Assembly: GCA_965219575.1 (NCBI GenBank)
Contig: OZ244779.1
Location: 460,769-524,768 of the forward strand
DNA: 64,000 bases
Direction: 5' to 3'
DNA from: Candidatus Oxydemutatoraceae bacterium
Lineage (GTDB): Bacteria > Pseudomonadota > Gammaproteobacteria > Poriferisulfidales > Oxydemutatoraceae
How positions within the stretch are numbered: position 1 is the stretch's first letter; every line of letters starts with the position of its first letter. The translations under genes were made by a program, and so were the position numbers. Positions 1 through 64,000 of the stretch are shown one piece after another. The notes beneath the pieces were generated by a model, which worked only from the letters and a program-made list of their open reading frames with translations, was not told the origin of the DNA and did not search any database.

Positions 1-1518
1 TATGTTCATACACCATTCCCGAACAAAGTGATTGCATTGGATCTTAGCAATGATGCAAGCATCGCTTGGGAATATGAGCCAAAGCAAGATCCGGCAACAA
101 TCCCGGTGATGTGTTGCGATACTGTAAATCGCGGTGTTGCTTATGGCGACGGTAAGATATTCTTACATCAAGCCGATACCACTCTGGTTGCATTAGACGC
201 TATGAGCGGCAAAATGATCTGGAGTGCTAAAAACGGCGATATCTCCAAAGGACAAACCGGTACTGCGGCACCTATGGTTGTCAAAGACAAAGTCTATCTT
301 GGCATCAGTGGCGGCGAATTTGGTGTTCGCGGTCACCTGACTGCATACGACATCAATACCGGCGACAGAGTCTGGCGAGGCTACTCGATGGGACCCGATT
401 CCGACACTTTGATGGGACCGTCAACGACGCACCTCGGCAAATCCGTCGGTAAAGATTCAGGCCTAACAACCTGGGAAGGAGATCAATGGAAAATTGGTGG
501 CGGCACGACCTGGGGCTGGTTCTCGTATGACCCGGAAGTAAACTTGGTCTACTACGGCACCGGTAACCCGAGCACGTGGAACCCTGTTCAGCGTCCTGGT
601 GACAACCGTTGGTCTATGACGATATTTGCACGCGATGCAGATAGCGGACAAGCCAAGTGGGTCTATCAAATGACACCGTGGGATCAATGGGATTATGACG
701 GCATCAATGAGATGATCTTGGCCGATATTCCCGTCGATGGTCAAATGCGCAAAACATTGGTGCACTTTGATCGTAACGGTTTCGGCTACACGCTGGATCG
801 TGTAACCGGTGAATTGTTGGTTGCCGAAAAGTTTGACCCTGTGGTCAACTGGGCAACGCACGTTGACATGAAAACCGGTCGCCCGCAAGTTGTGGCTAAA
901 TATGCTCCTGGTGAGCAAGGCGAAGATGTCAATACAACCGACATCTGCCCCGCTGCGCTAGGTACCAAAGACCAGCAACCGGCAGCATTTTCTCCGATGA
1001 CCGGCTTATTCTATGTACCGACTAACCATGTCTGCATGGATTATGAGCCGTTCAGAGTTAGCTATACTGCAGGTCAACCCTACGTTGGTGCTACACTCAA
1101 GATGTATCCTGCTCCGGGTGGCGATCACATGGGCAATTTCATTGCCTGGGATGCCGGTACCGGTGAGATTAAGTGGAGCAACGAAGAGAAGTTCTCCGTA
1201 TGGAGCGGTGCTTTGGCAACAGCCGGCAATGTCGTCTTCTACGGTACGCTTGAAGGTTATCTGAAAGCTGTCGACGCCATAACCGGTGAAGAACTGTATA
1301 AGTTCAAAACCCCTTCGGGAATTATCGGTAATGTAATGACCTACACCCATGATGGCAAGCAATATGTTGCCGTCCTATCCGGTGTCGGTGGTTGGGCAGG
1401 CATAGGCATGGCTGCTGGATTGACCGAAGACTCCGATGGCTTGGGTGCAGTCGGTGGCTATCGTCACCTACAAAACTATACCCGCCTAGGTGGTGTATTA
1501 ACTGTATTCTCTCTCTAA
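1..1518 (+). CDS. xoxF: Lanthanide-dependent PQQ methanol dehydrogenase XoxF (probably XoxF5 clade), 5'-truncated by window edge
   Basis: Frame open from base 1 (YVHTPFPN...). Vicinal cysteines [25 protein letters not shown], and WDYDG with the extra Asp diagnostic of Ln-binding MDH. C-terminus GLGAVGGY...LTVFSL. Followed by xoxG and xoxJ. Confidence 0.95.
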
Positions 1519-1567
1519 TCAGAGCTTAGAGAAACAGTAAACTAAACAGGCTTCGAAAGCCTTTTAT

Positions 1568-1610
1568 GTCCGCCATCCGAAATTTCATACGGATGGCGGG
1601 CTTTTTTATT
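1568..1610 (+). terminator. Rho-independent terminator after xoxF
   Basis: GTCCGCCATCCG-loop-CGGATGGCGGGC followed by TTTTTTATT. Confidence 0.8.
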
Positions 1611-1627
1611 TATGTGGAGATAGAATT

Positions 1628-2125
1628 ATGATTTCTGAAAGGATAAGACAATCACTTTGGATGTTTCTAGGTGCGATGTTGATCGCTTTGATATTGATGC
1701 CGGGCTATGCATCTTCCGATCAAACAGAGTTGATGGAAGAGGAGAAACCCTATAACATCGATGATGAAGGCAGAGTGGACTGGTACACATTTAGTGGTTT
1801 CAGACGCTATCATGCCGAATGCCATGCGTGCCACGGACCTGCCGGATTAGGAAGTTCCTTTGCCCCTAATTTACTCGACTCGATGAAAAATCTGAGTTAC
1901 GAAGAATTTTGGGAAGTAGTCGTAAACGGCAGAGTCAATATTAGTGGGGGTGTGCAGAATGTTATGCCCGCTTTAGGTACAAACATAAATGTAATGTGTT
2001 TTTTGGATGATATTTATGCATACCTTTACGCAAGAGCCGATCAGGCGATAGGGACGGAACGCCCCGATAAACAAGCTAAACCCAAGGAAGCTACAGAAAG
2101 AGATAACGCCTGCCTCGGTTCATAA
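1628..2125 (+). CDS. xoxG: c-type cytochrome, methanol-metabolism related (XoxG-like)
   Basis: Signal peptide, CHACH heme motif, VDWYTFSGFRRYH and DDIYAYL signature segments; directly after xoxF. Confidence 0.85.
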   Translation: MISERIRQSLWMFLGAMLIALILMPGYASSDQTELMEEEKPYNIDDEGRVDWYTFSGFRRYHAECHACHGPAGLGSSFAPNLLDSMKNLSYEEFWEVVVNGRVNISGGVQNVMPALGTNINVMCFLDDIYAYLYARADQAIGTERPDKQAKPKEATERDNACLGS

Positions 2126-2167
2126 CCTAAACTTGCGTAATCCGATTGCTCTATCGCTTCCGATAAA

Positions 2168-3001
2168 ATGCATGATATATTTATAAAGATTATGAAACTT
2201 TATCTAGCTATTGCCCTCGCTCTATCGCTTGTATATACTTCTCAAGTATCCGCCGAGGGTATAACCGAAATAAAATCACGAACATCGTTGCGCGTATGCG
2301 GCGACCCGAGTAACTTACCGTTTTCAAACAGATTACAGCAAGGATTTGAAAATAAAATAGCCAAACTTCTTGCCGATAGTTTGGAATTACCCGTAAATTA
2401 TTTTTGGTTTCCGCAAAGTATGGGATTTGTTCGTACTACCTTACGCTCACGAAGATGCGATGTAATCATCGGTTTTTCGGCAGCCCACGAGTTGGTCTTG
2501 AATACCAACCCATACTATACATCGTCTTTTGTAATCGTTTATCCGTCGGAAGCCGACTATGAGGTGACTTCGTTGACCGATAAAATTATACGAGAGCGAA
2601 ATCTACGCATAGGTTTGATTGCCGGAACACCACCGAGCGGATTATTGTTGGAGCAAGGTCTGATGGAGCAGGTGGCTTCGTATCATTTGTGGGTTGATAC
2701 GCGAGCGGACTCACCCGGCGAACAAATTATCAAGGACATGATGGACGGTAAATTAGATATTGCGGTTTTGTGGGGTCCGGTTGCCGGATACTTGAATAAG
2801 CAGCATGGTTCGCCTTTTGAAATCGTGTCCTTGGCCGAAGCCGACTCCGAAGCATACCCGATGGTTTTTTCTATCACGATGGGTATTAGGCGCGGAGAAG
2901 CCGAATGGAAAAAAACCCTGAATACATTCATACGCAGGAATAAAGAAGACATAGATGCTATTTTAACCGAATACGGGGTGCCAATAGTATCGGCAAGATA
3001 A
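2168..3001 (+). CDS. xoxJ: MxaJ/XoxJ-like periplasmic substrate-binding protein
   Basis: LRVCGDPSNLPFSN..GFENKIA, CDVIIG, LWGPVAGY motifs; synteny xoxF-G-J. Confidence 0.88.
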   Translation: MHDIFIKIMKLYLAIALALSLVYTSQVSAEGITEIKSRTSLRVCGDPSNLPFSNRLQQGFENKIAKLLADSLELPVNYFWFPQSMGFVRTTLRSRRCDVIIGFSAAHELVLNTNPYYTSSFVIVYPSEADYEVTSLTDKIIRERNLRIGLIAGTPPSGLLLEQGLMEQVASYHLWVDTRADSPGEQIIKDMMDGKLDIAVLWGPVAGYLNKQHGSPFEIVSLAEADSEAYPMVFSITMGIRRGEAEWKKTLNTFIRRNKEDIDAILTEYGVPIVSAR

Positions 3002-3591
3002 TGCGAATGCATTCTCTTACACCGCTTACACCTATGCTAATCGCTGTAGCCGTTGTAATGCCGGTGGATGCCAGTGGCTTTATTCCCGAGCCGCAAGGCT
3101 ATCGTATGGGTGACTATAGAACACCTACCCCTGACACTTTGGCTGGGGCAACCGTGGTGGATTCCATCGAACTCTATGCTTTGATGCAAGAGAATAAGCA
3201 AACCGTATTGATAGATGTGTTGCCGCTTGAGCGCAAACCACCCGATTTCCCCCCCGACCGTTTATGGCGCACACCGCCACGCTACAATTTACCCGGTAGC
3301 GTTTGGTTACCCAATGTCGGAGACGGACCTATTTCGCCGTTGTTTAAGGAATACTTAATAGAAAATCTGGAAAAAATAGTGGCAGAAAAGGATAATCCAC
3401 CATTGGTTTTTTATTGTCTTAGGGATTGCTGGATGTCGTGGAATGCGGCAAAACGTGCACTCGAATTGGGTTATCATAACGTTTATTGGTTTCCCGGCGG
3501 TAGCGACGAGTGGGAAATCTTGGGTTATGAATTGGAACTCGGTACAGCGGTACCGATGCCCGGATTTATTAATGAACAAAAGGAAGATTAA
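3001..3591 (+). CDS. PQQ-catabolism-associated CXXCW rhodanese-domain protein
   Basis: YCLRDCWMSWNAAKRA and PEPQGYRMGDYR.PTP motifs typical of this family. Confidence 0.85.
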   Translation: MRMHSLTPLTPMLIAVAVVMPVDASGFIPEPQGYRMGDYRTPTPDTLAGATVVDSIELYALMQENKQTVLIDVLPLERKPPDFPPDRLWRTPPRYNLPGSVWLPNVGDGPISPLFKEYLIENLEKIVAEKDNPPLVFYCLRDCWMSWNAAKRALELGYHNVYWFPGGSDEWEILGYELELGTAVPMPGFINEQKED

Positions 3592-3592
3592 C

Positions 3593-4330
3593 ATGAAATA
3601 TTTACTTAATATGCGCATATTTGTATATGCGATTTTATTGTTTTGCATAACACTTGCGTTTGCCGACACGCATACGAGTGAGGAGCAAAAAGCACAAGCC
3701 GACGGCGGCTATTCTCAAGCACAAGAGTTATTATTTTCTACTCCGCACTTGGATAATATAAAAAACGAAGCCGCTCTATATTATGATTTTAATCAGCACG
3801 GAGCGAATACGATTAGTTTTAATGACGAGATTATTCTGACTATTACCGGTATTTCGGAGCGCGGGGGCAAAAATGTGGAAGTTTCATTCCTGAGCGGCGA
3901 GAATAACAGACCCTACTCCGATATCAAGGATTTTAATTCTAACCCGTTGCTGATGTTTTTTCTGCAATGGGACGTAGAAAAAATGGACAGCGGTAGCGTA
4001 GTAACACATCATTATTTTCGCCACTTACTGCGTCAGGCATTTCTGACCAATGCCGATAGCGAGGAAATTAAAATTGATTTTCAAGGTCGTAGCGAAACAG
4101 CATACAAAGTGTTTTTTCAACCTCTGGTTGAACAACAAGATGATGATAACTACAAGGACTATCCTCAAAAGTATTATGAATTCGTTATTAGCGATGCGGT
4201 GCCGGGCGGAGTATATAGTATCAGCACGCTGATACCCTCCCAAGCCGGTGACGGAGAAGATGACGCGTCCGTAGAGCCGATCGAATCTACGTCCATACGA
4301 TTTAACCGTATGGACATGATCAAGCAGTAA
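3593..4330 (+). CDS. Exported hypothetical protein (PQQ-cluster associated)
   Basis: ATG at 3593 immediately after the upstream stop gives a signal peptide (MKYLLN...LAFA); NPLLMFFLQWDV segment. Confidence 0.65.
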   Translation: MKYLLNMRIFVYAILLFCITLAFADTHTSEEQKAQADGGYSQAQELLFSTPHLDNIKNEAALYYDFNQHGANTISFNDEIILTITGISERGGKNVEVSFLSGENNRPYSDIKDFNSNPLLMFFLQWDVEKMDSGSVVTHHYFRHLLRQAFLTNADSEEIKIDFQGRSETAYKVFFQPLVEQQDDDNYKDYPQKYYEFVISDAVPGGVYSISTLIPSQAGDGEDDASVEPIESTSIRFNRMDMIKQ

Positions 4331-4359
4331 TATATTCACAGAGCAAAGAGGGAGTAAAA

Positions 4360-4728
4360 ATGAAGTTAGGACAAATTATCAAAGGTCATAGGAAAAAAGC
4401 ATTGTTGGTGTTTTTTTTGATGTTCGGTTTTTTAGCGACCGAGCAAGCCGTTGCAAATGATTTTCCAACCAGTGCGCGTGCAGAATATGTATTTGCCTGC
4501 ATGAGTACGAATGGTCAGTCACGAGAGATACTCGATAAATGCTCGTGTAGCGTAGATACGCTTGCCGAGTTAATGACTTATGACGAGTATGTGGATGCCG
4601 AGACTACGGTTAGAATGAGACAAATGTCGGGAGATCGCACGGCAATATTTCGTGATGTGGAGTGGGTCAGCAAAGCACTCGAGAAATTACGTACGGCTCA
4701 AGCCGAAGCCGAAATTCGCTGTTTTTGA
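4360..4728 (+). CDS. Small exported cysteine-containing hypothetical protein
   Basis: RBS GGAG, signal peptide, NDFPTSARAEYVFACM...KCSCSVD...IRCF, a pattern I recall from PQQ-dehydrogenase neighbourhoods. Confidence 0.7.
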   Translation: MKLGQIIKGHRKKALLVFFLMFGFLATEQAVANDFPTSARAEYVFACMSTNGQSREILDKCSCSVDTLAELMTYDEYVDAETTVRMRQMSGDRTAIFRDVEWVSKALEKLRTAQAEAEIRCF

Positions 4729-4943
4729 AAACAAAAATTTATCTGTTAAAGTGCTGATATACAGGGCATTTTATCGCTCCTATAGATATATTTATTATCG
4801 CTGTAATATAGATTATTAATGACATATTCTATTGTGAGATTAGGAATATCATGCTACTATACTCAAACGATTCACTAATAACCATTTCATTAAATGGATA
4901 CTTGTGAGAAAGTGATTAACGTTTATATAAATGGAGGTAAAAA

Positions 4944-5024
4944 ATGAAACACTGGAAACAACCTTCTATTAGAGAAACCTCAGTTGGCATGGAAATTAAC
5001 TGCTATGCCTGCGCCGAGCTCTAA
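4944..5024 (+). CDS. pqqA: PQQ precursor peptide PqqA (26 aa; missing from ORF track)
   Basis: GGAGG RBS, then MKHWKQPSIRETSVGMEINCYACAEL* with the E-x-x-x-Y motif, directly upstream of pqqB. Confidence 0.93.
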   Translation: MKHWKQPSIRETSVGMEINCYACAEL

Positions 5025-5071
5025 ATAGAAAATTCACTTATCTACCGACTGCTGTCGAAGACTAATTGACA

Positions 5072-6001
5072 ATGCGAATTGTTGTATTAGGATCGGCAGC
5101 AGGAGGTGGATTTCCCCAGTGGAACTGCAACACGGAGTATTGTAAATTAGCAAGAAACGGCAGTCCCACTTCAATTCCCAGAAGTCAATCCTCGATAGCG
5201 GTTTCGTCCGATGACCGCAAGTTCTTACTTCTAAATTGCTCTCCCGATTTACGTTATCAAGTTAACCAAAACAAAGCACTCCATCCGTGCAACGGCCTCA
5301 GAGGTAGCCCGATCGATGCGGTCATTTTAACGAACGGCGATGTCGATCATGTTGCCGGACTACTCACGATGCGCGAAAGTGAACCTTTTCGTATTTATGC
5401 ATCCGACAGAGTACAAAGCATACTGGCATCGAACAGTATATTTAATGTGCTCAATCCCGATTATGTCAAACGCAATACCTTTGAATTGTCCGATGCCTTC
5501 GAGGTTAAGGATGCACAGGGTGAGTCTTTAGGTCTCGAGGTTGAAGCGTTTGCCGTTCCCGGCAAAGTCGCATTGTTTTTGGAAGATCAAAATCAAGGCG
5601 ATAACTTCGGCACCCGAGAAGGCGATACGGTGGGCTTGCATATACGCGACTTGCAAAGCAACGCTTCGTTCTACTATATTCCGGGTTGCGCTCGAGTGCC
5701 CGATTGGCTCAAACAAAGGTTGAACGGTGCCGAACTTTTATTTTTTGACGGCACTTTATTTAGAAACGACGAAATGGTTAAAATGGGAGTCGGACAAAAA
5801 ACCGGTGAACGGATGGGGCACATCAACATGGACGGCGAAGACGGTTCGCTCAAAGCCTTTGACGATATTGATATAGGTCGGAAAATTTATATTCACATCA
5901 ACAATACCAATCCCGTGCTACTTCAAAACTCATCCGAAAGAAAAGTTGTAGAGGCGGCGGGTTGGACGGTATCGCACGACGGAATGGAGATTTTATTATG
6001 A
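5072..6001 (+). CDS. pqqB: PQQ biosynthesis protein PqqB
   Basis: VLGSAAGGGFPQWNCN, DVDHVAGL, IHINNTNP motifs. Confidence 0.95.
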   Translation: MRIVVLGSAAGGGFPQWNCNTEYCKLARNGSPTSIPRSQSSIAVSSDDRKFLLLNCSPDLRYQVNQNKALHPCNGLRGSPIDAVILTNGDVDHVAGLLTMRESEPFRIYASDRVQSILASNSIFNVLNPDYVKRNTFELSDAFEVKDAQGESLGLEVEAFAVPGKVALFLEDQNQGDNFGTREGDTVGLHIRDLQSNASFYYIPGCARVPDWLKQRLNGAELLFFDGTLFRNDEMVKMGVGQKTGERMGHINMDGEDGSLKAFDDIDIGRKIYIHINNTNPVLLQNSSERKVVEAAGWTVSHDGMEILL

Positions 6002-6750
6002 GAATCACTCTGAAAGAAATACTGATGCCGGAACAGCTCAAGCAGCATCTGCACGAGATAGGCGAGCGTTATTACCACGACAAGCATCCTTTTCATCGTT
6101 TGTTGCATACCGGAAAACTCAGTCGCGGACAAGTCCAGGCATGGGCACTAAATCGCTATTGTTATCAAGCGATCATTCCTATCAAAGATACCTACTTGAT
6201 GGCGAGAATGCCTTGTAATGTTATGCGCCGCGAGTGGCGGCAAAGAATAGAAGACCACGACGGCAGCGAAACAAGCGGGGGCGGAATAGAACGTTGGCTC
6301 AAACTGACCGACGGTTTGGATTTAACACGCGATTATGTCATATCACAAGACGGTGCTTTGCCGGCATCAAGATTTTCTGCCGATGCCTATGTACGCTTTG
6401 TATCGGAACGGCCACTACTCGAAGCGATTGCATCGTCGTTGACCGAGATTTTTTCACCGATGATTATTTCCGAGAGAGTTTCCGGCATGTTGAAAAATTA
6501 CGATTTTATAACCGAAGAGACTCTGGCCTATTTCAAACCGAGGCTGACCCAAGCGCGGCGCGATGTCGATTTTGCGCTCCAGTATGTGCTAGACCACGCC
6601 CGCACAATCGGCGAGCAAGAGGGCGTATTGAATGCATTGCGCTTCAAATGTGATATTTTGTGGAGCCAGCTGGACGCGTTGTATTTTTCTTATGTAGAGC
6701 CGTGTCTGGTGCCACCGGACTGTTTCGTACCGAATGACAATGCCCGATAA
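5998..6750 (+). CDS. pqqC: PQQ synthase PqqC
   Basis: RYYHDKHPFH, WALNRYCYQ, FKCDILWSQLDAL; ATGA overlap with pqqB stop. Confidence 0.95.
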   Translation: MRITLKEILMPEQLKQHLHEIGERYYHDKHPFHRLLHTGKLSRGQVQAWALNRYCYQAIIPIKDTYLMARMPCNVMRREWRQRIEDHDGSETSGGGIERWLKLTDGLDLTRDYVISQDGALPASRFSADAYVRFVSERPLLEAIASSLTEIFSPMIISERVSGMLKNYDFITEETLAYFKPRLTQARRDVDFALQYVLDHARTIGEQEGVLNALRFKCDILWSQLDALYFSYVEPCLVPPDCFVPNDNAR

Positions 6751-7045
6751 GCAAACATCCCCCGACCGCGCAATGGTATCGGCCAAATCGATACCGATAT
6801 TGCCGACACATATCAGGCTACACCATGACAAGGTGCGCGACGCTTGGGTATTATTGGCACCGGAGCGCTTATTGACACCGGACGAGATTGCGCTGGCAAT
6901 CTTGCGATTGTGCGACGGGAAAACTACGGTTGCAACTATTTCCGAAAAATTGGCAAAAGAGTACAATGCACCTTGCGAAGAGATTCAGAAGGATGTGAAA
7001 ATGATGCTACAAGATTTAGTAGACAAGGACTTTATGACGATATGA
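6734..7045 (+). CDS. pqqD: PqqA-binding chaperone PqqD
   Basis: WVLLAPER...ILRLCDG; located between pqqC and pqqE. Confidence 0.92.
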   Translation: MTMPDKQTSPDRAMVSAKSIPILPTHIRLHHDKVRDAWVLLAPERLLTPDEIALAILRLCDGKTTVATISEKLAKEYNAPCEEIQKDVKMMLQDLVDKDFMTI

Positions 7046-8160
7046 GTGCCAAAGATCAAAGTATCGGGATGCCGGTTTCTATATTGTGCGAGCTGACGCA
7101 CCGTTGCCCGTTGCAATGCCCCTATTGCTCTAATCCCGAGCAGCTGGAGCGCGCGGCCGGTGAATTGAATACCGAACAATGGTGCGATGTGCTGGAGCAA
7201 GCGGTCGGTATGGGAATTTTGCAAGTCCATTTCTCCGGCGGAGAGCCTGCGGTTCGCAAAGACCTCGAAGATTTGGTGAAAGCAGCCGAAGAACTCGGGT
7301 TGTATAGTAATCTGATCACTTCCGCAGCGTCGCTCGACGAACAACGCATGGAAACCCTCACTCGCCACGGGCTGAAGCATGTACAAATCAGCATACAAGA
7401 TAGCAAAGAAGACACCGCCAATCACATCAGCGGTAATAAACATAGCTTTAAGCAGAAAGTCAGGATTGCCAAAGCGGTGAAAGACAATAACTTGTCGTTA
7501 ACCGTCAATGCGCCGATACATAAAATGAATATAGAGAATCTTCCTGCCATTATCGATTTCGCAGTCAATTTGGGAGCTTCTCGGCTCGAAGTGGCACATG
7601 TGCAATACTACGGCTGGGCGTATCATAACCGTGCGGCACTGATGCCGTTGCGGAAACAGCTGGAAGTGGCAACCGAGGTTGTAGAAAATGCAATAGAACA
7701 ACTCAAGGGTATTTTAACCATCGATTATGTGGTTCCCGATTACTATGCTAAACGACCCAAGGCGTGTATGGGCGGGTGGGCTAGACAATTTCTGAATATC
7801 ACCCCGTCGGGCAAAGTGATGCCGTGCCATGCCGCCGAGAGTATCACCTCGCTAAACTTCGATAATGTCAAAGAACGTAGCCTTGTGGATATTTGGGAAA
7901 GTTCCGAAGCCTTCGAAAGATTTCGCGGCACCGATTGGATGCCCGACAAATGCCGTAGTTGCCCGCGGCATACGATAGATTGGGCAGGTTGTCGTTGTCA
8001 AGCATTCGCAATCACCGGCGATGCCGCCAATATGGACCCGGCTTGTGAATTCTCCGAACATCACGAGCAACTGGTAGAAATTGCCAATTTAGAATCGCAT
8101 CGCACCAAAGTACCTTTTGACTATAGACGCATAGGGGGAATACCGGTCAAAACCGCTTGA
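7042..8160 (+). CDS. pqqE: Radical SAM enzyme PqqE
   Basis: ELTHRCPLQCPYCSNP radical-SAM motif and SPASM cysteines (CMGGW, CRSC, GCRCQA); ATGA overlap with pqqD stop. Confidence 0.95.
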   Translation: MSAKDQSIGMPVSILCELTHRCPLQCPYCSNPEQLERAAGELNTEQWCDVLEQAVGMGILQVHFSGGEPAVRKDLEDLVKAAEELGLYSNLITSAASLDEQRMETLTRHGLKHVQISIQDSKEDTANHISGNKHSFKQKVRIAKAVKDNNLSLTVNAPIHKMNIENLPAIIDFAVNLGASRLEVAHVQYYGWAYHNRAALMPLRKQLEVATEVVENAIEQLKGILTIDYVVPDYYAKRPKACMGGWARQFLNITPSGKVMPCHAAESITSLNFDNVKERSLVDIWESSEAFERFRGTDWMPDKCRSCPRHTIDWAGCRCQAFAITGDAANMDPACEFSEHHEQLVEIANLESHRTKVPFDYRRIGGIPVKTA

Positions 8161-8209
8161 CTCTCGGTGTATTAAGCACCGATTGAAAGTATAAATCCTT
8201 GTAAACGAG

Positions 8210-9166
8210 ATGCCCGATATTGAACCTCGCTGTAGTTATCGGATAGAAACCGGTACCGTTCATAAACTTATGGTAAAAGAATACGGTTCCGAGGACGGTT
8301 ATCCGGTTGTTTTTCTACACGGCGGCCCCGGTAGCGGTTGTCGCAGTAGCCTGTGCGACTTGTTCGATCTGGAGAAATTTCGCATCGTTGCTCCCGACCA
8401 GCGCGGTGCCGGTGACAGCACACCCAAAGGCTGTCTAGAACACAACGAGACCCGATATCTCATTGAAGATATCGAACGAATACGCAATAGCTTGTCGATA
8501 GAAAAATGGATGGTAGTCGGTGGGTCGTGGGGTGCTTTGCTGGCGATAGCCTATGCCGAACATCACCCTTCCGCCGTCGCCGGACTTGTTTTGCGCTCTC
8601 TGTTTTTGGGCGGCGACGATGAAATACAGCGAGCTTTTATAGACTTGCCTAAGATTTTTTATCCCGAACTGTACGAAATTTTTATCGGCTTATTGCCCGA
8701 AGATGAAAGGCAAGCACCTCTGCAAGCGTATTACAAACGCATCCTCGACGACGACCCGTCGGTCTCTCATCCGGCGATCTTCGTTTGGCACGATTACGAA
8801 CGGGCTTTGTCGGTATTGCAACCTCCGTTTCCTACCGAGCAAATTTTACCTTCCAAGCTATCGCTGGATGCCGTCGGCAAACGGGATCAAATGCCCGCTA
8901 CACCTCGCATGGAAGCACATTACTTTTCCAATCATTGTTTTCTATCATCGGGGCAATTGCTTAAAAAAGCCGATTGTTTGCATAACATCCCCGGCATCGT
9001 CGTCCAAGCACGCTACGACCTACTGTGTCCACCGCAAAGCGCGTATTCTTTAACGCGTCGTTGGCCGTACAGCCGAGTTGTCACCGTAGAAAAAGCCGGG
9101 CACAGCCAGTCGGAGGAAGGCGTAACCGAAGCCACGCGTAAAGTCGTTACGGCACTGGTGCCGTAG
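8210..9166 (+). CDS. pip: Prolyl aminopeptidase (peptidase S33, alpha/beta hydrolase)
   Basis: HGGPGSG, DQRGAG, nucleophile motif GGSWG, RYDLLCP, AGHS. Confidence 0.82.
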   Translation: MPDIEPRCSYRIETGTVHKLMVKEYGSEDGYPVVFLHGGPGSGCRSSLCDLFDLEKFRIVAPDQRGAGDSTPKGCLEHNETRYLIEDIERIRNSLSIEKWMVVGGSWGALLAIAYAEHHPSAVAGLVLRSLFLGGDDEIQRAFIDLPKIFYPELYEIFIGLLPEDERQAPLQAYYKRILDDDPSVSHPAIFVWHDYERALSVLQPPFPTEQILPSKLSLDAVGKRDQMPATPRMEAHYFSNHCFLSSGQLLKKADCLHNIPGIVVQARYDLLCPPQSAYSLTRRWPYSRVVTVEKAGHSQSEEGVTEATRKVVTALVP

Positions 9167-9169
9167 CCG

Positions 9170-10385
9170 ATTGCGCCGTGAATATTTGCAAACCACCTGT
9201 AGGGGCAGGATAAAGCCGCCGATTGAGCCAGTAGGTCAATCGGCAATATAAAGCCGCCGATTGAGCCAGTAGGTCAATCGGCAATTATAATGTCTGCCCT
9301 TAAGTACCGTTCTGCACGACACCAACCGCTTGTACCGTATGGTTTTGGTTCTCATAAATTGGATGAATGAATGTATAAACATAGTACAGATACGACGGGA
9401 CTGTTGAAAAAGTGCGGATATCGCACAAACTCAACCGCTGTGCGCCGTGAATATTTACTAACCACCCGTAGGGGCGGACTGGCATGTCCGCCCTAAAGTA
9501 CCGTTCTGCACAGCCGTAATCGCTTGTACCGTATGGTTTTGGTTCTCATAAATTGGATGAATGAATGTATAAACATAGTACAGATACGACGGGACTGTTG
9601 AAAAAGTGCGGATATCGCACAAACTCAACCGCTGTGCGCCGTGAATATTTACTAACCACCCGTAGGGGCGGACTGGCATGTCCGCCCTAAAGTACCGTTC
9701 TGCACAGCCGTAATCGCTTGCGCCATTTGGTTTTGGTTTCCATAAATTGGATGAATGAATGCATAAGTCATGCAGATACGACGGGACTGTTGAAAAAGTG
9801 CGGATATCGCACAAACTCAACCGCTGTGCGCCGTGAATATTTACTAACCACCCGTAGGGGCGGACTGGCATGTCCGCCCTAAAGTGCCGTTCTGCACAGC
9901 CGTAATCGCTTGCGCCATTTGGTTTTGGTTTCCATAAATTGGATGAATGAATGCATAAACATAGTACAGATACGATGGGGCTGTTGAAAAAGTGCGGATA
10001 TCGCACAAACTCAACCGCTGTGCGCCGTGAATATTTACTAACCACCCGTAGGGGCGGACTGGCATGTCCGCCCTAAAGTGCCGTTCTGCACAGCCGTAAT
10101 CGCTTGCGCCATTTGGTTTTGGTTCTCATAAATTGGATGAATGAATGCATAAGTCATGCAGATACGACGGGACTGTTGAAAAAGTGCGGATATCGCACAA
10201 ACTCAACCGCTGTGCGCCGTGAATATTTACTAACCACCCGTAGGGGCGGACTGGCATGTCCGCCCTAAAGTGCCGTTCTGCACAGCCGTAATCGCTTGCG
10301 CCATTTGGTTTTGGTTCTCATAAATTGGATGAATGAATGCATAAGTCATGCAGATACGACGGGACTGTTGAAAAAGTATCGCCAG
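9170..10385. repeat. Tandem array (~5.5 units of 192/194 bp) of mosaic REP/MITE units
   Basis: Marker CTAACCACC recurs at 9458, 9652, 9844, 10038, 10230. Each unit has GTAGGGGCGGAC-TGGCAT-GTCCGCCCTA and GGGACTGTTGAAAAAGT. Preceded by two GCCGATTGA..TCAATCGGC palindromes. Confidence 0.95.
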
Positions 10386-10535
10386 CGCAATCCAACTACT
10401 TTGCACTTATGAGAACAAGCCCTAGCTTGTTCGACCTACATACTAATGCTAAGTTTTTGCACAACATCACGCCGTTTGTGCTACTGCAACAAACGGCGGT
10501 GCTGTTTTTCAACAGCCCCCGGTATCTGCACAAAG

Positions 10536-11579
10536 TTACGCCGATTGGGTCAATAGGTCGCCGAGTATCTCGTTGATACGCTTAAAATCCTCTTCAAACA
10601 AACCTAAGGTCGTGAAATGCCCCCATAGGCTATCCAACATCTCTATTTTAGAATTGGCTATCATCGCTTGTTCGGCACGACAATCTTGTTCGGGTATAAA
10701 CATATCTTCGGAAAAAGCGATAACGGTTGTGCGGGCGGTAATACGCTGCAGGGCTTTATTCAAATCGCCGTCGTACGGGATACTCACATCACCGTTTTTC
10801 CATTTGTCCGCCATACACAACAACACATTGGGGTCCATCGGTGCAAACCATTTTTCCCAAAAGCCGCTCAGAAATTCGTCCATAGATTTAATGTCTATCT
10901 TTTGCCACAGTTGCCGCTTGTAGAATTCGGGGCATACACCCATTAGTGCAAATACCCGAGCCAAAAGTTGCAAACCGTCTTTGACGACATCGTCCCCATA
11001 ATCGCCGTTGTTCCAAACCGGATCGGATTTGAGTGCCGCACAAAAAGTATCCACATAAAGTGCGTCGTGTGGAGTCACCTTGGCGGTGCCGGCAATCGGG
11101 GCGGCGCGGCGCACCATCTCCGGATAACGCACTGCCCATTCATAAGTCTGCTGCGCCCCCATAGACCAGCCGACAACCAGTTGTAGTTCGGTGATGCCGA
11201 AGTGTTCGTCGAGCAAGCGGTGTTGCGCCCGTACGTCGTCGGCGATATCCAGCGGCGGAAACGAGCTTGCATCGAACGGTGCCTCGCTATTGTTGGGAGA
11301 ACTGGAAAGCCCGTTGCCGAGTTGGTTAGGGATAATGATGAAGTATTTTTTAGGATCGAGTGCCAACCCTTCGCTTATATAATGCTGCAGGCTACCGCTG
11401 GTGCCGGAGAACATCACCGGAAAGAGTATCGCATTGTCTTTTGCGTCGGCGAGTTCACCCGCCGTTGCAAAAGCGAGTTTGCAATCCGGCAACGAACCAC
11501 CGCGTTGCAATTCAAAATCACCGAGATTAAAAATCTCATAGCTTCCATGATTTTTTTCGTTGTAAAAGTCGTTCGGCAT
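10536..11579 (-). CDS. Alpha/beta hydrolase, homoserine O-acetyltransferase-like
   Basis: GWSMG nucleophile motif, LGNGLSSSP, WGHF; RBS GGAGG. Confidence 0.8.
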   Translation of the reverse strand: MPNDFYNEKNHGSYEIFNLGDFELQRGGSLPDCKLAFATAGELADAKDNAILFPVMFSGTSGSLQHYISEGLALDPKKYFIIIPNQLGNGLSSSPNNSEAPFDASSFPPLDIADDVRAQHRLLDEHFGITELQLVVGWSMGAQQTYEWAVRYPEMVRRAAPIAGTAKVTPHDALYVDTFCAALKSDPVWNNGDYGDDVVKDGLQLLARVFALMGVCPEFYKRQLWQKIDIKSMDEFLSGFWEKWFAPMDPNVLLCMADKWKNGDVSIPYDGDLNKALQRITARTTVIAFSEDMFIPEQDCRAEQAMIANSKIEMLDSLWGHFTTLGLFEEDFKRINEILGDLLTQSA

Positions 11580-11658
11580 GAGGGTTCCTCCTTCGTATTA
11601 AGTTGATCTAATCATTCTATCGGATGATATCCGGTTTGAGTCTTGTCGTCGGATAAAC

Positions 11659-12486
11659 TTAAAGTTTATCCAAAATTTGGCGCACTTTGTATCGGTAATT
11701 CTCTTCGGATATCAAATCCCGTTCTCGCAAGCCTTTCAGATATCTGAGACGCGCCTCGACGGAGTTGTCGGATGTCGCTCTGCGCTCGTTCTCGGTTCGC
11801 ATCTCGGCTCGCATCTCGGTTTGCTCTTCGGCATCGGAAAGTGCGCGCAAGGTTTCGCGCGGGTCTATCATAAGCCAGTCGCTACGCACGGTGCCGCTTT
11901 TAGTTTCCGCGTAGCGAGTGCCGGGAAATAGCGCAGGCTTATAATCGGAGTCAACCACACGTTCACGGCTACCGATTCTCGGTGGGTTGATAACGCCGGC
12001 ATCTTGTCCCAATAACTTACGCTTGGCGATGCCTCGTCGTATAGACCCGAAAACGATTTGCAACCGCTTATTTCTCCAGAACATACGCCCGGTGGTATAA
12101 GCCGGCTTGCGGATGAGTTTGCCGAGTAGCGGCACTATTTCCATTACTTGAAAAGCGATGTCCTCGTCGGGACGCGCGTTGCCGAAGGCTTCGCTCAGTT
12201 GGATCCCTAAGGATTCGGTTTTTGATTTCGAGAACAACGGTTCGGGTACGTCGTCGTCTTCGGATTTTTTAGGTAAAATTTTTATTTCGGTGAGGATGGT
12301 GGTAAGCGTTTGTGGGTTAATTTTAAGCGGGTGGTTATTACTGATCCCGGGGACACCGTCGCGTGCCACGAGTTTGACGAACTCACCCTCCTGCCATTGT
12401 CCGCCTTGAGCGTATACGCCTATCGGTATGGCAAGGATTACCGATACATAAGCGATGATTTTATAGAATTTTTGGTATGAAAACAT
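11659..12486 (-). CDS. Exported hypothetical protein with C-terminal SHOCT-like motif
   Basis: Signal peptide; ends RLRYLKGLRERDLISEENYRYKVRQILDKL. Confidence 0.7.
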   Translation of the reverse strand: MFSYQKFYKIIAYVSVILAIPIGVYAQGGQWQEGEFVKLVARDGVPGISNNHPLKINPQTLTTILTEIKILPKKSEDDDVPEPLFSKSKTESLGIQLSEAFGNARPDEDIAFQVMEIVPLLGKLIRKPAYTTGRMFWRNKRLQIVFGSIRRGIAKRKLLGQDAGVINPPRIGSRERVVDSDYKPALFPGTRYAETKSGTVRSDWLMIDPRETLRALSDAEEQTEMRAEMRTENERRATSDNSVEARLRYLKGLRERDLISEENYRYKVRQILDKL

Positions 12487-12510
12487 TACGCCATTTTAGC
12501 ATTAAACTGT

Positions 12511-12820
12511 GGGGCTGTTGAAAAAGTATTGGCAGCGCAAAAATCCAACCGCTTGCGCCACATGATTATGATAACCACAAAGTCGTAGGGGCAGACCTGT
12601 GTGTCTGCCCTTAAGTACCGTTCTGCACGACATCAACCGCTTGCGCCAACAAATAATGGTTTCCATAATATTAATGGGTGAACGCGTTAATCGTGCAAAC
12701 ATGATACGTTTCGGGCGGACATGCCAGTCCGCCCCTACCACTTTATGAAATACTTTTTCAACAGTCCCACGCTGCCGGCCACCCTTCCGTAGGGGCGGAC
12801 TGGCATGTCCGCCCTTAGGG
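12511..12820. repeat. MITE-like element (12511-12768) plus adjacent REP palindrome
   Basis: Terminal inverted repeats GGGGCTGTTGAAAAAGT / ACTTTTTCAACAGTCCC enclosing GTAG-type palindromes. Confidence 0.85.
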
Positions 12821-12900
12821 GGAGTGTTGCTTGAGAAAGGCTGTTGCCGGCTTATCACCGGCAACAGCATTAAGAGTATATATGAAGGATATTGTTGTAC

Positions 12901-14328
12901 TTAAAAGAACATGATGGCACCGATTGCCAATGTTTTTTCCTCGTTGGTGATACCGCTATGCGCTTCGGCTTCGGTATCGGTGTATTCAAGCACCAAATTC
13001 AACGCTTCACCTATCGGATGATAAAGACCTACTACCACAGATTCGTTGGTATCAACCAAGTTGTACCTAGGGGCGAGGGCATCACCTGTCGCTCCTCCCA
13101 TTCTAGCCGTATTTATTCTAGCTTCATCTCTTTCTCTCGTTTGTCGGTCAAGAGCGGTTTCGTCCAGCGAGCTCTCGCCGTAGCTGATTCCCAGCAGGGT
13201 GCCGGTGGGCATGCGGTAACGACCTTGGATATAAAAACCGTCCGAGTCGCGCTCATTGCCGTTGCGATCCAAACCATCCAGCAAGAAGCCGGTGGTGCCG
13301 ATGCCTTCGCCGTCGTAGTAGTAGCCGACAACATCAAAACCGCCGAAACCCCACTTGGCACCGAATTCATAGCCATCGGCTTCGGCATCGTTGCCTTCAT
13401 CAGCAGCAGTATTTGGGTCGTCGGTAAAGTCCAAATCTTGGCGGATATAGCCTGCCCAGAATCTTGCCGAAGTATCGCCCAGTTCATAACTGTAGTTGAG
13501 CTTAGCTTCAATACCGTAGGTATCTTTTTCTTGTCTTGCATCGTTTCTGCTATAATCAACATCGTCAACCTGTAAAGCTAGGACTTGAGGTCGAGTAAGT
13601 GTTGGATCTGAGCTATTATTACCCATCATATCGACGCTTCCGGCAAGCGAACTTGCTCCCCAAGGATCGACAATCGCCCCGGTGAACGTAAAGCCGTTCA
13701 TGTTCGGCGAAGTATATTGCACTTGGGGTTTCCAATCAGCGTACAAATAACCGACACCGATACGACCTAAGGTGGTATGGCCTCTGCCGTGTGCACCGGA
13801 ACCCACACCGAGTAGCGTCATATCCTCCAGAATTGCATCGCTACCGAAGACACCCAAATCGCGTCCCAGCTTAATCGTGCCCCATTGTTCGGTACCGAAT
13901 GTCAAGAAGACTTGGCGGAAGTTGGTACTACCTTGACCGAGTGCACCGTCTAAACCGCTGGTTAGTCCGCTACCGGTATCGGTACCAGGTTGAAAGCTGA
14001 TATGAACGGCGGTTCTGATGCCGCTGTCGGTGACCGTCGCAGCGGTGAAGTTGAACCAAGACGGCAACAAACCGTCTCTGACATCGGTGTAATCTTCGTC
14101 GTTAGCGTTTCCTAGACAGGCTAGACCGCCTCCGACTAGAGTACCTGCGAATTGCGGGTCACATTCGCCTATGGTCGCAAAAGCATTCACATTGCCGCTG
14201 AAGTCAACCTCCCATGCACCCATGCGCATCATGGATAAACCTTCAAATGCATCGGCGAATGCAGATGTCGGTATTGTAAAGAGTAAACAGCTAACCATGG
14301 TTACTGTTAGTTTTTTGAGATATTTCAT
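12901..14328 (-). CDS. Gram-negative outer-membrane porin
   Basis: GGAGG RBS before ATG 14328, signal peptide ending AFA, WGTIKLGRDLGVF, alternating beta strands, terminal Phe (GAIMFF). Confidence 0.85.
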   Translation of the reverse strand: MKYLKKLTVTMVSCLLFTIPTSAFADAFEGLSMMRMGAWEVDFSGNVNAFATIGECDPQFAGTLVGGGLACLGNANDEDYTDVRDGLLPSWFNFTAATVTDSGIRTAVHISFQPGTDTGSGLTSGLDGALGQGSTNFRQVFLTFGTEQWGTIKLGRDLGVFGSDAILEDMTLLGVGSGAHGRGHTTLGRIGVGYLYADWKPQVQYTSPNMNGFTFTGAIVDPWGASSLAGSVDMMGNNSSDPTLTRPQVLALQVDDVDYSRNDARQEKDTYGIEAKLNYSYELGDTSARFWAGYIRQDLDFTDDPNTAADEGNDAEADGYEFGAKWGFGGFDVVGYYYDGEGIGTTGFLLDGLDRNGNERDSDGFYIQGRYRMPTGTLLGISYGESSLDETALDRQTRERDEARINTARMGGATGDALAPRYNLVDTNESVVVGLYHPIGEALNLVLEYTDTEAEAHSGITNEEKTLAIGAIMFF

Positions 14329-14519
14329 TTTATCCTCCCGAGGATTATTAATCTGATTAAATATCAGGCTTGAAATCAAGCCACTCATACATCTAAATAA
14401 TTAGATGATCTGTAGTATAAAGCAAATAAACATGTATTGATACAAAAATGGTACAAAAATGTTGCTAAAAAACAACAAACCCTAATAATTATATTTATCA
14501 ATACAATAAATATAATCTA

Positions 14520-15257
14520 TTATCCGAGTATGTTCGGGAATTGATCTAGGATTTCTTTATGTAATGACTCAACTTCGGCAGGCGGGCGCCCGCGTGTGCC
14601 CGGCAACGATAGATCGGCAACCACGGTGGACGGTCGTTTAGACATGACCAGCAGACGATCGCCCAAAAACAATGCTTCGCGCAGGTTGTGTGTCAAGAAG
14701 ATGACGATACGCGATGAGATTTCCAGTTGCGACAAAAGCAATTCTCGCAACCGCTGCGAGGTGAGTTCGTCTATGGATGAAAACGCTTCGTCCATCAAGA
14801 GCAACGGGGCTTTTACCGCAAATGCGCGTGCCAAAGCGGTGCGCCGTGCCATGCCTAAAGACAGCGCACTCGGATAACTATCGGCGGCGTCGGCGATGCC
14901 CATTTTTTCCAATAGCGATGTAACTTGTGCTTCGCTGTGTTGTGGTGAAGGCAAAGCCAGCATGATGTTTTCCTTTAATGTGCGCCACGGTAATAAGCAG
15001 GGTTTCTGGAATACATAAGACAGCGGAAACTCACCGTCGGGATGCGGCGGTAGTTCGATGTGTCCGTGGTAGTCTGCATCGAGTCCGGCGATAAGATTGA
15101 GCAGTGTCGTTTTTCCGCAACCCGACGGGCCGGTGATGACGATCAATTCGTGATCCGGAATGGTGAATACAACATCGCGCAGCACTTGAATTTGTTTTCC
15201 ATCGTGGCGCATAAAATCTTTTTTATCGACCTTAACCGAGAGCAACGGGTCGGACAT
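14520..15257 (-). CDS. NitT/TauT-family ABC transporter ATP-binding protein
   Basis: GPSGCGKT, LSLGMARR, LLMDEAF; start coupled to permease stop. Confidence 0.88.
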   Translation of the reverse strand: MSDPLLSVKVDKKDFMRHDGKQIQVLRDVVFTIPDHELIVITGPSGCGKTTLLNLIAGLDADYHGHIELPPHPDGEFPLSYVFQKPCLLPWRTLKENIMLALPSPQHSEAQVTSLLEKMGIADAADSYPSALSLGMARRTALARAFAVKAPLLLMDEAFSSIDELTSQRLRELLLSQLEISSRIVIFLTHNLREALFLGDRLLVMSKRPSTVVADLSLPGTRGRPPAEVESLHKEILDQFPNILG

Positions 15258-16024
15258 TATTTGCGCCACCGGTTGACATATCGTTCGAAGGGTTGCACCA
15301 AAAACAATTCCACGAACTGCATGATTATAACGAAGGTTAAACCCCACGCCATAATCCCGGCGATATTGAATAACTGAAATTGCAGATGCAGCTGAAAACC
15401 CACACCGTCGCTGCGCCCGAGCAGTTCGACCACCAACACGATCTTCCAGATCAACGAGATACCCGAGCGCGTTGCCGCGGCGATATAGGGTGCCAACTGC
15501 GGCATGACGACATGGCGCAGTTTTTTCCACCAGCCGAATTGAAATACGAGTGCCATATTTTGCAAACCGCTATCCATAGCGCGTGCGCCTTCGCGTAAAG
15601 TCACGACGACATTGGGTATTTTGTTGACGGCAACCGCAAGTACTGCGGCGACTTCGGTCAACCCCAACCAGATATAGGCAAGGATGATGACGACCAACGC
15701 CGGTAGATTGAGAAAAAACAACAACCACGGATCGAGTATTTCGTTCGCTCTGTTGGAAACACCCATCAGCAATCCGATCGTCATACCGATGAAGATAGCG
15801 AGCGTGAAGCTGGCAATCACGCGCCATAGCGTGATGCCGATATGGACGAACAATTCACCGCTTTCCGTGTATCGGGTTATGACTGCCAATACATCCAGCG
15901 GGGTCGGCAATGAATCCCTGCCCAAACCTAAGGAACCCAGCCACCATATGGTGATGAGTGCTGCCACCGAAGCAATCGGAATAAACGGAAATTTTTTAAT
16001 ATTGATTGCTGCTACAGAGGACAT
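15257..16024 (-). CDS. NitT/TauT-family ABC transporter permease
   Basis: Several TM helices; LPTP..V, WKIVLVVELLG motifs. Confidence 0.88.
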   Translation of the reverse strand: MSSVAAINIKKFPFIPIASVAALITIWWLGSLGLGRDSLPTPLDVLAVITRYTESGELFVHIGITLWRVIASFTLAIFIGMTIGLLMGVSNRANEILDPWLLFFLNLPALVVIILAYIWLGLTEVAAVLAVAVNKIPNVVVTLREGARAMDSGLQNMALVFQFGWWKKLRHVVMPQLAPYIAAATRSGISLIWKIVLVVELLGRSDGVGFQLHLQFQLFNIAGIMAWGLTFVIIMQFVELFLVQPFERYVNRWRK

Positions 16025-16054
16025 AAGTAATAGCTCAATTTATGTTATCGCTAC

Positions 16055-16815
16055 AGGGAGATTGTTGAAAAGTTGTGCAGACACGACGGGGCTGTTGAAA
16101 AAGTGCGGCATCGTACGAATCCAATCACTTGCGCCATTTGGTTTTGGTTTCCATAAATTGGATGGATGAATGTATAAATCGTGTAGGCACAACGCGTTAC
16201 GGGCGGACATGCTAGTCCGCCCCTACGGGTGGTTTGCAAATATTCACGGCGCAAGCGGTTACGGTTGCACGCTGACGATACTTTTTCAACAATCCCACGA
16301 CACGACCACCCCGTCAGGCTGCGCCTGCCACCCCTCCATAGGAGGGGAATGTACCAACACTGTAGTTGTGCAGACACGACTGTTGAAAAAGTGCAGCATC
16401 GTACGAATCCAATCACTTGCGCCATTTGGTTTTGGTTTCCATAAATTGGATGGATGAATGTATAAATCGTGTAGGCACAACGCGTTACGGGCGGACATGT
16501 TAGTCCGCCCCTACGGGTGGTTTGCAAATATTCACGGCGCAAGCGGTTACGGTTGCACGCTGACGATACTTTTTCAACAGCAGACACGACACGACCACCC
16601 CGTCAGGCTGCGCCTGCCACCCCTCCATAGGAGGGGAATGTACCAACACTGTAGTTGTGCAGACACGACACGACCACCCCGTCAGGCTGCGCCTGCCACC
16701 CCTCCACAGGAGGGGAATGTACCAACACTGTAGTTGTGCAGACACGACACGACCACCCCGTCAGGCTGCGCCTGCCACCCCTCCACAGGAGGGGAATTGA
16801 CTTGTGCAGACACGC
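16055..16815. repeat. Compound repeat: two ~288-bp MITE units followed by ~3 tandem 79-bp units
   Basis: Identical blocks at 16170/16458. The 79-bp unit starts at 16581, 16660, 16739 and contains CCACCCCGTCAGGCTGCGCCTGCCACCCCTCC..GGAGGGGAAT. Confidence 0.93.
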
Positions 16816-16834
16816 TATCACCCTTAGGTTGATT

Positions 16835-17557
16835 TTATTTTTTGATTTCATCGAGTAACACCTTGGGCGTACGATAACCTTGTAGCAATGCACCGTTCTC
16901 GAGCAGAAAGGAAGGCGTGCCTTTGATACCGAGGAGCTCTGCCGTGCGGAGATTCTCGTCCAGCGGGGTGTCGCATTGTTTATCCTCTACGGCCATACCA
17001 AGTTTGGCTTGGTTCAATGCCGTCGAGCGATCATCGGCACACCAAACACCGGTCGCTTTCCGGTATGCCGTATCTCCGAGAAACGGGGTTAGAAAATAGC
17101 GCACCCGTATACCGAGCGCATTGACTTGCTCTATTTGACTGTGAAAATTACGGCACGAAGGGCATTCCACATCGCTGAACACATTGAGTGTGTATTGATA
17201 TTCCGCCGGTGAGTAAGTGATTGCCTCTCGCTCGGCGAGCTGCGCAACGATGTTGCCCCTTAATTCGTTCTTAGCCTGCTTGGTGAGGTCTTTGCCGCTT
17301 TCTAGGTCGTATAACGATCCGGCGAGTAAAAACTTTCCGTCTTCGGTCAAATAGTAAACGCCACCTTCAATAACGAGCTCGTAGACGCCGGGCATTGCCG
17401 CCGGTTTCAGACTGTCAATCTCGGCGTTTGGAAAGGAGCCGGCTAGATATTGCTTTGCTTTTTCAATACTCAAATCGCCGGCATCGGCAAGCGTGCCGAA
17501 AGCCGTAGCAAACATCAAAACTACATAGTTAATGACACGGTGAAGTGTTTTTTTCAT
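16835..17557 (-). CDS. dsbC: DsbC-family thiol:disulfide isomerase
   Basis: Signal peptide, N-terminal dimerisation domain, FSDVECPSC active site, VWC...C, GTP cis-Pro motif. Confidence 0.85.
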   Translation of the reverse strand: MKKTLHRVINYVVLMFATAFGTLADAGDLSIEKAKQYLAGSFPNAEIDSLKPAAMPGVYELVIEGGVYYLTEDGKFLLAGSLYDLESGKDLTKQAKNELRGNIVAQLAEREAITYSPAEYQYTLNVFSDVECPSCRNFHSQIEQVNALGIRVRYFLTPFLGDTAYRKATGVWCADDRSTALNQAKLGMAVEDKQCDTPLDENLRTAELLGIKGTPSFLLENGALLQGYRTPKVLLDEIKK

Positions 17558-17567
17558 ATCGTACCTC

Positions 17568-18284
17568 TCAATAATCAAAAGAAGTTAAAATCATCGTTAT
17601 GGTGCCACCGTATGCTTGGTCGGAATACGCTCTCTCTTCGTGGACGAGTTTTATCAACCCCACATTCGGTGCGTACCATTCATTGGTTTCAAACCAAACC
17701 TCGTCTGTGGCAACACCCAGCGATCGGGGTACCTCAACCAAAGCTCGACCTTGAAGATGAAGACAATTTTCAAACTCACCGGCAGGCACCGATATTTTTG
17801 CGTCGTTGCCGACGATTTCCCAATCCATTCTGTAAGTGACGATCCGTTTGAGTTCGTTGATGGTGGGGGTATGGCGGGCGAGTAGATAAGGCTTGGCCTT
17901 ATGCGACCACTGCGTGCCTGCTTGCACGGGATATTTAATTATATAACGCTCGGCAACTCCCAGACGCGGGTAAGGCTCGACGATCGTCCGTTTTGTTGAT
18001 CGCACAATGCCGTCGTTTCGGTCTTGTATATAGTAGTAGTTTCCGGTATTCGTTTTACGGACATGGTATTGTTTATTTTTATCTTCCCAAATTCCGGCAT
18101 TGCTAATTTGTAGTTCGCTTTCTTTGCGATCATAGGGAGTTTCACTCACGACCAAATAGTTCCATTCCAAGTCCTGTTGTAACGGGAAATAGCCGCTCGG
18201 CATTTCTTCGCCACGGCTGCAAGCAACCATAGATGCGGCAACCATCGCAACCGTACAAATTCTAAACAACATCGTGGTGTTCAT
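17568..18284 (-). CDS. Hypothetical lipoprotein
   Basis: Lipobox-like MVAC; YFPLQ, VPAGEF, EWYAPNVGLIK; coupled to upstream gene. Confidence 0.7.
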   Translation of the reverse strand: MNTTMLFRICTVAMVAASMVACSRGEEMPSGYFPLQQDLEWNYLVVSETPYDRKESELQISNAGIWEDKNKQYHVRKTNTGNYYYIQDRNDGIVRSTKRTIVEPYPRLGVAERYIIKYPVQAGTQWSHKAKPYLLARHTPTINELKRIVTYRMDWEIVGNDAKISVPAGEFENCLHLQGRALVEVPRSLGVATDEVWFETNEWYAPNVGLIKLVHEERAYSDQAYGGTITMILTSFDY

Positions 18285-18793
18285 TTGTCGGGCAATTCGG
18301 GGTCGGGGAGGTCGTAAATTTCAATACGTTGTACAGGCTCCACAAGCAAAGTCTGACCCATGCCCGGCTGCGGCACGATGACATTCTTGAGCTTACCGAC
18401 TTGAGGGATACCGCGCCGCAACCTCTTATTGGCTGCTGCGACTTTATTATGCAGAGACTTGGAATACGGCATTCTATACGCGCGGGGCATACCTTTGATT
18501 TTCTCTTCATCCAACGGCAATGCCCACAGATAGACTGCACCGCCGTCTTTATTTTGTTCTTCGGGTTCTTCTATTTTGCCCGCCAATAAAATAAATTCAC
18601 CGGGCAAATCGGTTTGTGTCGGCCACCCGAGCAAACCCTGCAAAGAGAAATAGGTTGCATAATAAAAAAAGCCGGTCAAGACGATCGCGCCCCCCTTGAT
18701 CCATACCGACCATCTCGTATAAAGACATAACCCCAGCAGCAAAACCGCAAGCGCAACATAAGCGGCAACGATCGCGATGATCGCGGCACTCAT
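18281..18793 (-). CDS. Hypothetical membrane protein
   Basis: Two N-terminal TM helices, LLGWPT, PRAYRMPY; ATGA-type overlaps at both ends. Confidence 0.7.
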   Translation of the reverse strand: MSAAIIAIVAAYVALAVLLLGLCLYTRWSVWIKGGAIVLTGFFYYATYFSLQGLLGWPTQTDLPGEFILLAGKIEEPEEQNKDGGAVYLWALPLDEEKIKGMPRAYRMPYSKSLHNKVAAANKRLRRGIPQVGKLKNVIVPQPGMGQTLLVEPVQRIEIYDLPDPELPDK

Positions 18794-19401
18794 ATCGGCT
18801 CCACGGTAACCAAAGACTTCGGTAGCGTATTGATTTCGCCTACGCTACCGTCTTCGTTAACGCTGAACCGTACTGCGGTGCGTTCCGAGTTGGTTGCCTC
18901 CAGTAGCACTTCACCGTAGTAGACGATTTCAAGCCACGGATTGACCTTAGACACGGTCACCTCGGCGGTTACCGGTTGCCTGGTGTTGGATTTGTAGTAA
19001 TGTAGATTGACGGTGTATTCACCCGGGATCGGTTTTCTGAGTGTCACTATTTCTTGATTCAAGGGATTGACGACTGCTTTGCCGTCAACCATTATCGTAT
19101 CGTTGCTCGTGCCGCGATCGTCACGATCTAAATGCATAAAACCAGCCTCGTTATTATTAAACCAAACAACATGGCCTTGTGGATCCTCCACCCATGTATC
19201 GACATCGTCCGGACTTTGATCGGGCCATTTAACCGTAATGATATATTCGGCTTTCAATTCTACATTGCCGTCCTTGGATATCGGATTTAAAAAAATAATT
19301 GCAACCATAAATAAAAAAGTAAATACCAGCAGAACATTGAATAGTAAATCGGTGAAAGGATCCATCGCAAGTGCGGTTCGTGCCTGTCGCTTAAAAGCCA
19401 T
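18790..19401 (-). CDS. Membrane-anchored protein with MotB/ExbD-like N-terminal TM Asp
   Basis: DPFTDLLFNVLL TM segment, then DVDTWVEDP/HLDRDDRG periplasmic domain; follows MotA-like gene. Confidence 0.65.
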   Translation of the reverse strand: MAFKRQARTALAMDPFTDLLFNVLLVFTFLFMVAIIFLNPISKDGNVELKAEYIITVKWPDQSPDDVDTWVEDPQGHVVWFNNNEAGFMHLDRDDRGTSNDTIMVDGKAVVNPLNQEIVTLRKPIPGEYTVNLHYYKSNTRQPVTAEVTVSKVNPWLEIVYYGEVLLEATNSERTAVRFSVNEDGSVGEINTLPKSLVTVEPI

Positions 19402-19421
19402 CGTTTTGAGAAAAAGAATTT

Positions 19422-20147
19422 TTACCGGGTCGCCTCGGGGTAAGTTTCGGCGAAATGGGTTACACCGGATAACAAGCGATCGGCACCACGATCCAACATC
19501 AGGTATTGCAATCCGAGCAACATCGCACCGAGCAATCCGGTTAATGTGGTGTTGAGTGCTACCCGCATACCTTGTGCCATATCACCGAATAACACATAGA
19601 CTTGCGAAACATCGGCCAACGACGCACTAGATAGCGATTTCAGCATGAGTATAAAACCAATCACGGTTCCCAGCAATCCCAGCTTGATCAACAACTGCGA
19701 AAAAAACCATCCGCTTTCGTGCGGACCGTTGGCGTGCTCGCTCAACACTTCGTCGAGTTTGGATGCTTGTTGCGCACCGGCTTGATCGGACAACGATTGA
19801 CGGTGGCGAAAAACGCCGACTAAATAATCGGCTATCAACGACGAAGCTAACACTTGTTGATCAAAATATAAGCGGTTATCGGCAAAATGTAACTTGCTCG
19901 GTGCGTTGATGATTTTCCCCAGCTCGTTTAACTGTTGCGACAAGAACACACTGCGTATCGCACAATGGATAGTGCCGACGATAAAAATCAGCATGATTAT
20001 CAAAGACAGTTTGGTCGGGTCCGTTTTTAGAACATCTTGTATTACGCCTTGCTGCCACGCCAACCAGGTGAAGAACGTTAAAACAAAAATGAAAATAAGC
20101 CACTGCAACAATAGTAAATGTGGATAATTGAATTTGCTATCTATCAT
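19422..20147 (-). CDS. MotA/TolQ/ExbB proton-channel family protein
   Basis: LGLLGTVIGF and GMRVALNTTLTGL TM motifs. Confidence 0.8.
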   Translation of the reverse strand: MIDSKFNYPHLLLLQWLIFIFVLTFFTWLAWQQGVIQDVLKTDPTKLSLIIMLIFIVGTIHCAIRSVFLSQQLNELGKIINAPSKLHFADNRLYFDQQVLASSLIADYLVGVFRHRQSLSDQAGAQQASKLDEVLSEHANGPHESGWFFSQLLIKLGLLGTVIGFILMLKSLSSASLADVSQVYVLFGDMAQGMRVALNTTLTGLLGAMLLGLQYLMLDRGADRLLSGVTHFAETYPEATR

Positions 20148-20426
20148 TTGTGGTATGCCTTTCAGATTAGGAACTTAAATTGTAGCATGAACCGATAAAC
20201 CGAGACCGACAATCATCCGAGGGGTTACTTTATCTACAGTTCCTAGCTGATTATTGTGCAGGTATCATCCTGTTATTCGTGCAAAATCATGATTTATTTT
20301 TTATATCGTTTTTTTAATTTTTTTTTTGAGTTGTCCTTGTTTCATACCTGAATTGCTTGTTATACTACACGGCTGTACGCGCTACATTACAAAGTTCAAT
20401 TTTCATAATTTTTTCAGGAGTATAAA

Positions 20427-21296
20427 ATGTTTAATTTTAAGAAAAAGCTATTTTGTCTTTTATGTGTCGGTTTGTCTCTAATCGTTGTTAGTTTTAGTTC
20501 GTTTGTTCATGCAGACAATCATGACGATGACGAAGCGGGCGTTTCCGCCGAGTTAGAATTATTTTTTAGCAACAGATTTGTAGAAGAGGGTATCGTTGAG
20601 GTGCCGGGACGCGCAGTATTCACACCGGAACTCGAGATCGAATTTGAAGGATTGGAAATCGGAGATTTTGAAGTGCCGAGTTTCTTTATCGAAACCGAGT
20701 TAGTGGTTCTAGAGCTAGGAGAATCGGGCAGTTTTCGCGAATCCGAGTTAACCATAGGTAAGGAGTGGGAGTGGAATGATTACAGTATGACACTCGGCTA
20801 TACTTGGGTATATGAGAATGAAGGAGACGAGGAGGAAGAGAACGGTAATGGTGACGGGAACGGTGACGGTGCCATGGATGAAGACGAAGAAGAGGAAGAA
20901 CCTAACGATCACGAGTTTTTCTTGAGCCTATCATGCGACGCATGTTTGCCTTTTGAGATTAATCCGGACTTGTCTTATACATACTCTACAGAAGCGGACG
21001 GTGGTATGGTTGAAGTTGAACTAGCAAGAGAAATAGAGATGGAGCGTTTCAGCATAGAGCCTTATGTAGGTGCCTTGATTGATCTCGGTTATGTTACCGA
21101 TGAATACGACGGGCTAAATAATATATATATTGGTTTAGCGGTCACCGTACCGTTGACCGACTCGGTTAGTTTGGGGGCGTATGCTACACACTCCTTTGCC
21201 GAGGAAAATCTCCGTCGCGAACGCAACAACCCGGACGCAGAAGGAGAATATGACGATCAAACATGGGCCGGCATCGGTTTAGAATTTGAAATGTAA
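20427..21296 (+). CDS. Very acidic putative outer-membrane beta-barrel protein
   Basis: AGGAG RBS, signal peptide, alternating-residue beta strands, D/E-rich loop, C-terminal strand WAGIGLEFEM. Confidence 0.6.
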   Translation: MFNFKKKLFCLLCVGLSLIVVSFSSFVHADNHDDDEAGVSAELELFFSNRFVEEGIVEVPGRAVFTPELEIEFEGLEIGDFEVPSFFIETELVVLELGESGSFRESELTIGKEWEWNDYSMTLGYTWVYENEGDEEEENGNGDGNGDGAMDEDEEEEEPNDHEFFLSLSCDACLPFEINPDLSYTYSTEADGGMVEVELAREIEMERFSIEPYVGALIDLGYVTDEYDGLNNIYIGLAVTVPLTDSVSLGAYATHSFAEENLRRERNNPDAEGEYDDQTWAGIGLEFEM

Positions 21297-21336
21297 GCAA
21301 CATGTCCCCCCTCTAAATATTTAGGAGATATTCATC

Positions 21337-22572
21337 ATGTGTGAAAACAACCCCTTCTTATTACAGCCTAAACATTCACGGCTGCTGATTCAATATGTCA
21401 TCGCCATGATTTGCCTATTCGGGTTTATCGCGGTGGCGACTGCCCAACAAACCGTCAGAAATATTGACATCGCCTATATCAAAAAAGAGACCGAGGTATT
21501 GCCCAAAATGTCCAATATAGAACTACCGCCCGAAGATGACGGTATGTTCGGTGGTATGCAAGGTATAAAAGACAGCAATACGACCGGAAAATTCTTAGGT
21601 CATAACTACACGCTCAAATCGGTCATCCTCGGCGAAGACGATGAGGTGGCGAAAGCCCTTGACGACTTGTTCAAGCAAGGCATACGACATTTTGTCGTCA
21701 ATCTGGATGCCGAGGAGCTGCTTGCCACAGCCGATTCCGAACAAGGCAAACAATCGTGGTTTTATAATATCGACGCAGACGACGATTTTTTACGCACCGA
21801 ACAATGCCGGCAAAATATCTTCCACTTCACACCGAGCCATGCAATGCGTGCCGACGCACTCGCTCAGTATCTGATCGTCAAAAAATGGAGCAGATGGTTT
21901 TTGATAGAAGGGAAGAGAAAATCGGATGCCGGTTTTGCGGCAGCATTGAGGCGCGCAGCGAAAAAGTTCGGTGGAAAAATCGTGGCCGAGAAGAAGTGGG
22001 ACTTTGATACCGCCGACATGCGCCGCACCGCAGCTTCGACCGTGCCGGTCTTCACTCAAGATGCACCGGATTACGATGTGCTGATCGTTGCCGATATGGT
22101 CGGAGAGTTCGGCGAATACTTGATGTATAAGACCTGGGAACCTATGGTCGTGGCAGGCTCGCAAGGAATGATACCGGTCACTTGGCACAGAGCGCACGAA
22201 CAGTGGGGAGCTGCACAAATACAAAAACGTTTTCACAACAACTTTGAACGCTATATGTCGGAAAAAGATTACGGTGTATGGTCGGCAATACGCAGCATAA
22301 GCGAAGCCGTCACTCGCTCGCAATCGGTAGACAACAACGATATAGCGGCGTATATCGTCAGCGATAAATTTGAACTCGCGGGATATAAAGGACAACCGAT
22401 GACATTCCGCCCTTGGAACCAACAACTACGCCAGCCGATATTACTGGTGTCGCCGACCTCATTGGTCTCGGTTTCCCCTCAAAACCAGTTTCTTCATCAA
22501 AGATCCCAGTTGGATACAATGGGTTTTGATGATTACGAAGTGGAGTGCAAACTCAATGAAGTTAAACAATGA
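21337..22572 (+). CDS. ABC substrate-binding protein of PQQ-dependent alcohol dehydrogenase system (PedA1-like)
   Basis: DSNTTGKFLG, MRADALAQYL..KKW, WHRAHEQWGAAQ, FRPWNQQLRQP. Confidence 0.88.
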   Translation: MCENNPFLLQPKHSRLLIQYVIAMICLFGFIAVATAQQTVRNIDIAYIKKETEVLPKMSNIELPPEDDGMFGGMQGIKDSNTTGKFLGHNYTLKSVILGEDDEVAKALDDLFKQGIRHFVVNLDAEELLATADSEQGKQSWFYNIDADDDFLRTEQCRQNIFHFTPSHAMRADALAQYLIVKKWSRWFLIEGKRKSDAGFAAALRRAAKKFGGKIVAEKKWDFDTADMRRTAASTVPVFTQDAPDYDVLIVADMVGEFGEYLMYKTWEPMVVAGSQGMIPVTWHRAHEQWGAAQIQKRFHNNFERYMSEKDYGVWSAIRSISEAVTRSQSVDNNDIAAYIVSDKFELAGYKGQPMTFRPWNQQLRQPILLVSPTSLVSVSPQNQFLHQRSQLDTMGFDDYEVECKLNEVKQ

Positions 22573-23567
22573 CAGGAGGTAATAAAATGTCTTATTTTTT
22601 AATTAATCTAAAGCGGATGGTATTTTTCACACTTATTTTGTGTAGTCCACTTTTGTTTGCGGAAACAATTTATGTTTCCAACGAAAAAGATAATACGCTC
22701 AGTATTATCGACGGTGAATCACTAGAAGTGATCAAGACCGTCAAGGTCGGGCAACGGCCGCGTGGGCTTATTATGGGTAGAGAGCAAAAGTTTCTTTATA
22801 TCTGTGCAAGCGACGACGATACGATCCAAATACTCGATTTGGCTACCCACGAAATAGTCGGCAATTTGCCCTCCGGTCCCGATCCCGAACTGATGGCGAT
22901 CTCTCCGGACAACACAACGATCTATGTTGCCAACGAGGATGATGCCAAGGTTTCGATCGTCGATATCGCCTCGAAAAAAATCGTTGCGGAAATAGAGGTC
23001 GGTGAGGAGCCCGAGGGTGTGGGCGTTAGTCCCGACGGCAAAACAGTTGTTGTTACATCGGAGACGAGCAATATGGCACACTTTCTGGATGTCGCAAGCC
23101 GCGAATTGACTGCTAATGTGCTGGTCGGAACACGACCGCGTTTTGCCGAATTTACACACGACGGTAAGCAAGTCTGGGTGTCGGCCGAACTCGGCAGCAC
23201 AGTCAGCGTGATTGACGCAGAGAACCCTGAAATAATAAAGAATATTGAATTTCCGATCCCCGGTCTGAAGAAAGAGGAAATACAGCCGGTCGGTGTGCGC
23301 ATCACCGATGACGACAAGTATGCATTCGTAGCACTAGGACCTGCGAGCCGTGTTGCCGTAGTAGATGTACAAAACCTTGAAGTGGAGAAATATCTACTGG
23401 TCGGCAGACGGGTTTGGCAGTTGGATTTCAACGCCGACGAAACCAGAGTATACACGACGAACGGTGTCAGCAACGACATATCGGTTATAGATGTTGAAAG
23501 CCAAAAGGTAATAAAATCTATAGCAGTCGGAAATTATCCTTGGGGTGTGGCAATCAAAGACAGCTGA
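22569..23567 (+). CDS. YVTN beta-propeller protein, PQQ-catabolism associated (PedA2-like)
   Basis: YVSNEKDN, VGQRPRG, SGPDPE, EPEG, RPRFAEF, PWGV repeats; start may be 22587. Confidence 0.88.
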   Translation: MTGGNKMSYFLINLKRMVFFTLILCSPLLFAETIYVSNEKDNTLSIIDGESLEVIKTVKVGQRPRGLIMGREQKFLYICASDDDTIQILDLATHEIVGNLPSGPDPELMAISPDNTTIYVANEDDAKVSIVDIASKKIVAEIEVGEEPEGVGVSPDGKTVVVTSETSNMAHFLDVASRELTANVLVGTRPRFAEFTHDGKQVWVSAELGSTVSVIDAENPEIIKNIEFPIPGLKKEEIQPVGVRITDDDKYAFVALGPASRVAVVDVQNLEVEKYLLVGRRVWQLDFNADETRVYTTNGVSNDISVIDVESQKVIKSIAVGNYPWGVAIKDS

Positions 23568-23909
23568 TTGTAGGGGCGGACTTATATGTCCGCCCGTGAC
23601 GCGTTGGTCGGCACGATTTATACATTCATTCACCCGATTTATGGAAACCAAAACCACACGGCGCAAGCGGTTGTGGCGTATCTGCACAAGGCACAGTGTC
23701 GGTACATTCCCCTCCTGTGGAGGGGTGGCAGGCGAAGCCTGACGGGGTGGTTGTGTCGTATCTGCATGATTTATACATTCATTCATCCAATTTATGGAAA
23801 CCATTATTTACTGGCGCAGGGCGGTTGGATTTGTACGATGTCCGCACTTTTTCAACAGTCCCAGCGTATCTGCACGCGAGCGGTTGTGGTTATTCCGAAC
23901 GGTACTTTG
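23568..23909. repeat. Mosaic REP/MITE repeat inside the ped-like operon
   Basis: GTAGGGGCGGAC..GTCCGCCC, CCCCTCCTGTGGAGGGG and TTTTCAACAGTCCC modules. Confidence 0.85.
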
Positions 23910-23999
23910 AGTTATGTATAATAGCTTGCTTATGAAATAATACCTTATGCGCACATCACGGTGCGCTGCGTTTTTATACTTTGAATTAGTGGTAATACA

Positions 24000-24722
24000 T
24001 TGTCTTTGCAAGAAATTCTAAAAGTTGACGGAGTTAGCTATAACTACGGAGCAATCAAGGCACTCGATGCGATTAGCTTCTCGGTTGCTGCCGGTCAATT
24101 CACCATACTATTAGGCCCCAACGGTGCCGGGAAGACGACATTATTTTCTCTGATTACCGGTCTTTACCATAGCCGTCGTGGGCAAATTTCTATCTGTGGT
24201 TGTGCGATGCACAAAAAGCCATCCAAAGCCTTAGTGCAACTCGGTGTGGTTTTTCAGCAACGCTCTTTGGATATGGATTTAAGCATACGCCAGAATCTTA
24301 AGTATTCGGCGCACTTGTATGGTCTGTCTTCCCAGGAGGGTATGGCACGCGCAGCCCGAGAACTTGAGCGTATCGGGATGACCGATCGAATGGACACCAA
24401 AATCAGGTATCTCAGTGGCGGGCAAATGCGACGCGTAGAGATTGCACGCGCCCTAATCAACAAACCCAAATTACTGATTCTGGACGAACCCACCGTAGGT
24501 TTAGATGTGCAGAGCCGTGAACTGATTATCAAGCACGTACGCAAAATGTGCAGCGAGGGTTTGTCGGTATTATGGACTACGCATCTGCTCGACGAGGTTC
24601 AAGCCGACGACCACATGCTGATACTCAAAAAAGGTATGATTGCAATGCGCGGTAGTGCCGAACAACTAACCGGCACCGACGAAGCCATTGCGATGAGAAA
24701 AAAATTAGCCGCCCTTCTGTAG
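24000..24722 (+). CDS. ABC transporter ATP-binding protein (PedB-like)
   Basis: GPNGAGKT, LSGGQMRR, ILDEPTVGLD. Confidence 0.88.
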   Translation: MSLQEILKVDGVSYNYGAIKALDAISFSVAAGQFTILLGPNGAGKTTLFSLITGLYHSRRGQISICGCAMHKKPSKALVQLGVVFQQRSLDMDLSIRQNLKYSAHLYGLSSQEGMARAARELERIGMTDRMDTKIRYLSGGQMRRVEIARALINKPKLLILDEPTVGLDVQSRELIIKHVRKMCSEGLSVLWTTHLLDEVQADDHMLILKKGMIAMRGSAEQLTGTDEAIAMRKKLAALL

Positions 24723-24729
24723 GATAGCG

Positions 24730-25554
24730 ATGAATCGGATTACTACAAAATTAACACCGCTTAGCTATTTTTATTTTTTCTTTGGCATCGTCGAGCGCGA
24801 GGTATTGCGTTTTCTGCAACAACGCGAGCGCTTTGTCGCTGCGTTGGTACGTCCTCTGGTGTGGCTGTTCATATTCGCTGCCGGTTTTCGCTCGGTATTG
24901 GGCGTATCCATTATTCCACCTTATCAAACCTATGTGCTTTACGAGGAATACATTACGCCGGGATTAATCGGCATGATCCAGTTGTTCAGTGGGATGCAAA
25001 CTTCTTTGTCTATGGTCTACGATCGCGAGATGGGTAGCATGAGAATTCTACTGACCAGCCCGGCACCGCGCTGGTTTTTGTTGGTCAATAAATTATTGGC
25101 CGGCACGGTCATCTCGATACTACAGGTTTATGTGTTTCTTGCAATCGCCTGGTTTTGGGAAATACGCCCACCCACTTTAGGTTATTTAACACTGCTGCCG
25201 ACGCTGCTACTGACCGGGTTTATGTTGAGTGCTATCGGGTTATTTATATCGTCGGTGATCAAACAGTTGGAAAACTTTGCCGGAATTATGAATTTCGTTA
25301 TATTCCCGATGTTTTTTGCCTCTTCGGCACTCTATCCTTTATGGCGCATCAAGGAGTCCAGTGTGCTACTGCACGATATTTGTTTATACAACCCGTTCAC
25401 CCATATCGTCGAATTAATCCGCTTTGCACTTTATTCGGAGTTCAACACTCAGGCTTTCCTGATCGTTGTAGGTGTTGCCGTACTATTCATGACGATGGCG
25501 GTGTACGGTTACGACCCCCGTCGCGGTGTGTTGGGTACACGCCGCAAACGGTAG
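24730..25554 (+). CDS. ABC-2 permease (PedC-like)
   Basis: REVLRFLQQRERF..ALVRPLVW, VYDREMGSM, QLENFAG. Confidence 0.88.
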   Translation: MNRITTKLTPLSYFYFFFGIVEREVLRFLQQRERFVAALVRPLVWLFIFAAGFRSVLGVSIIPPYQTYVLYEEYITPGLIGMIQLFSGMQTSLSMVYDREMGSMRILLTSPAPRWFLLVNKLLAGTVISILQVYVFLAIAWFWEIRPPTLGYLTLLPTLLLTGFMLSAIGLFISSVIKQLENFAGIMNFVIFPMFFASSALYPLWRIKESSVLLHDICLYNPFTHIVELIRFALYSEFNTQAFLIVVGVAVLFMTMAVYGYDPRRGVLGTRRKR

Positions 25555-25566
25555 ACCTATATCGAT

Positions 25567-25900
25567 ACTAGGGGCGGACCATTCCCCTCCTGTGGAGGGA
25601 TGGTCGGTGCAGCCTGACGGGGGGGGGCGCAGAAATGGCACTGTTGAAAAAGTATCGTCAGCTTGCAACCGTAACCGCTTGCGCCATGAACATTTGCAAA
25701 CCGCCGTAGGGGCGGACTTGCATGTCCGCCCGTGATGCGTTGGTTGGCACGATTTATACATTCATTCACCCGATTTATGGAAACCAAAACCAAATGGCGC
25801 AAGCGGTTGGTGTCATGCAGAAAAAGTATCCACGAACCGTAGGGGCGGTACATTCCCCTCCTTCGGAGGGGTGGCAGGCGAAGCCTGACGGGGTGGTTAC
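25567..25900. repeat. Mosaic REP/MITE repeat
   Basis: Same modules as the other copies. Confidence 0.85.
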
Positions 25901-25906
25901 AACCGT

Positions 25907-26607
25907 TGACATTTTCCCAAAATTTAGTATCAATGTTAAAGTTAGTTTTTCCGATAAACTAGAGAAGTTAAAAACATTACAGGAGAACTTAATATGAGCA
26001 GAAAGCGGTTTAGTGAAGAACAAATCATTAAGGCATTAAAGTCAAACGAAGCCGGCATGAAGGTAGTAGATATCTGTCGCAAGCTCGGCATTGCCGAGCA
26101 GACATTTTATCGCTGGCGTAGCAAATATAATGGCATGGAAGTATCAGATGCCAAACGCCTGAAAAAGCTTGAAGCCGAGAATAGGAAGCTCAAGAGGCTA
26201 TTGGCTGAATCGGTGGCGAAGCGTGAAACACTAGAGGAAGTTTTATCAAAAAAGTGGTAAAGCCGGCGCAGCGCAAGCAGATTGTAAAAGATCTAGTAAG
26301 CGAGGGTCGGCATAGTGAATGCACCGCCTGCAAACTTGCCGGTGTCAGTCGCAGTGCTTATCGCTATCAGGGCAAGCAAGCCGATAAAGATCGCGAACTG
26401 GAAGCCGCGTTATTGGAGAAGGCAAAGCAGTATCCGCATTATGGCTATAAGAGGCTACATGCGCTTCTAAAAAGCGAAGGACGGGTCGTCAATGTGAAGC
26501 GTACCTATAGGCTTTATAAGAAACTTGGGCTTGAATTGAGAACAGAAAAGACGCAAAAAGCTGTGTCGTCCGCGTTGCGTGTCGACAACACCGGCAAGGG
26601 TGAATAA
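25907..26607 (+). mobile_element. Truncated IS3-family (IS407-group-like) element: orfA 25994-26260, frameshifted and truncated orfB
   Basis: Left end TGACATTTTCCCAAAATTTAG; orfA RFSEEQII; AAAAAAG frameshift window; similar to the full copy at 60721-61934 but cut at 26608 by a MITE. Confidence 0.9.
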
Positions 26608-26609
26608 GT

Positions 26610-26892
26610 GGGGCTGTTGAAAAAGTATCGTCAGCGTGCAACCGTAACCGCTTGCGCCGTGAATTTATAATAACCACCAAGCCGTAGGGGCAGTATAAAG
26701 CCGCCGATTGAGCCGGTAGGTCAATCGGCAACTCTGATGTCTGCCCCTACAGGTGGTTTGCAAATATTCACGGCGCATAGCGATTGGGTTTGAGCGATAA
26801 CCTCACTTTTTCAACAGCCCCAGCGTATTCTGCACAACGTTATGCCGATGACCCACTGCTTAGATCGGTAGTCCCACCGGCTTAATCGGCGG
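26610..26892. repeat. MITE-like element (26610-26821) plus palindromic tail
   Basis: TIRs GGGGCTGTTGAAAAAGT / ACTTTTTCAACAGCCCC. Confidence 0.85.
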
Positions 26893-26969
26893 TTCTATTT
26901 TCCAATAAACCCATATATAATAACCAGTTTGACATTCGCAATCCTTAACAGCAACGCAAGGAGCATAAA

Positions 26970-28940
26970 ATGACAGCAGCAGAGAAACAGGAAAGTTTAG
27001 AAACACAGGAAGAACAGAAACTAACTTTTAGGCGTTATGAAGACGGCGACCATAAGTGGGATAACTTTTCCAGCCAGATATTCAGTGCCGACCACTCGCC
27101 TAAATGCCCGACCTACGTACATAGAACACCACCGTGCCAAGGTAGCTGCCCCTCGGGCGAGGATATTCGTGGCTGGCTTGCCATTGTCCGCGGCATAGAA
27201 AAACCACCCGAAGGCACCTCAATGCAAGAATATGCATTTGAACGCTCGACAACCGCCAACCCCTTCCCGTCGATGATGGGACGAGTGTGTCCGGCACCGT
27301 GCCAAGACGGCTGCAACCGCAACCATGTAGAAGACTTCGTAGGTATCAATGCGGTTGAACAATATATAGGCGATACCGCAATAGAACAAGACTTCAAGTT
27401 TGACTGCGACCTCCCGTTGGGCGACAAAAAAGTCGCAATCATAGGTGGCGGCCCTGCCGGTCTCTCGGCAGCATATCAACTACGCCGCAGAGGCTACGGT
27501 AGCACCATCTTCGACGAACACGAAGAACTCGGCGGCATGATGCGCTACGGCATCCCCGGCTATAGAACCCCGCGCAAACTATTGGATGCCGAGATCCAAC
27601 GCATCCTAGATATGGGCGGCATAGACACCCGTATGTCCACCCGAGTCGGCAAAGATGTCGGCGTTGAAGATATAGAAAAAGAGTTTGACGCAATTATCTG
27701 GTGCTTGGGTTGCCAAGTCGGTCGCGCCCTGCCGGTGCCGGGCGGCGACGCACCGAACTGCGTTAGCGGTGTGAAGTTTTTGGAAGCCTTTAACGAAGGA
27801 CGGCTACATGTAACATCCGATAAAGTCATTTGCGTAGGCGGCGGCGATACCTCCATAGATGTAGTCTCGGTGGCACGTCGTTTGGGCAAAATAGAAAGAC
27901 TTTCCGGCAAGCAACGACCCGAACACATCATCGGCGGCTATACCGCACACGACTCCGCCTTTGCCGCAGCACGCGAAGGTGCCGAAGTGACCCTGACCTC
28001 GCTATTCGCCCAAAAGGATATGACCGCAAGCGAACACGAAGTGGAAGATGCCCTAAAAGAAGGTGTTACTATCCTCGACGGCGTGATGCCCGTAGAAGTA
28101 ATCTTGGCGGATAACGGCAAAGCCTCTAAATTGAGAATGGCAAAATGCGAAATGCAAGACGGCAAGCCCACACCGATAGAAGGCACCGAATTTGAAATAG
28201 AATGCGACCTCATCGTCTCGGCAATCGGACAAGGCGGCGACCTCGAAGGCTTGGAAGAATTCGACAACGGTCGCGGACTGATGGATGTAGACAAATTCTA
28301 TGCACTGCCCGACAAAGAAGGACACTTCGCCGCCGGCGACATTATCCGCCCGCACCTGCTGACTACGGCAATCGGACAAGCCTCTATTGCCGTTGAAGGC
28401 GTAGACTACTACCTGCGCCAAGGCGAAATGAAAAAACGACCCAAAGTAGATGTGCATCACTTCGACCTGCTCGCCAAACTCAAAGAAAACGGCCTTGACC
28501 CGACCTCGTTTGAAGGCGGCGAACCCCGCGGCACCGATGCTTCCGATTTCTCGGTGCATAACTACGAAGACCGCTCGGCACAAGAAATCGCCTCTTACGA
28601 AAAGCTATTCCTCGCGCACTTCCCCTACACCCCCCGCTACCAACGCAAAACCTGCGGACCCGACGAGGAACAAGTGCTCGGACACTTCGAGGAACGCGTC
28701 ATCGGCTTGAACGAAGAAGAAGCAGTCAAAGAAGCCGAACGCTGTATGAGCTGCGGCATGTGCTTTGAATGTGACAACTGCGTCGTATTCTGCCCCCAAG
28801 ATGCAGTCTACAGAGTGGACAAAACAAAACAAACCCTCGGCCGCTATGTAGACACCTACTACGACCGCTGCATCGGCTGCCACATCTGCGCCGATGTCTG
28901 CCCCACCGGCTACATTGACATGGCATTGGGGGATCATTAA
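26970..28940 (+). CDS. dsrL: DsrL, iron-sulfur flavoprotein NAD(P)H oxidoreductase of the reverse Dsr pathway
   Basis: LTFRRYEDG, KCPTYVHRTPPCQGSCP, GRVCPAPC, GGGPAG, GGGDTSIDV, two C-terminal 4Fe-4S motifs; AGGAG RBS. Confidence 0.92.
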   Translation: MTAAEKQESLETQEEQKLTFRRYEDGDHKWDNFSSQIFSADHSPKCPTYVHRTPPCQGSCPSGEDIRGWLAIVRGIEKPPEGTSMQEYAFERSTTANPFPSMMGRVCPAPCQDGCNRNHVEDFVGINAVEQYIGDTAIEQDFKFDCDLPLGDKKVAIIGGGPAGLSAAYQLRRRGYGSTIFDEHEELGGMMRYGIPGYRTPRKLLDAEIQRILDMGGIDTRMSTRVGKDVGVEDIEKEFDAIIWCLGCQVGRALPVPGGDAPNCVSGVKFLEAFNEGRLHVTSDKVICVGGGDTSIDVVSVARRLGKIERLSGKQRPEHIIGGYTAHDSAFAAAREGAEVTLTSLFAQKDMTASEHEVEDALKEGVTILDGVMPVEVILADNGKASKLRMAKCEMQDGKPTPIEGTEFEIECDLIVSAIGQGGDLEGLEEFDNGRGLMDVDKFYALPDKEGHFAAGDIIRPHLLTTAIGQASIAVEGVDYYLRQGEMKKRPKVDVHHFDLLAKLKENGLDPTSFEGGEPRGTDASDFSVHNYEDRSAQEIASYEKLFLAHFPYTPRYQRKTCGPDEEQVLGHFEERVIGLNEEEAVKEAERCMSCGMCFECDNCVVFCPQDAVYRVDKTKQTLGRYVDTYYDRCIGCHICADVCPTGYIDMALGDH

Positions 28941-29085
28941 AAAAGACGGTGTAAATTAGGTTATGGCAAAATCGTTTAGTAAATTTGGGAAGGAATGTTA
29001 TAACGAGTTTGTCAGGCAGTACAGTATCCATTACTAGATATTGTGGGACAGAAAAAGCTACAGCACGAAGCCTTAAGAACCAAGC

Positions 29086-30063
29086 ATGGCAAATAACAGA
29101 AACCTTCATTCTGCCCATGCTGCAAAGAAAGATGAGTTCTATACTCAGCTATCCGATATAGAAAAGGAACTCCAATATTACAAAAAACATTTTCAAGGTA
29201 AGGTTGTCTATTGCAACTGTGATGATCCGAAAGTAAGTAAGTTTTTCCATTATTTTTCGTATAACTTTGAGAGTCTTGGTTTGAAAAAGCTCATTACGAC
29301 ATGTTACAAAAGCAAATATCAGGATATGTTTAGTAAGAACGACTCGGCACACGCTATCTGGTTAGAATATGATGGTGATAAGAACGAAAACAGAATTCCG
29401 GATCCGGAAGAGATTGGTATTTTCTCGCTAAAAGGTGACGGCGATTTTCGTAGCAAAGAATGTATTGATATTCTAAAGCAAGCCGACATAGTTTGTACTA
29501 ATCCACCTTTCTCGCTATTCCGTAAATATGTTGAGCAACTAATAAAATACGATAAGCAATTCCTTATCATCGGAAATATGAACGCCACTGGCTATAAAGA
29601 GATATTTCCGCTTTTCCGAGAAAATAAAATTTGGTACGGAGCGAGTATTAAGAGCGGGGATAGAGAGTTTGGTGTCCCAGAGCATTATCCTCTAACAGCA
29701 GCAACCTCTAGAGTTGATGCTAATGGAAACAAATATATTAGAGTAAAAGGAGTACGATGGTTCACAAATTTAGACCACAAAAAACGTCATGAAGAACTGA
29801 TTCTGCATAGGCGTTATTCGTCAAAGGAATATCCCATATACGATAATTATGATGCTATTAATGTGGATGAAACTGCCCTAATTCCAATGGATTGGAAGGG
29901 CGCAATGGGGGTACCAATTAGCTTCTTGGACAAGTATAATCCAGACCAGTTTGAGATAATCAAATTCAGAAAGGGAAACGATGAAAAAGATTTAAGTATA
30001 AATGGGAAATGTCCTTATTTGCGTATCCTCATTCGTAACAAAAAACCAGTCGCAATAAAATGA
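29086..30063 (+). CDS. Adenine-specific DNA methyltransferase, EcoRI family (copy 1)
   Basis: KKDEFYTQ, VYCNCDDP, GDGDFRS.EC, TNPPFSLFR, MGVPISFLDK. Confidence 0.9.
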   Translation: MANNRNLHSAHAAKKDEFYTQLSDIEKELQYYKKHFQGKVVYCNCDDPKVSKFFHYFSYNFESLGLKKLITTCYKSKYQDMFSKNDSAHAIWLEYDGDKNENRIPDPEEIGIFSLKGDGDFRSKECIDILKQADIVCTNPPFSLFRKYVEQLIKYDKQFLIIGNMNATGYKEIFPLFRENKIWYGASIKSGDREFGVPEHYPLTAATSRVDANGNKYIRVKGVRWFTNLDHKKRHEELILHRRYSSKEYPIYDNYDAINVDETALIPMDWKGAMGVPISFLDKYNPDQFEIIKFRKGNDEKDLSINGKCPYLRILIRNKKPVAIK

Positions 30064-30125
30064 AAATAGAATTCAAAGAAATAAGGGTGCGTGTATTTGT
30101 GGATAACTATAGCGTAAAGACTTGA
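30060..30125 (+). pseudogene. Truncated 5' remnant of the DUF262 gene
   Basis: MKIEFKEIRVRVFVDNYSVKT* resembles the start of 31110 (MKIELREITVRKLVDGY) and has the same ATGA overlap with an MTase stop. Confidence 0.75.
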
Positions 30126-30135
30126 GAGCATAAAT

Positions 30136-31113
30136 ATGGCGAATAACCAAAGCCTCCATTCGGCACATGCTGCAAAAAAAGATGAGTTCTACACTCAGCT
30201 ACCAGATATAGAAAAGGAACTCCAACATTACAAAAAACATTTCCGAGGCAAGGTTGTCTACTGCAACTGCGATGATCCGAAAGTAAGTAATTTTTTTCAT
30301 TATTTCTCGTATAATTTTGAGAATCTTGGTTTGAAGAAGCTTATTACGACATGTTACAAAAGCAAATATCAGGATATGTTCAGTAAAAACGACTCGGAAC
30401 AAGCTATCTGGTTAGAATATGATGGTGATAAGAACGAAAACAGAATTCCGGATCCGGAAGAAATTGGTATTTTCTCACTAAAAGGTGATGGAGATTTTCG
30501 TAGCAAAGAATGTATTGATCTTCTGAAGCAAGCCGACATTATTTGCACCAACCCCCCTTTTTCCTTGTTTAGAGAGTATGTGGCACAATTAATAGAATAC
30601 GACAAGAAGTTTCTAATTATTGGAAATCAAAACGCTATCACTTATAAAGAAATTTTTTCACTTATTAAGCAAAATAGAATATGGTTGGGCAACACAAAGG
30701 GAGATATGGAGTTTGCAGTTCCAGAGTATTATCCACCCAAGAAACATCGTTATAGGATGGATGAAAACGGAACAAAATTTTACAGTCTTGGAAATGCAAC
30801 ATGGTTTACGAATCTAGATATAGAGAAACGCCACGAAGAGTTAATTTTGTACAAAAAATACTACGAAAATAAGAGTGAATATCCAAGGTATGACAACTAC
30901 GATGCCATTGAAGTGAGCAGAGTAGAGTATATTCCTAAAGATTGGGATGGAGCGATGGGAGTTCCGATTACCTTTTTGGATAAACACAACCCAGACCAGT
31001 TTGATATAATCAAATTCAGAAAAGGAAATGATGAAAAAGATTTAAGTATAAATGGAGAATGTCCTTATTTTCGTATCCTTATTCGTAACAAGAAACCAGC
31101 TACAAAAAAATGA
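30136..31113 (+). CDS. Adenine-specific DNA methyltransferase, EcoRI family (copy 2)
   Basis: Same motifs as copy 1 (TNPPFSLFR); divergent central region. Confidence 0.9.
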   Translation: MANNQSLHSAHAAKKDEFYTQLPDIEKELQHYKKHFRGKVVYCNCDDPKVSNFFHYFSYNFENLGLKKLITTCYKSKYQDMFSKNDSEQAIWLEYDGDKNENRIPDPEEIGIFSLKGDGDFRSKECIDLLKQADIICTNPPFSLFREYVAQLIEYDKKFLIIGNQNAITYKEIFSLIKQNRIWLGNTKGDMEFAVPEYYPPKKHRYRMDENGTKFYSLGNATWFTNLDIEKRHEELILYKKYYENKSEYPRYDNYDAIEVSRVEYIPKDWDGAMGVPITFLDKHNPDQFDIIKFRKGNDEKDLSINGECPYFRILIRNKKPATKK

Positions 31114-32192
31114 AAATAGAACTCAGAGAAATAACGGTGCGAAAACTCGTTGATGGTTATAGAGACAATGACGAGGAAGGTGTAGTCGGTTATTCAGGGA
31201 AACTTGATATTCGCCCTCCCTACCAAAGAGAATTTGTGTACAAAGATAAGCAAAGAGATGCTGTTATTGACACCATAACCAGAGACTTTCCTTTGAATGT
31301 GATGTATTGGGCAGTCCGAGATAACGACACCTACGAGATTATCGATGGACAGCAACGCACAGTCTCTATTGCCCGGTATGTAAATGGGGATTTTTCATTC
31401 AACCAACTATATTTCCATAACCTGCCGGACGACAAACAAAACCAAATACTCAATTATAAAATCATGGTTTATTTTTGCGAGGGAACAGATAGCGAGAGAC
31501 TCCAGTGGTTTAAGACGATCAATATCGCAGGGGAAAAATTAACCGATCAAGAATTGCGCAACGCAGTTTATGCAGGGTCATGGGTCTCGGACGCTAAAAG
31601 ATATTTTAGTAAAAGCAATTGTCCAGCACATGGAATGGGAGGAGACTACCTTAGTGGAAGCCCAATTAGGCAGGAGTATTTACAGGCAGTTATTAAATGG
31701 ATAAGCGAAGATAACATTGAAGATTACATGGCGCAACACCACCACAACCCCAATGCTAAAGAATTGTGGGAGTATTTCCAAAAAGTGATTGATTGGCTAG
31801 AAAGCGTTTTCATAAAGAAACGGCGCGAGATGAAATCAGTAGAATGGGGTTATTTGTATAATGAATACAAGGACATAAATGTTGACCCAGAAAAAGTTGA
31901 AAAAGAAGTGGTGAAACTTCTGTGCGATGATGATGTGACCAAGCAATCAGGCATATATCCGTACATCCTTTCTCGTGAAGAAAAACATCTTAACATCCGA
32001 GCTTTTACTCTCGCAATGAAGCGAACAGCATACGAAAAACAAGCCGGCATTTGTGTCACCTGTAAAAAGCATTTTGACTTTTCCGACATGCAAGGCGACC
32101 ATATCACCCCGTGGATTGAGGGAGGCAAAACCACTCCCGAGAACTGCCAAATGCTATGCAAAGAATGCAACTGCCGCAAATCCTCAAACTAA
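31110..32192 (+). CDS. DUF262 (GmrS/ParB-like) domain + HNH endonuclease
   Basis: PPYQREFVY, IIDGQQR, FKTIN; C-terminal CxxC..DHITPW..GG..NCQMLCKECN. Confidence 0.88.
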   Translation: MKIELREITVRKLVDGYRDNDEEGVVGYSGKLDIRPPYQREFVYKDKQRDAVIDTITRDFPLNVMYWAVRDNDTYEIIDGQQRTVSIARYVNGDFSFNQLYFHNLPDDKQNQILNYKIMVYFCEGTDSERLQWFKTINIAGEKLTDQELRNAVYAGSWVSDAKRYFSKSNCPAHGMGGDYLSGSPIRQEYLQAVIKWISEDNIEDYMAQHHHNPNAKELWEYFQKVIDWLESVFIKKRREMKSVEWGYLYNEYKDINVDPEKVEKEVVKLLCDDDVTKQSGIYPYILSREEKHLNIRAFTLAMKRTAYEKQAGICVTCKKHFDFSDMQGDHITPWIEGGKTTPENCQMLCKECNCRKSSN

Positions 32193-32605
32193 CCCCCCAC
32201 CCTTCTCTTCTTAAACAAGGAGACTGTACGGCTCCTATCTAAGTTGTATACTAACTTGCTGGAAGTTGAGCATGGTTAGCTAATCTGCTCCGTAGTTCTC
32301 TCATAATTTTCTTTTAGATGATTTTATATTTTTTGAGATATATGCTGATGAAGTTATTGCGCAAGAAATACAGATATTGATAAATGATGTTTTATTATAT
32401 ATATTAGCATTATTTTAGAAAGGCTTCAGATATATTCTTATAAAAAAGATTATGAGAAATCCTGTTGATTATAAATTTGTTAAAAATTCTAACATTAAAA
32501 AAACTTGATTATGTTGTTTTTAAAATAATTTTTTCTTTATATTTCCTGCTTCTTGGCAATGAATATATAATAAATTACGATGTATATGTTTTTTTATAAC
32601 ATATA

Positions 32606-32633
32606 TTGACAAATAGAAATTTTCTACTATAAT
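32606..32633 (+). promoter_or_regulatory. Consensus sigma70 promoter with palindromic operator; probable leaderless transcript
   Basis: TTGACA-16 nt-TATAAT. Spacer contains TAGAAA-T-TTTCTA; upstream ATATGTT..AACATAT palindrome. ATG is 8 nt after the -10 box with no RBS. Confidence 0.7.
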
Positions 32634-32641
32634 TAATTTTT

Positions 32642-33019
32642 ATGAAAGAACAACTATATACAAAAATTCTGGAAGAACAGAAAAAAAAATTAGAGAAACA
32701 GATAGCATCTGCTCGCATGAAGTACTATGGCCTGAAAAGTGAATTAAAGGGAGTTATGAAAGCTATAGACGCTGTTAAGGGTAATCCTGAAAAAAAAATA
32801 AACCTTAAACAAGAAATACTGACAGTATTAGAAGATAATAATCCAGAGGGGTTATATGCATCAGAAGTAGCAGCAAAAATCGAGGAGAAAAATAACTTAA
32901 CTGTACTTAAACCCTCTGTCTCATCTACTTTATCACGTCTTAAAAAAGAAAAAGTCGTAGATTGCTATGACAGAAAATATACACTGAGAAAAGATGATAG
33001 CTACCTCGCAGACTTTTGA
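32642..33019 (+). CDS. Small basic protein: N-terminal coiled coil + probable winged-HTH
   Basis: Heptad-like N-terminus; ILTVLEDNNPEGLYASEVAAKI...SVSSTLSRLKKE..V resembles a wHTH. Confidence 0.65.
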   Translation: MKEQLYTKILEEQKKKLEKQIASARMKYYGLKSELKGVMKAIDAVKGNPEKKINLKQEILTVLEDNNPEGLYASEVAAKIEEKNNLTVLKPSVSSTLSRLKKEKVVDCYDRKYTLRKDDSYLADF

Positions 33020-33084
33020 TGGACTTAATATACCATCTCTCTTTATGCAAATCTATTCCTGCTATTACTATCTTTATATGGAAA

Positions 33085-33183
33085 GGAGACAACCGGTTGG
33101 CGGTATAACTATCACAACTGGGAGTGCCATTCGTAGCGGTGCCCCAGGATAGTTATGTGGGTTCGATTCCCACTGTCTCCACC
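33085..33183 (+). ncRNA. tRNA-like structured RNA lacking an anticodon arm
   Basis: Acceptor stem GGAGACA/TGTCTCC + ACC; D-like hairpin ACCG-GTTGG-CGGT; T-arm GTGGG-TTCGATT-CCCAC; long helix ATAACTATC/GATAGTTAT + CTGGG/CCCAG instead of an anticodon arm. Confidence 0.65.
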
Positions 33184-33249
33184 TCCAATTATATCTTATC
33201 TCTCCGTAAAATCCTATTTTCTGTACGATGCCATAACATATTAGACTTG

Positions 33250-33358
33250 GTATGATTCTCCTTAAATTCACTAATAAACTGAAAATATTTTTTCCAATGA
33301 ACTGGAAACTAGTGGCATGAAAACTAACTTTGCAGATGAGCCTAAAATGAGGTAACCA
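33250..33358. mobile_element. Degenerate IS3-end-derived MITE
   Basis: CATGAAAACTAACTTTGCAGATGAGCCTAAAATGAGGTAAC resembles the IS3 right end; weak left-end match upstream. Confidence 0.5.
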
Positions 33359-33362
33359 CAAA

Positions 33363-33773
33363 TCAATTCTTATCTAAAAACCTGCTTATCTTGCGCCTTA
33401 GGCGGTCTAGGTTTGATAATTCACATTCCCACACCACGATAGATTTCCAGCCCATGCGGCGTAATTTATCTCTGACTCGTTTGTCTCGCCGTCTATTACT
33501 TTCCAGCTTGGGTTTCCAAAAGCTTCGTCTGGATTTAGGCATTGTTCCTTTCGGACAGTTCTCGTGTGCATGCCAGAAGCATCCGTGAACGAAGATAGCT
33601 TTATTTAGTGATTTGAAAACCATGTCGGGACAGCCCGGCAATTCTTTGACATGTAGTCTATAGCGATAACCCATGCGGTGGGTTAATCTACGGACGGTGA
33701 TTTCCGGTTTAGTGTTTCGGGTGCGCACCGAAGCCATTAATTTACTTCTTTGAATTTTCGTTAGCGTGTCCAT
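33363..33773 (-). CDS. vsr: Very short patch repair endonuclease
   Basis: MDTLT..RS..M, NTKPE, LPGCPD, FVHGCFWH, VVWECE. Confidence 0.92.
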   Translation of the reverse strand: MDTLTKIQRSKLMASVRTRNTKPEITVRRLTHRMGYRYRLHVKELPGCPDMVFKSLNKAIFVHGCFWHAHENCPKGTMPKSRRSFWKPKLESNRRRDKRVRDKLRRMGWKSIVVWECELSNLDRLRRKISRFLDKN

Positions 33774-33844
33774 TGCCTCTGATGCCGTCATAACGGACGG
33801 ACTTTTCACAAAACTATAGTGTTCTTACCCGGTAATACTTGATG

Positions 33845-34915
33845 TTAGAGTGATGTCGACATGTGCCTTATGATTGTTGTTCCCAAAGCCTTCGCCAGTT
33901 TCGGTGGCACTGCGTTTCCAATCATGCGTTGTATGGCGGTACGGTTCGGGATTTCTTCCTCGGAGCAGAATTCGTAATTTCTCGGAAAAGATTGCAGGAG
34001 CATGGCTTCTCTAAGTGTGATTGATCTGTCCTGTTCGGGATGCCCGAATCGCCCGTTTCCGATACCGGTGCAATGGGTTGTCATAGTCGGAGACGGCTTA
34101 TCCCACCACATTCTGCCGTAGTTGCAACCGTAGCTTTGTCCCGAGATTTTCTTATGGCAGTCCAATACCAAATTACTCGGCCAGTCATGTCGTGTACCGC
34201 CGTCATGCTTAGTCATACGCATGCGTTCTAGGTTCAAGGGTGAGAGGTCGGGAGCGCAGTGCATGCGATCCGTCGGATCTTCTTCGCCTGCTTTCAGAGG
34301 TGGCAGCTTTTCTATGGCTCTACGCACCGTTTCCCATTGCCCGTCATTTCGGTATGCTCCGGCGGGAACCGAAATTTTGCCTAAGCGAGAGGCTAGTAAG
34401 ACCCACCGTTTGCGTGATTGCGGGACACCGTATTCGCAACAATTAATAATTTTCCAGTCAACATGATATTTGTTCTTCGTTAAGGTTGCGAGAAATTGCT
34501 GAAACACAGCACTCCTTCGGCTCGCTAGTCCCGGAACATTCTCCATAGTAACGAATTCCGGTAATATCCCCTCTATATAACGACCGAAATGTTTCAGCAA
34601 ATCCCAGTCGTCATGAAGTTTTTTTTCTTTGGTGGTAAGTTGTGAAAACGGTTGGCACGGTGCACAACCGGCTAAGAGTCTATATTGTCCGGTTGCGAAT
34701 AGTCCGGCGACATCCGAATGGTGATTGCGAGTTAAATCCCACTCGTAAAACCGAGATCCCGGATTATTTGTTTCATAGGCATAGCGAGCCTGCCTGTCAA
34801 TATCGATGCCTGCCGCTACTCGGATACCCGCTTTACGCAATCCGTAGGTTAGACCGCCGGCACCACAAAAGAGATCTACGGCACTGATTTTCTTTGTAAT
34901 CGTTCTTTTAGACAT
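33845..34915 (-). CDS. C5 cytosine DNA methyltransferase
   Basis: DLFCGAGG, GCAPCQPFS, ENVPG, PQSRKR, IGNAVPP. Confidence 0.93.
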   Translation of the reverse strand: MSKRTITKKISAVDLFCGAGGLTYGLRKAGIRVAAGIDIDRQARYAYETNNPGSRFYEWDLTRNHHSDVAGLFATGQYRLLAGCAPCQPFSQLTTKEKKLHDDWDLLKHFGRYIEGILPEFVTMENVPGLASRRSAVFQQFLATLTKNKYHVDWKIINCCEYGVPQSRKRWVLLASRLGKISVPAGAYRNDGQWETVRRAIEKLPPLKAGEEDPTDRMHCAPDLSPLNLERMRMTKHDGGTRHDWPSNLVLDCHKKISGQSYGCNYGRMWWDKPSPTMTTHCTGIGNGRFGHPEQDRSITLREAMLLQSFPRNYEFCSEEEIPNRTAIQRMIGNAVPPKLAKALGTTIIRHMSTSL

Positions 34916-36683
34916 TAATGGATTTTATAATAGTTTCAATTCTTTGAATCTGCTTGCTTGCCTTTTCTTGAGCCTCTATATATTCTTTATATTGTTTCTC
35001 GGCTTGAGATATGATTTCTTGATATGTCGTTACCCTAATACCACTTTCTTGAAGAGTTCTTTTACCTGTTTCCATTTCATCGGGACTCTCCCAACCAATA
35101 GGAAATTCTCCTAGAATAATAACACCTTCCACGATGTTATCTTTTCTACCTGAGTCTTTTAATTCTTTGGAAACAGCACTCATATATTCGCGGATTTGTT
35201 TTGCTAAATCAAAATGGTTGAGTTTTCTTCCGGGTCTCTTAAGTTCTATCACCACATGTTGTTCGGGTGCTTTTTTGTATTGAATATCAATTCTTAATTC
35301 TTTTATCCTCTCTACTTCTTTGCCGGTTTTATCGTCAAGTTCTTTCCAACGTCTTTTTACCCGTTTTTCCAACTTTTGTTCTGCACAAGCTCGATCCCAG
35401 GAGGGATCTAATAACCACAAATGATCATATATATGTTCTTGAATAATTTTCTCTAGTTGCTTTTCATTTACATACTTTTGCAATTTATTTATGATTTCTA
35501 GACGCCCTTCGGTTATAGTGTAATAACTCATTGCTTCGATTTCATCTTGATTTCTGAACAATTCTGAGAATTGTTCTAAATTGTCTAAAGAAACATTGCT
35601 CAGAGCGTCTAAATTACCCCTCATACGCATTTGTTCTACAGCAGGTACGAAATGGCGAATTATATCTCTTTTCCTATCGCTGTCGTCAAGTGTTGCAGTA
35701 TATTTAAACAATCTATTGGTTATTTTTTGAGCATCTTGAGAAAGTTCGTCGTACCATTCTTTTATATCTTTATTTTTGCCAAGAATATCCTCTTTGGCTC
35801 TATCAGTTCTTAATTTGTGCCAATCTCCACATATATGTGTAACTAGACTCCTAATGCTTTCTTTAACATTTTGATAACGGTCGTCATTCTGATTTAAGTG
35901 TTGTCTGCCACTGGTTGCCATATCTTCTTCATCATCCCTGTCAAGATAATTTGCATGGATTTCTCCTATAAGATATTTTACGGCAACATCTCCCTTACCT
36001 AAGCTGTGTAATATATCCTCTTGGGCCAATCTACCGCGCATCATGATAGCGATATTATTAAAATTCTCGCCGCCGTCATCCATTAACTGGTTGACTTCGA
36101 ATACTGAACCAACCCATCCCGACAACCTGCTACCGTTATCTTTAATCAAATTTTTATCAATATGCTTATGCAAAGAATTGCAACAGGCTTTCTTAATTTC
36201 CGCTGCTTTGTCTTTATCTCCAAAAGTCCAGAGTTTTGAATTTTAGAGAAATAATTTCTGTCGCTTACGCTCACCTCGTCATTATTTACAAAAACCTTGA
36301 AATGATACTTATCTCCGATTATCGAGAATCTTCTAGATAGACGTTCTCTTAAATACTTATGTAGCCCCCTTGATTTATGTCGAAAACTAGTAAGTTCTAT
36401 TCTAGTGCCACAATCAAAGTTTATTTCACTATTTATTTCACTTTCATCTAGTTCATTCGGATAGTAATCGTTTTTTCCCTGAATTGCTTTTTTTATCTCG
36501 GGATACGACAATTCAAGCCCAATTTTCTTTCCTTCTTTAACCGAATACACCTTAACTTCATTAGCTATTGAGAATAGTGCCAATCTACCGATTCCTTTTC
36601 TCCCCATAACCGGTCGCTCATATTTTGGTGTTTTCTGTTCATTGGCATCCCGCCGCCGATAACCAATGGTGAGATATTTTTTT

Positions 36684-38031
36684 GGGAATTATATACTTAA
36701 ATACATAAATCAGTCTCGCTTCTCTAGCTTAAAGCGAGTATTTAGTTCCTTAGTTGTGGGGTTTTTGTTCTGATACTTTGTGCGATTAGGGGTAGGCTTT
36801 AGCAACACCTCTTTTATAGCTTCCTTAAAATCCCTTTCGTTTATTGGTTTATGATCTTTAGGGTTCATTTCTTAAACTTTCGCTTACTTCACTTGACAAC
36901 GCTGGCAACATACTTGTTGGCGATTGCAGCTGTGTTATGAAACCGCTCTAAGCTATCCACTTTAATTACTGCCGGTAAGTTCTTTATAACTTAATCGCTT
37001 ACCCAAAAAGCCTTTAGCTAGTGCTGCCATGCGCTCTAGGGTATCTACTTGACAGTTTCCTTTGTTCAATCTAAAAGAAAACTCATCTACATATCTCGGC
37101 AAATGCTTTATGCTGACATGATGATAAGTTCCGCTTAATCCGCGCTTAAGCAAAGCCCATACGCTTTCTATGCCGTTGGTATGTGTCATGCCATTGACAT
37201 ATTCCTTCACCAAATGATTGACTGTATCATGTTTGTAGAGCATACCACTGACACTCAAATAACCTGAATGTTCATCAGTATATAATTGGCTACCGATTTC
37301 TACATTGCTAGTTATTGCTCTGTGTAGTGTAGGTTGCTTGGTGTTTGCAACTGGCATCGCTTTAGTTCTACCGCATCTCTCGCGCATGCCGAGTATGATA
37401 GATTTCCCAACCACACCTCTGCCAGATTTCAACTGCTTGTTCTCGTGCTTGTTCCGTTCCTTACCACCAATATAGGTTTCGTCTATTTCCACTGAACCCG
37501 ATAGCTTAAAAGCACCTTGCTTGCATGCCTCACGGACACGCTGTAGCATAAACCAAGCCGACTTTTGAGTAATGCTTAATTCCTTTGATAGCTGTAAAGA
37601 CGATACACCTTTACGCGCCGTTAGAATTAAATAACAAACAATCGCCCATTTTGTTAAAGGCAATTTTGAAGCATGCATTAGCGTCCCAGTTTTGACCGTA
37701 AATGTGTATTGTGGACTACACGAATTACAGCAATAAGCGTGCTGGTGTTGCTTATCTCTACGCTTAACTATGTTATCCTCTGAATTGCATTTAGGACATA
37801 CTGGGGTGCCGTTCCAACGCACAGCTTCAAACCATTTACTCGCTTTGTATTCAGTGGAAAACATCTTTTGCAACTCTAGTATGCCGATTGTTTTAGCTCG
37901 TCTTTTCATGTTTATCTCCATAGGTTATTTGTGTATCATTGTGTCACAAAATTAAAATAAATAAAACCTTAAATAACCCTTGAATTATATAGCTTTCATT
38001 AATCAGTTATGTATTTAAGTATATAATTCCC
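36684..38031 (-). mobile_element. IS1595-family insertion sequence (1348 bp), transposase 36962-37921
   Basis: TIR GGGAATTATATACTTAAATACATAA; 8-bp TSD ATTTTTTT; zinc ribbon CPKC/CNSC, VEIDETYIGG, YTDE, HTNGIESVW. Confidence 0.93.
36710..36868 (-). CDS. Small basic passenger ORF (52 aa) within IS1595
   Basis: MNPKDHKPINERDFKEAIKEVLL...NPTTKELNTRFKLEKRD*, downstream of the transposase and inside the TIR. Confidence 0.4.
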   Translation of the reverse strand: MNPKDHKPINERDFKEAIKEVLLKPTPNRTKYQNKNPTTKELNTRFKLEKRD

Positions 38032-38537
38032 ATTTTTTTTGGATGTCATCCCTGTTCATACCGTGACCGTCGTCTTTGATTACGATTTTGTCTTCGCTGG
38101 TCAGTATATCGACTCGTTCGGCATCGGCATCCCATGCGTTTGCTACTAATTCTGCGAGAGCAGCCGGAAATCCGCTGTATAGTTTGACACCTAGGTCGTC
38201 AATAGTGCCTAGGCTTACTTTCATGTATAAAGGTTTTTGCTCTTCAGCCATAACAAAGTTTTATCCGATTCAAGGGTTCGCCATATTATAGTCTATATAT
38301 GAGACAACCTTCCGCTAAGCAAGCGTAAGCCATAAATTAGGATGTAATCCCAAGTAGATATGTAACTAAAAATGGGGTAATGTCTATGCCATGCAGGGTG
38401 CTCTGCTTCTACTGTTCTTTCGCTGTTTAGGACGCAATATTTAGATTTTGTAAGAGGTTACGCCACTTGCCCGACTGGAGCAAGTGGCAATTCTATGCAA
38501 CAAGTGGCAGTGCTATTTGTGCAATGACAACACTTTT

Positions 38538-39488
38538 TCAATCGGCGGTTGTATCTTTTAGCTGTTCAATCTCAGTGGCGGATATACCTATCACCTCGGA
38601 AATCTCGGAAATCTCGTAACCTTTTTGTAGCATGTTCAGAGCGATTTCGTGATTCCTTGCTGTTTTACCTTTGCCCATTCCATCGGCATGCCCTTCTCGC
38701 AAGCCTTTCTCATAAAAACCACGCTCTTCCAATCTATCATCCAACTTTTGTATCTTTCGCACCATAGAAACTAGGTCTAATCTCCCATCTTTTGATACCT
38801 TCTCTAAATGTTCTAGTATCATTTTTGTCTCTTTGTCTTGTGATAGGTGTGCTACTTCTTCGTCTGTGAGATCGGCCGCTTTCTTCATAATGTAACACCA
38901 TCTTTCCTTCATATCGACTAGTTCAAAGCAGCTTTCTTTGAGTTTACTCAATTCCACCATCACCAATCTGGAACGCTGATTGAGCTCGTCATGCGGCTGT
39001 CCATTCGAATACCATATCGGTTGGTGTATATAGTCCGGTGAGTCTTCGAATAAAACGAGATCTTCAAACATCAACACATAGGCTGGTCTCCCTCTGTAAA
39101 AAATCCCTCGCTTCGCTAGCACAAAGTAAGGCGGCACTCTATCCAAGAAGTGGTCTTCAATAACCGCCGGCATCTCCACATTGACATTTTTGCCACTACT
39201 CAATGTCACCTTAAAGTCCAATATGATATGCCTATTATTCGGTGCCACCGACATTATAAAATCATCTTCCCAGCGTAGTTTGTCGCCCGGTTGATTTTGT
39301 TTGATGGTCTTTTGCCTATGGGAGAATATTTTGTCTAATTCTCTAGGTCTTAGAATGAATACATCCGAGATCTTATCGGTAATAGGCAAGAAACATTCAA
39401 ACAAGGAGATGAGTACTTGTTTATTGCTCGTAAAAAACTTTTTGAAAACGGCATCTTGTGTAAGTGATAAATATTTAGTTTGTTCCAT
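38538..39488 (-). CDS. Rpn / PD-(D/E)xK nuclease-family transposase-like protein, possibly degenerate
   Basis: DAVFKKFF, ILDF..NVEMP (usually xEMQ), VELSK, ERWCY, EKGLREG...IALNMLQKG..ISEI tail; AGGAG RBS before ATG 39488. Confidence 0.8.
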   Translation of the reverse strand: MEQTKYLSLTQDAVFKKFFTSNKQVLISLFECFLPITDKISDVFILRPRELDKIFSHRQKTIKQNQPGDKLRWEDDFIMSVAPNNRHIILDFKVTLSSGKNVNVEMPAVIEDHFLDRVPPYFVLAKRGIFYRGRPAYVLMFEDLVLFEDSPDYIHQPIWYSNGQPHDELNQRSRLVMVELSKLKESCFELVDMKERWCYIMKKAADLTDEEVAHLSQDKETKMILEHLEKVSKDGRLDLVSMVRKIQKLDDRLEERGFYEKGLREGHADGMGKGKTARNHEIALNMLQKGYEISEISEVIGISATEIEQLKDTTAD

Positions 39489-39622
39489 GATAAATCTCCT
39501 GAGTTTTGATTGAAAACTCATAGTGTGGATCAATATTCAATAACCTGAAAAAACATTCCGATGAACGGTAGTAAATATCCGATAAACGGTGTGAGGTTGT
39601 ATAAAAACAGGCGGAATTATAT

Positions 39623-39668
39623 CGACCTTCCCTCATTTTTAGGACCGCCTGCAAAGTTAGTTTTCATG
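39623..39668 (+). mobile_element. IS3-type terminal repeat, inverted relative to 47231-47276
   Basis: 37/46 identity (counted by eye) to the reverse complement of 47231-47276; also similar to the IS end at 60721. Confidence 0.7.
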
Positions 39669-39897
39669 TTATTGTCTGCGCAAATACACTTTGAAATAAC
39701 ATAAGTATTAATAGTCATTCTGCACAATTGGTTATAGGCAAGATAACCAATTCAAGTGGTATTGCCATCATATATAAAAAGGCAAGAGTGACTGTAGAAA
39801 ACTGATGGATAGATTATAATGAAGTCCGCCACACAGTGCATTGTCAACGATGCTCGGTAAGCGCGGTAAAGTCTATAATTACTCAGCCTAAGAATGC

Positions 39898-41868
39898 ATG
39901 ATGGGAAAACGATTTGATACAGAACTAGAACAACTAGAGCATACATATAAATGGGCTATAGGTGTTGATGTATCAAAAATATCTTGCCTAATCAGAAACT
40001 CTTGTGGTCTTCCTCTGCTATCCGTTGGATCAGGAGGTTCTTTATCAGCTGCAGAGTTTCAAGCCCTTCTTCATAGAACTCTATTTTCGTCCATTGGGCA
40101 GGCTGTAACACCCGTTGAATTAATCTCAATGCTTCCGAGAAATAGGGAAGTTGCAGTTTGGTTTATGTCGGCTAACGGTGACAATATCGATATTTCCCGA
40201 GCCTTTAAGCACACGGCCTTGCATGAAATGAAGTTTGTCAGTGCATTGGTTTGCCGAAAAGAGAGCAAGCTACATAAGCTATCAACAGAATATGAATATA
40301 CAAAGTGTTTTCAATTTCCTATCCCTTCCGGGAAAGACGGTTTTCTTGCAACTAATTCGCTTCTTGTTTTCCTAGTTATCCTCTATAGAGCGTACGGTGA
40401 GGTAATTAAAGAAGTAAATAAGACAGTAGGTTTATCTAAAACACTAAACGCATTAATCAGAAAGTGCCTAGCAAATTTTAGTGGTCTTAAGGACATCAAA
40501 AAAAACGCAGCACCGCTATGTAATAAAAAATCCATACATGTTTTATACAGCCTTGACCTAAAACCTGCCGCATTGGATATTGAATCAAAATTTACGGAGG
40601 CGGGACTCATCTCTTCCCACTTGGCGGATATCAGAAATTTTGCCCACGGCAGACATAATTGGTTCTCAAAGTATGAGGCAGACAGTGGCGTTATTGCCTT
40701 ATCAACCAATAATGATTATAAAGTGATAGAAAAAACGCTTGCCTTATTACCGAATACAATTCCTAAGACTCATATTTCTTTTAATTACTTGGGTGGTGTT
40801 GAAGTAATTGTGGGAATAGTATTATCAATGCACTTGACAAATTGGCTTGGGAAAGAAAGAGGCATTGATCCGGGACGGCCTGGGATTGCGTCCTTTGGTT
40901 CAAAAATATATAGACTGGCAGCTAATCCAGGGTTTGTTACCTCAGTAAAGAAAAAGGAAGCAGCTATAGAAAGAAAAAGAAAATTAGCCCCTCTAAATTA
41001 TGGTAATAGGAGCGAGCAACTATGGGTTGATGCGCATAATAAATTTACCCGAAAGCTTGCAGCAGCGAATATAGGCGGGGTTGTTTTAGATTATGACGGA
41101 ACGGTTGTGGATAGCGATAAACGTTGGGATCCGCCGGGCGCAAGAATGATAAGTGAACTGATAAGATTGTTAGAAGAGAACATGGTTATAGGTTTTGCAA
41201 CAGGTAGAGGAGACTCAATAAGGGATGATTTGCAACAAGTTATTCCAAAGAAGCTTTGGGGTAAGATATTGATAGGTTACTATAATGGTGCTGAATTAAA
41301 ACACTTGTTAGAAAATACAGACTTGAGAACTGCCTCTGACCCTATACCGGAACTAAAGTTACTATCTACTAAATTAAAAAAGAATATTTTTTTACATTCA
41401 GTTGCTGACTTTAAGCAAAAAGAATATCAACTAACCGTAAAATCGAAAGAAAACAAACCTCTTTCGGAGACATTTTTATGGGACTTGGTTCAAGATGAAT
41501 TTCATCAATATCTGGAGCATAAAGGAGACGAGCTTTCTGAGTTTTCTGGGCATAGAGCAAAAATTCTTCGCTCCAGTCATTCAGTAGATATAATTGCAGG
41601 GGATGTATCTAAACTATCTGTAGTAAAAGCAATCAGACAAAATATACAGGAAAATTCTGAGATCTTGAATATTGGAGATAGAGGGAGATGGCCTGGCAAT
41701 GATGCCGAACTTCTCAAAGAAACTCTGTCTTTAAGTGTTGATGAGGTTTCGTATTCTTCAGAGACTTGTTGGAATCTGTGTCCAGCCGGTATCCGAGGCG
41801 CACAAGGCACCCTTTATTATCTTAGCCGATTGAAAAGAAAAAATGGAACCATGAGGTTTTTTCCGTAG
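39898..41868 (+). CDS. Tandem SIS (sugar isomerase) domains fused to a HAD-family (IIB-like) phosphatase
   Basis: VGSGGS, SANGDN, ESKFTEAG, RNFAHGRH (SIS); LDYDGT, ATGRG, SK, IGDRG..GND (HAD motifs I-IV). Confidence 0.75.
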   Translation: MMGKRFDTELEQLEHTYKWAIGVDVSKISCLIRNSCGLPLLSVGSGGSLSAAEFQALLHRTLFSSIGQAVTPVELISMLPRNREVAVWFMSANGDNIDISRAFKHTALHEMKFVSALVCRKESKLHKLSTEYEYTKCFQFPIPSGKDGFLATNSLLVFLVILYRAYGEVIKEVNKTVGLSKTLNALIRKCLANFSGLKDIKKNAAPLCNKKSIHVLYSLDLKPAALDIESKFTEAGLISSHLADIRNFAHGRHNWFSKYEADSGVIALSTNNDYKVIEKTLALLPNTIPKTHISFNYLGGVEVIVGIVLSMHLTNWLGKERGIDPGRPGIASFGSKIYRLAANPGFVTSVKKKEAAIERKRKLAPLNYGNRSEQLWVDAHNKFTRKLAAANIGGVVLDYDGTVVDSDKRWDPPGARMISELIRLLEENMVIGFATGRGDSIRDDLQQVIPKKLWGKILIGYYNGAELKHLLENTDLRTASDPIPELKLLSTKLKKNIFLHSVADFKQKEYQLTVKSKENKPLSETFLWDLVQDEFHQYLEHKGDELSEFSGHRAKILRSSHSVDIIAGDVSKLSVVKAIRQNIQENSEILNIGDRGRWPGNDAELLKETLSLSVDEVSYSSETCWNLCPAGIRGAQGTLYYLSRLKRKNGTMRFFP

Positions 41869-41875
41869 AGAGAAG

Positions 41876-43006
41876 ATGAATAGAGAACTCGGTTTTGAAA
41901 ATTTAGAGAAGATTATGGGATGGGATGATGAAGATGCCCAGAAAGAATCCGATTGGCTTCGTTTTATGTCTAAATATAAGTACGATGATTATAGGGGATA
42001 TCTTGTTGGTGCAAGGTTTATTGAAAGTCTAGTTATCTGGCTTCAGCAATTTGAATCTAAGGATCAAAAAGCGGCTTATGAATATATAAAAGAAAACTTA
42101 ATTTATATCGGTCCTGCTGAAATACAACGACTTATTGGGAAATTTTTTTATGAAGAAGTGCAAAAAAATCTGAGAGAAAAAGTTGCCAAAACTCTGGGTG
42201 TTCCAGAGTATATGGTTTGGTCTTCAGAGAGAAGCGTGGATGAGTTTAAATCTGAAATTCGGAGAACATTGTTTATGGGGTTGAGTGATGGCGCACGTTT
42301 GGACTCCTTCAGAAGAGCTAATGCAGACATATCGAATGAGCAAGTTGTAATAACTACAGAGATTAATAATATCAAATGGGAGGACTTGCTTAAAGAGCTT
42401 GCCGATGACTCTAAAGATAAAGGTAAAGACAAGGAAAAACAAAAATTTGAGAGGGTTTATTTAATTGATGACTTTACTGCTTCTGGAACTAGTCTGATAA
42501 GGGAAGAAAAAAAAGAACTTAAAGGAAAATTAAAAAAGTTTGCCGATGCTCTAAAGCAAGCCCAAGAAAATTTAACAGAGCGTCTTTTTGTAAATAGATT
42601 TCAAATAATAGTCCACCATTATATTGGCACTTATCAAGCGAAGGAAAAAATTGAACAACTATATAATGAACCTTGGATTAAAAAAGAATTGGATATACCC
42701 GATATTCGATTTTCGTTTGGTATGCTTCTTCCTAAAGATATAAGGCTTATCCGCTCTTCCGAAGAGAAATTCGCAGATTTATGTAAAAAATATTACGATC
42801 ATTCTATATACGATGAGCACTTTAGAAAAAGTGGAGCTCCAGACGGAAAATTTGGATATGCTGAATGTGGCATCCCTCTAATCCTATATCACAATACACC
42901 CAATAATTCTCTTTCATTATTGTGGGCAGAAACTAAGGGGGATGAAGGGCATACTATGAAGCCCTTATTTAAAAGAGGACAACGTCATAAGGAATGGTCG
43001 GGATAA
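41876..43006 (+). CDS. Phosphoribosyltransferase-like protein (PRTase-CE-like)
   Basis: PRPP-loop LIDDFTASGTS; GLSDGAR; FGY..C..PL..YHNTPNNS. Confidence 0.7.
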   Translation: MNRELGFENLEKIMGWDDEDAQKESDWLRFMSKYKYDDYRGYLVGARFIESLVIWLQQFESKDQKAAYEYIKENLIYIGPAEIQRLIGKFFYEEVQKNLREKVAKTLGVPEYMVWSSERSVDEFKSEIRRTLFMGLSDGARLDSFRRANADISNEQVVITTEINNIKWEDLLKELADDSKDKGKDKEKQKFERVYLIDDFTASGTSLIREEKKELKGKLKKFADALKQAQENLTERLFVNRFQIIVHHYIGTYQAKEKIEQLYNEPWIKKELDIPDIRFSFGMLLPKDIRLIRSSEEKFADLCKKYYDHSIYDEHFRKSGAPDGKFGYAECGIPLILYHNTPNNSLSLLWAETKGDEGHTMKPLFKRGQRHKEWSG

Positions 43007-43010
43007 AATT

Positions 43011-44942
43011 ATGATTAATCCCTTCAAGAAAAGAGCCACTGAGTATTTGCGTGATGATGTGGCATTTTTGTCTGTCATTGCTCCGGAACCGTTGCATACA
43101 TTTTTTGAAAAGTATGCTAAAGAAGGGAAACTATATGACCGTCTTAGTATGATTGTTGGAACACCAGGAAGTGGCAAAACGATAATCTCACATCTACTAC
43201 AATATCAAACTGTTCAAACACTATTAGCAAATCCTCTTGCTGATCAATATAAACGATTAATTTATGCTCTCAGAGAATGTGGAATAATTGAAGTTTCAGA
43301 AAATACATTTTCTAGTACATTCGTTGGTTGTCGAATCCCGATGGAATCTGAATATAGAGACTTTTGGGAATTGCCCTATGACGACAATATCAAAATGGGA
43401 TTGCTCAAGTCCTTTTTACAGGCGCGCGCCATGCTTTCATGGTTAAAAAACATTGACATTGATCCTAATGTTGATCTTTTATCAGTAAAAATTCAGTTGC
43501 GTGAAGGTGCCGGTGTTGCCCAAAACAGTCTAGGGGGAAATGATGGCAAAAGCCTATTTGAAAAGGCTAGGGACATTGAGTCCTCTATATACGAAATAGA
43601 AACCGCTTTGGTGCCGCCCTCGGAAGAGAAATTGAGTAGTAACATTGCATCAGGATCTTATCGTCCTTTTGACGCAATAGAGTGTTTTGTTGTCAATAAA
43701 ACGGATGGTCCTGCTTCGCTAAGACCTATGGTAATGCTTGATGATATTCATACCTTACATCCTAAACAATTATCAAATTTAGTTAATTGGTTAGCAAAAA
43801 GAGAGATGAAAATTGCTAGATGGATATTTATGCGACTGGATACAATAACACCTAAATCTATCTTTTTAGGGGAACTACATACAAACTATGATGTTGAATA
43901 TGAATCACCCATCAAGCAGAGCAGAGAAATCACTTATATTTGGTTGCAAGATCTAGAAAATAGAAAAGAAGCACGATCCGAATTTCAAAAAATGGCACAA
44001 ACTATGGCAAATAAATATCTACAACGCATGCCAATATTTGACCGCCAAGGGTTAACGGATTTTTCCGGTCTTCTTAACAAAAAAGTTGAGCCTATTAGCG
44101 ACCCTAAAATGAACAAACTGAAAAATAGGGTTGAAAAATTTGTCTCTAAAATAAATATCCATGAACAAATTTATCAAAAATTTGAAAAGGATATTGAATC
44201 GTATTTTTTAGGTGCAAAAACTATTGATAACTCAAAGGACGTAAAGTTGGCAATGCTTTACATTATGCTGAATAGATACCTAAAAAGAGTGCCTCAAAGG
44301 AGCTTATTTGATCAACCAGAATTCAAGCCGATTAAACCTAGTTCTGGTTTAGTAGATGGTGCAAAGATATTTCTTATGCATGAGTATGATCGCCCATACT
44401 ATTATGGGGTAGATACTGTTTGTCGTGGGAGTTCCGAAAATGCAGAGCAGTTTCTGCAATTATCTAGCCGGCTTGTGGACAAGATGGAAACAAGGATAAT
44501 TAGATCTAAGCCCGCGAACTTGTCCCCAGATTATCAGCATAAATTACTTAAAGAGCGCGCAGAAGAGATAGTTAAAGAATGGGATTTTCCAAGGAGCCGT
44601 GAAGTTAAAAAGTTATGTAAACTTATGGCTAAAGAATGTTTGGAAAAGAGCCGCGAACCCAACGCTCCTTTGAATGGAGGGGCAAATGCTATTGGTATTC
44701 CACGGGATGAGTTTGAAAAAATACTATCGGAATCGCAATATTCAGAGTTGAGAGAAATTTTAAAGTTTGGAATGGCATATAATGCAATTACTATGAAGCC
44801 CAGGCACTCTACCAAAAATAAATTATGGACTCTAATAGAACTGTCTGGGCCGATGATTATTTTTTCTGGTCTGACATTATTTAGAGGTGGGTTTTTAGAG
44901 AGAACTGTAAACGATTTATTAAGCTGGCTTAAAGAAGAGTAA
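43011..44942 (+). CDS. P-loop NTPase, ORC/CDC6- or STAND-like
   Basis: N-terminal NPF, Walker A GTPGSGKT, Walker B VMLDDIH, C-terminal helical region (YYYG..SSEN). Confidence 0.72.
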   Translation: MINPFKKRATEYLRDDVAFLSVIAPEPLHTFFEKYAKEGKLYDRLSMIVGTPGSGKTIISHLLQYQTVQTLLANPLADQYKRLIYALRECGIIEVSENTFSSTFVGCRIPMESEYRDFWELPYDDNIKMGLLKSFLQARAMLSWLKNIDIDPNVDLLSVKIQLREGAGVAQNSLGGNDGKSLFEKARDIESSIYEIETALVPPSEEKLSSNIASGSYRPFDAIECFVVNKTDGPASLRPMVMLDDIHTLHPKQLSNLVNWLAKREMKIARWIFMRLDTITPKSIFLGELHTNYDVEYESPIKQSREITYIWLQDLENRKEARSEFQKMAQTMANKYLQRMPIFDRQGLTDFSGLLNKKVEPISDPKMNKLKNRVEKFVSKINIHEQIYQKFEKDIESYFLGAKTIDNSKDVKLAMLYIMLNRYLKRVPQRSLFDQPEFKPIKPSSGLVDGAKIFLMHEYDRPYYYGVDTVCRGSSENAEQFLQLSSRLVDKMETRIIRSKPANLSPDYQHKLLKERAEEIVKEWDFPRSREVKKLCKLMAKECLEKSREPNAPLNGGANAIGIPRDEFEKILSESQYSELREILKFGMAYNAITMKPRHSTKNKLWTLIELSGPMIIFSGLTLFRGGFLERTVNDLLSWLKEE

Positions 44943-44944
44943 AC

Positions 44945-46087
44945 ATGACTGTCTCCTCTGGAGGGAATGGAAATAGATGGGAATTATGTATCGACCACTA
45001 CGACGATGCAGTGTCCGAATTTTTTGAGCAACACTTTTCGGAAGAACATAGGGAGTGCCTTTTCATTGGAAGCGTAGGATTTGATCCTAGAAGTAACATC
45101 ATAGTTAAAGAATTATGCTCTATTATGGAAGAGCGTTTACATATTATCTTACTGGAAGAGATACGTTCTAGCTCCGATTTAGAGTTAGTAAAAAGAACAA
45201 AGGGAAATATAGCCGAAGCTAAAAACCTATCTTCCCAAACCAAAGTTTTAGAAATAAATATATTTTCAGAACATGATGGGGCTGTAGTTGGAGGTATCGG
45301 TATTCTCAATCGCATAAAAGAAATAGATATTACTAACTATGCTGATATTGTTATTGATATGAGTGTATTTTCTGTTGGTGTCAGCTTCCCTCTCGTTAAA
45401 TATATTTATGAATGGGCAAATAACGCTAAAAAGCCCGTTAATGTTCATTTGACATTTACTTCTAATAACGAACTAGATTCTTACATATCTGAATCTTCGA
45501 CTTTAACTGATTATGCAACCAATGTTAGAGGATTCCCAACCCCCAATTTGTTGGGGGCAGGAGAAAAAGCGAAACTTTGGCTTCCTCTAATGTCTACCGA
45601 TAAAGAGAGGATTTTGAGTAAAATTTATGATAGAACAAAACCGCATGATATCTTTCCTATTTTTCCATTTCCATCAGAAGATCCTAGAGAAGGAGACAAA
45701 CTTGCCGCTATTTATTATAGGGAAGAGTTAGGAAGCCTTTGGGAAGTTGACCCACAAGATTTTATATATACAGACGAAGAAAGACCTCTGGATATTTACC
45801 GAACTATTATGAGAATTAATGAAGACCGTGAACTGGTATTTAAGACATTTGGCGGATCAATGCTAATTTTATCTCCTCTAGGTAGTAGAATGCCAGCTAT
45901 TGGTATGTTGATGGCTGCACTAGAAGGCGGGTTTCCTGTCGTGTATGTTGAGACATTAAATTATCATGTCGAGGATTGGGGAAAAGTTGATGAAACATCA
46001 CAGGAGGAGAATATGGAAATTGCCCATTTTTGGCTTTACGGGGAAGCCTATTATAATGACAAAAAGAAATTTGAATCCTTGAAATAA
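44945..46087 (+). CDS. Hypothetical protein, possibly tandem Rossmann (CARF-like) domains
   Basis: GFDPRS, IVIDMS, ILSPLGSRMPAIG, VVYVE; fold assignment is inference only. Confidence 0.55.
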   Translation: MTVSSGGNGNRWELCIDHYDDAVSEFFEQHFSEEHRECLFIGSVGFDPRSNIIVKELCSIMEERLHIILLEEIRSSSDLELVKRTKGNIAEAKNLSSQTKVLEINIFSEHDGAVVGGIGILNRIKEIDITNYADIVIDMSVFSVGVSFPLVKYIYEWANNAKKPVNVHLTFTSNNELDSYISESSTLTDYATNVRGFPTPNLLGAGEKAKLWLPLMSTDKERILSKIYDRTKPHDIFPIFPFPSEDPREGDKLAAIYYREELGSLWEVDPQDFIYTDEERPLDIYRTIMRINEDRELVFKTFGGSMLILSPLGSRMPAIGMLMAALEGGFPVVYVETLNYHVEDWGKVDETSQEENMEIAHFWLYGEAYYNDKKKFESLK

Positions 46088-46098
46088 ACAAGTGGATT

Positions 46099-47148
46099 AT
46101 GAATAGATACCTACCAAGCGTTTATGGCACAGGCTTAGTTTCGCTAGACATTATTATAAGTATGCGCCCCGAAGAGCATTATCACTGGTCTGGTGGTACA
46201 TGTGGCAATGTTCTGACCATATTAAGTTATTTAGGATGGGAATCTTTTCCTATCGCTCGGTTAAATTCCGATGCTGCCTCAGTTCGTGTGAGAGCAGATA
46301 TGGAACGCTGGAATGTTCGCTTAGATTATGCCGAGCAATCACCTACGACCAGTACTCCGATTATTGTCCAAGAGAATTCGATCAATAGGCAGGGGCTATC
46401 CGTTCACAAATTTCACTGCAGACAGTGTCCTAGATGCGGCGCAGGGCTTCCAAATCACAAGGCAGTTACTCTTTCGGCTACTGAGCGGATAAAAGATGAT
46501 GTCTCGCAAGGAACCCTTTTCTTTTTTGATAGAACCTCTCCCGGTGCCATTAATCTTGCAAAACACTTCAAACGTATTGGGGCAATTATATTTTTTGAAC
46601 CATCTGCCAAGTCGGACTTAAGACAGTTAAAGCAGGCTCTAATGCTTGCAGACATCGTTAAATATTCGGATAAAAGATATCTTGAGCCAATGTCGGATAT
46701 CAAAGGTGCCACTTCTGCTTTCCTTGAGATTCATACTCTGGGGAGTGAGGGTTTGCGATATAGAACCCATGCCTCAAGCAGACTTAGTAGAAGATGGAAG
46801 AGATTACGGACTTTTCAGGCACGGCAATTCAAAGATAGCTGTGGTTGTGGTGATTGGACAAGTGCTGGTTTAATATCAAAGCTTTGTAATAGAAAAGCAG
46901 CACGCTTGAGAGGGGTATCAGAAAATTCCGTTATTACCGCACTAAATTATGGACAGGCTTTAGCGGTGTGGAACTGTGATTTTGAAGGTGCTAGGGGAGG
47001 AATGTATCAAGTAAAAAAACTTACATTTAAGAAACATATTCAACAAATACTTAAAGCTGGTGTTCTAAAAAGAGGAAATCGTACAAAAACACTAGAAAGC
47101 GAAATTTTTGATAGTGAAAGTTGTTGCTGCTACAGCTTAAGTGCATAA
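46099..47148 (+). CDS. PfkB/ribokinase-family carbohydrate kinase
   Basis: GTGLVSLD, GGTCGNV, IVKYS, TLGSEG, DSCGCGD anion-hole motif; CxxCxxC insertion. Confidence 0.82.
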   Translation: MNRYLPSVYGTGLVSLDIIISMRPEEHYHWSGGTCGNVLTILSYLGWESFPIARLNSDAASVRVRADMERWNVRLDYAEQSPTTSTPIIVQENSINRQGLSVHKFHCRQCPRCGAGLPNHKAVTLSATERIKDDVSQGTLFFFDRTSPGAINLAKHFKRIGAIIFFEPSAKSDLRQLKQALMLADIVKYSDKRYLEPMSDIKGATSAFLEIHTLGSEGLRYRTHASSRLSRRWKRLRTFQARQFKDSCGCGDWTSAGLISKLCNRKAARLRGVSENSVITALNYGQALAVWNCDFEGARGGMYQVKKLTFKKHIQQILKAGVLKRGNRTKTLESEIFDSESCCCYSLSA

Positions 47149-47171
47149 GCCTTTTGATTGGCGGGAGTAGA

Positions 47172-47276
47172 AAACATTCTCCCCAAATTTAGTACTAATA
47201 CTAAAGTTAGATTCCCCGATTAACTGGCAGCATAAAAACTAACTTTTTAGACGGACCTAAAAATGGGGTAACGTCA
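47172..47276 (+). mobile_element. ~105-bp MITE made of fused IS3 left and right ends
   Basis: ACATTCTCCCCAAATTTAGTACTAATACTAAAGTTAG (left end) joined to AAAACTAACTTT...AAAAATGGGGTAACGTCA (right end). Confidence 0.8.
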
Positions 47277-47376
47277 TTCCGAGCGGTAATTTCTCAACAG
47301 CCACCCTCGGCAACTGCCCCATGCAAAGGCTTTACATTTATAATATGTGTTAGGGTTTTGCACGGGATAGCGTCGA

Positions 47377-50300
47377 TTGAATATTTTGGTTTTGAGGATT
47401 TTAGCGAAAGTTCTAGCGATATTCTTTTTGGGGGCAGGCATGCAGTCGGTTACCGCACAATCACAGGAAATGGGCGATCCGCTATACGATCGGCAATGGC
47501 ATCTTGAAAATACCGGGAGAAATACCAGCCAAGGCATTCCCGGCGAGGATATCAATGTAGAACCAGTTTGGAATACAACGCTTACGAATGGGGTAAAAAT
47601 AAGAGGGCAAGGTACATACATTGCCATAGTAGACGGAGATTTACCCATTGCAAGGCAATCTACTATAACCGAGCTGTTGGCTCACCCGGATCTAATAGAA
47701 AATATATCAACTCGGCACAGCGTTGATTATTATCCTTCGGTGATCGATGACGATAGTCATGCTACCGCCGTAGCGGGTATTGCTGCGGGGCGTGGTTATA
47801 ACGCAATAGGTGTTAGGGGTGTGGCACCTTGGGCAAAAGTTTATAGCTTGAATATTTTAGGATTACCTAACGGTAATAGGAGTATTTCGAGAATTATTGA
47901 GAGGTCGGTTGGCTTAGATGCAATGGTTCGCCACACCACAATAACCTCGGTTTCCAATAACAGTTGGGGGAGTCTGGATCCCTTTAGACCGTCCGGTGAC
48001 GCTCTTGTCGCATGGGAAATGGCAATAGAAACCGGCATTAGGAATGGGTTCCATGGCAAAGGAACAGTCTACACTTGGGCCGGCGGAAACGGGAGTTGTA
48101 TTAGCAGAAGAATAGCGTCTAACCGCTATGAACAAGTTTGTAACATAGACACTTCAAATTATGACGGCAGGGCAAAGTATCATGCAGTCGTTGCCGTATG
48201 TTCGGTGGATAATCAAGGAAGACATCTTGCGTTCTCGGAACTTGGTGCCAATTTATGGGTTTGCGCCCCATCGCGAGGGATTACTACAACTTCTAGAGGT
48301 AGGAGGGTCATTATTAGAGATAGGACTATTATTTCAACCTATAGGCATGACTTATACACGACATCGTTCGGCGGAACCTCTGCTTCAACTCCAATGGTCA
48401 GCGGTGTGGTGGCATTGATACGACAAGTCAACCCGAGTCTTAGCTGGCGCGATGTAAAATTAATTCTGGCTAATTCCGCAAGGCAAAACGACCCCGAGGA
48501 CGATGACTGGGCACAAGGTGCCGTAAAGTATGGTTTATCCGGCGATGAGGACGAGGCGCGATATCACTTTAACCACAAATATGGATTCGGTGTTGTCGAT
48601 GCACAAAAGGCGGTTGAACTGGCGCAAGGGTGGATCAATCTCCCTCCCGTAGCAACAACATATACCGAAGTAATCAACCGCAATATAGACCTTAGGCTAA
48701 GTGCCGATAATCTCGTTATTAATAGCAGTATATCCGTGCAGTCCGATATCAATTTTATCGAGCATGTGCAGGTTCCTATCGGATTAACACACCCTCTAAT
48801 CCAAGATTTAAGCGTTGAATTGACCTCACCTTCGGGTGTTACTTCAGACCTAATAATACCATCCACTTATCCCATCAGTAGTACTAGTTCATACGCAATC
48901 GGTGTTAGCGGCTTTTGGCGTTTCGGTTCAAGCGCGCATTTAGGCGAAGATCCGTCGGGGGTTTGGAGGTTAAGATTTGAAAGCACTAGGCCTACAACCG
49001 GCACTTTGATTACATGGGGAGTTAGAATACGCGGCTATCAAATAAAAATGGATGCTACCTCCGCCGTCGGGTTATCAGGCAAAAATGTAGTCGAAACTCC
49101 GCTGCCCTTGTCTTTGATCGGTGCAAGTTGGGAAGAAGATTTGCAGCCCGAAGATTTTAGGCTGAAAAATGCGCCGACAGGATTGCGCATTGCAAGTGTA
49201 AGTCGTACTTCCGATACACAGGTTGCGCTGAATCTTGCGTTGGATGGGAGGCTTGCGAGGGACTACCTCTTTCAAGTCGAAGCAACGACAAGTACGGTTC
49301 CAAACATCAGAAACTCACTTATTAGCGACGACATATCAATCGTATTGGAAGTGCCCGAAGCACCGCTGCTAGAAATTACTGCTCAACCGGAGCAAGCGAT
49401 AGAAGCGGGAAATAGCGCAGAGGTAGAAGTCTCGGTGGCAGATAATAATTTTGATGTCGGCGATCGTGTCACATTGACGGCGGAGTCATCGAGCCGAACG
49501 ATTGTGTCGGTGACGACATCGGCGAAAACCGATGAGATAACGACTAATACGAGCATTACCTTCATGCTGACCGCTGTGCAAGGTGGAGAAGCGATGGTTA
49601 CATTTACCGCAACCGATAGTAGAGGATTGAGCGTTAGCAAGACGATATTGGTACGTGTTGATGCAATGCCGACCGGTCGTGTCGGCATAACACCGGACAG
49701 CGATGATAGATGGTTGCTACATGGGACTTCAACGATAATGGATGCAAACGGCATCGCCGAGAAAAATTATCGGTGGTATAGAAACGATCGAATAATAAGT
49801 GGAGCAACCGGTGATAGCTATGAGATACCGGACAATAGAAATGGACGAGCCACAGGAACACGCTATAGATTAGAAGTATCGGTTGTGGACAATATAGGAC
49901 AATCGGTGACCACTCAATCCAATACGATCACGGTCGCAAACGAAGCACCCGTTATTGATGGACAGATTACTGCTTTGCCGTCTCCGGTGGAGGAAGGTCG
50001 GGAAACAGTAATCACTGTTCCCGCCGGAGATGCAAACTACGATAGCTTGACTTATAGCTGGAGTGCGACCGGTGAGCATAGCGGAATAAATATATCCGGA
50101 AACCCGGCAACATTGATCATTCCGCCCGACTTTGTAGATGCTGCATCCACCGAGACAACGGCGAACTTGGAAGTAGTGGTGGATGACGGATCTGCCGCCA
50201 CGACAGGAATGGTGTCGGTGGTGGTACACAAGATAAATAATGGTTCTTTGACTTTAAGAATTTCCATAGCGGTAGGAAGTCGTGCGACAACATTAACGGC

Positions 50301-50637
50301 AGAGGTGTTATCCGACGACCCCGACGGTGGAACGAGCGGGACTGTGGTGTATCAATGGCAAGTATGTGAAGGGAGTAGAGGACGTTGTCCGCCGCCGCAG
50401 CAATGGCAGAATATTGATGAAGCCACTCAAACACAGTACATCATATCGGGTTCTAGCATTTTAGTAGGAAACAATCGATTCTCTCTGGTAGAAGACAGTA
50501 GCATATTTCGCATTCAAGCAACTTATCGCGACGGTCAAGGTTATCAAGAGAATGTTCGCTCGGCAGAACGTATTTATACGACTCGCCCGGTACTTAGGAT
50601 TCGCTCTAAAGTATTTTTGGAGGGTCCTCTCCAATAG
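47377..50637 (+). CDS. Secreted S8 (kexin/furin-like) serine protease with P-domain and Ig/cadherin-like repeats
   Basis: Signal peptide; catalytic D (IAIVDG), H (HATAVAG), N (AGGNG), S (GTSASTP); LSWRDV, YGFG, P-domain (LTSPSG..GVWRL); Thr/Val-rich beta repeats; ends LRIRSKVFLEGPLQ. Confidence 0.88.
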   Translation: MNILVLRILAKVLAIFFLGAGMQSVTAQSQEMGDPLYDRQWHLENTGRNTSQGIPGEDINVEPVWNTTLTNGVKIRGQGTYIAIVDGDLPIARQSTITELLAHPDLIENISTRHSVDYYPSVIDDDSHATAVAGIAAGRGYNAIGVRGVAPWAKVYSLNILGLPNGNRSISRIIERSVGLDAMVRHTTITSVSNNSWGSLDPFRPSGDALVAWEMAIETGIRNGFHGKGTVYTWAGGNGSCISRRIASNRYEQVCNIDTSNYDGRAKYHAVVAVCSVDNQGRHLAFSELGANLWVCAPSRGITTTSRGRRVIIRDRTIISTYRHDLYTTSFGGTSASTPMVSGVVALIRQVNPSLSWRDVKLILANSARQNDPEDDDWAQGAVKYGLSGDEDEARYHFNHKYGFGVVDAQKAVELAQGWINLPPVATTYTEVINRNIDLRLSADNLVINSSISVQSDINFIEHVQVPIGLTHPLIQDLSVELTSPSGVTSDLIIPSTYPISSTSSYAIGVSGFWRFGSSAHLGEDPSGVWRLRFESTRPTTGTLITWGVRIRGYQIKMDATSAVGLSGKNVVETPLPLSLIGASWEEDLQPEDFRLKNAPTGLRIASVSRTSDTQVALNLALDGRLARDYLFQVEATTSTVPNIRNSLISDDISIVLEVPEAPLLEITAQPEQAIEAGNSAEVEVSVADNNFDVGDRVTLTAESSSRTIVSVTTSAKTDEITTNTSITFMLTAVQGGEAMVTFTATDSRGLSVSKTILVRVDAMPTGRVGITPDSDDRWLLHGTSTIMDANGIAEKNYRWYRNDRIISGATGDSYEIPDNRNGRATGTRYRLEVSVVDNIGQSVTTQSNTITVANEAPVIDGQITALPSPVEEGRETVITVPAGDANYDSLTYSWSATGEHSGINISGNPATLIIPPDFVDAASTETTANLEVVVDDGSAATTGMVSVVVHKINNGSLTLRISIAVGSRATTLTAEVLSDDPDGGTSGTVVYQWQVCEGSRGRCPPPQQWQNIDEATQTQYIISGSSILVGNNRFSLVEDSSIFRIQATYRDGQGYQENVRSAERIYTTRPVLRIRSKVFLEGPLQ

Positions 50638-50890
50638 AACTGCCGATTGAGACGGTAGGTCAATCGGCAATTTAATTTTAGTCCGCCCGTAACGCGTTGG
50701 CCGGCACGATTTATACATTCATCCATTCAATTTATGGAAACCAAAACCATACGGCGCAAGCGGTTGGTGTCGTGCAGAACGGTACTTAAGGGCAGACACA
50801 CAGGTCTGCCCCTACGGCTTGGTGGTTATTATAAATTCACGGCGCAAGCGGTTACGGTTGCACGCTGACGATACTTTTTCAACAGCCCCA
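50638..50890. repeat. Mosaic REP/MITE repeat
   Basis: GCCGATTGA..TCAATCGGC, GGGCAGAC..GTCTGCCC and TTTTTCAACAGCCCC modules. Confidence 0.85.
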
Positions 50891-50959
50891 TTTCTTTTCT
50901 TTGGGCGTAGGCTTGTCAAAGCGCACTCGGAAAAAACCGTCGTCTAAGCGATTTACTGT

Positions 50960-51217
50960 GATACTTATCCTCGCTGCCCGAAAATGAATGCCGTAGATGA
51001 GAGATTTAACCGCACTATTCAAGAAGAGTTTGTCATCTACCATGATGATATTTTAATGAGTGATTTATTGTTGTTAAACGATGTATTATTTGAATATCTT
51101 AGTCGGTATAACTTCAGGAGACCGCACCAAAGTCTAGCCTATAAAACACCGGCACAACAGCTTGCTTCCTTTTGCCCTCATTTGTCCAATATGTCATGGC
51201 ATCGTATAGTTTATTGA
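50960..51217 (+). pseudogene. C-terminal fragment of an integrase-core (IS481/IS3-like) transposase
   Basis: YPRCPKMNAVDERFNRTIQEEF...YNFRRPHQSLAYKTP. Confidence 0.75.
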
Positions 51218-51298
51218 CAAATAGAAATTTCCTATTACAATTAACTTTTATGAAAGAGCAGCTATATATGAAAATTCTGGAAAAGTAGAGAGAAAATT

Positions 51299-51523
51299 AT
51301 GACGAAAACTCCAATGCAATTGATAGTGACCATTCTTGTGATAGTTGGTGCCCTTAACTGGGGAATATTTGGTTTATCCCAATTATTCGGTTCTAGTGGT
51401 TGGGACCTAGTAACATGGTTACTTGGATCTATTCCTGTGCTAAAAAGCATAGTATTTGTGGTTGTTGGTTTAGCAGGTTTGTTCGCAATTGTTCAAGTTG
51501 CACAGTCCTATAAATCAGAATAA
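51299..51523 (+). CDS. DUF378-family small membrane protein
   Basis: LVIVGALNWGIFG...DLVTWLLG...VVVGLAGL. Confidence 0.8.
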   Translation: MTKTPMQLIVTILVIVGALNWGIFGLSQLFGSSGWDLVTWLLGSIPVLKSIVFVVVGLAGLFAIVQVAQSYKSE

Positions 51524-51599
51524 ATGCACGGTTAATTAGACCTTAACTGGTTTATATTCAGGCGGTGCCTTCGCATCACCGCTCTAACGAATCGTACTC

Positions 51600-51790
51600 A
51601 TTAAACGGTCATGAGCGATGGCATGAAAGAAATTGCCGGCGATGGCGTATCCGGCATCATCGCTCTAATCTTCGGACAAGCCCAAAGTAGCAATAACCAT
51701 GCCCATATCAAATTCATGCCTCTTGAGTTTTCCCATCCTGATACCCAGCTATAATCGGTGAACCGGTAAATAGCGTTTGGGGTGGTTGTA
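51600..51790 (-). pseudogene. Degenerate, internally deleted duplicate fragment of the GHKL ATPase gene
   Basis: Matches ~55130-55255 and ~55360-55410 (TLFTGSPI.AG.QD; FFHAIAHDRLN), with a stop codon and a deletion. Confidence 0.8.
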
Positions 51791-51794
51791 TTGT

Positions 51795-52314
51795 GGGACT
51801 GTTGAAAAAGTATCCACGAACTGTAGGGCTGGTACATTCCCCTCCTTTGGAGGGGTGGCAGGCGCAGCCTGACGGGGTGGTCGCTGGGGTCTTGCACAAT
51901 GTCACGCCGATTAACCTACTGGCTTAATCGGCAGCTTTGTTCTGCCCGTAACGCGTTTCGCCTGCACGATTTATACATTCATTCATCCAGTTTATGGAAA
52001 CCAAAACCATACGGCGCAAGCGATTACGGCCGTGCAGAACGGTACTTTTTCAACAGTCCCACATGGGGCTGTTGAAAAAGTATCCACGAACCGTAGGGGC
52101 GGACTAGCATGTCCGCCCGTAGCGCGTTGGTCGGCACAATTTATACATTCATCCACCCGATTTATGGAAACCAAAACCATACGGCGCAAGCGATTACGGC
52201 TGTGCAGAACGGCACTTTAGGGCGGACATGCCAGTCCGCCCCTACAGCGGTTTATAAATATTCACGGCGCAAGCGGTTGAGTTTGAGCGATGCCCGCACT
52301 TTTTCAACAGTCCC
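51795..52314. repeat. Two tandem MITE-like elements (51795-52060, 52065-52314)
   Basis: Each bounded by GGGRCTGTTGAAAAAGT / ACTTTTTCAACAGTCCC with different internal modules. Confidence 0.9.
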
Positions 52315-52347
52315 ACATTTCTACTTTGGGTTGACATCTACACAATG

Positions 52348-53190
52348 TCACAGCCGTTCGGCTATTTTTTCTATTTCTTTTTGGTTGGATTGTGGGGTTT
52401 GCACTTCAATCGCTTTCCATACGCTCAGGTATCCGATTTGGTCAATGATTTTTTCCAATTTTTTATTGTCAATTTTTTTGTTTTTTTCGAGAAATAGCAA
52501 TAGTCCGCCGAATATGTTTTCCGAACTTATATAGCTTTTCCCGCTATGCATTTTTGCAGAAAACCCAGCATAATATTTTTCATCTAGAATTTTCAGTATA
52601 AGGCTGGGTTCCCTATCTATAATGTTGGACATTTTATCTGCCCACCGCCATCGCCAGTAGGCCTTTCCGAGATGAAAATCATTAAATACGATTCTCGTAC
52701 CTCTTGGTATCGGATTGCACATAGAGCGTAAAACTCTTCTAACACGCTTGTCTATTTTTCCTACCTCGCCGGATGCTAGGGCATTGTCAATCATATAACT
52801 GCCTGTGCCATTTGTATCCTTAGAGTCCGATGCCAAAAAAAGTGGCTGGATCTGATCATTCTCGATCATCTTGATAATCATATAACCCCAGAAATTACAC
52901 TTGCAGGCGACTTCATCGGGTAGCTCCTTAAATGCTTGCCAGATTTTTTCTTGAGTATCATAAGGCGGGTGAATGAATTCTCGCTCGGTAAATTGGTGTG
53001 TAAAATTAACCAGTTGACCATCGCTAGAATTATCCAGCAACTTCTTGTGTTTTAAGTGTCTTAGAAAATCATTTTTTCCCAATTTACAAGCAGCGAGAAA
53101 TTCTCTTTGTTCCTCCGAGCCTTTATTCTTATTCAACTCCTTACCAAAATCCTCCCAGAGCTCTCCATCAAGTATTTTATATTCACTCAT
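52348..53190 (-). CDS. Hypothetical protein, gene 4 of PAPS-reductase/GHKL operon
   Basis: Start overlaps the upstream stop; FWGY, RRVLRSMC, LGKAYWRWRW. Confidence 0.7.
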   Translation of the reverse strand: MSEYKILDGELWEDFGKELNKNKGSEEQREFLAACKLGKNDFLRHLKHKKLLDNSSDGQLVNFTHQFTEREFIHPPYDTQEKIWQAFKELPDEVACKCNFWGYMIIKMIENDQIQPLFLASDSKDTNGTGSYMIDNALASGEVGKIDKRVRRVLRSMCNPIPRGTRIVFNDFHLGKAYWRWRWADKMSNIIDREPSLILKILDEKYYAGFSAKMHSGKSYISSENIFGGLLLFLEKNKKIDNKKLEKIIDQIGYLSVWKAIEVQTPQSNQKEIEKIAERL

Positions 53191-54049
53191 CATCGGTTTC
53201 TGTTCTGATTTCACTTAGAGCGTAGGGATTCATTTTTGTAGATGCCAAACTTGGATCAAAGTCTTCATCCTCCCAGCTTTTTCCTGTTTTATGCTCTAGC
53301 ATTTGCAGGTGATTCAATAGTGCACCACCTATTTGGTTCTCCTCATGATTTAAACTCTGCATATATGCATAGGTTGCGCATAATGCTTGGGTAGCGATAG
53401 CCGAACCCATTGCTTCATCAATGCCATGGGGCTTTTCTTGATGAACTTTTACCAGTTGGTCATAAACATCTTTGCCACAATACAAACGAACAGGGGTCTC
53501 ACCCTCTCCAGCATGTTCCCTGACCTTGACTTCCATCTCACCATCGCCAAGTTCTTTTTTATGGACAAAATCCATTAAATAGAATAAGTCGCCTGTAGAG
53601 AAGGTTAGTTTGGGACCTATAGCAATGCGGGCATGTCTAGGTATGAAGAGAGACTCACCCAGTCTCCAAAAGTTTTTCAATCCCGATGAATCATCCACCG
53701 TAATTTTTGTGTCCTCCGAAGCGATAATGCTGGGCATAATCTCCGGAGCATAAGAAAAGTCTATCGGTATGGTTTGCGCAATAGTTATGGCTCCTTCTTG
53801 CATGGATGAACTACTTTTGTCATATAAGTGATGTTGTCGCTCGGAACTATCCCTGTAAAGCAACCTAACGGAAAACTGCGCTTTACCTTGTTCCAGTAAG
53901 TTTGAAATGAATGAATGACCTTTGAGACTGTGTTTTAAGTATATTTGGTTGTTGTCTTTTTTGGCTTTGACTTCATAAGCAATGGTTTCTATAAAATCAC
54001 TGCTGTCCCTTCTTAAAATCGGAAAATCAAGTATTAGATTATCTAGCAC
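53183..54049 (-). CDS. Hypothetical protein, gene 3 of operon
   Basis: GAGGAG RBS before GTG; FPIL N-terminus; beta-rich N-half, helical C-half. Confidence 0.7.
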   Translation of the reverse strand: MLDNLILDFPILRRDSSDFIETIAYEVKAKKDNNQIYLKHSLKGHSFISNLLEQGKAQFSVRLLYRDSSERQHHLYDKSSSSMQEGAITIAQTIPIDFSYAPEIMPSIIASEDTKITVDDSSGLKNFWRLGESLFIPRHARIAIGPKLTFSTGDLFYLMDFVHKKELGDGEMEVKVREHAGEGETPVRLYCGKDVYDQLVKVHQEKPHGIDEAMGSAIATQALCATYAYMQSLNHEENQIGGALLNHLQMLEHKTGKSWEDEDFDPSLASTKMNPYALSEIRTETDDE

Positions 54050-54070
54050 TTTGGCAACTCCTCGGATTTT

Positions 54071-55915
54071 TTAGCGTCGTTTCAACCCTAGCATGGGTGA
54101 TAAAGCGACTTTCATGTCTCCGATATCATCCGGTTTTTCAATTTCGGCAATCAAGTCGTATTCTCTATCTTTACGCAACGAACCCAATTTGATCTGAGTT
54201 TTACTATCATCGGAAACCTTGATTGTCTCACCGTTCAATTCGGCTGTTATGAAGTCAAGATCAGTGCCTTTTCCCTCATCACTATCTTCTCCTAGACTCA
54301 TTGACAAGTACACATCATCTCTAGCATTTTCTTGTTGTGTGGGAGTAATCCTTAACCGCACTTGCCATTTGCTACCGTTGTCTATATATCTAACGGCAGT
54401 CCTTGACTCTAGTAATCTGGAAATAACGGTTGGTGTGGGGTTTCCATTATCCTCTCTCGGTACTCGTTCTTTTTTCGGTTTGGGCGGTTTCCTTGATTTA
54501 GGAGTGGGACATGCTTCTTTGCTTTGTCTGTCCGATTTTTTGACACCGCTGACATTTTCCTTTGCTTCATTAGGTAGGGTGAATAACGGCAAATCAACAG
54601 AAGTCCGTTCTATCTTTTTTAAATAGCCAGCCTTCATCTCTCTGCTTAATTCTCTCAGTAGCCTTTTCAGCTCTTTCTCATATTCTTTGACAAGTAGACC
54701 TCTCTGCAATCTATTATGATAGGGTCCTTCGGCATTTTTTACTAACTCAAATAATTCTGGAGCATTATGTTTATCAATATCAATAATTGCGGTAAAAGGT
54801 TCAAAATCTGGTTCTTTTCTTAAGTTGTTTACGTCCGTAGATAACATGGAGTCGTGGCGGGCGACGACCATCCCATTCCTAACCAGTATGATAGCGGAAT
54901 TGGTGTTTTTGTCGCTTTTGATGCACACATGGACCTTATCGGAATTACTAAGTGCAATGATTTTTTGCGAACCTTGCTCTTGAAGCGTCTGCCACGCTTG
55001 AAAGACCATTTTGCCTGATAGTATATTGTCTCCCCGTGCTTGTTTAACCTCTTTTTTCCCGCCGATCAGTTGTTCAACTCGGTCATCGGAGATTTCCTTC
55101 GCATCACCGTCCTTATGAATGGTAATGTTTAAACGATCATGAGCGATGGCATGAAAGAAGTTACTAACGATGGCGTATTCGGCATCATCGCTCCAATCTT
55201 CGGACAAGCCCAGAATAGCAACGACCGTGCCGGTATCAAATTCGTGCATCTTGGGTTCGATAAAAGCTGGAGGTTTGCTGAGGTAAGTGAACTTTGGATT
55301 TTTTTCATTCTCGGGCTTCTCCGTTACAATCCTGCCTCTATTGCCTCGTTCAGCGTCTACATCCTGATGTCCGGCTAAAATTGGTGATCCGGTAAATAGT
55401 GTTTTTGGAGTGCCGTTGTCCTTATACTTTGAGGCATAAAGCACATAGCGGAGCGATGAGAGCGAATAGCTCGATAAATTACCCACCCCATAGGAACCGC
55501 CTGACTCTTCATCACCTTTGATACTATGACCTCCTGCCAGCATGCCGTCGAGCCGATCTGGGTTCATTCCCACGCCATTATCGGCAAACATTAGTACTTC
55601 TAGTTCTTTTCTCTTTAAGGCTTCTTTAATTGGCGCAATCCTTTGTTCTACGTTTTTGTTGTAACTTCCCTTATCTTTTACTGTCTTAATGGCTTTATCT
55701 AAGACTTCTCTGTATTTTTCAATATGTGGAATTTCACTTACGGAGATTGTTTCGATGTATATATCTACTTTGCACTTATTGTGTGCTTCTTTGGAAGCAT
55801 CTAGTGCATTTTGCAGTAACTCTCTAATCGGATTCGTGTAGCCTTCTTTTTTATCCGCCAAGTCACTTCCGGTAAATCCTTCCATTTTGCCGAGCCTGAA
55901 ATAAAGTTCTGACAT
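54071..55915 (-). CDS. GHKL (HATPase_c/MORC-like) ATPase
   Basis: RELLQNALDA, ADNGVGM, GGSYGVG, GTVV motifs; RNGM, AEGPYH. Confidence 0.8.
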   Translation of the reverse strand: MSELYFRLGKMEGFTGSDLADKKEGYTNPIRELLQNALDASKEAHNKCKVDIYIETISVSEIPHIEKYREVLDKAIKTVKDKGSYNKNVEQRIAPIKEALKRKELEVLMFADNGVGMNPDRLDGMLAGGHSIKGDEESGGSYGVGNLSSYSLSSLRYVLYASKYKDNGTPKTLFTGSPILAGHQDVDAERGNRGRIVTEKPENEKNPKFTYLSKPPAFIEPKMHEFDTGTVVAILGLSEDWSDDAEYAIVSNFFHAIAHDRLNITIHKDGDAKEISDDRVEQLIGGKKEVKQARGDNILSGKMVFQAWQTLQEQGSQKIIALSNSDKVHVCIKSDKNTNSAIILVRNGMVVARHDSMLSTDVNNLRKEPDFEPFTAIIDIDKHNAPELFELVKNAEGPYHNRLQRGLLVKEYEKELKRLLRELSREMKAGYLKKIERTSVDLPLFTLPNEAKENVSGVKKSDRQSKEACPTPKSRKPPKPKKERVPREDNGNPTPTVISRLLESRTAVRYIDNGSKWQVRLRITPTQQENARDDVYLSMSLGEDSDEGKGTDLDFITAELNGETIKVSDDSKTQIKLGSLRKDREYDLIAEIEKPDDIGDMKVALSPMLGLKRR

Positions 55916-55927
55916 ACCTTCTCCTAA

Positions 55928-57181
55928 CTAGTCTGTACAATTACAAGGGATATAGCTTTCATCCTCCAGATAATCTGCATCCGTGTTGTCAAACTGATTT
56001 TTGATAGCGGGATAAACCCAGTGATTGGTTGCTCCAAAAAAGCTGATATAAGCCACATTTCTCTTTGATTTGATTGGTCTTTTTTCTGCTTTCAGATCAC
56101 GACTATACTTGCGCTCCATTTCAATCCACCAGTCTATCGATGCGGGCGTGTTATCGGGCATGTTTTGAGATAGTTCACTTTGCGCAATCTGTATCAATTT
56201 CCTTTTACCCTTTAATGGGCAATACACACAGTTCGAGAAAATCCCGTTATCGGGTAGGTCTAAATCAAACGGCTGCTTTTTCCAAAAATCAATGACATCC
56301 TGCTTAGAGATATTATTATCTACTAACGGTGCGTAAATGCTTTCTTTTGGTGGTTGCTCGGTAGGAGATCGCCTTTTTTGGTTTTGCGAGTATGCAATTC
56401 TGTCTCTGATTTTCTCTACTCGGATTTCTTCGTCCTTTCGTATGCCCAAACAGGAAACATACGCGATCGCTTTATCACCGAACAGTTGACCTTTGCCGCC
56501 TAGAACCGAATTTTTGATTGACTCGTTATTCATGCACAACTGGCTTTTCGTAAAGTCTTTCCACATCGCAGCTTCTCTGACAAAGGTTTGTTTTCTGGAA
56601 AACGATTTTTTTGCTAATAAGATATTATCCGGTGTCTTCCCTCCATTGGCTCGGTGATGTCGGATGACTTCTTCTGCGCTCATTTTGGGTTCATTGCCGG
56701 TATGTCCGAGTCGTTCAATCCCCTCTTTCTGTGCCAACCAATCCGATAGAAATTCATTGGTGATCCTGATTTTCAAAGTTTTAGTGCAGATTCTAGACTG
56801 CATGTTGGGCAGAAATCCTGCATGTGAGACCATTTCTTCAAACGCTTCTCCTTGCCAGCGATAGCCGTGTGGGTTGTCCTCACTGAGTGGAAATTCATTG
56901 ACTAAGCGATATGTAGAGTTGCGCATCCATCCATGTCTGCCCGCATCCTCATAGGTTTGATATTCAACCCAGAAAAACGGGATATTATATTTATCCTCGA
57001 CTAACTGTTTCATATTTCTTGTAAATGCGTAGGTCGCCGGGTGCTCTGCAGATGTGTTGTTGAAGACAATCACGTCTCCTCTTTCTGGGCATAATGTGCC
57101 TTGCTTGAGCAGCTCCATCAGCATCATTCCCGATGAGCGGCCACCTGAAAATTTTACGATGTGTGGTTTGTTCATCGGCAA
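55928..57181 (-). CDS. PAPS-reductase-family (PP-loop, phage NinC-like) protein with cysteine clusters
   Basis: KFSGGRSSG, NNTSAEH, RICT..LK, GIRKDE, SNCVYCPLK, terminal PCNCTD. Confidence 0.78.
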   Translation of the reverse strand: MPMNKPHIVKFSGGRSSGMMLMELLKQGTLCPERGDVIVFNNTSAEHPATYAFTRNMKQLVEDKYNIPFFWVEYQTYEDAGRHGWMRNSTYRLVNEFPLSEDNPHGYRWQGEAFEEMVSHAGFLPNMQSRICTKTLKIRITNEFLSDWLAQKEGIERLGHTGNEPKMSAEEVIRHHRANGGKTPDNILLAKKSFSRKQTFVREAAMWKDFTKSQLCMNNESIKNSVLGGKGQLFGDKAIAYVSCLGIRKDEEIRVEKIRDRIAYSQNQKRRSPTEQPPKESIYAPLVDNNISKQDVIDFWKKQPFDLDLPDNGIFSNCVYCPLKGKRKLIQIAQSELSQNMPDNTPASIDWWIEMERKYSRDLKAEKRPIKSKRNVAYISFFGATNHWVYPAIKNQFDNTDADYLEDESYIPCNCTD

Positions 57182-57532
57182 AGTCTATCTTGTGCAGCCG
57201 AGTAAGCTATACACCGTTTCAGCGGCTTCAGTTTGAGTATTTTGCCTTGCATCAGTGGTTTGAGGCCTCTTCGTATAAACTTGCAAGCATTCAAATAATT
57301 GTATCGGAGAAATCGTGATGTGATGATGATATTGCATTAGGAATCTTTTCCAGAATGTTAGTATAAATGTGCTAATCGTAGCACTTTGCGGCAATGTAGT
57401 CAAAGATATAGTTTCTTCGACCTCTGGCAAAATTTACTGTTAATACTGGAGGAAGTTATCTAATTAACTGGAAACTAGTAATATGAAAATGCGCTTCGCC
57501 CGTTTTTTAATTTCTATTGCGCTTCATTTCCG

Positions 57533-58108
57533 CTATTTCTTCACCATTTCCATTTTAGAAGCCTCGATAGCCTCTTCCAGTTTCTCTTTTAACTCGGCGA
57601 TGGCTTGCTTGGTGTTCGCATGATTTTCCTTGAGTATCTTGGCGTGTTCCACAATTGCTTTTTCTGGTTCATCTACGCTTTTCCCTATTTTTTGATACAG
57701 TTGCAGGAGGTCGTTGTTGCGATGTAGCAAATCAATCATACACTTTGAAATGACATAAGTATTGATAATCATTTTGCGCAATTCGTCATCGGCAAGATAA
57801 CCGATAGAGGAAGCGTTGCCATCGTAGATAGTGAAGAAATTCTTGCCCATCGGATAGTGAATAGGAAAAGGCTGGTTTTCGCCTAGTTTTTCTATTTCCT
57901 TCCCGACATTTTCGTAATAACCATCCCATATAATTGTTATCTCGCTATGAATGGCTCGGAGCAGGTTTTCAACCAGTCCTTGTTCTTTTTGCTCGGCTGC
58001 CTTTCGTTGGCGGGATAAACTTACCAGTAGTGCTATTATGGTAAGCGCACTGCCGATTACACCGGCAACAATAGCCATGATAGCGATACCATATAATATG
58101 AATTCCAT
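57533..58108 (-). CDS. Hypothetical membrane-anchored protein
   Basis: AGGAG RBS; N-terminal TM helix; FFTIYDGNASSIG; coiled-coil C-terminus. Confidence 0.7.
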   Translation of the reverse strand: MEFILYGIAIMAIVAGVIGSALTIIALLVSLSRQRKAAEQKEQGLVENLLRAIHSEITIIWDGYYENVGKEIEKLGENQPFPIHYPMGKNFFTIYDGNASSIGYLADDELRKMIINTYVISKCMIDLLHRNNDLLQLYQKIGKSVDEPEKAIVEHAKILKENHANTKQAIAELKEKLEEAIEASKMEMVKK

Positions 58109-58285
58109 GTTTTACTCCTGATTAAGGTGAAGTGGATGTTCCAATGAGAGTTTATTGTATGCTACTTCCGACTTTCCTCAAAGACAACGATCTGCCCGGA
58201 GACAAGCGGTTTAGGTTGTGAACCATCCCTTCAGGCGGAGCCTGCCACCCTCACAGGAGGGAATAGCTGGTCTACAGATTTAGTT

Positions 58286-59476
58286 CTATTCCGGCATGAT
58301 CCTTTTCATAAAGCTGTCAAAGAGAGGGACTGTAAACTCTGTATCTCCATGAGAGGGGCTGTAGATCATTCCTTTTTTTATCAGTTTGTTTCTTAAAGGG
58401 GCTACACTTTGAGGGCTGACCCCTAATTTTTCGGCTATATCTCCTGAGCGATGACTTCCGCCACCGAAAGAGGCTAAAGCTCTAAGGTATTTCTTTTCTT
58501 TGGGCGTGAGCCTGTCAAAGCGCACCCGGAAAAAACCCTCGTCTAAGCGATTCAACGAATGTTTGTTCGCTTTTTTTACAACATCCAAAGTGATTATTTT
58601 TGAGTTGGATAAATTCCAGCATTGGTATCCCCACTCTTGTAAAAAATAAGGGTAGCCTTTTGTTTTGTTAAAGATCTCTTCGAGGGCTTTTTTATCAAAG
58701 CGTACATCAAAGGCTTCGGTAGGTTTTTGAAGGGCTTGAAAGGCAAGTTCTTTTTCAAGAGGTCCGAGATGAGGAAAGTCAAACATTCTTTCTGCATAAG
58801 ACTTTGAAGCCCCTACAAGGCTTAGCAGTTGAGGCAGTCCCGCACCTATCATTATCAGAGGAAGTTGTTTTTGCACGATTCTATGAAAAGCCATAATAAG
58901 CGCGCTGAGTTCTTTTTTTGATAAGTATTGAAGTTCATCTAGTATCAGGACTAAAACTGCATTGTGTTCTTTTATAGCTTCACCGACATGTTCCAAGAGA
59001 ATAGGAACATCGATTTCCAAATCACCGCTATCGGCAGAGCCTTTTTCCGGTTCAATATCTAAATCTAAACTTATTTCAATATCGCCGTACTTTAGCTTCA
59101 GGGATTTCAAAAAGCTCTTAAGTATACGAAAAGCCTTTTTAATTTTTTGACTATTTCCTTTATTTTGAAGGCTAAACAGTAGCTTTTGCAGATGAACGGC
59201 CAAGGTTGTAGAAAAGTGTTTTTTCTCATGAGCTTCTATATAGATGGAGTAGCAGTTGTATTTTTCTACAATGCCGTCAATTTTGTTCAAAAGAACCGTT
59301 TTCCCTACCCCTCTTAAGCCTACTAACAGGAAACTTTTTTCTGATTTTCTGCGGTGGAGTCGGGCTAGGGCGAGACGGGCTTTTTCTAAAATCTCCGAGC
59401 GACCTACCAGTGCCGGCGGAGGGGCTCCTGCGCCCGGAGAAAAGGGGTTTTCTATCTTATGTTCTTCGTAGTCCAT
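58286..59476 (-). CDS. AAA ATPase (AAA_16-like) with C-terminal winged helix
   Basis: NPFSPGAG, GLRGVGKT, ILDELQ, GYPYFLQ, RNKLIKKGMIY. Confidence 0.85.
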   Translation of the reverse strand: MDYEEHKIENPFSPGAGAPPPALVGRSEILEKARLALARLHRRKSEKSFLLVGLRGVGKTVLLNKIDGIVEKYNCYSIYIEAHEKKHFSTTLAVHLQKLLFSLQNKGNSQKIKKAFRILKSFLKSLKLKYGDIEISLDLDIEPEKGSADSGDLEIDVPILLEHVGEAIKEHNAVLVLILDELQYLSKKELSALIMAFHRIVQKQLPLIMIGAGLPQLLSLVGASKSYAERMFDFPHLGPLEKELAFQALQKPTEAFDVRFDKKALEEIFNKTKGYPYFLQEWGYQCWNLSNSKIITLDVVKKANKHSLNRLDEGFFRVRFDRLTPKEKKYLRALASFGGGSHRSGDIAEKLGVSPQSVAPLRNKLIKKGMIYSPSHGDTEFTVPLFDSFMKRIMPE

Positions 59477-59480
59477 AGGT

Positions 59481-59547
59481 GAAATATACCAAGTTTATCC
59501 GAATATATCAAAATTTTAGTATATTTAGGTAAACTTGGTATATTTTC
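59481..59547. promoter_or_regulatory. Long imperfect inverted repeat directly upstream of the AAA ATPase
   Basis: AAATATACCAAGTTTATCCGAATATA ... TATATTTAGGTAAACTTGGTATATTT. Confidence 0.6.
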
Positions 59548-59676
59548 GGAATGGCAGTAACAGTTTTACGATGCCAGATACATATGGGACCCTGTAAATC
59601 ACTGACACTCACTTAAAATCATCGCTGGTATTCAGGGGAGTTTCCCGATAAACAGAGCAACTAAATAAAGATCACT

Positions 59677-59799
59677 AACCACTGGGCATTCAAATCGAAC
59701 ATTCCGATGAGTTGGAGACACTGCGTTCCCGTATGGATGCTGCCGATATCACCACATACGGGGATGGTGAAACGACTTGTTGCTATGCTAAATCCGATG
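59677..59799 (+). pseudogene. Fragment of an ArsI/CadI-like VOC (glyoxalase) gene
   Basis: Translates GIQIEHSDELETLRSRMDAADITTYGDGETTCCYAKSD; TTCCYA is the family signature; no start or end. Confidence 0.7.
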
Positions 59800-60007
59800 A
59801 TGTGACATTCAAGCAATTAAGAGAGCGCATAGAGGGAGGAACTGTTACGTTTTGTTTCTGACGATTGATGCTACAATAATCACCAGTTATTAGTAAGAGA
59901 GGGCTGATATAAAAATAAACCATAGTGCATCGCTAGAGGATTAGTAGAAAACGCAATAACTTGTTTGATTTTTTACCGGCGAGGTACTAATAATCGGAGA
60001 TATAAGA

Positions 60008-60433
60008 ATGAGAACAACTTTTCTGGAGCTTCTATCAAATGATCCTATATTTTAGGGAATTATATACTTAAATACATAAATCACTCTCGCTTCTCTAGCT
60101 TAAAGCGAGTATTTAGTTCCTTATTTGTGGGGTTTTTGTTCTAATGCTTTGTGCGATCAGGGTAGGCTTTAGCAACACCTCTTTTTATCTCCATAGGTTA
60201 TTTATGTATCATTGTGTCACAAAATTAAAATAAATAAAACCTTAAATAACCCCTGATTTATATAGCTTTCATTGATCAGTTATGTATTTAAGTATATAAT
60301 TCCTATATTTTATGGGTTGTTAATAAGTATCATGGCTTTTTACCTTGGCTGTGGTATCGTAAAATTTATAAATGATATCCTAGATCTTGTATGGAAATGC
60401 AAAGACCGAATAAAGAATAAGAACAAAGATTAA
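60008..60433 (+). pseudogene. Small membrane-protein gene interrupted by a MITE
   Basis: Removing 60055-60304 and one TSD restores MRTTFLELLSNDPIFYGLLISIMAFYLGCGIVKFINDILDLVWKCKDRIKNKNKD*. Confidence 0.75.
60055..60304. mobile_element. 250-bp non-autonomous MITE derived from the IS1595 element
   Basis: Same TIRs and subterminal sequence as 36684-38031 with the transposase deleted; 8-bp TSD ATATTTTA. Confidence 0.92.
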
Positions 60434-60670
60434 TAACTACCGTATTACCTAACTCACTTTGGAGGAAACCAAGTTTACGGACATAAGTTAGATGTCGCCA
60501 TTCTGCCTGCAAAGTTCTTCAGAGAAAGAACGATTATCAGCAACGCTGCCCAGCCCTATCTGCGAAGAACCACTAAGTGTATTCAGTGGTGCTTGGGGGA
60601 TTATGGTATAATTCAAAGAACCTTAGATTAACGAATTTAAGTAATTGAATAGAACTGAAAATAAACGGCT

Positions 60671-62167
60671 ATGAACAGACATTTGAATGACACACATCAG
60701 CAGGAAAGACGCAATGAAAGTGACGTTACCCCATTTTTATTACCATATACAAAGTTAGTTTTCATGCTATAGCCTCCGCAAATACACTTGGGGGTTGATA
60801 ACCCAATGCGCTGTGCGGACGCACTTCATTATAATCTATTCGCCAGGCTTCTATAATCTCTCTCGCCTCTTTTATTGAACGAAACCAGAACTGGTTCAGA
60901 CAACCGTCTCGGAACTTGCCGTTGAAACTTTCTACAAAGGCATTCTGGGTCGGTTTGCCGGGTTGGATAAAGTCCAATTCCACCTGCTGATCTCGGCTCC
61001 AGTGGAACATCGCCTTGCATCTAAACTCGGTGCCATTGTCGCAGACGATGCGTGCCGGCTTCACACCGAGCCATTCTATCAATTCGGATAGATAGTTTGC
61101 TACGCGTTGACCGGTGATCGAAACATCAACAATCTGTCCGACACATTCACGGCTGAAGTTATCTACTATGTTCAATACCCGAAAGCATCTGCCGTCGCTA
61201 AACTGGTCATGCACAAAGTCCATTGACCAGCACTCATTCACCGTTGCCGGTGTTTTCGGCACGCCACGCGGATGACACAGCTTCTTGCGCTTCTTGGTTC
61301 TCAATTCGAGCCTGAGCTTCTTATAAAGCCTATAGGTACGCTTCACATTGACGACCCGGCCTTCGCTCTTCAAAAGCGCATGCAACATCTTATAGCCATA
61401 ATGTGGATATTGCTTTGCCTTCTCCAATAACGCAGCTTCCAGTTGACGATCTTTATCGGCTTGGTTGCCCTGATAGCGATATGCAGTGCGACTAATACTG
61501 GCAAGGGCACACGCAGTGCGTTCACTATGCCGACCCGCGCTCACTAGATCTTTGACAATCTGCTTGCGTTGCGCCGGCTTTACCACTTTTTTGATAATAC
61601 CTCCTTAAGTGTTTCACACTGCATCACCGATTCAGCCAATAGCTTCTTGAGCTTGCTATTATCGGCTTCAAGCTCTCGCAGGCGTTTAGCTTCTGCCACT
61701 TCCATGCCATTATACTTGCTGCGCCAGCGATAAAATGTCTGTTCGGCGATGCCTAGATCACGACAGATATCGATTACTTTCATGCCGGCTTCGTTTGACT
61801 TTAATGCCTTAATGATTTGTTCTTCACTAAAACGTTTTCTCTTCATGTTAAGTTCTCCTGTAATGTTTTTAACTTCTCTAGTTTATCGGAAAAACTAACT
61901 TTAAGCATTAGTACTAAATTTTGGGAGAACGTCAAAAGTATTAGCTTAGTTGATTTACTAACGCTGCTACTCATTGGCATAATAGGTTCGGCTATAGTTC
62001 TTTGGGGGATTCTAGAAGACGATATTATTGTTTATACGTTAGGAATAATTATTATGTGTGTTCTTTTAGCTTATGGTGTTATGAAATTTATCATAAATGT
62101 CTTAAATCTTGTTTGGCGACTCAAAGATCGCGCAAGAATAAGCGAAAGATCAATAACTAGAACCTAA
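60671..62167 (+). pseudogene. Small membrane-protein gene interrupted by IS3
   Basis: MNRHLNDTHQQERRNES joins in frame across the IS to ISLVDLLTLLLIG...KFIINVLNLVWRLKDR. Confidence 0.7.
60721..61934 (-). mobile_element. Complete IS3-family (IS407-group-like) element, 1214 bp; orfA 61580-61846, orfB 60762-61586
   Basis: TG...CA imperfect TIRs, 4-bp TSD AAAG, A6G frameshift window, WSMDF / DNGTEF / QNAFVESFN DDE motifs. Confidence 0.95.
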
Positions 62168-62483
62168 ACTACTGCCACCCCTCCACAGGAGGGGAATAAT
62201 ACTCTTCAACAGCCCCACATATATACTTTTTGGGTTCCGTACCCCCCTATATCTGCGGTTATTCTATGATAAAATCAGCCACAGGAAACGAGTAGCGAGT
62301 ATAGGACGAGTGATAATTCAAATAAATAGGTGGTCGGTTGATAAGGTAATCAGGCGTTGGGCGACACAACGGGTCTATGAAGTAGTGACACGGCAGTCTT
62401 AAGAGGTGATTTCAAAGTATATGCGTGAGCATCAAACATGCGGCAAAAGAAGTCGCTTTTTCCGGCAAAGGAGTTATGGCAAT

Positions 62484-63056
62484 GTGCAGCAAGGTGAATC
62501 GGCACCGTATGCGGTCGTCGCTTCGGTGTTGCTATTGCTCTCCTTGCTTCTCGTGTCGGCATCTGCGTTGTATGCCGACGGACATTCGGGTTTGGGTCCG
62601 GTAATCCCCAAGGCTAAGGGTGAGCAGTGTGTAGAACCGACGGAGGTCATGCGTCGGCGGCACCACGAGTTTATATTGCATCAGCGTGATGATACCGTGA
62701 TTGAGGGGATACGCACCGAGCAATACCGATTTACCCGTTGCATAGATTGTCATGTGCAGCCGACTGCGGCGGGCGAGTATCCGCGCCACAGCGACGATAC
62801 GCATTTCTGCACCGCATGTCATCTTTATAGCAGTGTGAGCATAGATTGTTTTCAGTGCCATGCAGATCGTCCTGCGCAAGCCTACACCACTATCAAATCA
62901 AAGCCCGAATCGGACTTGAAGGCGTTATCGGATATGAAACAACCGCAAAGCGGGTTATCATTGCAGTTTATACAAAAGCATTTAGGTGATGTTGAGAAAA
63001 CAAACGGCAATGAACGAGTGAGTAGTAATGAACAAGCAAGTGGCAATGGACGATAA
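62484..63056 (+). CDS. dsrJ: DsrJ periplasmic triheme cytochrome c
   Basis: CVEPTEVMRRRH..HQRDDTV..GIR; CIDCH, CTACH, CFQCH; AAGGAG RBS before GTG 62484 (start uncertain). Confidence 0.9.
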   Translation: MQQGESAPYAVVASVLLLLSLLLVSASALYADGHSGLGPVIPKAKGEQCVEPTEVMRRRHHEFILHQRDDTVIEGIRTEQYRFTRCIDCHVQPTAAGEYPRHSDDTHFCTACHLYSSVSIDCFQCHADRPAQAYTTIKSKPESDLKALSDMKQPQSGLSLQFIQKHLGDVEKTNGNERVSSNEQASGNGR

Positions 63057-63822
63057 AAATCTAAATACTTCGGCAGCCTCCGACTTGCCTCTTTCCAAAG
63101 GGCGGCGTGAGTTTATCCGCAAGGGAGGGGCGTTGATGGGTGGATTGACGATTGCGCCGGGTGTTTTTTTATACAGCATGCCGCATGCGAAGCCGGCGGA
63201 TCAACCGGTGACCGATGCGGTGCGGTGGGGGATGTTGGTTGATGTCAATGCGTGTGCCGACGGTTGCAGTGCCTGTGTGGAGGCGTGCAACGAGGAGCAC
63301 GGTTTGCAGAGCTTGGGACGACCGGCGACCGATGCGCAATGGATACGCAAGCTAACCGTGCGAGATAAAACAACCGGGAATAAAAAATCGTTTCCGGTGA
63401 TGTGTCAGCATTGCGAGAAGCCGCCGTGTGTGGATGTTTGCCCGACGGGCGCATCGTTTCGGCGTGCCGACGGTATCGTATTGGTGAACAAGCATACTTG
63501 CATCGGCTGTCGTTATTGTATGATGGCGTGTCCTTATAAGGCGCGTTCGTTCATACACGAGACACTAACCGATCAACTGCCCCATGCCCCGCGTGGCAAA
63601 GGCACCGTCGAGAGCTGTACCTTATGCGTTCATAAGGTAGACCGTGGCGACGGCACCACCGCTTGTGTAGAGGCCTGTGAAAGAGCGGGACACAATGCGT
63701 TGATTTTCGGCGATCTGAACGATCCCGAGAGCGAGATTTCGCAGCGTTTGGGAAAATATGGAGGGACACAAATCCGAGCCGATTTAGGGCTGAACACCGG
63801 CGTGCGTTATCAAGGCATCTAA
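63028..63822 (+). CDS. dsrO: DsrO periplasmic 4Fe-4S protein
   Basis: Tat motif RREF, RWGMLVD, CQHCEKPPCVDVCPTG, CIGCRYCMMACPY; follows dsrJ. Confidence 0.92.
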   Translation: MNKQVAMDDKNLNTSAASDLPLSKGRREFIRKGGALMGGLTIAPGVFLYSMPHAKPADQPVTDAVRWGMLVDVNACADGCSACVEACNEEHGLQSLGRPATDAQWIRKLTVRDKTTGNKKSFPVMCQHCEKPPCVDVCPTGASFRRADGIVLVNKHTCIGCRYCMMACPYKARSFIHETLTDQLPHAPRGKGTVESCTLCVHKVDRGDGTTACVEACERAGHNALIFGDLNDPESEISQRLGKYGGTQIRADLGLNTGVRYQGI

Positions 63823-63825
63823 GCG

Positions 63826-64000
63826 ATGGAAAACACCGCGCATAAATTAATCCGTTATAGTTCTATGCCCGCGAATAGTTCGGGCTTTTTTATATTGCTG
63901 GGGACTTTCGGGTTGCTGGTATCGGCAGGCATAGCGGCTGCCTATTATATGGAACATCACGGGCATTATGTGACCGGCATGAGCAACCAAGTCGTTTGGG
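63826..64000 (+). CDS. dsrP: DsrP (NrfD-family membrane protein), 3'-truncated by window edge
   Basis: MENTAH...AAYYMEHHGHYVTGMSNQVVW, directly after dsrO. Confidence 0.88.
   Translation, partial: MENTAHKLIRYSSMPANSSGFFILLGTFGLLVSAGIAAAYYMEHHGHYVTGMSNQVVW

Follow-up and report, generated by a model that had tools for sequence, protein, structure and literature searches.

The window analysed here, a stretch of 64,000 nucleotides, contains at 39898..47148 a five-gene unit that moves between distant bacteria and joins a small-molecule sensor of CRISPR type to sugar-phosphate enzymes, a phosphoribosyltransferase (PRTase) and an ATPase. We consider this cassette a candidate immune or plasmid-competition system. 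In our best reading, to which we give a probability of about one half, it is a conflict module directed against phages or plasmids, self-contained and spread horizontally, whose own enzymes would make and remove the ligand of its CARF protein. Its fixed core consists of a PRTase-CE protein, an ORC/Cdc6-like ATPase and a tandem-CARF protein. The features are as follows.

39624..39668, no strand: left arm of an inverted repeat, 45 nt, 82% complementary to 47231-47275
39898-41868, + strand: g1, double SIS (aa 1-~380) and HAD-IIB phosphatase (aa ~390-656), 656 aa, from Pfam and structure
41876-43006, + strand: g2, PRTase-CE phosphoribosyltransferase-like protein with an intact PRPP-binding loop, 376 aa, from Pfam and PADLOC
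43011-44942, + strand: g3, ORC-CDC6-like AAA+ ATPase, 643 aa, from Pfam PF24389
44945-46087, + strand: g4, stand-alone tandem-CARF protein (PADLOC label CARF6), 380 aa, from PADLOC and structure
46099-47148, + strand: g5, PfkB-family kinase with a four-cysteine site, 349 aa, from Pfam PfkB
47231..47275, no strand: right arm of the inverted repeat, 83 bp past the g5 stop codon

A preliminary description had reported five co-directional AT-rich genes with 2–11 bp gaps in a restriction-modification (R-M) island, and the ORFs, the GC content and the neighbours all agree with it. The ORF listing of the window gives five co-directional + strand ORFs, with intergenic gaps of 7, 4, 2 and 11 bp in order from g1 to g5. 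GC content is 0.36–0.39 across 40–46 kb, compared to 0.47–0.51 across 6–28 kb. The R-M island comprises two EcoRI-type methylases and a GmrSD/HNH restriction enzyme at 29.1–32.2 kb, and Vsr, a C5 methylase and a broken BbrUII/HgiDII-like restriction enzyme, adjoining an IS1595 transposase, at 33.4–37.9 kb. The cassette itself is bracketed by the 45-nt inverted repeat, the longest among 24 inverted pairs in 38000–48500, whose core occurs in seven copies in the genome versus none for a reversed-pattern control. Possibly, this repeat marks the boundary of the cassette.

The same description had read g1 as a double SIS domain fused to a HAD phosphatase, g2 as PRTase-like, g3 as a large ORC-like P-loop NTPase and g5 as a PfkB kinase with a Cys-rich insertion, and these assignments were borne out. 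The HAD-IIB part of g1, of Cof type, matched Pfam Hydrolase_3 (aa 395–608; 30.5 bits, cut-off 20.9), while the double SIS domain was detected by structure only. An AF2 model (pLDDT 90.8) searched with Foldseek against the PDB had NagB-II as its top match (8fdb_B; E 3.9e-13, TMt 0.72) and the GlmS isomerase domain and AgaS as the next ones, which gives a phosphosugar isomerase fold of GlmS/NagB-II/AgaS type. Across 25 sequences, the SIS motif GSGGS (44–48) and the HAD motifs D398-x-D400-x-T402, T435-G-R, K572 and D594...D602 were invariant. The kinase g5 matched Pfam PfkB (35.6 bits, cut-off 25.8), and a profile search of the PDB returned ketohexokinase (7.8e-10) and then fructokinases. G32-G33...N37 and the catalytic G251-D252 were invariant across 25 sequences, as were the cysteines C110, C113, C342 and C344. 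Judging from this pattern of an inserted CxxC plus C-terminal cysteines, the four cysteines probably form a zinc site.

In g2, Pfam PF24390 (PRTase-CE) scored 87.3 bits (cut-off 27), and the PADLOC model PRTase_III-A matched with E 2.7e-17. The PRPP loop VYLIDDFTASGTS lies at residues 193–205, with D198, D199 and G204 invariant across 25 sequences. Similarly, g3 matched Pfam PF24389 (ORC-CDC6-like) over aa 3–522 with 43 bits (cut-off 27), and this family was also present in the nearest ESM Atlas clusters. Both its Walker A motif (G50-x-P-G-S-G-K56-T) and its Walker B motif (D244-D245) were invariant in 25 sequences. Within the sensitivity of tblastn, this subfamily of g3 was found only alongside g4.

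The earlier suggestion that g4 is CARF-like, made from its SPLGSR motif (residues 310–315), holds according to both the PADLOC profile and structure. Its description as an unknown Rossmann protein does not, since g4 fits the model of a catalogued CARF family over its full length (PDLC01916; E 2.6e-82, profile positions 3–343 of 345). The 20 best rows of a wide VIA-align search with the AF2 model (pLDDT 82.6) comprised 19 CRISPR-associated CARF proteins and VC1899 (Z 8.7–14.3). The leading match was Can1 (6sce; Z 14.3, rmsd 3.4), with 233 aligned residues spanning both domains. Among the best 150 of 819 representatives of g4-related clusters, nearly all were 190–400 aa long, with a single exception of 572 aa. 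The number of invariant positions in g4 (44 of 380) exceeds what a pure sensor would need, and hence g4 could itself be an enzyme, for instance a ring nuclease.

Relatives of g4 were present in 284 species genomes. All five genes occurred in 71 of the 80 g4-relative loci that were fetched, in the order 1-2-3-4-5 in 66 of these and 5-1-2-3-4 in five, and contig ends interrupted the cassette in seven of the nine incomplete loci. Because the same five genes co-occur in 71/80 related loci, the arrangement recurs far above chance, and the expectation that it is conserved as a unit was confirmed. The g2-g3-g4 triad was invariable, being contiguous and in the same order also in plasmid copies, and plasmid copies at 23–27% identity still retained g1–g4. 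Two loci had the cassette without g1, and four cassettes contained fragmented genes, which indicates some decay.

Its distribution is that of an accessory, mobile cassette: 2 of 41 related genomes had it, and a quick tree of g3 showed phyla intermixed, with 15 label changes versus a minimum of 9. The tblastn matches of g3 and of g4 fell in an identical set of 19 out of 72,556 plasmids, nine of them conjugative, while 50,697 phage records gave no match. In three loci the cassette lay within a plasmid transfer region, with the coupling-protein gene on one side and virB/trb genes on the other. Pfam was run on 140 of the 280 listed flanking ORFs, and 76 matched: 22 were integrase, transposase or conjugation families, 24 defence- or toxin-antitoxin-linked families and 11 metabolism or transport, all raw counts from our own sorting of the Pfam families. 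Known defence systems among the neighbours were DISARM, Gabija, AbiE and R-M; PADLOC identified DrmB and DrmC (DISARM), GajB, PLD_Helicase and PDC-S01 among 12 hand-picked flanking ORFs.

These neighbours bear on whether the cassette might be ordinary metabolism carried on mobile elements, such as a catabolic or biosynthetic route that handles an aminosugar, an opine-like Amadori compound or a natural product of nucleoside type. Pairs of a PfkB kinase and a double-SIS deglycase (FrlD/FrlB) process fructosamines. By analogy, g5 and the double SIS domain of g1 would act like FrlD and FrlB, with the CARF-like and ATPase proteins as regulators. In line with such a role, rhizobia and agrobacteria are common among the hosts, plasmid copies included, and in RefSeq the labels of the cassette genes do not go beyond HAD hydrolase, hypothetical protein and carbohydrate kinase. 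However, no transporter or transcription factor was found to travel with the cassette in the fetched loci and the scanned flanking ORFs, in agreement with the preliminary description. Moreover, PRTase-CE, ORC-CDC6-like and CARF are families of conflict systems, the hosts come from at least ten phyla and from many kinds of habitat, and mobile-element and defence genes, rather than metabolic ones, predominate among the neighbours. We therefore regard a metabolic role as very improbable.

How might a conflict module of this composition work? The mechanism proposed earlier, with a signal made by kinase and phosphatase, an ATPase sensor and a CARF reader, fits the families assigned here. We suggest that the phosphosugar pair, i.e. 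the SIS-HAD fusion and the PfkB kinase, serves the triad, with a NADAR N-glycosidase as an occasional addition. The ATPase g3 would be an ATP-driven switch that answers an invader and contacts the PRTase, which in turn would form an N-(5-phosphoribosyl) compound from PRPP and a base or an amine. The GlmS-type SIS domain might then rearrange this compound and the fused HAD domain dephosphorylate it; the kinase would re-phosphorylate the product and NADAR, if present, would cut the glycosidic bond, so that the ligand is both made and erased. The tandem CARF, as a Can1-like pseudo-dimer, would bind this ligand and gate the ATPase-PRTase pair, whose runaway use of PRPP or nucleotides could arrest the cell or the invader. 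No terminal effector (nuclease, pore or protease) is recognisable in the cassette, and hence the toxic step is a guess.

Complex prediction points weakly to contact between g2 and g3. The pair from locus L057 scored 0.37, versus 0.01 for the best control. Among solved complexes, 58 of 80 reach this mark, as do 2 of 110 mismatched pairs, but scores of ≤0.60 came from just 7 of the 80 solved complexes and from both of the passing mismatches. At least 84% of the contacts agreed between the runs, and partner pLDDT was ≥82. A natural g2-g3 fusion was found once, as a 1019-aa ORF in locus L059, and a search of longer g2 relatives turned up only one, unrelated-looking chimera.

Alternatively, the cassette might be an effector pathway, in which the CARF protein senses an external nucleotide (from an invader, another immune system or stress) and the four enzymes are the weapon. 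The PRTase would consume PRPP or split nucleotides, SIS-HAD would irreversibly destroy ribose phosphate, and the kinase working against the phosphatase would burn ATP, with nucleotide or energy depletion leading to abortive infection. Encoded in one operon, kinase and phosphatase could indeed form a futile cycle, the SIS-HAD fusion suits consecutive steps on one phosphosugar, and there is no other effector in the cassette. Yet, two loci (L083 and L085) have lost PfkB, which would break the futile cycle, and kept the remaining genes. Single-enzyme depleters are known, and a five-enzyme route to depletion would be elaborate in comparison. Furthermore, Csm1, Cmr2 and SMODS had no match in the genome of the window (98.9% complete), and the module is independent of Cas10 and CD-NTase. 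Cas10 and SMODS are the two families of messenger makers that were searched, and their lack of a match, together with the strictly joint inheritance of the five genes, argues for a ligand of the module's own making. An effector pathway thus appears unlikely to us. Precedents for PRTase effectors do exist, which favours this pathway as well as the main reading: PRTase-CE is listed with retron type III-A1 (PMC13712802), and PRTase domains are described as toxins in ShosTA and PsyrTA and also as retron effectors (bioRxiv 10.1101/2022.05.11.491447). Because its Pfam family is listed with retron type III-A effectors, by analogy g2 may be an effector as well as a signal maker.

The occasional NADAR gene raises another explanation. 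It adjoins the cassette in 4 of 80 genome loci and in four of the eight plasmid loci examined, and in two plasmids it occupies the place of a missing PfkB. NADAR domains are ribosyl N-glycosidases that take the place of Macro domains as removers of ribosyl adducts in DarT-DarG-like systems, according to PMC9503650, and their presence beside the cassette points to N-ribosyl chemistry, in keeping with the main reading too. Conceivably, the ORC-like ATPase loads the PRTase onto DNA, where it phosphoribosylates DNA, RNA or protein of an invader or competing plasmid, while NADAR and the sugar-phosphate enzymes take the adduct off the molecules of the cell itself or recycle it, in the way that DarG or NADAR counters DarT. 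The cassettes inside plasmid transfer regions are compatible with this, and ORC/Cdc6-type ATPases are read as DNA sensors in bioRxiv 10.64898/2026.10.19.760177. However, such a scheme leaves the ligand-binding CARF, the phosphosugar isomerase and the sugar kinase without a role; NADAR accompanies few of the close loci and is absent from the window, and neither a DNA-binding nor a nuclease domain was detected in the cassette. This makes modification of macromolecules distinctly doubtful. The cassette also differs from DarT-DarG-like systems with NADAR, in which NADAR is likewise accessory to an enzyme of N-ribosyl bonds, in that its writer is a PRPP-using PRTase instead of an NAD+-using ADP-ribosyltransferase, and NADAR is optional.

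In agreement with the preliminary description, which recognised no characterised system here, PADLOC v2.0.0 names none for the five-gene set: g2 and g4 match component models only (PRTase_III-A, CARF6), and g1, g3 and g5 match no model. We found no description of the cassette in the literature searched. Several known systems share parts of it. The ancillary CARF proteins of type III CRISPR (Can1, Can2, Csm6, Card1, ring nucleases) have the CARF fold of g4, and Can1 likewise has two CARF domains in one chain. In contrast, g4 carries no fused effector domain, none of the 140 scanned flanking ORFs was a cas gene, the genome lacks a Cas10 match, and the likely source of the ligand is a PRTase with sugar-phosphate enzymes rather than a cyclase. 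The PRTase effectors of retron type III-A belong to the same Pfam family as g2, which matches their PADLOC models. Unlike these retrons, ShosTA and PsyrTA, the cassette has no reverse transcriptase, DprA-like antitoxin or ncRNA (no Rfam match in 28–58 kb of the window), and g2 is partnered instead by an ORC-like ATPase and a CARF protein.

The Ter-associated module shares the combination of PRTase and HAD phosphatase; its PRTases and HAD phosphoesterase are read, in PMC7824862, as making a threat-signalling nucleoside or nucleotide derivative. The cassette differs by lacking TerB, TerC, TerD and TelA, by having CARF as its sensor, and by the added isomerase and kinase. Like BREX BrxC/PglY and other conflict-related ORC/Cdc6-like ATPases, g3 is the central AAA+ ATPase of a multigene locus, here a candidate for defence. 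BrxC is of the ORC/Cdc6-like ATPase class, but g3 matched no PADLOC model at E ≤0.01, BrxC models included, and the cassette contains no other BREX gene. Finally, in the ADP-heptose pathway, GmhA (SIS), the HldE kinase (PfkB) and GmhB (HAD) work one after another to convert a ketose phosphate to an activated sugar phosphate, and the classes phosphosugar isomerase, PfkB kinase and HAD phosphatase are common to the cassette. Yet, g1 has a double SIS domain of GlmS/NagB-II type instead of a single one of GmhA type, its HAD domain is of type IIB, a PRTase stands at the place of the nucleotidyltransferase, and the context is one of mobile and defence genes, not LPS genes.

The g1-g5 cassette occupies 39898-47148 of the window as five co-directional open reading frames, exactly where the preliminary description had placed them, with intergenic gaps of 7, 4, 2 and 11 bp from g1 to g5. 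It is AT-rich, as claimed there, with a GC content of 0.36-0.39, and of 0.37-0.41 at 30-40 kb, versus 0.47-0.51 at 6-28 kb. Methylases, restriction enzymes and a Vsr gene were found around it, in line with the reported position inside a restriction-modification island.

Features of the cassette and its island (window coordinates; strand where noted)
29086-32192: two tandem EcoRI-type adenine methylases (325 aa each), then a GmrSD_N + HNH restriction enzyme, which matches PADLOC REase_II PDLC03418 full-length
33363-33809: Vsr, intact
33845-34915: C5 methylase, intact
34908-36607, -: BbrUII/HgiDII-like type II restriction enzyme, frameshifted into two overlapping ORFs of 421 and 153 aa
36962-37921: IS1595 transposase, just upstream of the split restriction enzyme
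38366-38387: partial third repeat copy, on the far side of the Rpn/PDDEXK_2 gene
38538-39533: Rpn/PDDEXK_2 gene
39624-39668 and 47231-47275: 45-nt inverted repeat arms, 82% complementary, bracketing g1-g5 exactly
39898-41868, +: g1, double SIS + HAD, 656 aa
41876-43006, +: g2, PRTase-CE, 376 aa
43011-44942, +: g3, ORC-CDC6-like ATPase, 643 aa
44945-46087, +: g4, tandem CARF, 380 aa
46099-47148, +: g5, PfkB kinase, 349 aa
47377-50637: S8 subtilase, 1086 aa, with P-domain and Ig-like repeats, downstream of the cassette
52348-57181, -: four co-directional genes

Our results show that the five genes are conserved as a unit. A g4 profile search of a one-genome-per-species collection found relatives in 284 species genomes, and 71 of the best 80 loci, which we fetched, carry all five genes. 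Their order is 1-2-3-4-5 in 66 loci and 5-1-2-3-4 in five, all from Acidobacteriota. Of the nine incomplete loci, seven are truncated at contig ends, and two (L023, L064) truly lack g1. Decaying copies with fragmented genes occur in L012, L015, L040 and L055. Among 72,556 plasmid records, g3 and g4 each match the same 19, and none of 50,697 phage records was matched. In the eight plasmid loci that we examined, some with g4 identity down to 24%, g1-g4 are always kept, and g2-g3-g4 form a contiguous triad of constant order around which g1 and g5 shift position. Two of these plasmids (L083, L085) lack g5 and have a gene for the N-glycosidase NADAR ahead of g1. Such a gene adjoins the cassette in 4/80 genome loci and 4/8 plasmid loci.

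The cassette is present in the window's genome and one congener, and absent from the other 39 relatives searched. A quick IQ-TREE phylogeny of g3 (71 rows) mixes phyla, and places the window copy beside a Porisulfidus MAG, with Chryseolinea (Bacteroidota) joining next. In three loci of Rhodobacterales and Kiloniellaceae (L028, L034, L082), the cassette lies within the transfer region of a conjugative element, with relaxase/coupling-protein genes on one side and virB/trb mating-pair genes on the other. If the cassette acts against plasmids, it would be a tool of plasmid competition at such sites.

An alternative explanation might be that the cassette performs plain metabolism and merely travels on mobile elements. 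The neighbouring genes point in the other direction. We scanned 140 of the 280 listed flank ORFs (two per side of L001-L040; Pfam, E <=1e-8) and sorted the 76 that matched by our own judgement. Only 11 belong to ordinary metabolism or transport, versus 22 integrases, transposases or conjugation genes and 24 members of defence- or toxin-antitoxin-linked families. The latter include AbiEii (three), DNA methylases (three), PLD (four), patatin (two), NADAR (two), PglZ, Schlafen and HipA, among others. No cas gene was detected by Pfam among the 140 ORFs. PADLOC matched nine of 12 hand-picked flank ORFs, including DrmB and DrmC of DISARM, GajB, PLD_Helicase and PDC-S01.

The permuted-order cassettes of four Acidobacteriota loci (L012, L014, L020, L022) lie directly downstream of DISARM DrmB and DrmC. 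The PLD-family and 609-aa genes upstream of Acidobacteriota cassettes, considered as a possible extra effector, were rejected because they are these DrmC and DrmB genes of a neighbouring DISARM system.

Profiles and structural models bear out the domain anatomy originally assigned to the five proteins. In g1, Pfam recognized only the HAD-IIB phosphatase domain (Hydrolase_3, aa 395-608, 30.5 bits versus a cut-off of 20.9), and the NCBIfam model HAD-SF-IIB scored 32.7 bits, under its cut-off of 41.8. The profile match and motifs I-IV with the nucleophile Asp identify a HAD-IIB (Cof-type) enzyme, in which D398, D400, T402, T435, K572, D594 and D602 are invariant, as is GSGGS at 44-48. In an AlphaFold model with 25 homologues as input (pLDDT 90.8), a double SIS domain with a GlmS-like fold spans the first ~380 residues. 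The top Foldseek match was NagB-II (8fdb_B, E 3.9e-13, TMt 0.72), and the GlmS isomerase domain, AgaS and archaeal glucosamine-6-P deaminases were the other leaders (TMt 0.64-0.76 across about 345-375 columns). No Pfam SIS profile matched g1 even at E 5, and a PDB sequence-profile search gave only weak HAD matches. An hhalign comparison with the genome's own GlmS was not significant (probability 2.8%, E 0.016); this weak alignment pairs the phosphate-loop motifs GSGGS with CGTS and SANGDNID with SQSGETAD.

PRPP-binding loops consist of a hydrophobic run, two acidic residues and then a Gly/Thr-rich stretch. This loop is intact in g2 (VYLIDDFTASGTS; D198, D199 and G204 invariant) and, together with a match to Pfam PRTase-CE (87.3 bits versus a cut-off of 27), identifies g2 as a type I PRTase. 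The protein g3 is an ORC-CDC6-like AAA+ ATPase (Pfam PF24389, 43 bits versus a cut-off of 27) with invariant Walker A (GTPGSGKT, 50-57) and Walker B (D244-D245) motifs. No significant match to g2, g3 or g4 came from the PDB sequence-profile search, and extending Pfam to E 5 added nothing for the C-terminal half of g3, the N-terminal parts of g1 and g2, or g4. An ESM Atlas search with g3 returned its own family only.

The genes g2 and g3 form a single 1019-aa ORF in one Entotheonella MAG chromosome (L059, 6925-9984), the only fusion among the 80 loci. A 775-aa chimera from the search for fused g2 forms looked unrelated and was set aside. Complex prediction for the g2-g3 pair of locus L057 scored 0.37, versus 0.01 for the best control, with at least 84% of contacts agreeing between runs and partner pLDDT of at least 82. 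This is weak support, as the mark was reached by 58/80 solved complexes and 2/110 mismatched pairs, and scores <=0.60 by only seven of the 80 solved complexes plus both passing mismatches. The natural fusion and this prediction are thin evidence that g2 and g3 may contact each other.

PADLOC matched g4 nearly from end to end with CARF6 PDLC01916 (E 2.6e-82, profile positions 3-343 of 345) and also with PDLC01910 (E 4.8e-82); Pfam gave no match to g4. The CARF6 label presumably derives from the CARF classification of Makarova 2020. The model of g4 (pLDDT 82.6) contains two Rossmann-like domains, and this CARF fold together with the full-length profile match assigns g4 to the CARF superfamily. 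A wide VIA-align search against representatives gave 19 CRISPR-associated CARF proteins and VC1899 as the 20 best rows (Z 8.7-14.3), led by Can1 with both domains aligned (Z 14.3, rmsd 3.4, 233 residues). Foldseek matches in the PDB (tandem USP-like domains, cation-chloride transporter tails, KaiC) were set aside in favour of this search because they were poor globally (TMq 0.18-0.28). The canonical CARF motif comprises glycine/serine loops after strands 1 and 4 of the Rossmann-like fold. In g4, loops at predicted strand ends read GxGFDPRS (43-50), D138-x-S-x-x-S-x-G145 and S310-P-L-G-S-R315. The last is the SPLGSR motif that had suggested a CARF-like fold; it is indeed the loop that follows strand 4 in the second CARF domain. 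Profile searching of the full database gave 819 representative clusters for g4. The best 150 are almost all 190-400 aa long, most of them 350-390 aa, and none carries a fused effector; a separate search for fused forms of g4 found none either.

The g5 protein is a PfkB carbohydrate/nucleoside kinase (Pfam, 35.6 bits versus a cut-off of 25.8) with invariant G32, G33 and N37 (GG motif) and G251 and D252 (catalytic Asp in G-x-G-D). Its previously described cysteine-rich insertion corresponds to four invariant cysteines, contributed by an inserted CxxC and by the C-terminus. No equivalog- or substrate-level model matched g5. Judged by their conserved residues, the four enzymes and the ATPase all look catalytically competent.

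The cassette shares with type III CRISPR and CBASS, in our reading, a small ligand read by a CARF protein. It falls outside both systems because it lacks Cas10 and a CD-NTase. The window's genome (one contig, 98.9% complete) gave no match to TIGR02578 or TIGR02577 (Csm1, Cmr2), although controls matched, and CD-NTase/SMODS PF18144 matched neither this genome nor the five proteins. Nor does it belong to BREX, in which BrxC occurs with PglZ, PglX and BrxA/B: PADLOC gave no match to g3, and PglZ and PglX are missing from the cassette. In uniting isomerase, kinase and phosphatase, the cassette resembles the ADP-heptose pathway. The predicted Ter nucleoside-metabolite module, like the cassette, pairs a PRTase with a HAD enzyme, according to a passage in PMC7824862. 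Retron type III-A has the PRTase-CE effector family in common with the cassette, whereas the cassette has no reverse transcriptase: no RT domain was found in the five genes or scanned neighbours, and no msr/msd ncRNA by Rfam at 28-58 kb. The g2 protein matches PADLOC PRTase_III-A models, and "III-A" in this name probably means retrons, not CRISPR, because a table in PMC13712802 lists PRTase-CE families as domains accompanying retron type III-A.

PADLOC v2.0.0 has models for g2 and g4 only and none for the whole system, so that no already named system was matched. Our full-text literature searches gave no description of the g1-g5 set; Makarova et al. 2020, on CARF classification, or Burroughs et al. 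2015 may already cover the neighbourhood of this CARF family. RefSeq names the proteins "HAD hydrolase family protein", "hypothetical protein" (three) and "PfkB family carbohydrate kinase". As their Pfam and PADLOC family names show, others have catalogued the parts, and we rate the whole system as predicted at most, not characterised. Its interpretation as a defence candidate was upheld by each refutation test that could be run.

The cassette has a tandem CARF protein without an effector domain, and no cyclase; its five genes are strictly co-inherited and lie among mobile-element and defence genes. Double SIS enzymes of the GlmS/NagB-II/AgaS type isomerise or deaminate amino-sugar phosphates. 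PRTases use PRPP to form N-(5-phosphoribosyl) bonds, HAD-IIB enzymes remove phosphate from sugar phosphates, and PfkB kinases add phosphate to sugars or nucleosides. According to a passage in PMC9503650, NADAR domains act as ribosyl N-glycosidases. Because the families of g1, g2, g5 and NADAR thus share N-ribosyl/amino-sugar phosphate chemistry, we favour a circuit in which the module would make and remove its own phosphoribosyl-derived ligand, g4 would read this ligand, and the ORC-like ATPase g3 and the PRTase g2 would act as switch and effector. PRTase domains are toxins in ShosTA and PsyrTA and effectors in retrons, as described in bioRxiv 10.1101/2022.05.11.491447. The cassette might instead be a writer-eraser system for phosphoribosylation of macromolecules, in which the CARF protein would not have the role of ligand reader that it has in the favoured circuit.

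The weakest point of the self-made-ligand model is the missing terminal effector. Possibly, the cassette is instead an effector pathway whose action drains nucleotides or energy. In its most specific form, to which we assign a probability of about 0.3, the self-made-ligand circuit would be the first CARF-based immune pathway with a PRPP-derived messenger built by a PRTase rather than an oligoadenylate made by a cyclase. The messenger would be an N-ribosyl or rearranged ribulosyl-amine phosphosugar, tailored by SIS-HAD and PfkB and erased by NADAR, and the tandem CARF protein, on reading it, would gate the ORC-like ATPase and PRTase pair.

To our knowledge, nearly all known CARF sensors receive cyclic oligoadenylates from type III CRISPR. 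Here, a whole CARF family is tied to its own enzyme set without a cyclase. If the proposed pathway is real, its messenger would form a chemical class that is new among bacterial immune second messengers. Should the enzymes make the ligand, they would open a new branch of immune-messenger chemistry and offer a defined regulatory setting for PRTase effectors, which also occur in retrons and ShosTA. Since the 7.3-kb cassette is compact and self-contained, with many testable catalytic residues, heterologous expression and metabolomics can address this question directly.

Scans for promoters (20 promoter-like sites versus 23.3 expected) and terminators (5 versus 5.0 expected) were at chance level, and Rfam gave no match within 28-58 kb of the window. 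The stretch is present, whole or in part, in 12 sequencing runs (Logan contigs) from seven studies, for which no type is recorded; no RNA run was listed as containing it.

The bracketing repeat was found in none of the 89 fetched loci. Its 31-nt core occurs seven times in the window's genome, versus zero for the control. The Rpn-like protein has 20 matches in the genome, and such a match occurs within 2.5 kb of three of the five other repeat copies. The ends of an Rpn-associated mobile unit may flank the cassette. Elsewhere in the island, the BbrUII/HgiDII-like locus looks like a decaying restriction-modification system with an orphaned methylase. The S8 subtilase is probably unrelated to the cassette, because it is not conserved beside it in related loci. 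The four genes at 52348-57181 encode two 288-aa proteins without a match, a 614-aa HATPase protein that matches PDC-M33A, a PADLOC candidate (E 7e-25), and a 417-aa protein whose SspD/DndC-like matches are weak; they may represent a further defence candidate of this island.

Follow-up and report, generated by a model that had tools for sequence, protein, structure and literature searches.

A PP-loop enzyme encoded with a GHKL ATPase trio: a candidate DNA sulfur-modification cassette in a Candidatus Oxydemutatoraceae genome

Introduction

Can a PP-loop enzyme that is encoded beside a GHKL ATPase write a sulfur mark into DNA, and what would the ATPase and two further proteins contribute? The question is raised by a four-gene cassette in a 64,000-nucleotide stretch (the window; contig OZ244779.1, assembly GCA_965219575.1, positions 460,769 to 524,768 of the forward strand) from a Candidatus Oxydemutatoraceae bacterium. 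The first-pass annotation had described four tightly coupled minus-strand genes with a PP-loop, Cys clusters and an intact GHKL ATPase, and the ORFs and motifs confirm this description. It had also proposed a new defence system in which the PP-loop enzyme installs a possibly sulfur-containing mark. In our estimate there is about an even chance that the cassette encodes the writing half of a DNA phosphorothioation (PT) system that resembles Ssp but has different partners. This postulation starts from gene integrity, motifs, synteny, a swap with methylases and associated genes, all of which are observed.

Organization of the cassette

The four minus-strand genes are intact, and their coordinates were confirmed by an ORF check of the window. 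The cassette and two adjoining features are as follows.

g1: 55928-57181, minus strand, 417 aa; PP-loop ATP pyrophosphatase of the PAPS-reductase superfamily, predicted DNA sulfurtransferase
g2: 54071-55915, minus strand, 614 aa; PDC-M33A-like ATPase of the GHKL (Bergerat-fold) type, containing a basic linker and, at the C-terminus, a domain of unknown fold
g3: 53183-54049, minus strand, 288 aa; N-terminal beta-sandwich and C-terminal helical part, probable distant PDC-M33B relative
g4: 52348-53214, minus strand, 288 aa; all-helical, probable distant DUF6339 / PDC-M33C relative
Two overlapping promoter-like sites: 57375-57430, minus strand, in the 351-nt spacer 5' of g1; from a consensus scan only (9/12 matches each), the region as a whole not being enriched versus shuffles
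Relic of a second g2-like gene: 51569-51782, minus strand, directly 3' of g4; tblastn identity 73% over 52 aa and 81% over 16 aa

By these coordinates g1 and g2 are separated by 12 nt and g2 and g3 by 21 nt, while g3 and g4 overlap by 32 nt. The relic has 84% DNA identity to positions 55096-55257. The surroundings are a defence island. In agreement with the first-pass annotation, Pfam, PADLOC and NCBIfam models detect no desulfurase, methylase, dndD/E or sspB/C within the four-gene operon; a C5 methylase is encoded elsewhere in the window (33845-34915), outside the operon. The TM protein and the AAA_16-wHTH ATPase encoded upstream (57533-59476) were rejected as partners because they have no counterpart in loci L001-L013 of the g1 family.

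The PP-loop enzyme

The PP-loop of g1, SGGRSS, occupies residues 12-17. Among the aligned family members F11, S12, G13, G14 and S17 are invariant (13/13), and R15 and S16 are found in at least 90%. Five cysteines are also invariant in 13/13 members: residue 132 (RICT), residues 318 and 321 (SNCVYC), and residues 413 and 415 (PCNC). Residues 153-240 form an insert of about 85 aa. The best family match of g1 is the phage PAPS-reductase family phrog_424 in PHROGs (4.9e-34, 119 bits). These NinC-like phage proteins have the same four Cys positions, but they are only about 225-290 aa long, lack the 85-aa insert and stand alone. One phage NinC-like gene lies two genes from a phage DNA methyltransferase gene. 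A full-text search found no paper on the phage NinC PAPS reductase. Nothing was found in viral contigs with the g1 profile or with P0346, and a plasmid scan gave six weak partial matches only.

The PP-loop, R-x-C-T, GIRxDE and CxxC motifs follow in the same order in g1, in its phage homologues and in the host genome's own SspD. BLASTP aligns g1 with this SspD at E 6e-4, over the motifs only. The PADLOC SspD model gives g1 30.9 bits (5e-8) in a local match of 36 residues; the genome's true SspD reaches 329.6 bits, its match spanning model positions 1-276. The DndC model TIGR03183 scores 19.6 bits on g1 (cut-off 290.4), and BrxP scores 16.2 bits in PADLOC, as a local match only. The sole defence-model matches of g1 in PADLOC are weak, and they are to PT writers. 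The g1 family forms its own clade in a quick tree (99% SH-aLRT support). Judged by sequence, g1 is not SspD, DndC or BrxP and shares only motifs with them. Single-sequence and profile searches of the PDB with g1 returned no match beyond one 14-3-3 protein (0.015), which we judged to be chance.

Linkage of g1 to the trio and its exchange with C5 methylases

The linkage of the PAPS-like gene to the other three genes recurs elsewhere. Of the 25 further g1-family loci that were examined, 22 have g2 or the complete trio next to g1 (L001-L012, L033, L079-L084, L086, L088 and L089); these loci span at least five phyla, with representatives in Pseudomonadota, Nitrospirota, Gemmatimonadota, Binatota and an alphaproteobacterial PS1 clade, and several are kin, for example four Longimicrobiales. 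Gene order is as in the window in 12/13 first-scan loci, so the arrangement is not chance. The order is rearranged yet the linkage is kept in L084, L086, L088 and L089, where the trio precedes g1. The remaining three loci (L049, L085, L087) have a solo g1 and no trio, which indicates that g1 can act without it. Exchange of the cassette takes place among marine symbionts from several phyla, which makes it relevant to how phages and hosts interact in the microbiomes of sponges and mussels.

The first-pass annotation had placed the PP-loop enzyme in the position usually held by a methylase and had called for a survey of the alternation between the two. The swap holds in a sample of 401 genomes. 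Eight of them carry a PDC-M33A-type GHKL gene, and the modifier beside these trio loci is a C5 DNA methylase in 6/8 and g1 in 2/8. Minimal loci that consist of a modifier and the trio alone occur with either modifier (L031 and the window). In addition, 19 of 104 clusters with the g1 domain are C5-methylase fusions (length-restricted search, candidates of 452-1441 aa), and one such fusion contains the hallmark FxGxG, PCQ, ENV, QxRxR and GNAV motifs. A metagenome scan with fusion protein P0204 yielded one 2-kb contig only, which is irrelevant. Both the swap and the fusions, which involve C5 DNA methylases, connect g1 with DNA.

These data bear on whether g1 marks DNA at all. It could instead be a passenger beside an independent GHKL trio, or an enzyme of small molecules or RNA, in the extreme form an assimilatory PAPS/APS reductase (CysH). 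The solo loci would suit such a role, and so would the nearest family, phrog_424, which has no known function. The only PF01507 match in the host genome is its sspD and no separate CysH was seen, which is a further point for a role outside DNA marking. Synteny in 22/25 loci across phyla with tight spacing, linkage that survives rearrangement and the fusions of g1 domains to DNA methylases argue the other way. CysH proteins carry their C-terminal catalytic Cys in an ECGLH-type tail, unlike g1, whose C-terminus is YIPCNCTD. Pfam PAPS_reduct (PF01507) has no match in g1 at E up to 0.1, and g1 relatives reach 18.3-21.4 bits, under the gathering score of 22.5 bits. Given this tail, and neighbours that are a GHKL ATPase and proteins of no recognised family, we rejected g1 as CysH. 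To the broader idea that g1 has no part in DNA marking we assign a very small probability.

Sulfur-related genes near the cassette and in the host genome

Three kinds of added genes are found with the 22 linked cassettes, and all three occur together in L086. A class-V aminotransferase of the cysteine desulfurase type lies inside the cassette in 8/22 (L007-L012, L084, L086), and this dedicated in-operon desulfurase belongs to the deeper-branching cassettes. A GmrSD-like gene is located 3' of the cassette or embedded in it in 7/22, in two phyla. A ScoMcrA-type SBD-HNH gene adjoins 3/22 (L012, L084 with two copies, and L086), and these proteins match PDB 5ZMM/5ZMO at 1.7e-11 to 6.7e-11. The sulfur-pocket residues of the SBD are H116, R117 and P165, according to the available text of PMC6224610, and their equivalents (R117 as K) are invariant in 4/4 cassette SBD-HNH proteins. 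Read from their sequences, the desulfurase, GmrSD-like and SBD-HNH genes point to sulfur and PT. The context thus speaks for the sulfur-containing mark that the first-pass annotation had put forward, and the chemistry of the mark is our inference.

The host genome has sulfur systems of its own. A canonical sspBCD-sspE-like operon lies about 41 kb from the cassette; it contains the DUF4007 gene of the genome and has no sspA, and IscS-type genes are present in the genome. This resident ssp operon without sspA indicates that sulfur supply in trans is already used in the cell. The DndC model TIGR03183 has no match in the host genome; a DndE search gave none either, but was equally silent on its controls. 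The SspA/DndA scores of the cassette desulfurase were rejected as specific evidence, since the SspA model gives 595 bits on a housekeeping IscS and matches 14/14 control genomes.

Several points are against the PT reading. In sequence, no proven PT writer is close to g1. The desulfurase models lack PT specificity, and the desulfurase itself could serve only to assemble an Fe-S cluster of g1. Defence islands often contain SBD-HNH and GmrSD enzymes, whose usual target is modified foreign DNA, so the association with the cassette could reflect the neighbourhood alone.

Instead of a classical phosphorothioate, g1 could also produce a different mark, such as a base that is thiolated or substituted in another way, with the C5-methylase fusions possibly supplying base flipping at cytosine. 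Adenylation of a base carbonyl is within the reach of PP-loop enzymes, tRNA thiolases and TilS being examples. The same pyrophosphatase activity is shared by ThiI, MnmA, Ncs6 and TtcA (PMC12914056). The position of g1 outside all proven PT-writer families would agree with a base mark, as would the fused clusters (one of them with the hallmark motifs). Nucleases of the SBD kind, which accompany 3/22 loci, recognise the Rp sulfur of the backbone (PMC6224610), which is contrary to a base mark. The PT-writer models that are the only defence models to match g1, and the SspD-like motif order, weigh against it as well. We regard a mark on the base as distinctly improbable.

The ATPase trio

The Bergerat boxes of g2 are ELLQNALD (32), DNGVG (112) and GSYGVG (140), which we take to be the N, G1 and G2 boxes. 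PADLOC PDC-M33A matches g2 over residues 30-471 (7.3e-25) and its L011 orthologue at 7.3e-37, while Pfam HATPase_c_3 gives g2 23 bits, under the cut-off of 25. A PDB sequence search with g2 found no match. The window's g3 and g4 have no PADLOC match; in the L011 relatives, however, g3 reaches PDC-M33B (4.9e-6) and g4 reaches PDC-M33C (2.9e-4), with operon positions as in PDC-M33. The structure predictions that had been called for gave a model of g4 (pLDDT 89.2, pTM 0.86) and one of g3 (pLDDT 78.9); the fold matches are generic or absent. For g3 only FN3/Ig-like sandwiches were retrieved (Foldseek TM at most 0.24, VIA best Z 8.1). For g4 Foldseek found no match at E up to 0.001, and the best VIA Z of 5.5 is under the noise level of helical proteins. 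In the ESM Atlas g3 falls into unnamed clusters (0.96), and g4 has a DUF6339 lead (0.87), this family being matched in 5/26 g4 family members. Homologues of g3 form 68 clusters. By sequence comparison, g2-g4 is a GHKL ATPase trio that is probably a distant relative of the PADLOC candidate PDC-M33.

PDC-M33 has the same order of components: its GHKL ATPase is accompanied by a protein of about 280 aa and one with DUF6339. The differences are that the examined PDC-M33 loci bear a C5 methylase (6/8), often with Z1, DUF4420 or Vsr, whereas the cassette bears g1, and that g3 and g4 reach the B and C models through relatives only. PDCs are untested phage-defence candidates, and in the available text of Payne et al. 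(10.1101/2024.01.29.577857) PDC-M33 was chosen for its embedding in known systems. No paper naming DUF6339 or PDC-M33 was found by full-text search.

The first-pass annotation had assigned the reading or enforcing of the mark to the ATPase and the two other proteins. In the corresponding form of this idea, g1 would put a sulfur mark on self DNA and the trio would be a restriction-like enforcer on unmarked DNA, so that the four genes would make up a complete defence system of the restriction-modification kind. The trio might cut through an unrecognised nuclease, or clamp or compact DNA like MORC proteins. A C5 methylase methylates without a helper, which favours an enforcing role for the trio beside it. 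The Z1 helicase and DUF4420 nuclease in 3/6 methylase-linked trio loci also suit a restriction role, and Vsr is found in one of these loci. The minimal loci with either modifier and the embedding that led to the selection of PDC-M33 are in line with such a role, as are the paraMORC GHKL ATPases described next. In the available text of Iyer, Abhiman and Aravind (2008, PMC2292703), these belong to restriction operons that also encode C5 methylases, Vsr, helicases and nucleases. On the other hand, no nuclease or reader domain is recognisable in g2-g4 by Pfam, PADLOC, NCBIfam and PHROGs, and fold searches with the g3 and g4 models revealed none either. No catalytic residue is invariant in g3 or g4 across the methylase-linked and g1-linked versions, which fits adaptor or targeting roles. 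Separate nucleases have been recruited repeatedly, which would be redundant if the trio already restricted. We judge an enforcing trio unlikely. The earlier assignment is not borne out, the plausible readers being separate genes that are absent from the window.

Proposed mechanism and relation to known systems

For the PT reading that we prefer, what g1 does chemically, on which substrate, and how the trio assembles and functions are inferences. The g1 protein would spend ATP through its PP-loop to activate a phosphate of the DNA backbone, and would swap a non-bridging oxygen for sulfur that a cysteine desulfurase delivers in persulfide form. The invariant cysteines of g1 may bind an Fe-S cluster or carry sulfur. 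In this host the desulfurase would be a housekeeping IscS-type enzyme encoded elsewhere in the genome. The GHKL ATPase, g3 and g4 would replace SspC and SspB, or DndD and DndE, as an ATP-driven DNA clamp and targeting complex that directs the modifier to its sites; in other genomes such a trio would serve C5 cytosine methylases. Enforcement would be a separate add-on, by a GmrSD-like and/or a sulfur-binding-domain HNH nuclease. Neither gene is present in the window, so the cassette would mark DNA and probably not restrict by itself.

The cassette resembles SspABCD-SspE in the SspD-type motif order of g1, in the in-operon desulfurase of 8/22 relatives, and in pairing a single ATPase with small accessory proteins (about 290 aa). 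A DUF262/GmrSD-type nuclease gene is found downstream in 7/22, following the cassette as SspE follows sspABCD. It differs in the low SspD score and the insert of g1. It also lacks DUF4007 (SspB) and an SspC-type P-loop ATPase and has a GHKL ATPase and two unrelated proteins instead; DUF4007 is present in only 1/5 other cassette genomes. Like DndABCDE and BREX type 4 (BrxP), the cassette has a PAPS-reductase-fold protein, predicted to write sulfur, that replaces the methylase of a modification-based system. Unlike them, it has no DndD/E, BrxC, PglZ or BrxL in the operon, and its partner ATPase is GHKL rather than P-loop; BREX partner models had no match among six proteins scanned with PADLOC. 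A swap of PT genes with cytosine methylases is described around the DndDE core in the available text of Rakesh et al. (2024, PMC10853773), which has 0 mentions of GHKL, MORC or HSP90. In common with the cassette, paraMORC systems are mobile among phyla and combine a GHKL ATPase and a DNA modification enzyme in one operon, but the cassette has no helicase or nuclease. "PAPS" has 0 occurrences in the available text of PMC2292703.

A wider proposal, possible but rather doubtful in our view, is that the trio is a mark-agnostic writer platform, a MORC-like DNA clamp that would lay down epigenetic marks and not read them, for either a C5 methylase or a sulfur PP-loop enzyme. In that case g1 and its relatives would be a separate PT-writer lineage alongside Dnd, Ssp and BREX type 4, derived from phage NinC-like enzymes, a family that would thereby acquire a DNA-marking function. 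If the PT reading is right, one accessory machine would serve two chemically unrelated marks, 5-methylcytosine and PT, which bears on site choice by modification systems and on the function of prokaryotic MORC-like ATPases. A new writer family with a non-P-loop partner ATPase would join the few systems of DNA sulfur modification. Phage genes labelled "PAPS reductase" and currently grouped with sulfur metabolism would gain a first functional lead. Full-text literature searches, judged by the titles and abstract openings of the papers listed, found no published description of the cassette, and the claim of a new defence system is unproven for the four-gene form. A published hunt for new PT systems demanded a P-loop NTPase neighbour (PMC12914056), and a cassette with a GHKL ATPase could therefore not be found by it.

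The four-gene cassette and its PP-loop enzyme

Four minus-strand open reading frames (ORFs) occupy 52348-57181, in agreement with the first-pass annotation:

55928-57181, minus, g1, predicted PP-loop enzyme, 417-aa ORF
54071-55915, minus, g2, GHKL ATPase, 614-aa ORF
53183-54049, minus, g3, partner protein, 288-aa ORF
52348-53214, minus, g4, partner protein, 288-aa ORF

The spacers are 12 nt (g1/g2) and 21 nt (g2/g3); between g3 and g4 there is a 32-nt overlap. The PP-loop and Cys clusters described for g1 are present (SGGRSS; Cys 132, 318, 321, 413 and 415), and the five cysteines are invariant in 13/13 aligned relatives. The g1 protein gave zero matches to Pfam and only short matches to the SspD (5e-8), DndC and BrxP models. 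Its best family is phrog_424, a phage "PAPS reductase" family (4.9e-34), and tblastn with g1 found 76 phage records of about 25-31% identity annotated as NinC-like or PAPS reductase. Two aligned phage proteins of this type have R-x-C-T, N-C-x-x-C and the C-terminal Cys in common with g1, but g1 contains an additional insert of about 85 aa. SspD of the same genome resembles g1 in motifs only, with the order PP-loop, RxCT, GIRxDE kept (E 6e-4).

The ATPase and its two partners

The g2 protein contains all three Bergerat boxes, which bears out its description as an intact GHKL ATPase, and matches PDC-M33A, a component of the PADLOC phage-defence candidate PDC-M33 (7.3e-25). No direct matches were found for g3 and g4; their orthologues at locus L011 match PDC-M33B (4.9e-6) and PDC-M33C (2.9e-4), respectively, and 5 of 26 g4 relatives match Pfam DUF6339. 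Structure prediction, proposed earlier for both partners, yielded models but no specific fold match. The g3 model (pLDDT 78.9; 21 of 68 homologue clusters aligned plus four locus sequences) is a beta-sandwich with helices and has generic structural matches only. The g4 model (pLDDT 89.2; 21 of 161 clusters plus four locus sequences) is all-helical, and the fold search with it returned nothing significant.

Linkage of g1 to the trio in other genomes

A first genome scan gave 13 loci, 12 of which have g1-g2-g3-g4 in that order; the thirteenth is a short PAPS_reduct protein of 277 aa. Full-length g1 occurs in the 401-genome phylum sample only in the genome studied here and in G063, and in the class sample in 11 of 400 scored genomes (one further genome was unscored). 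With L078 taken as the record of L001 and L013 left out, 25 other loci were counted. g2 or the whole trio (g2, g3 and g4) adjoins g1 in 22 of them. The order varies, the trio preceding g1 in L084, L086, L088 and L089, with the genes still together. Solo g1-family loci number three: L049, in an ICE-like stretch next to topoisomerase, KilA-N and DUF2857; L085, a methylase fusion; and L087, with g1 alone on an 11-kb contig. In L049 (8248-11777) the g1-family gene follows a Toprim/topoisomerase gene, and one database protein, P0352 (734 aa), combines topoisomerase domains with a g1 domain.

Copies from a gammaproteobacterium and from Nitrospirales share 72% and 67% identity, respectively, with the window g1, which points to lateral transfer. 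In the Halieaceae locus L004 (9461-10732) an insertion of about 1.27 kb interrupts the g2 orthologue, and a DDE transposase gene lies downstream.

Partner genes and a proposed mechanism

Eight of 22 cassettes include a class-V aminotransferase gene, which scores as SspA/DndA. Because this model also recognizes housekeeping IscS (595 bits; positive in 14/14 controls), the gene is shown as a cysteine desulfurase and not as phosphorothioate (PT)-specific. In L012, L084 (two copies) and L086 the cassette adjoins a 300-325-aa gene with an N-terminal ScoMcrA-type sulfur-binding domain and a C-terminal HNH domain (SBD-HNH), matching PDB 5ZMM, 5ZMO and 5ZMN at 1.7e-11 to 4.3e-10. PMC6224610 assigns the sulfur pocket of ScoMcrA to H116, R117 (mostly Lys in homologues), Y164 and P165; the H-K pair and the Pro are kept in 4/4 cassette-linked proteins. 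After the cassette, L007, L008, L010, L083, L084 and L086 carry a GmrSD-like gene of 530-710 aa, and in L082 one is embedded between g1 and g2; the best models for these genes are HEC-05 (BrxU-like), with SspE matching weakly. The window cassette is without a desulfurase, SBD-HNH or GmrSD-like add-on, and IscS-type genes lie elsewhere in its genome. Judged from gene content, this company points to sulfur and the DNA backbone.

We read the cassette, by analogy, as a putative Ssp-like DNA writer. g1 would act as SspD, IscS or the cassette desulfurase as SspA, g2 as SspC, and g3 with g4 as SspB; where present, GmrSD-like or SBD-HNH nucleases would serve as SspE. It is possible that the mark made by g1 is not PT, because g1 falls outside every proven writer family and an LC-MS survey reports a PAPS-reductase-plus-ATPase locus without PT (PMC12914056). 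To find PT systems by gene neighbourhood, that study demanded a P-loop NTPase, and a GHKL-partnered cassette would thus have been excluded. Our literature search found no description of a g1-GHKL-trio cassette.

Exchange and fusion with C5 methylases

The first-pass annotation had asked whether the trio alternates between a C5 methylase and the PP-loop enzyme, and this pattern was found. PDC-M33A-type genes are present in 8 of the 401 genomes, accompanied by g1 in two and by a C5 DNA methylase in six. In these six loci the neighbours of the methylase are genes for a GHKL protein, a protein of about 280 aa and a DUF6339-type protein; Z1 helicase and DUF4420 nuclease are present in 3/6 and Vsr in 1/6. 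No C5 methylase was found within about 8 kb in L001-L013 or L033.

The main rival to the writer reading keeps the mark unchanged and makes the trio its enforcer. The Z1 and DUF4420 neighbours at methylase-linked loci favour this role, which was proposed for paraMORC ATPases (PMC2292703); against it stand the separate nucleases that have been recruited repeatedly and the finding of a nuclease domain in none of g2, g3 and g4. Versions of g3 and g4 that accompany a methylase diverge strongly from those that accompany g1, and the two share no conserved catalytic residue. This fits adaptors whose sequence changes with the modifier or with the target site.

When 1.84 billion representatives were searched with a profile, 173 proteins scored 1e-30 or better, some of them long forms. 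In one of these database proteins, P0209, a complete C5 methylase (3.9e-70) is joined to a g1 domain with 41% identity to the window g1; the methylase motifs FxGxG, PCQ, ENV, QxRxR and GNAV are present. A length-restricted search gave 104 clusters, 19 of them with PF00145. In a quick tree of the family (70 rows, SH-aLRT support only; representatives of 385-500 aa up to protein P0261), the clade of fusions plus solo genes (100) and the window's clade of desulfurase-less cassettes (96) are sisters. Desulfurase-bearing cassettes form a separate clade (95), and the phage proteins fall outside (99).

Resident ssp operon and decayed copies

At a distance of about 41 kb, the 2.37-Mb genome also carries a canonical ssp operon (G000:C1:559361-566425; L054 6362-13426), with sspB/DUF4007 (253 bits), a 1096-aa ORF, SspD (329.6 bits) and a 685-aa DUF262-like gene; sspA is absent from this operon. 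Together with the cassette, this gives the cell two PP-loop systems. Since DUF4007 was found in only 1/5 other cassette genomes, the cassette is in general independent of Ssp. Degraded copies were also found:

39683-39823, TM protein relic, 53% over 47 aa
50888-50959, AAA_16 ATPase relic, 75% over 24 aa
51569-51782, g2-like relic, 73-81% to g2
C1:1840061-1840225 (L050 9065-9211), g1 remnant, 64 aa, 71% identical to residues 37-85
L050 9482-10759, convergent GmrSD_N + GmrSD_C gene adjoining the g1 remnant

The first three are signs that parts of the island were once duplicated and then decayed, and the L050 pair is probably a decayed second cassette.

The surrounding island

The cassette lies in a defence island with IS3 copies. 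Its methylase, GHKL and PRTase-CE sets are listed here with other features of the window:

29086-32192, two tandem EcoRI-like adenine methylase genes (91% identical over the first 300 nt), then a GmrSD_N-HNH gene
33363-37921, methylase-linked GHKL set: Vsr, C5 methylase, 421-aa protein and an apparently truncated 153-aa HATPase_c_3 fragment
39898-47148, plus, conflict-system-type operon: HAD-like fusion, PRTase-CE, ORC-CDC6-like ATPase, a further protein and PfkB-like kinase
57533-59476, 191-aa membrane protein and 396-aa AAA_16-MarR-type wHTH ATPase (phrog_6841, 6.6e-16)
9179-10458, 12499-12814, 16072-16827, 23550-26828, 50634-50890 and 51804-52321, REP/MITE-like palindromic repeats, core GTAGGGGCGGAC...GTCCGCCC

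The Vsr, C5-methylase and GHKL set seems to be cut by an IS1595: some 350 nt separate the HATPase_c_3 fragment from an IS1595-type transposase gene, whose flanking sequences recur at 60046-60315. The PRTase-CE operon is followed by a 1086-aa S8 subtilase. The membrane protein and AAA_16 ATPase have no counterparts in L001-L013.

The whole cassette stretch was recovered in seven runs. In three runs from three studies it lies, with 0-2 differences, on a contig of about 7.8 kb (52.2-60.08 kb) that includes the membrane protein and AAA_16 ATPase and is bounded on the g4 side by high-copy short repeats. Word depth in metagenome contigs reaches about 10,000 at the REP/MITE-like repeats as compared to about 60 for the cassette, and at 9.2-10.5 kb these repeats are arrayed in tandem, one period being about 194 nt.
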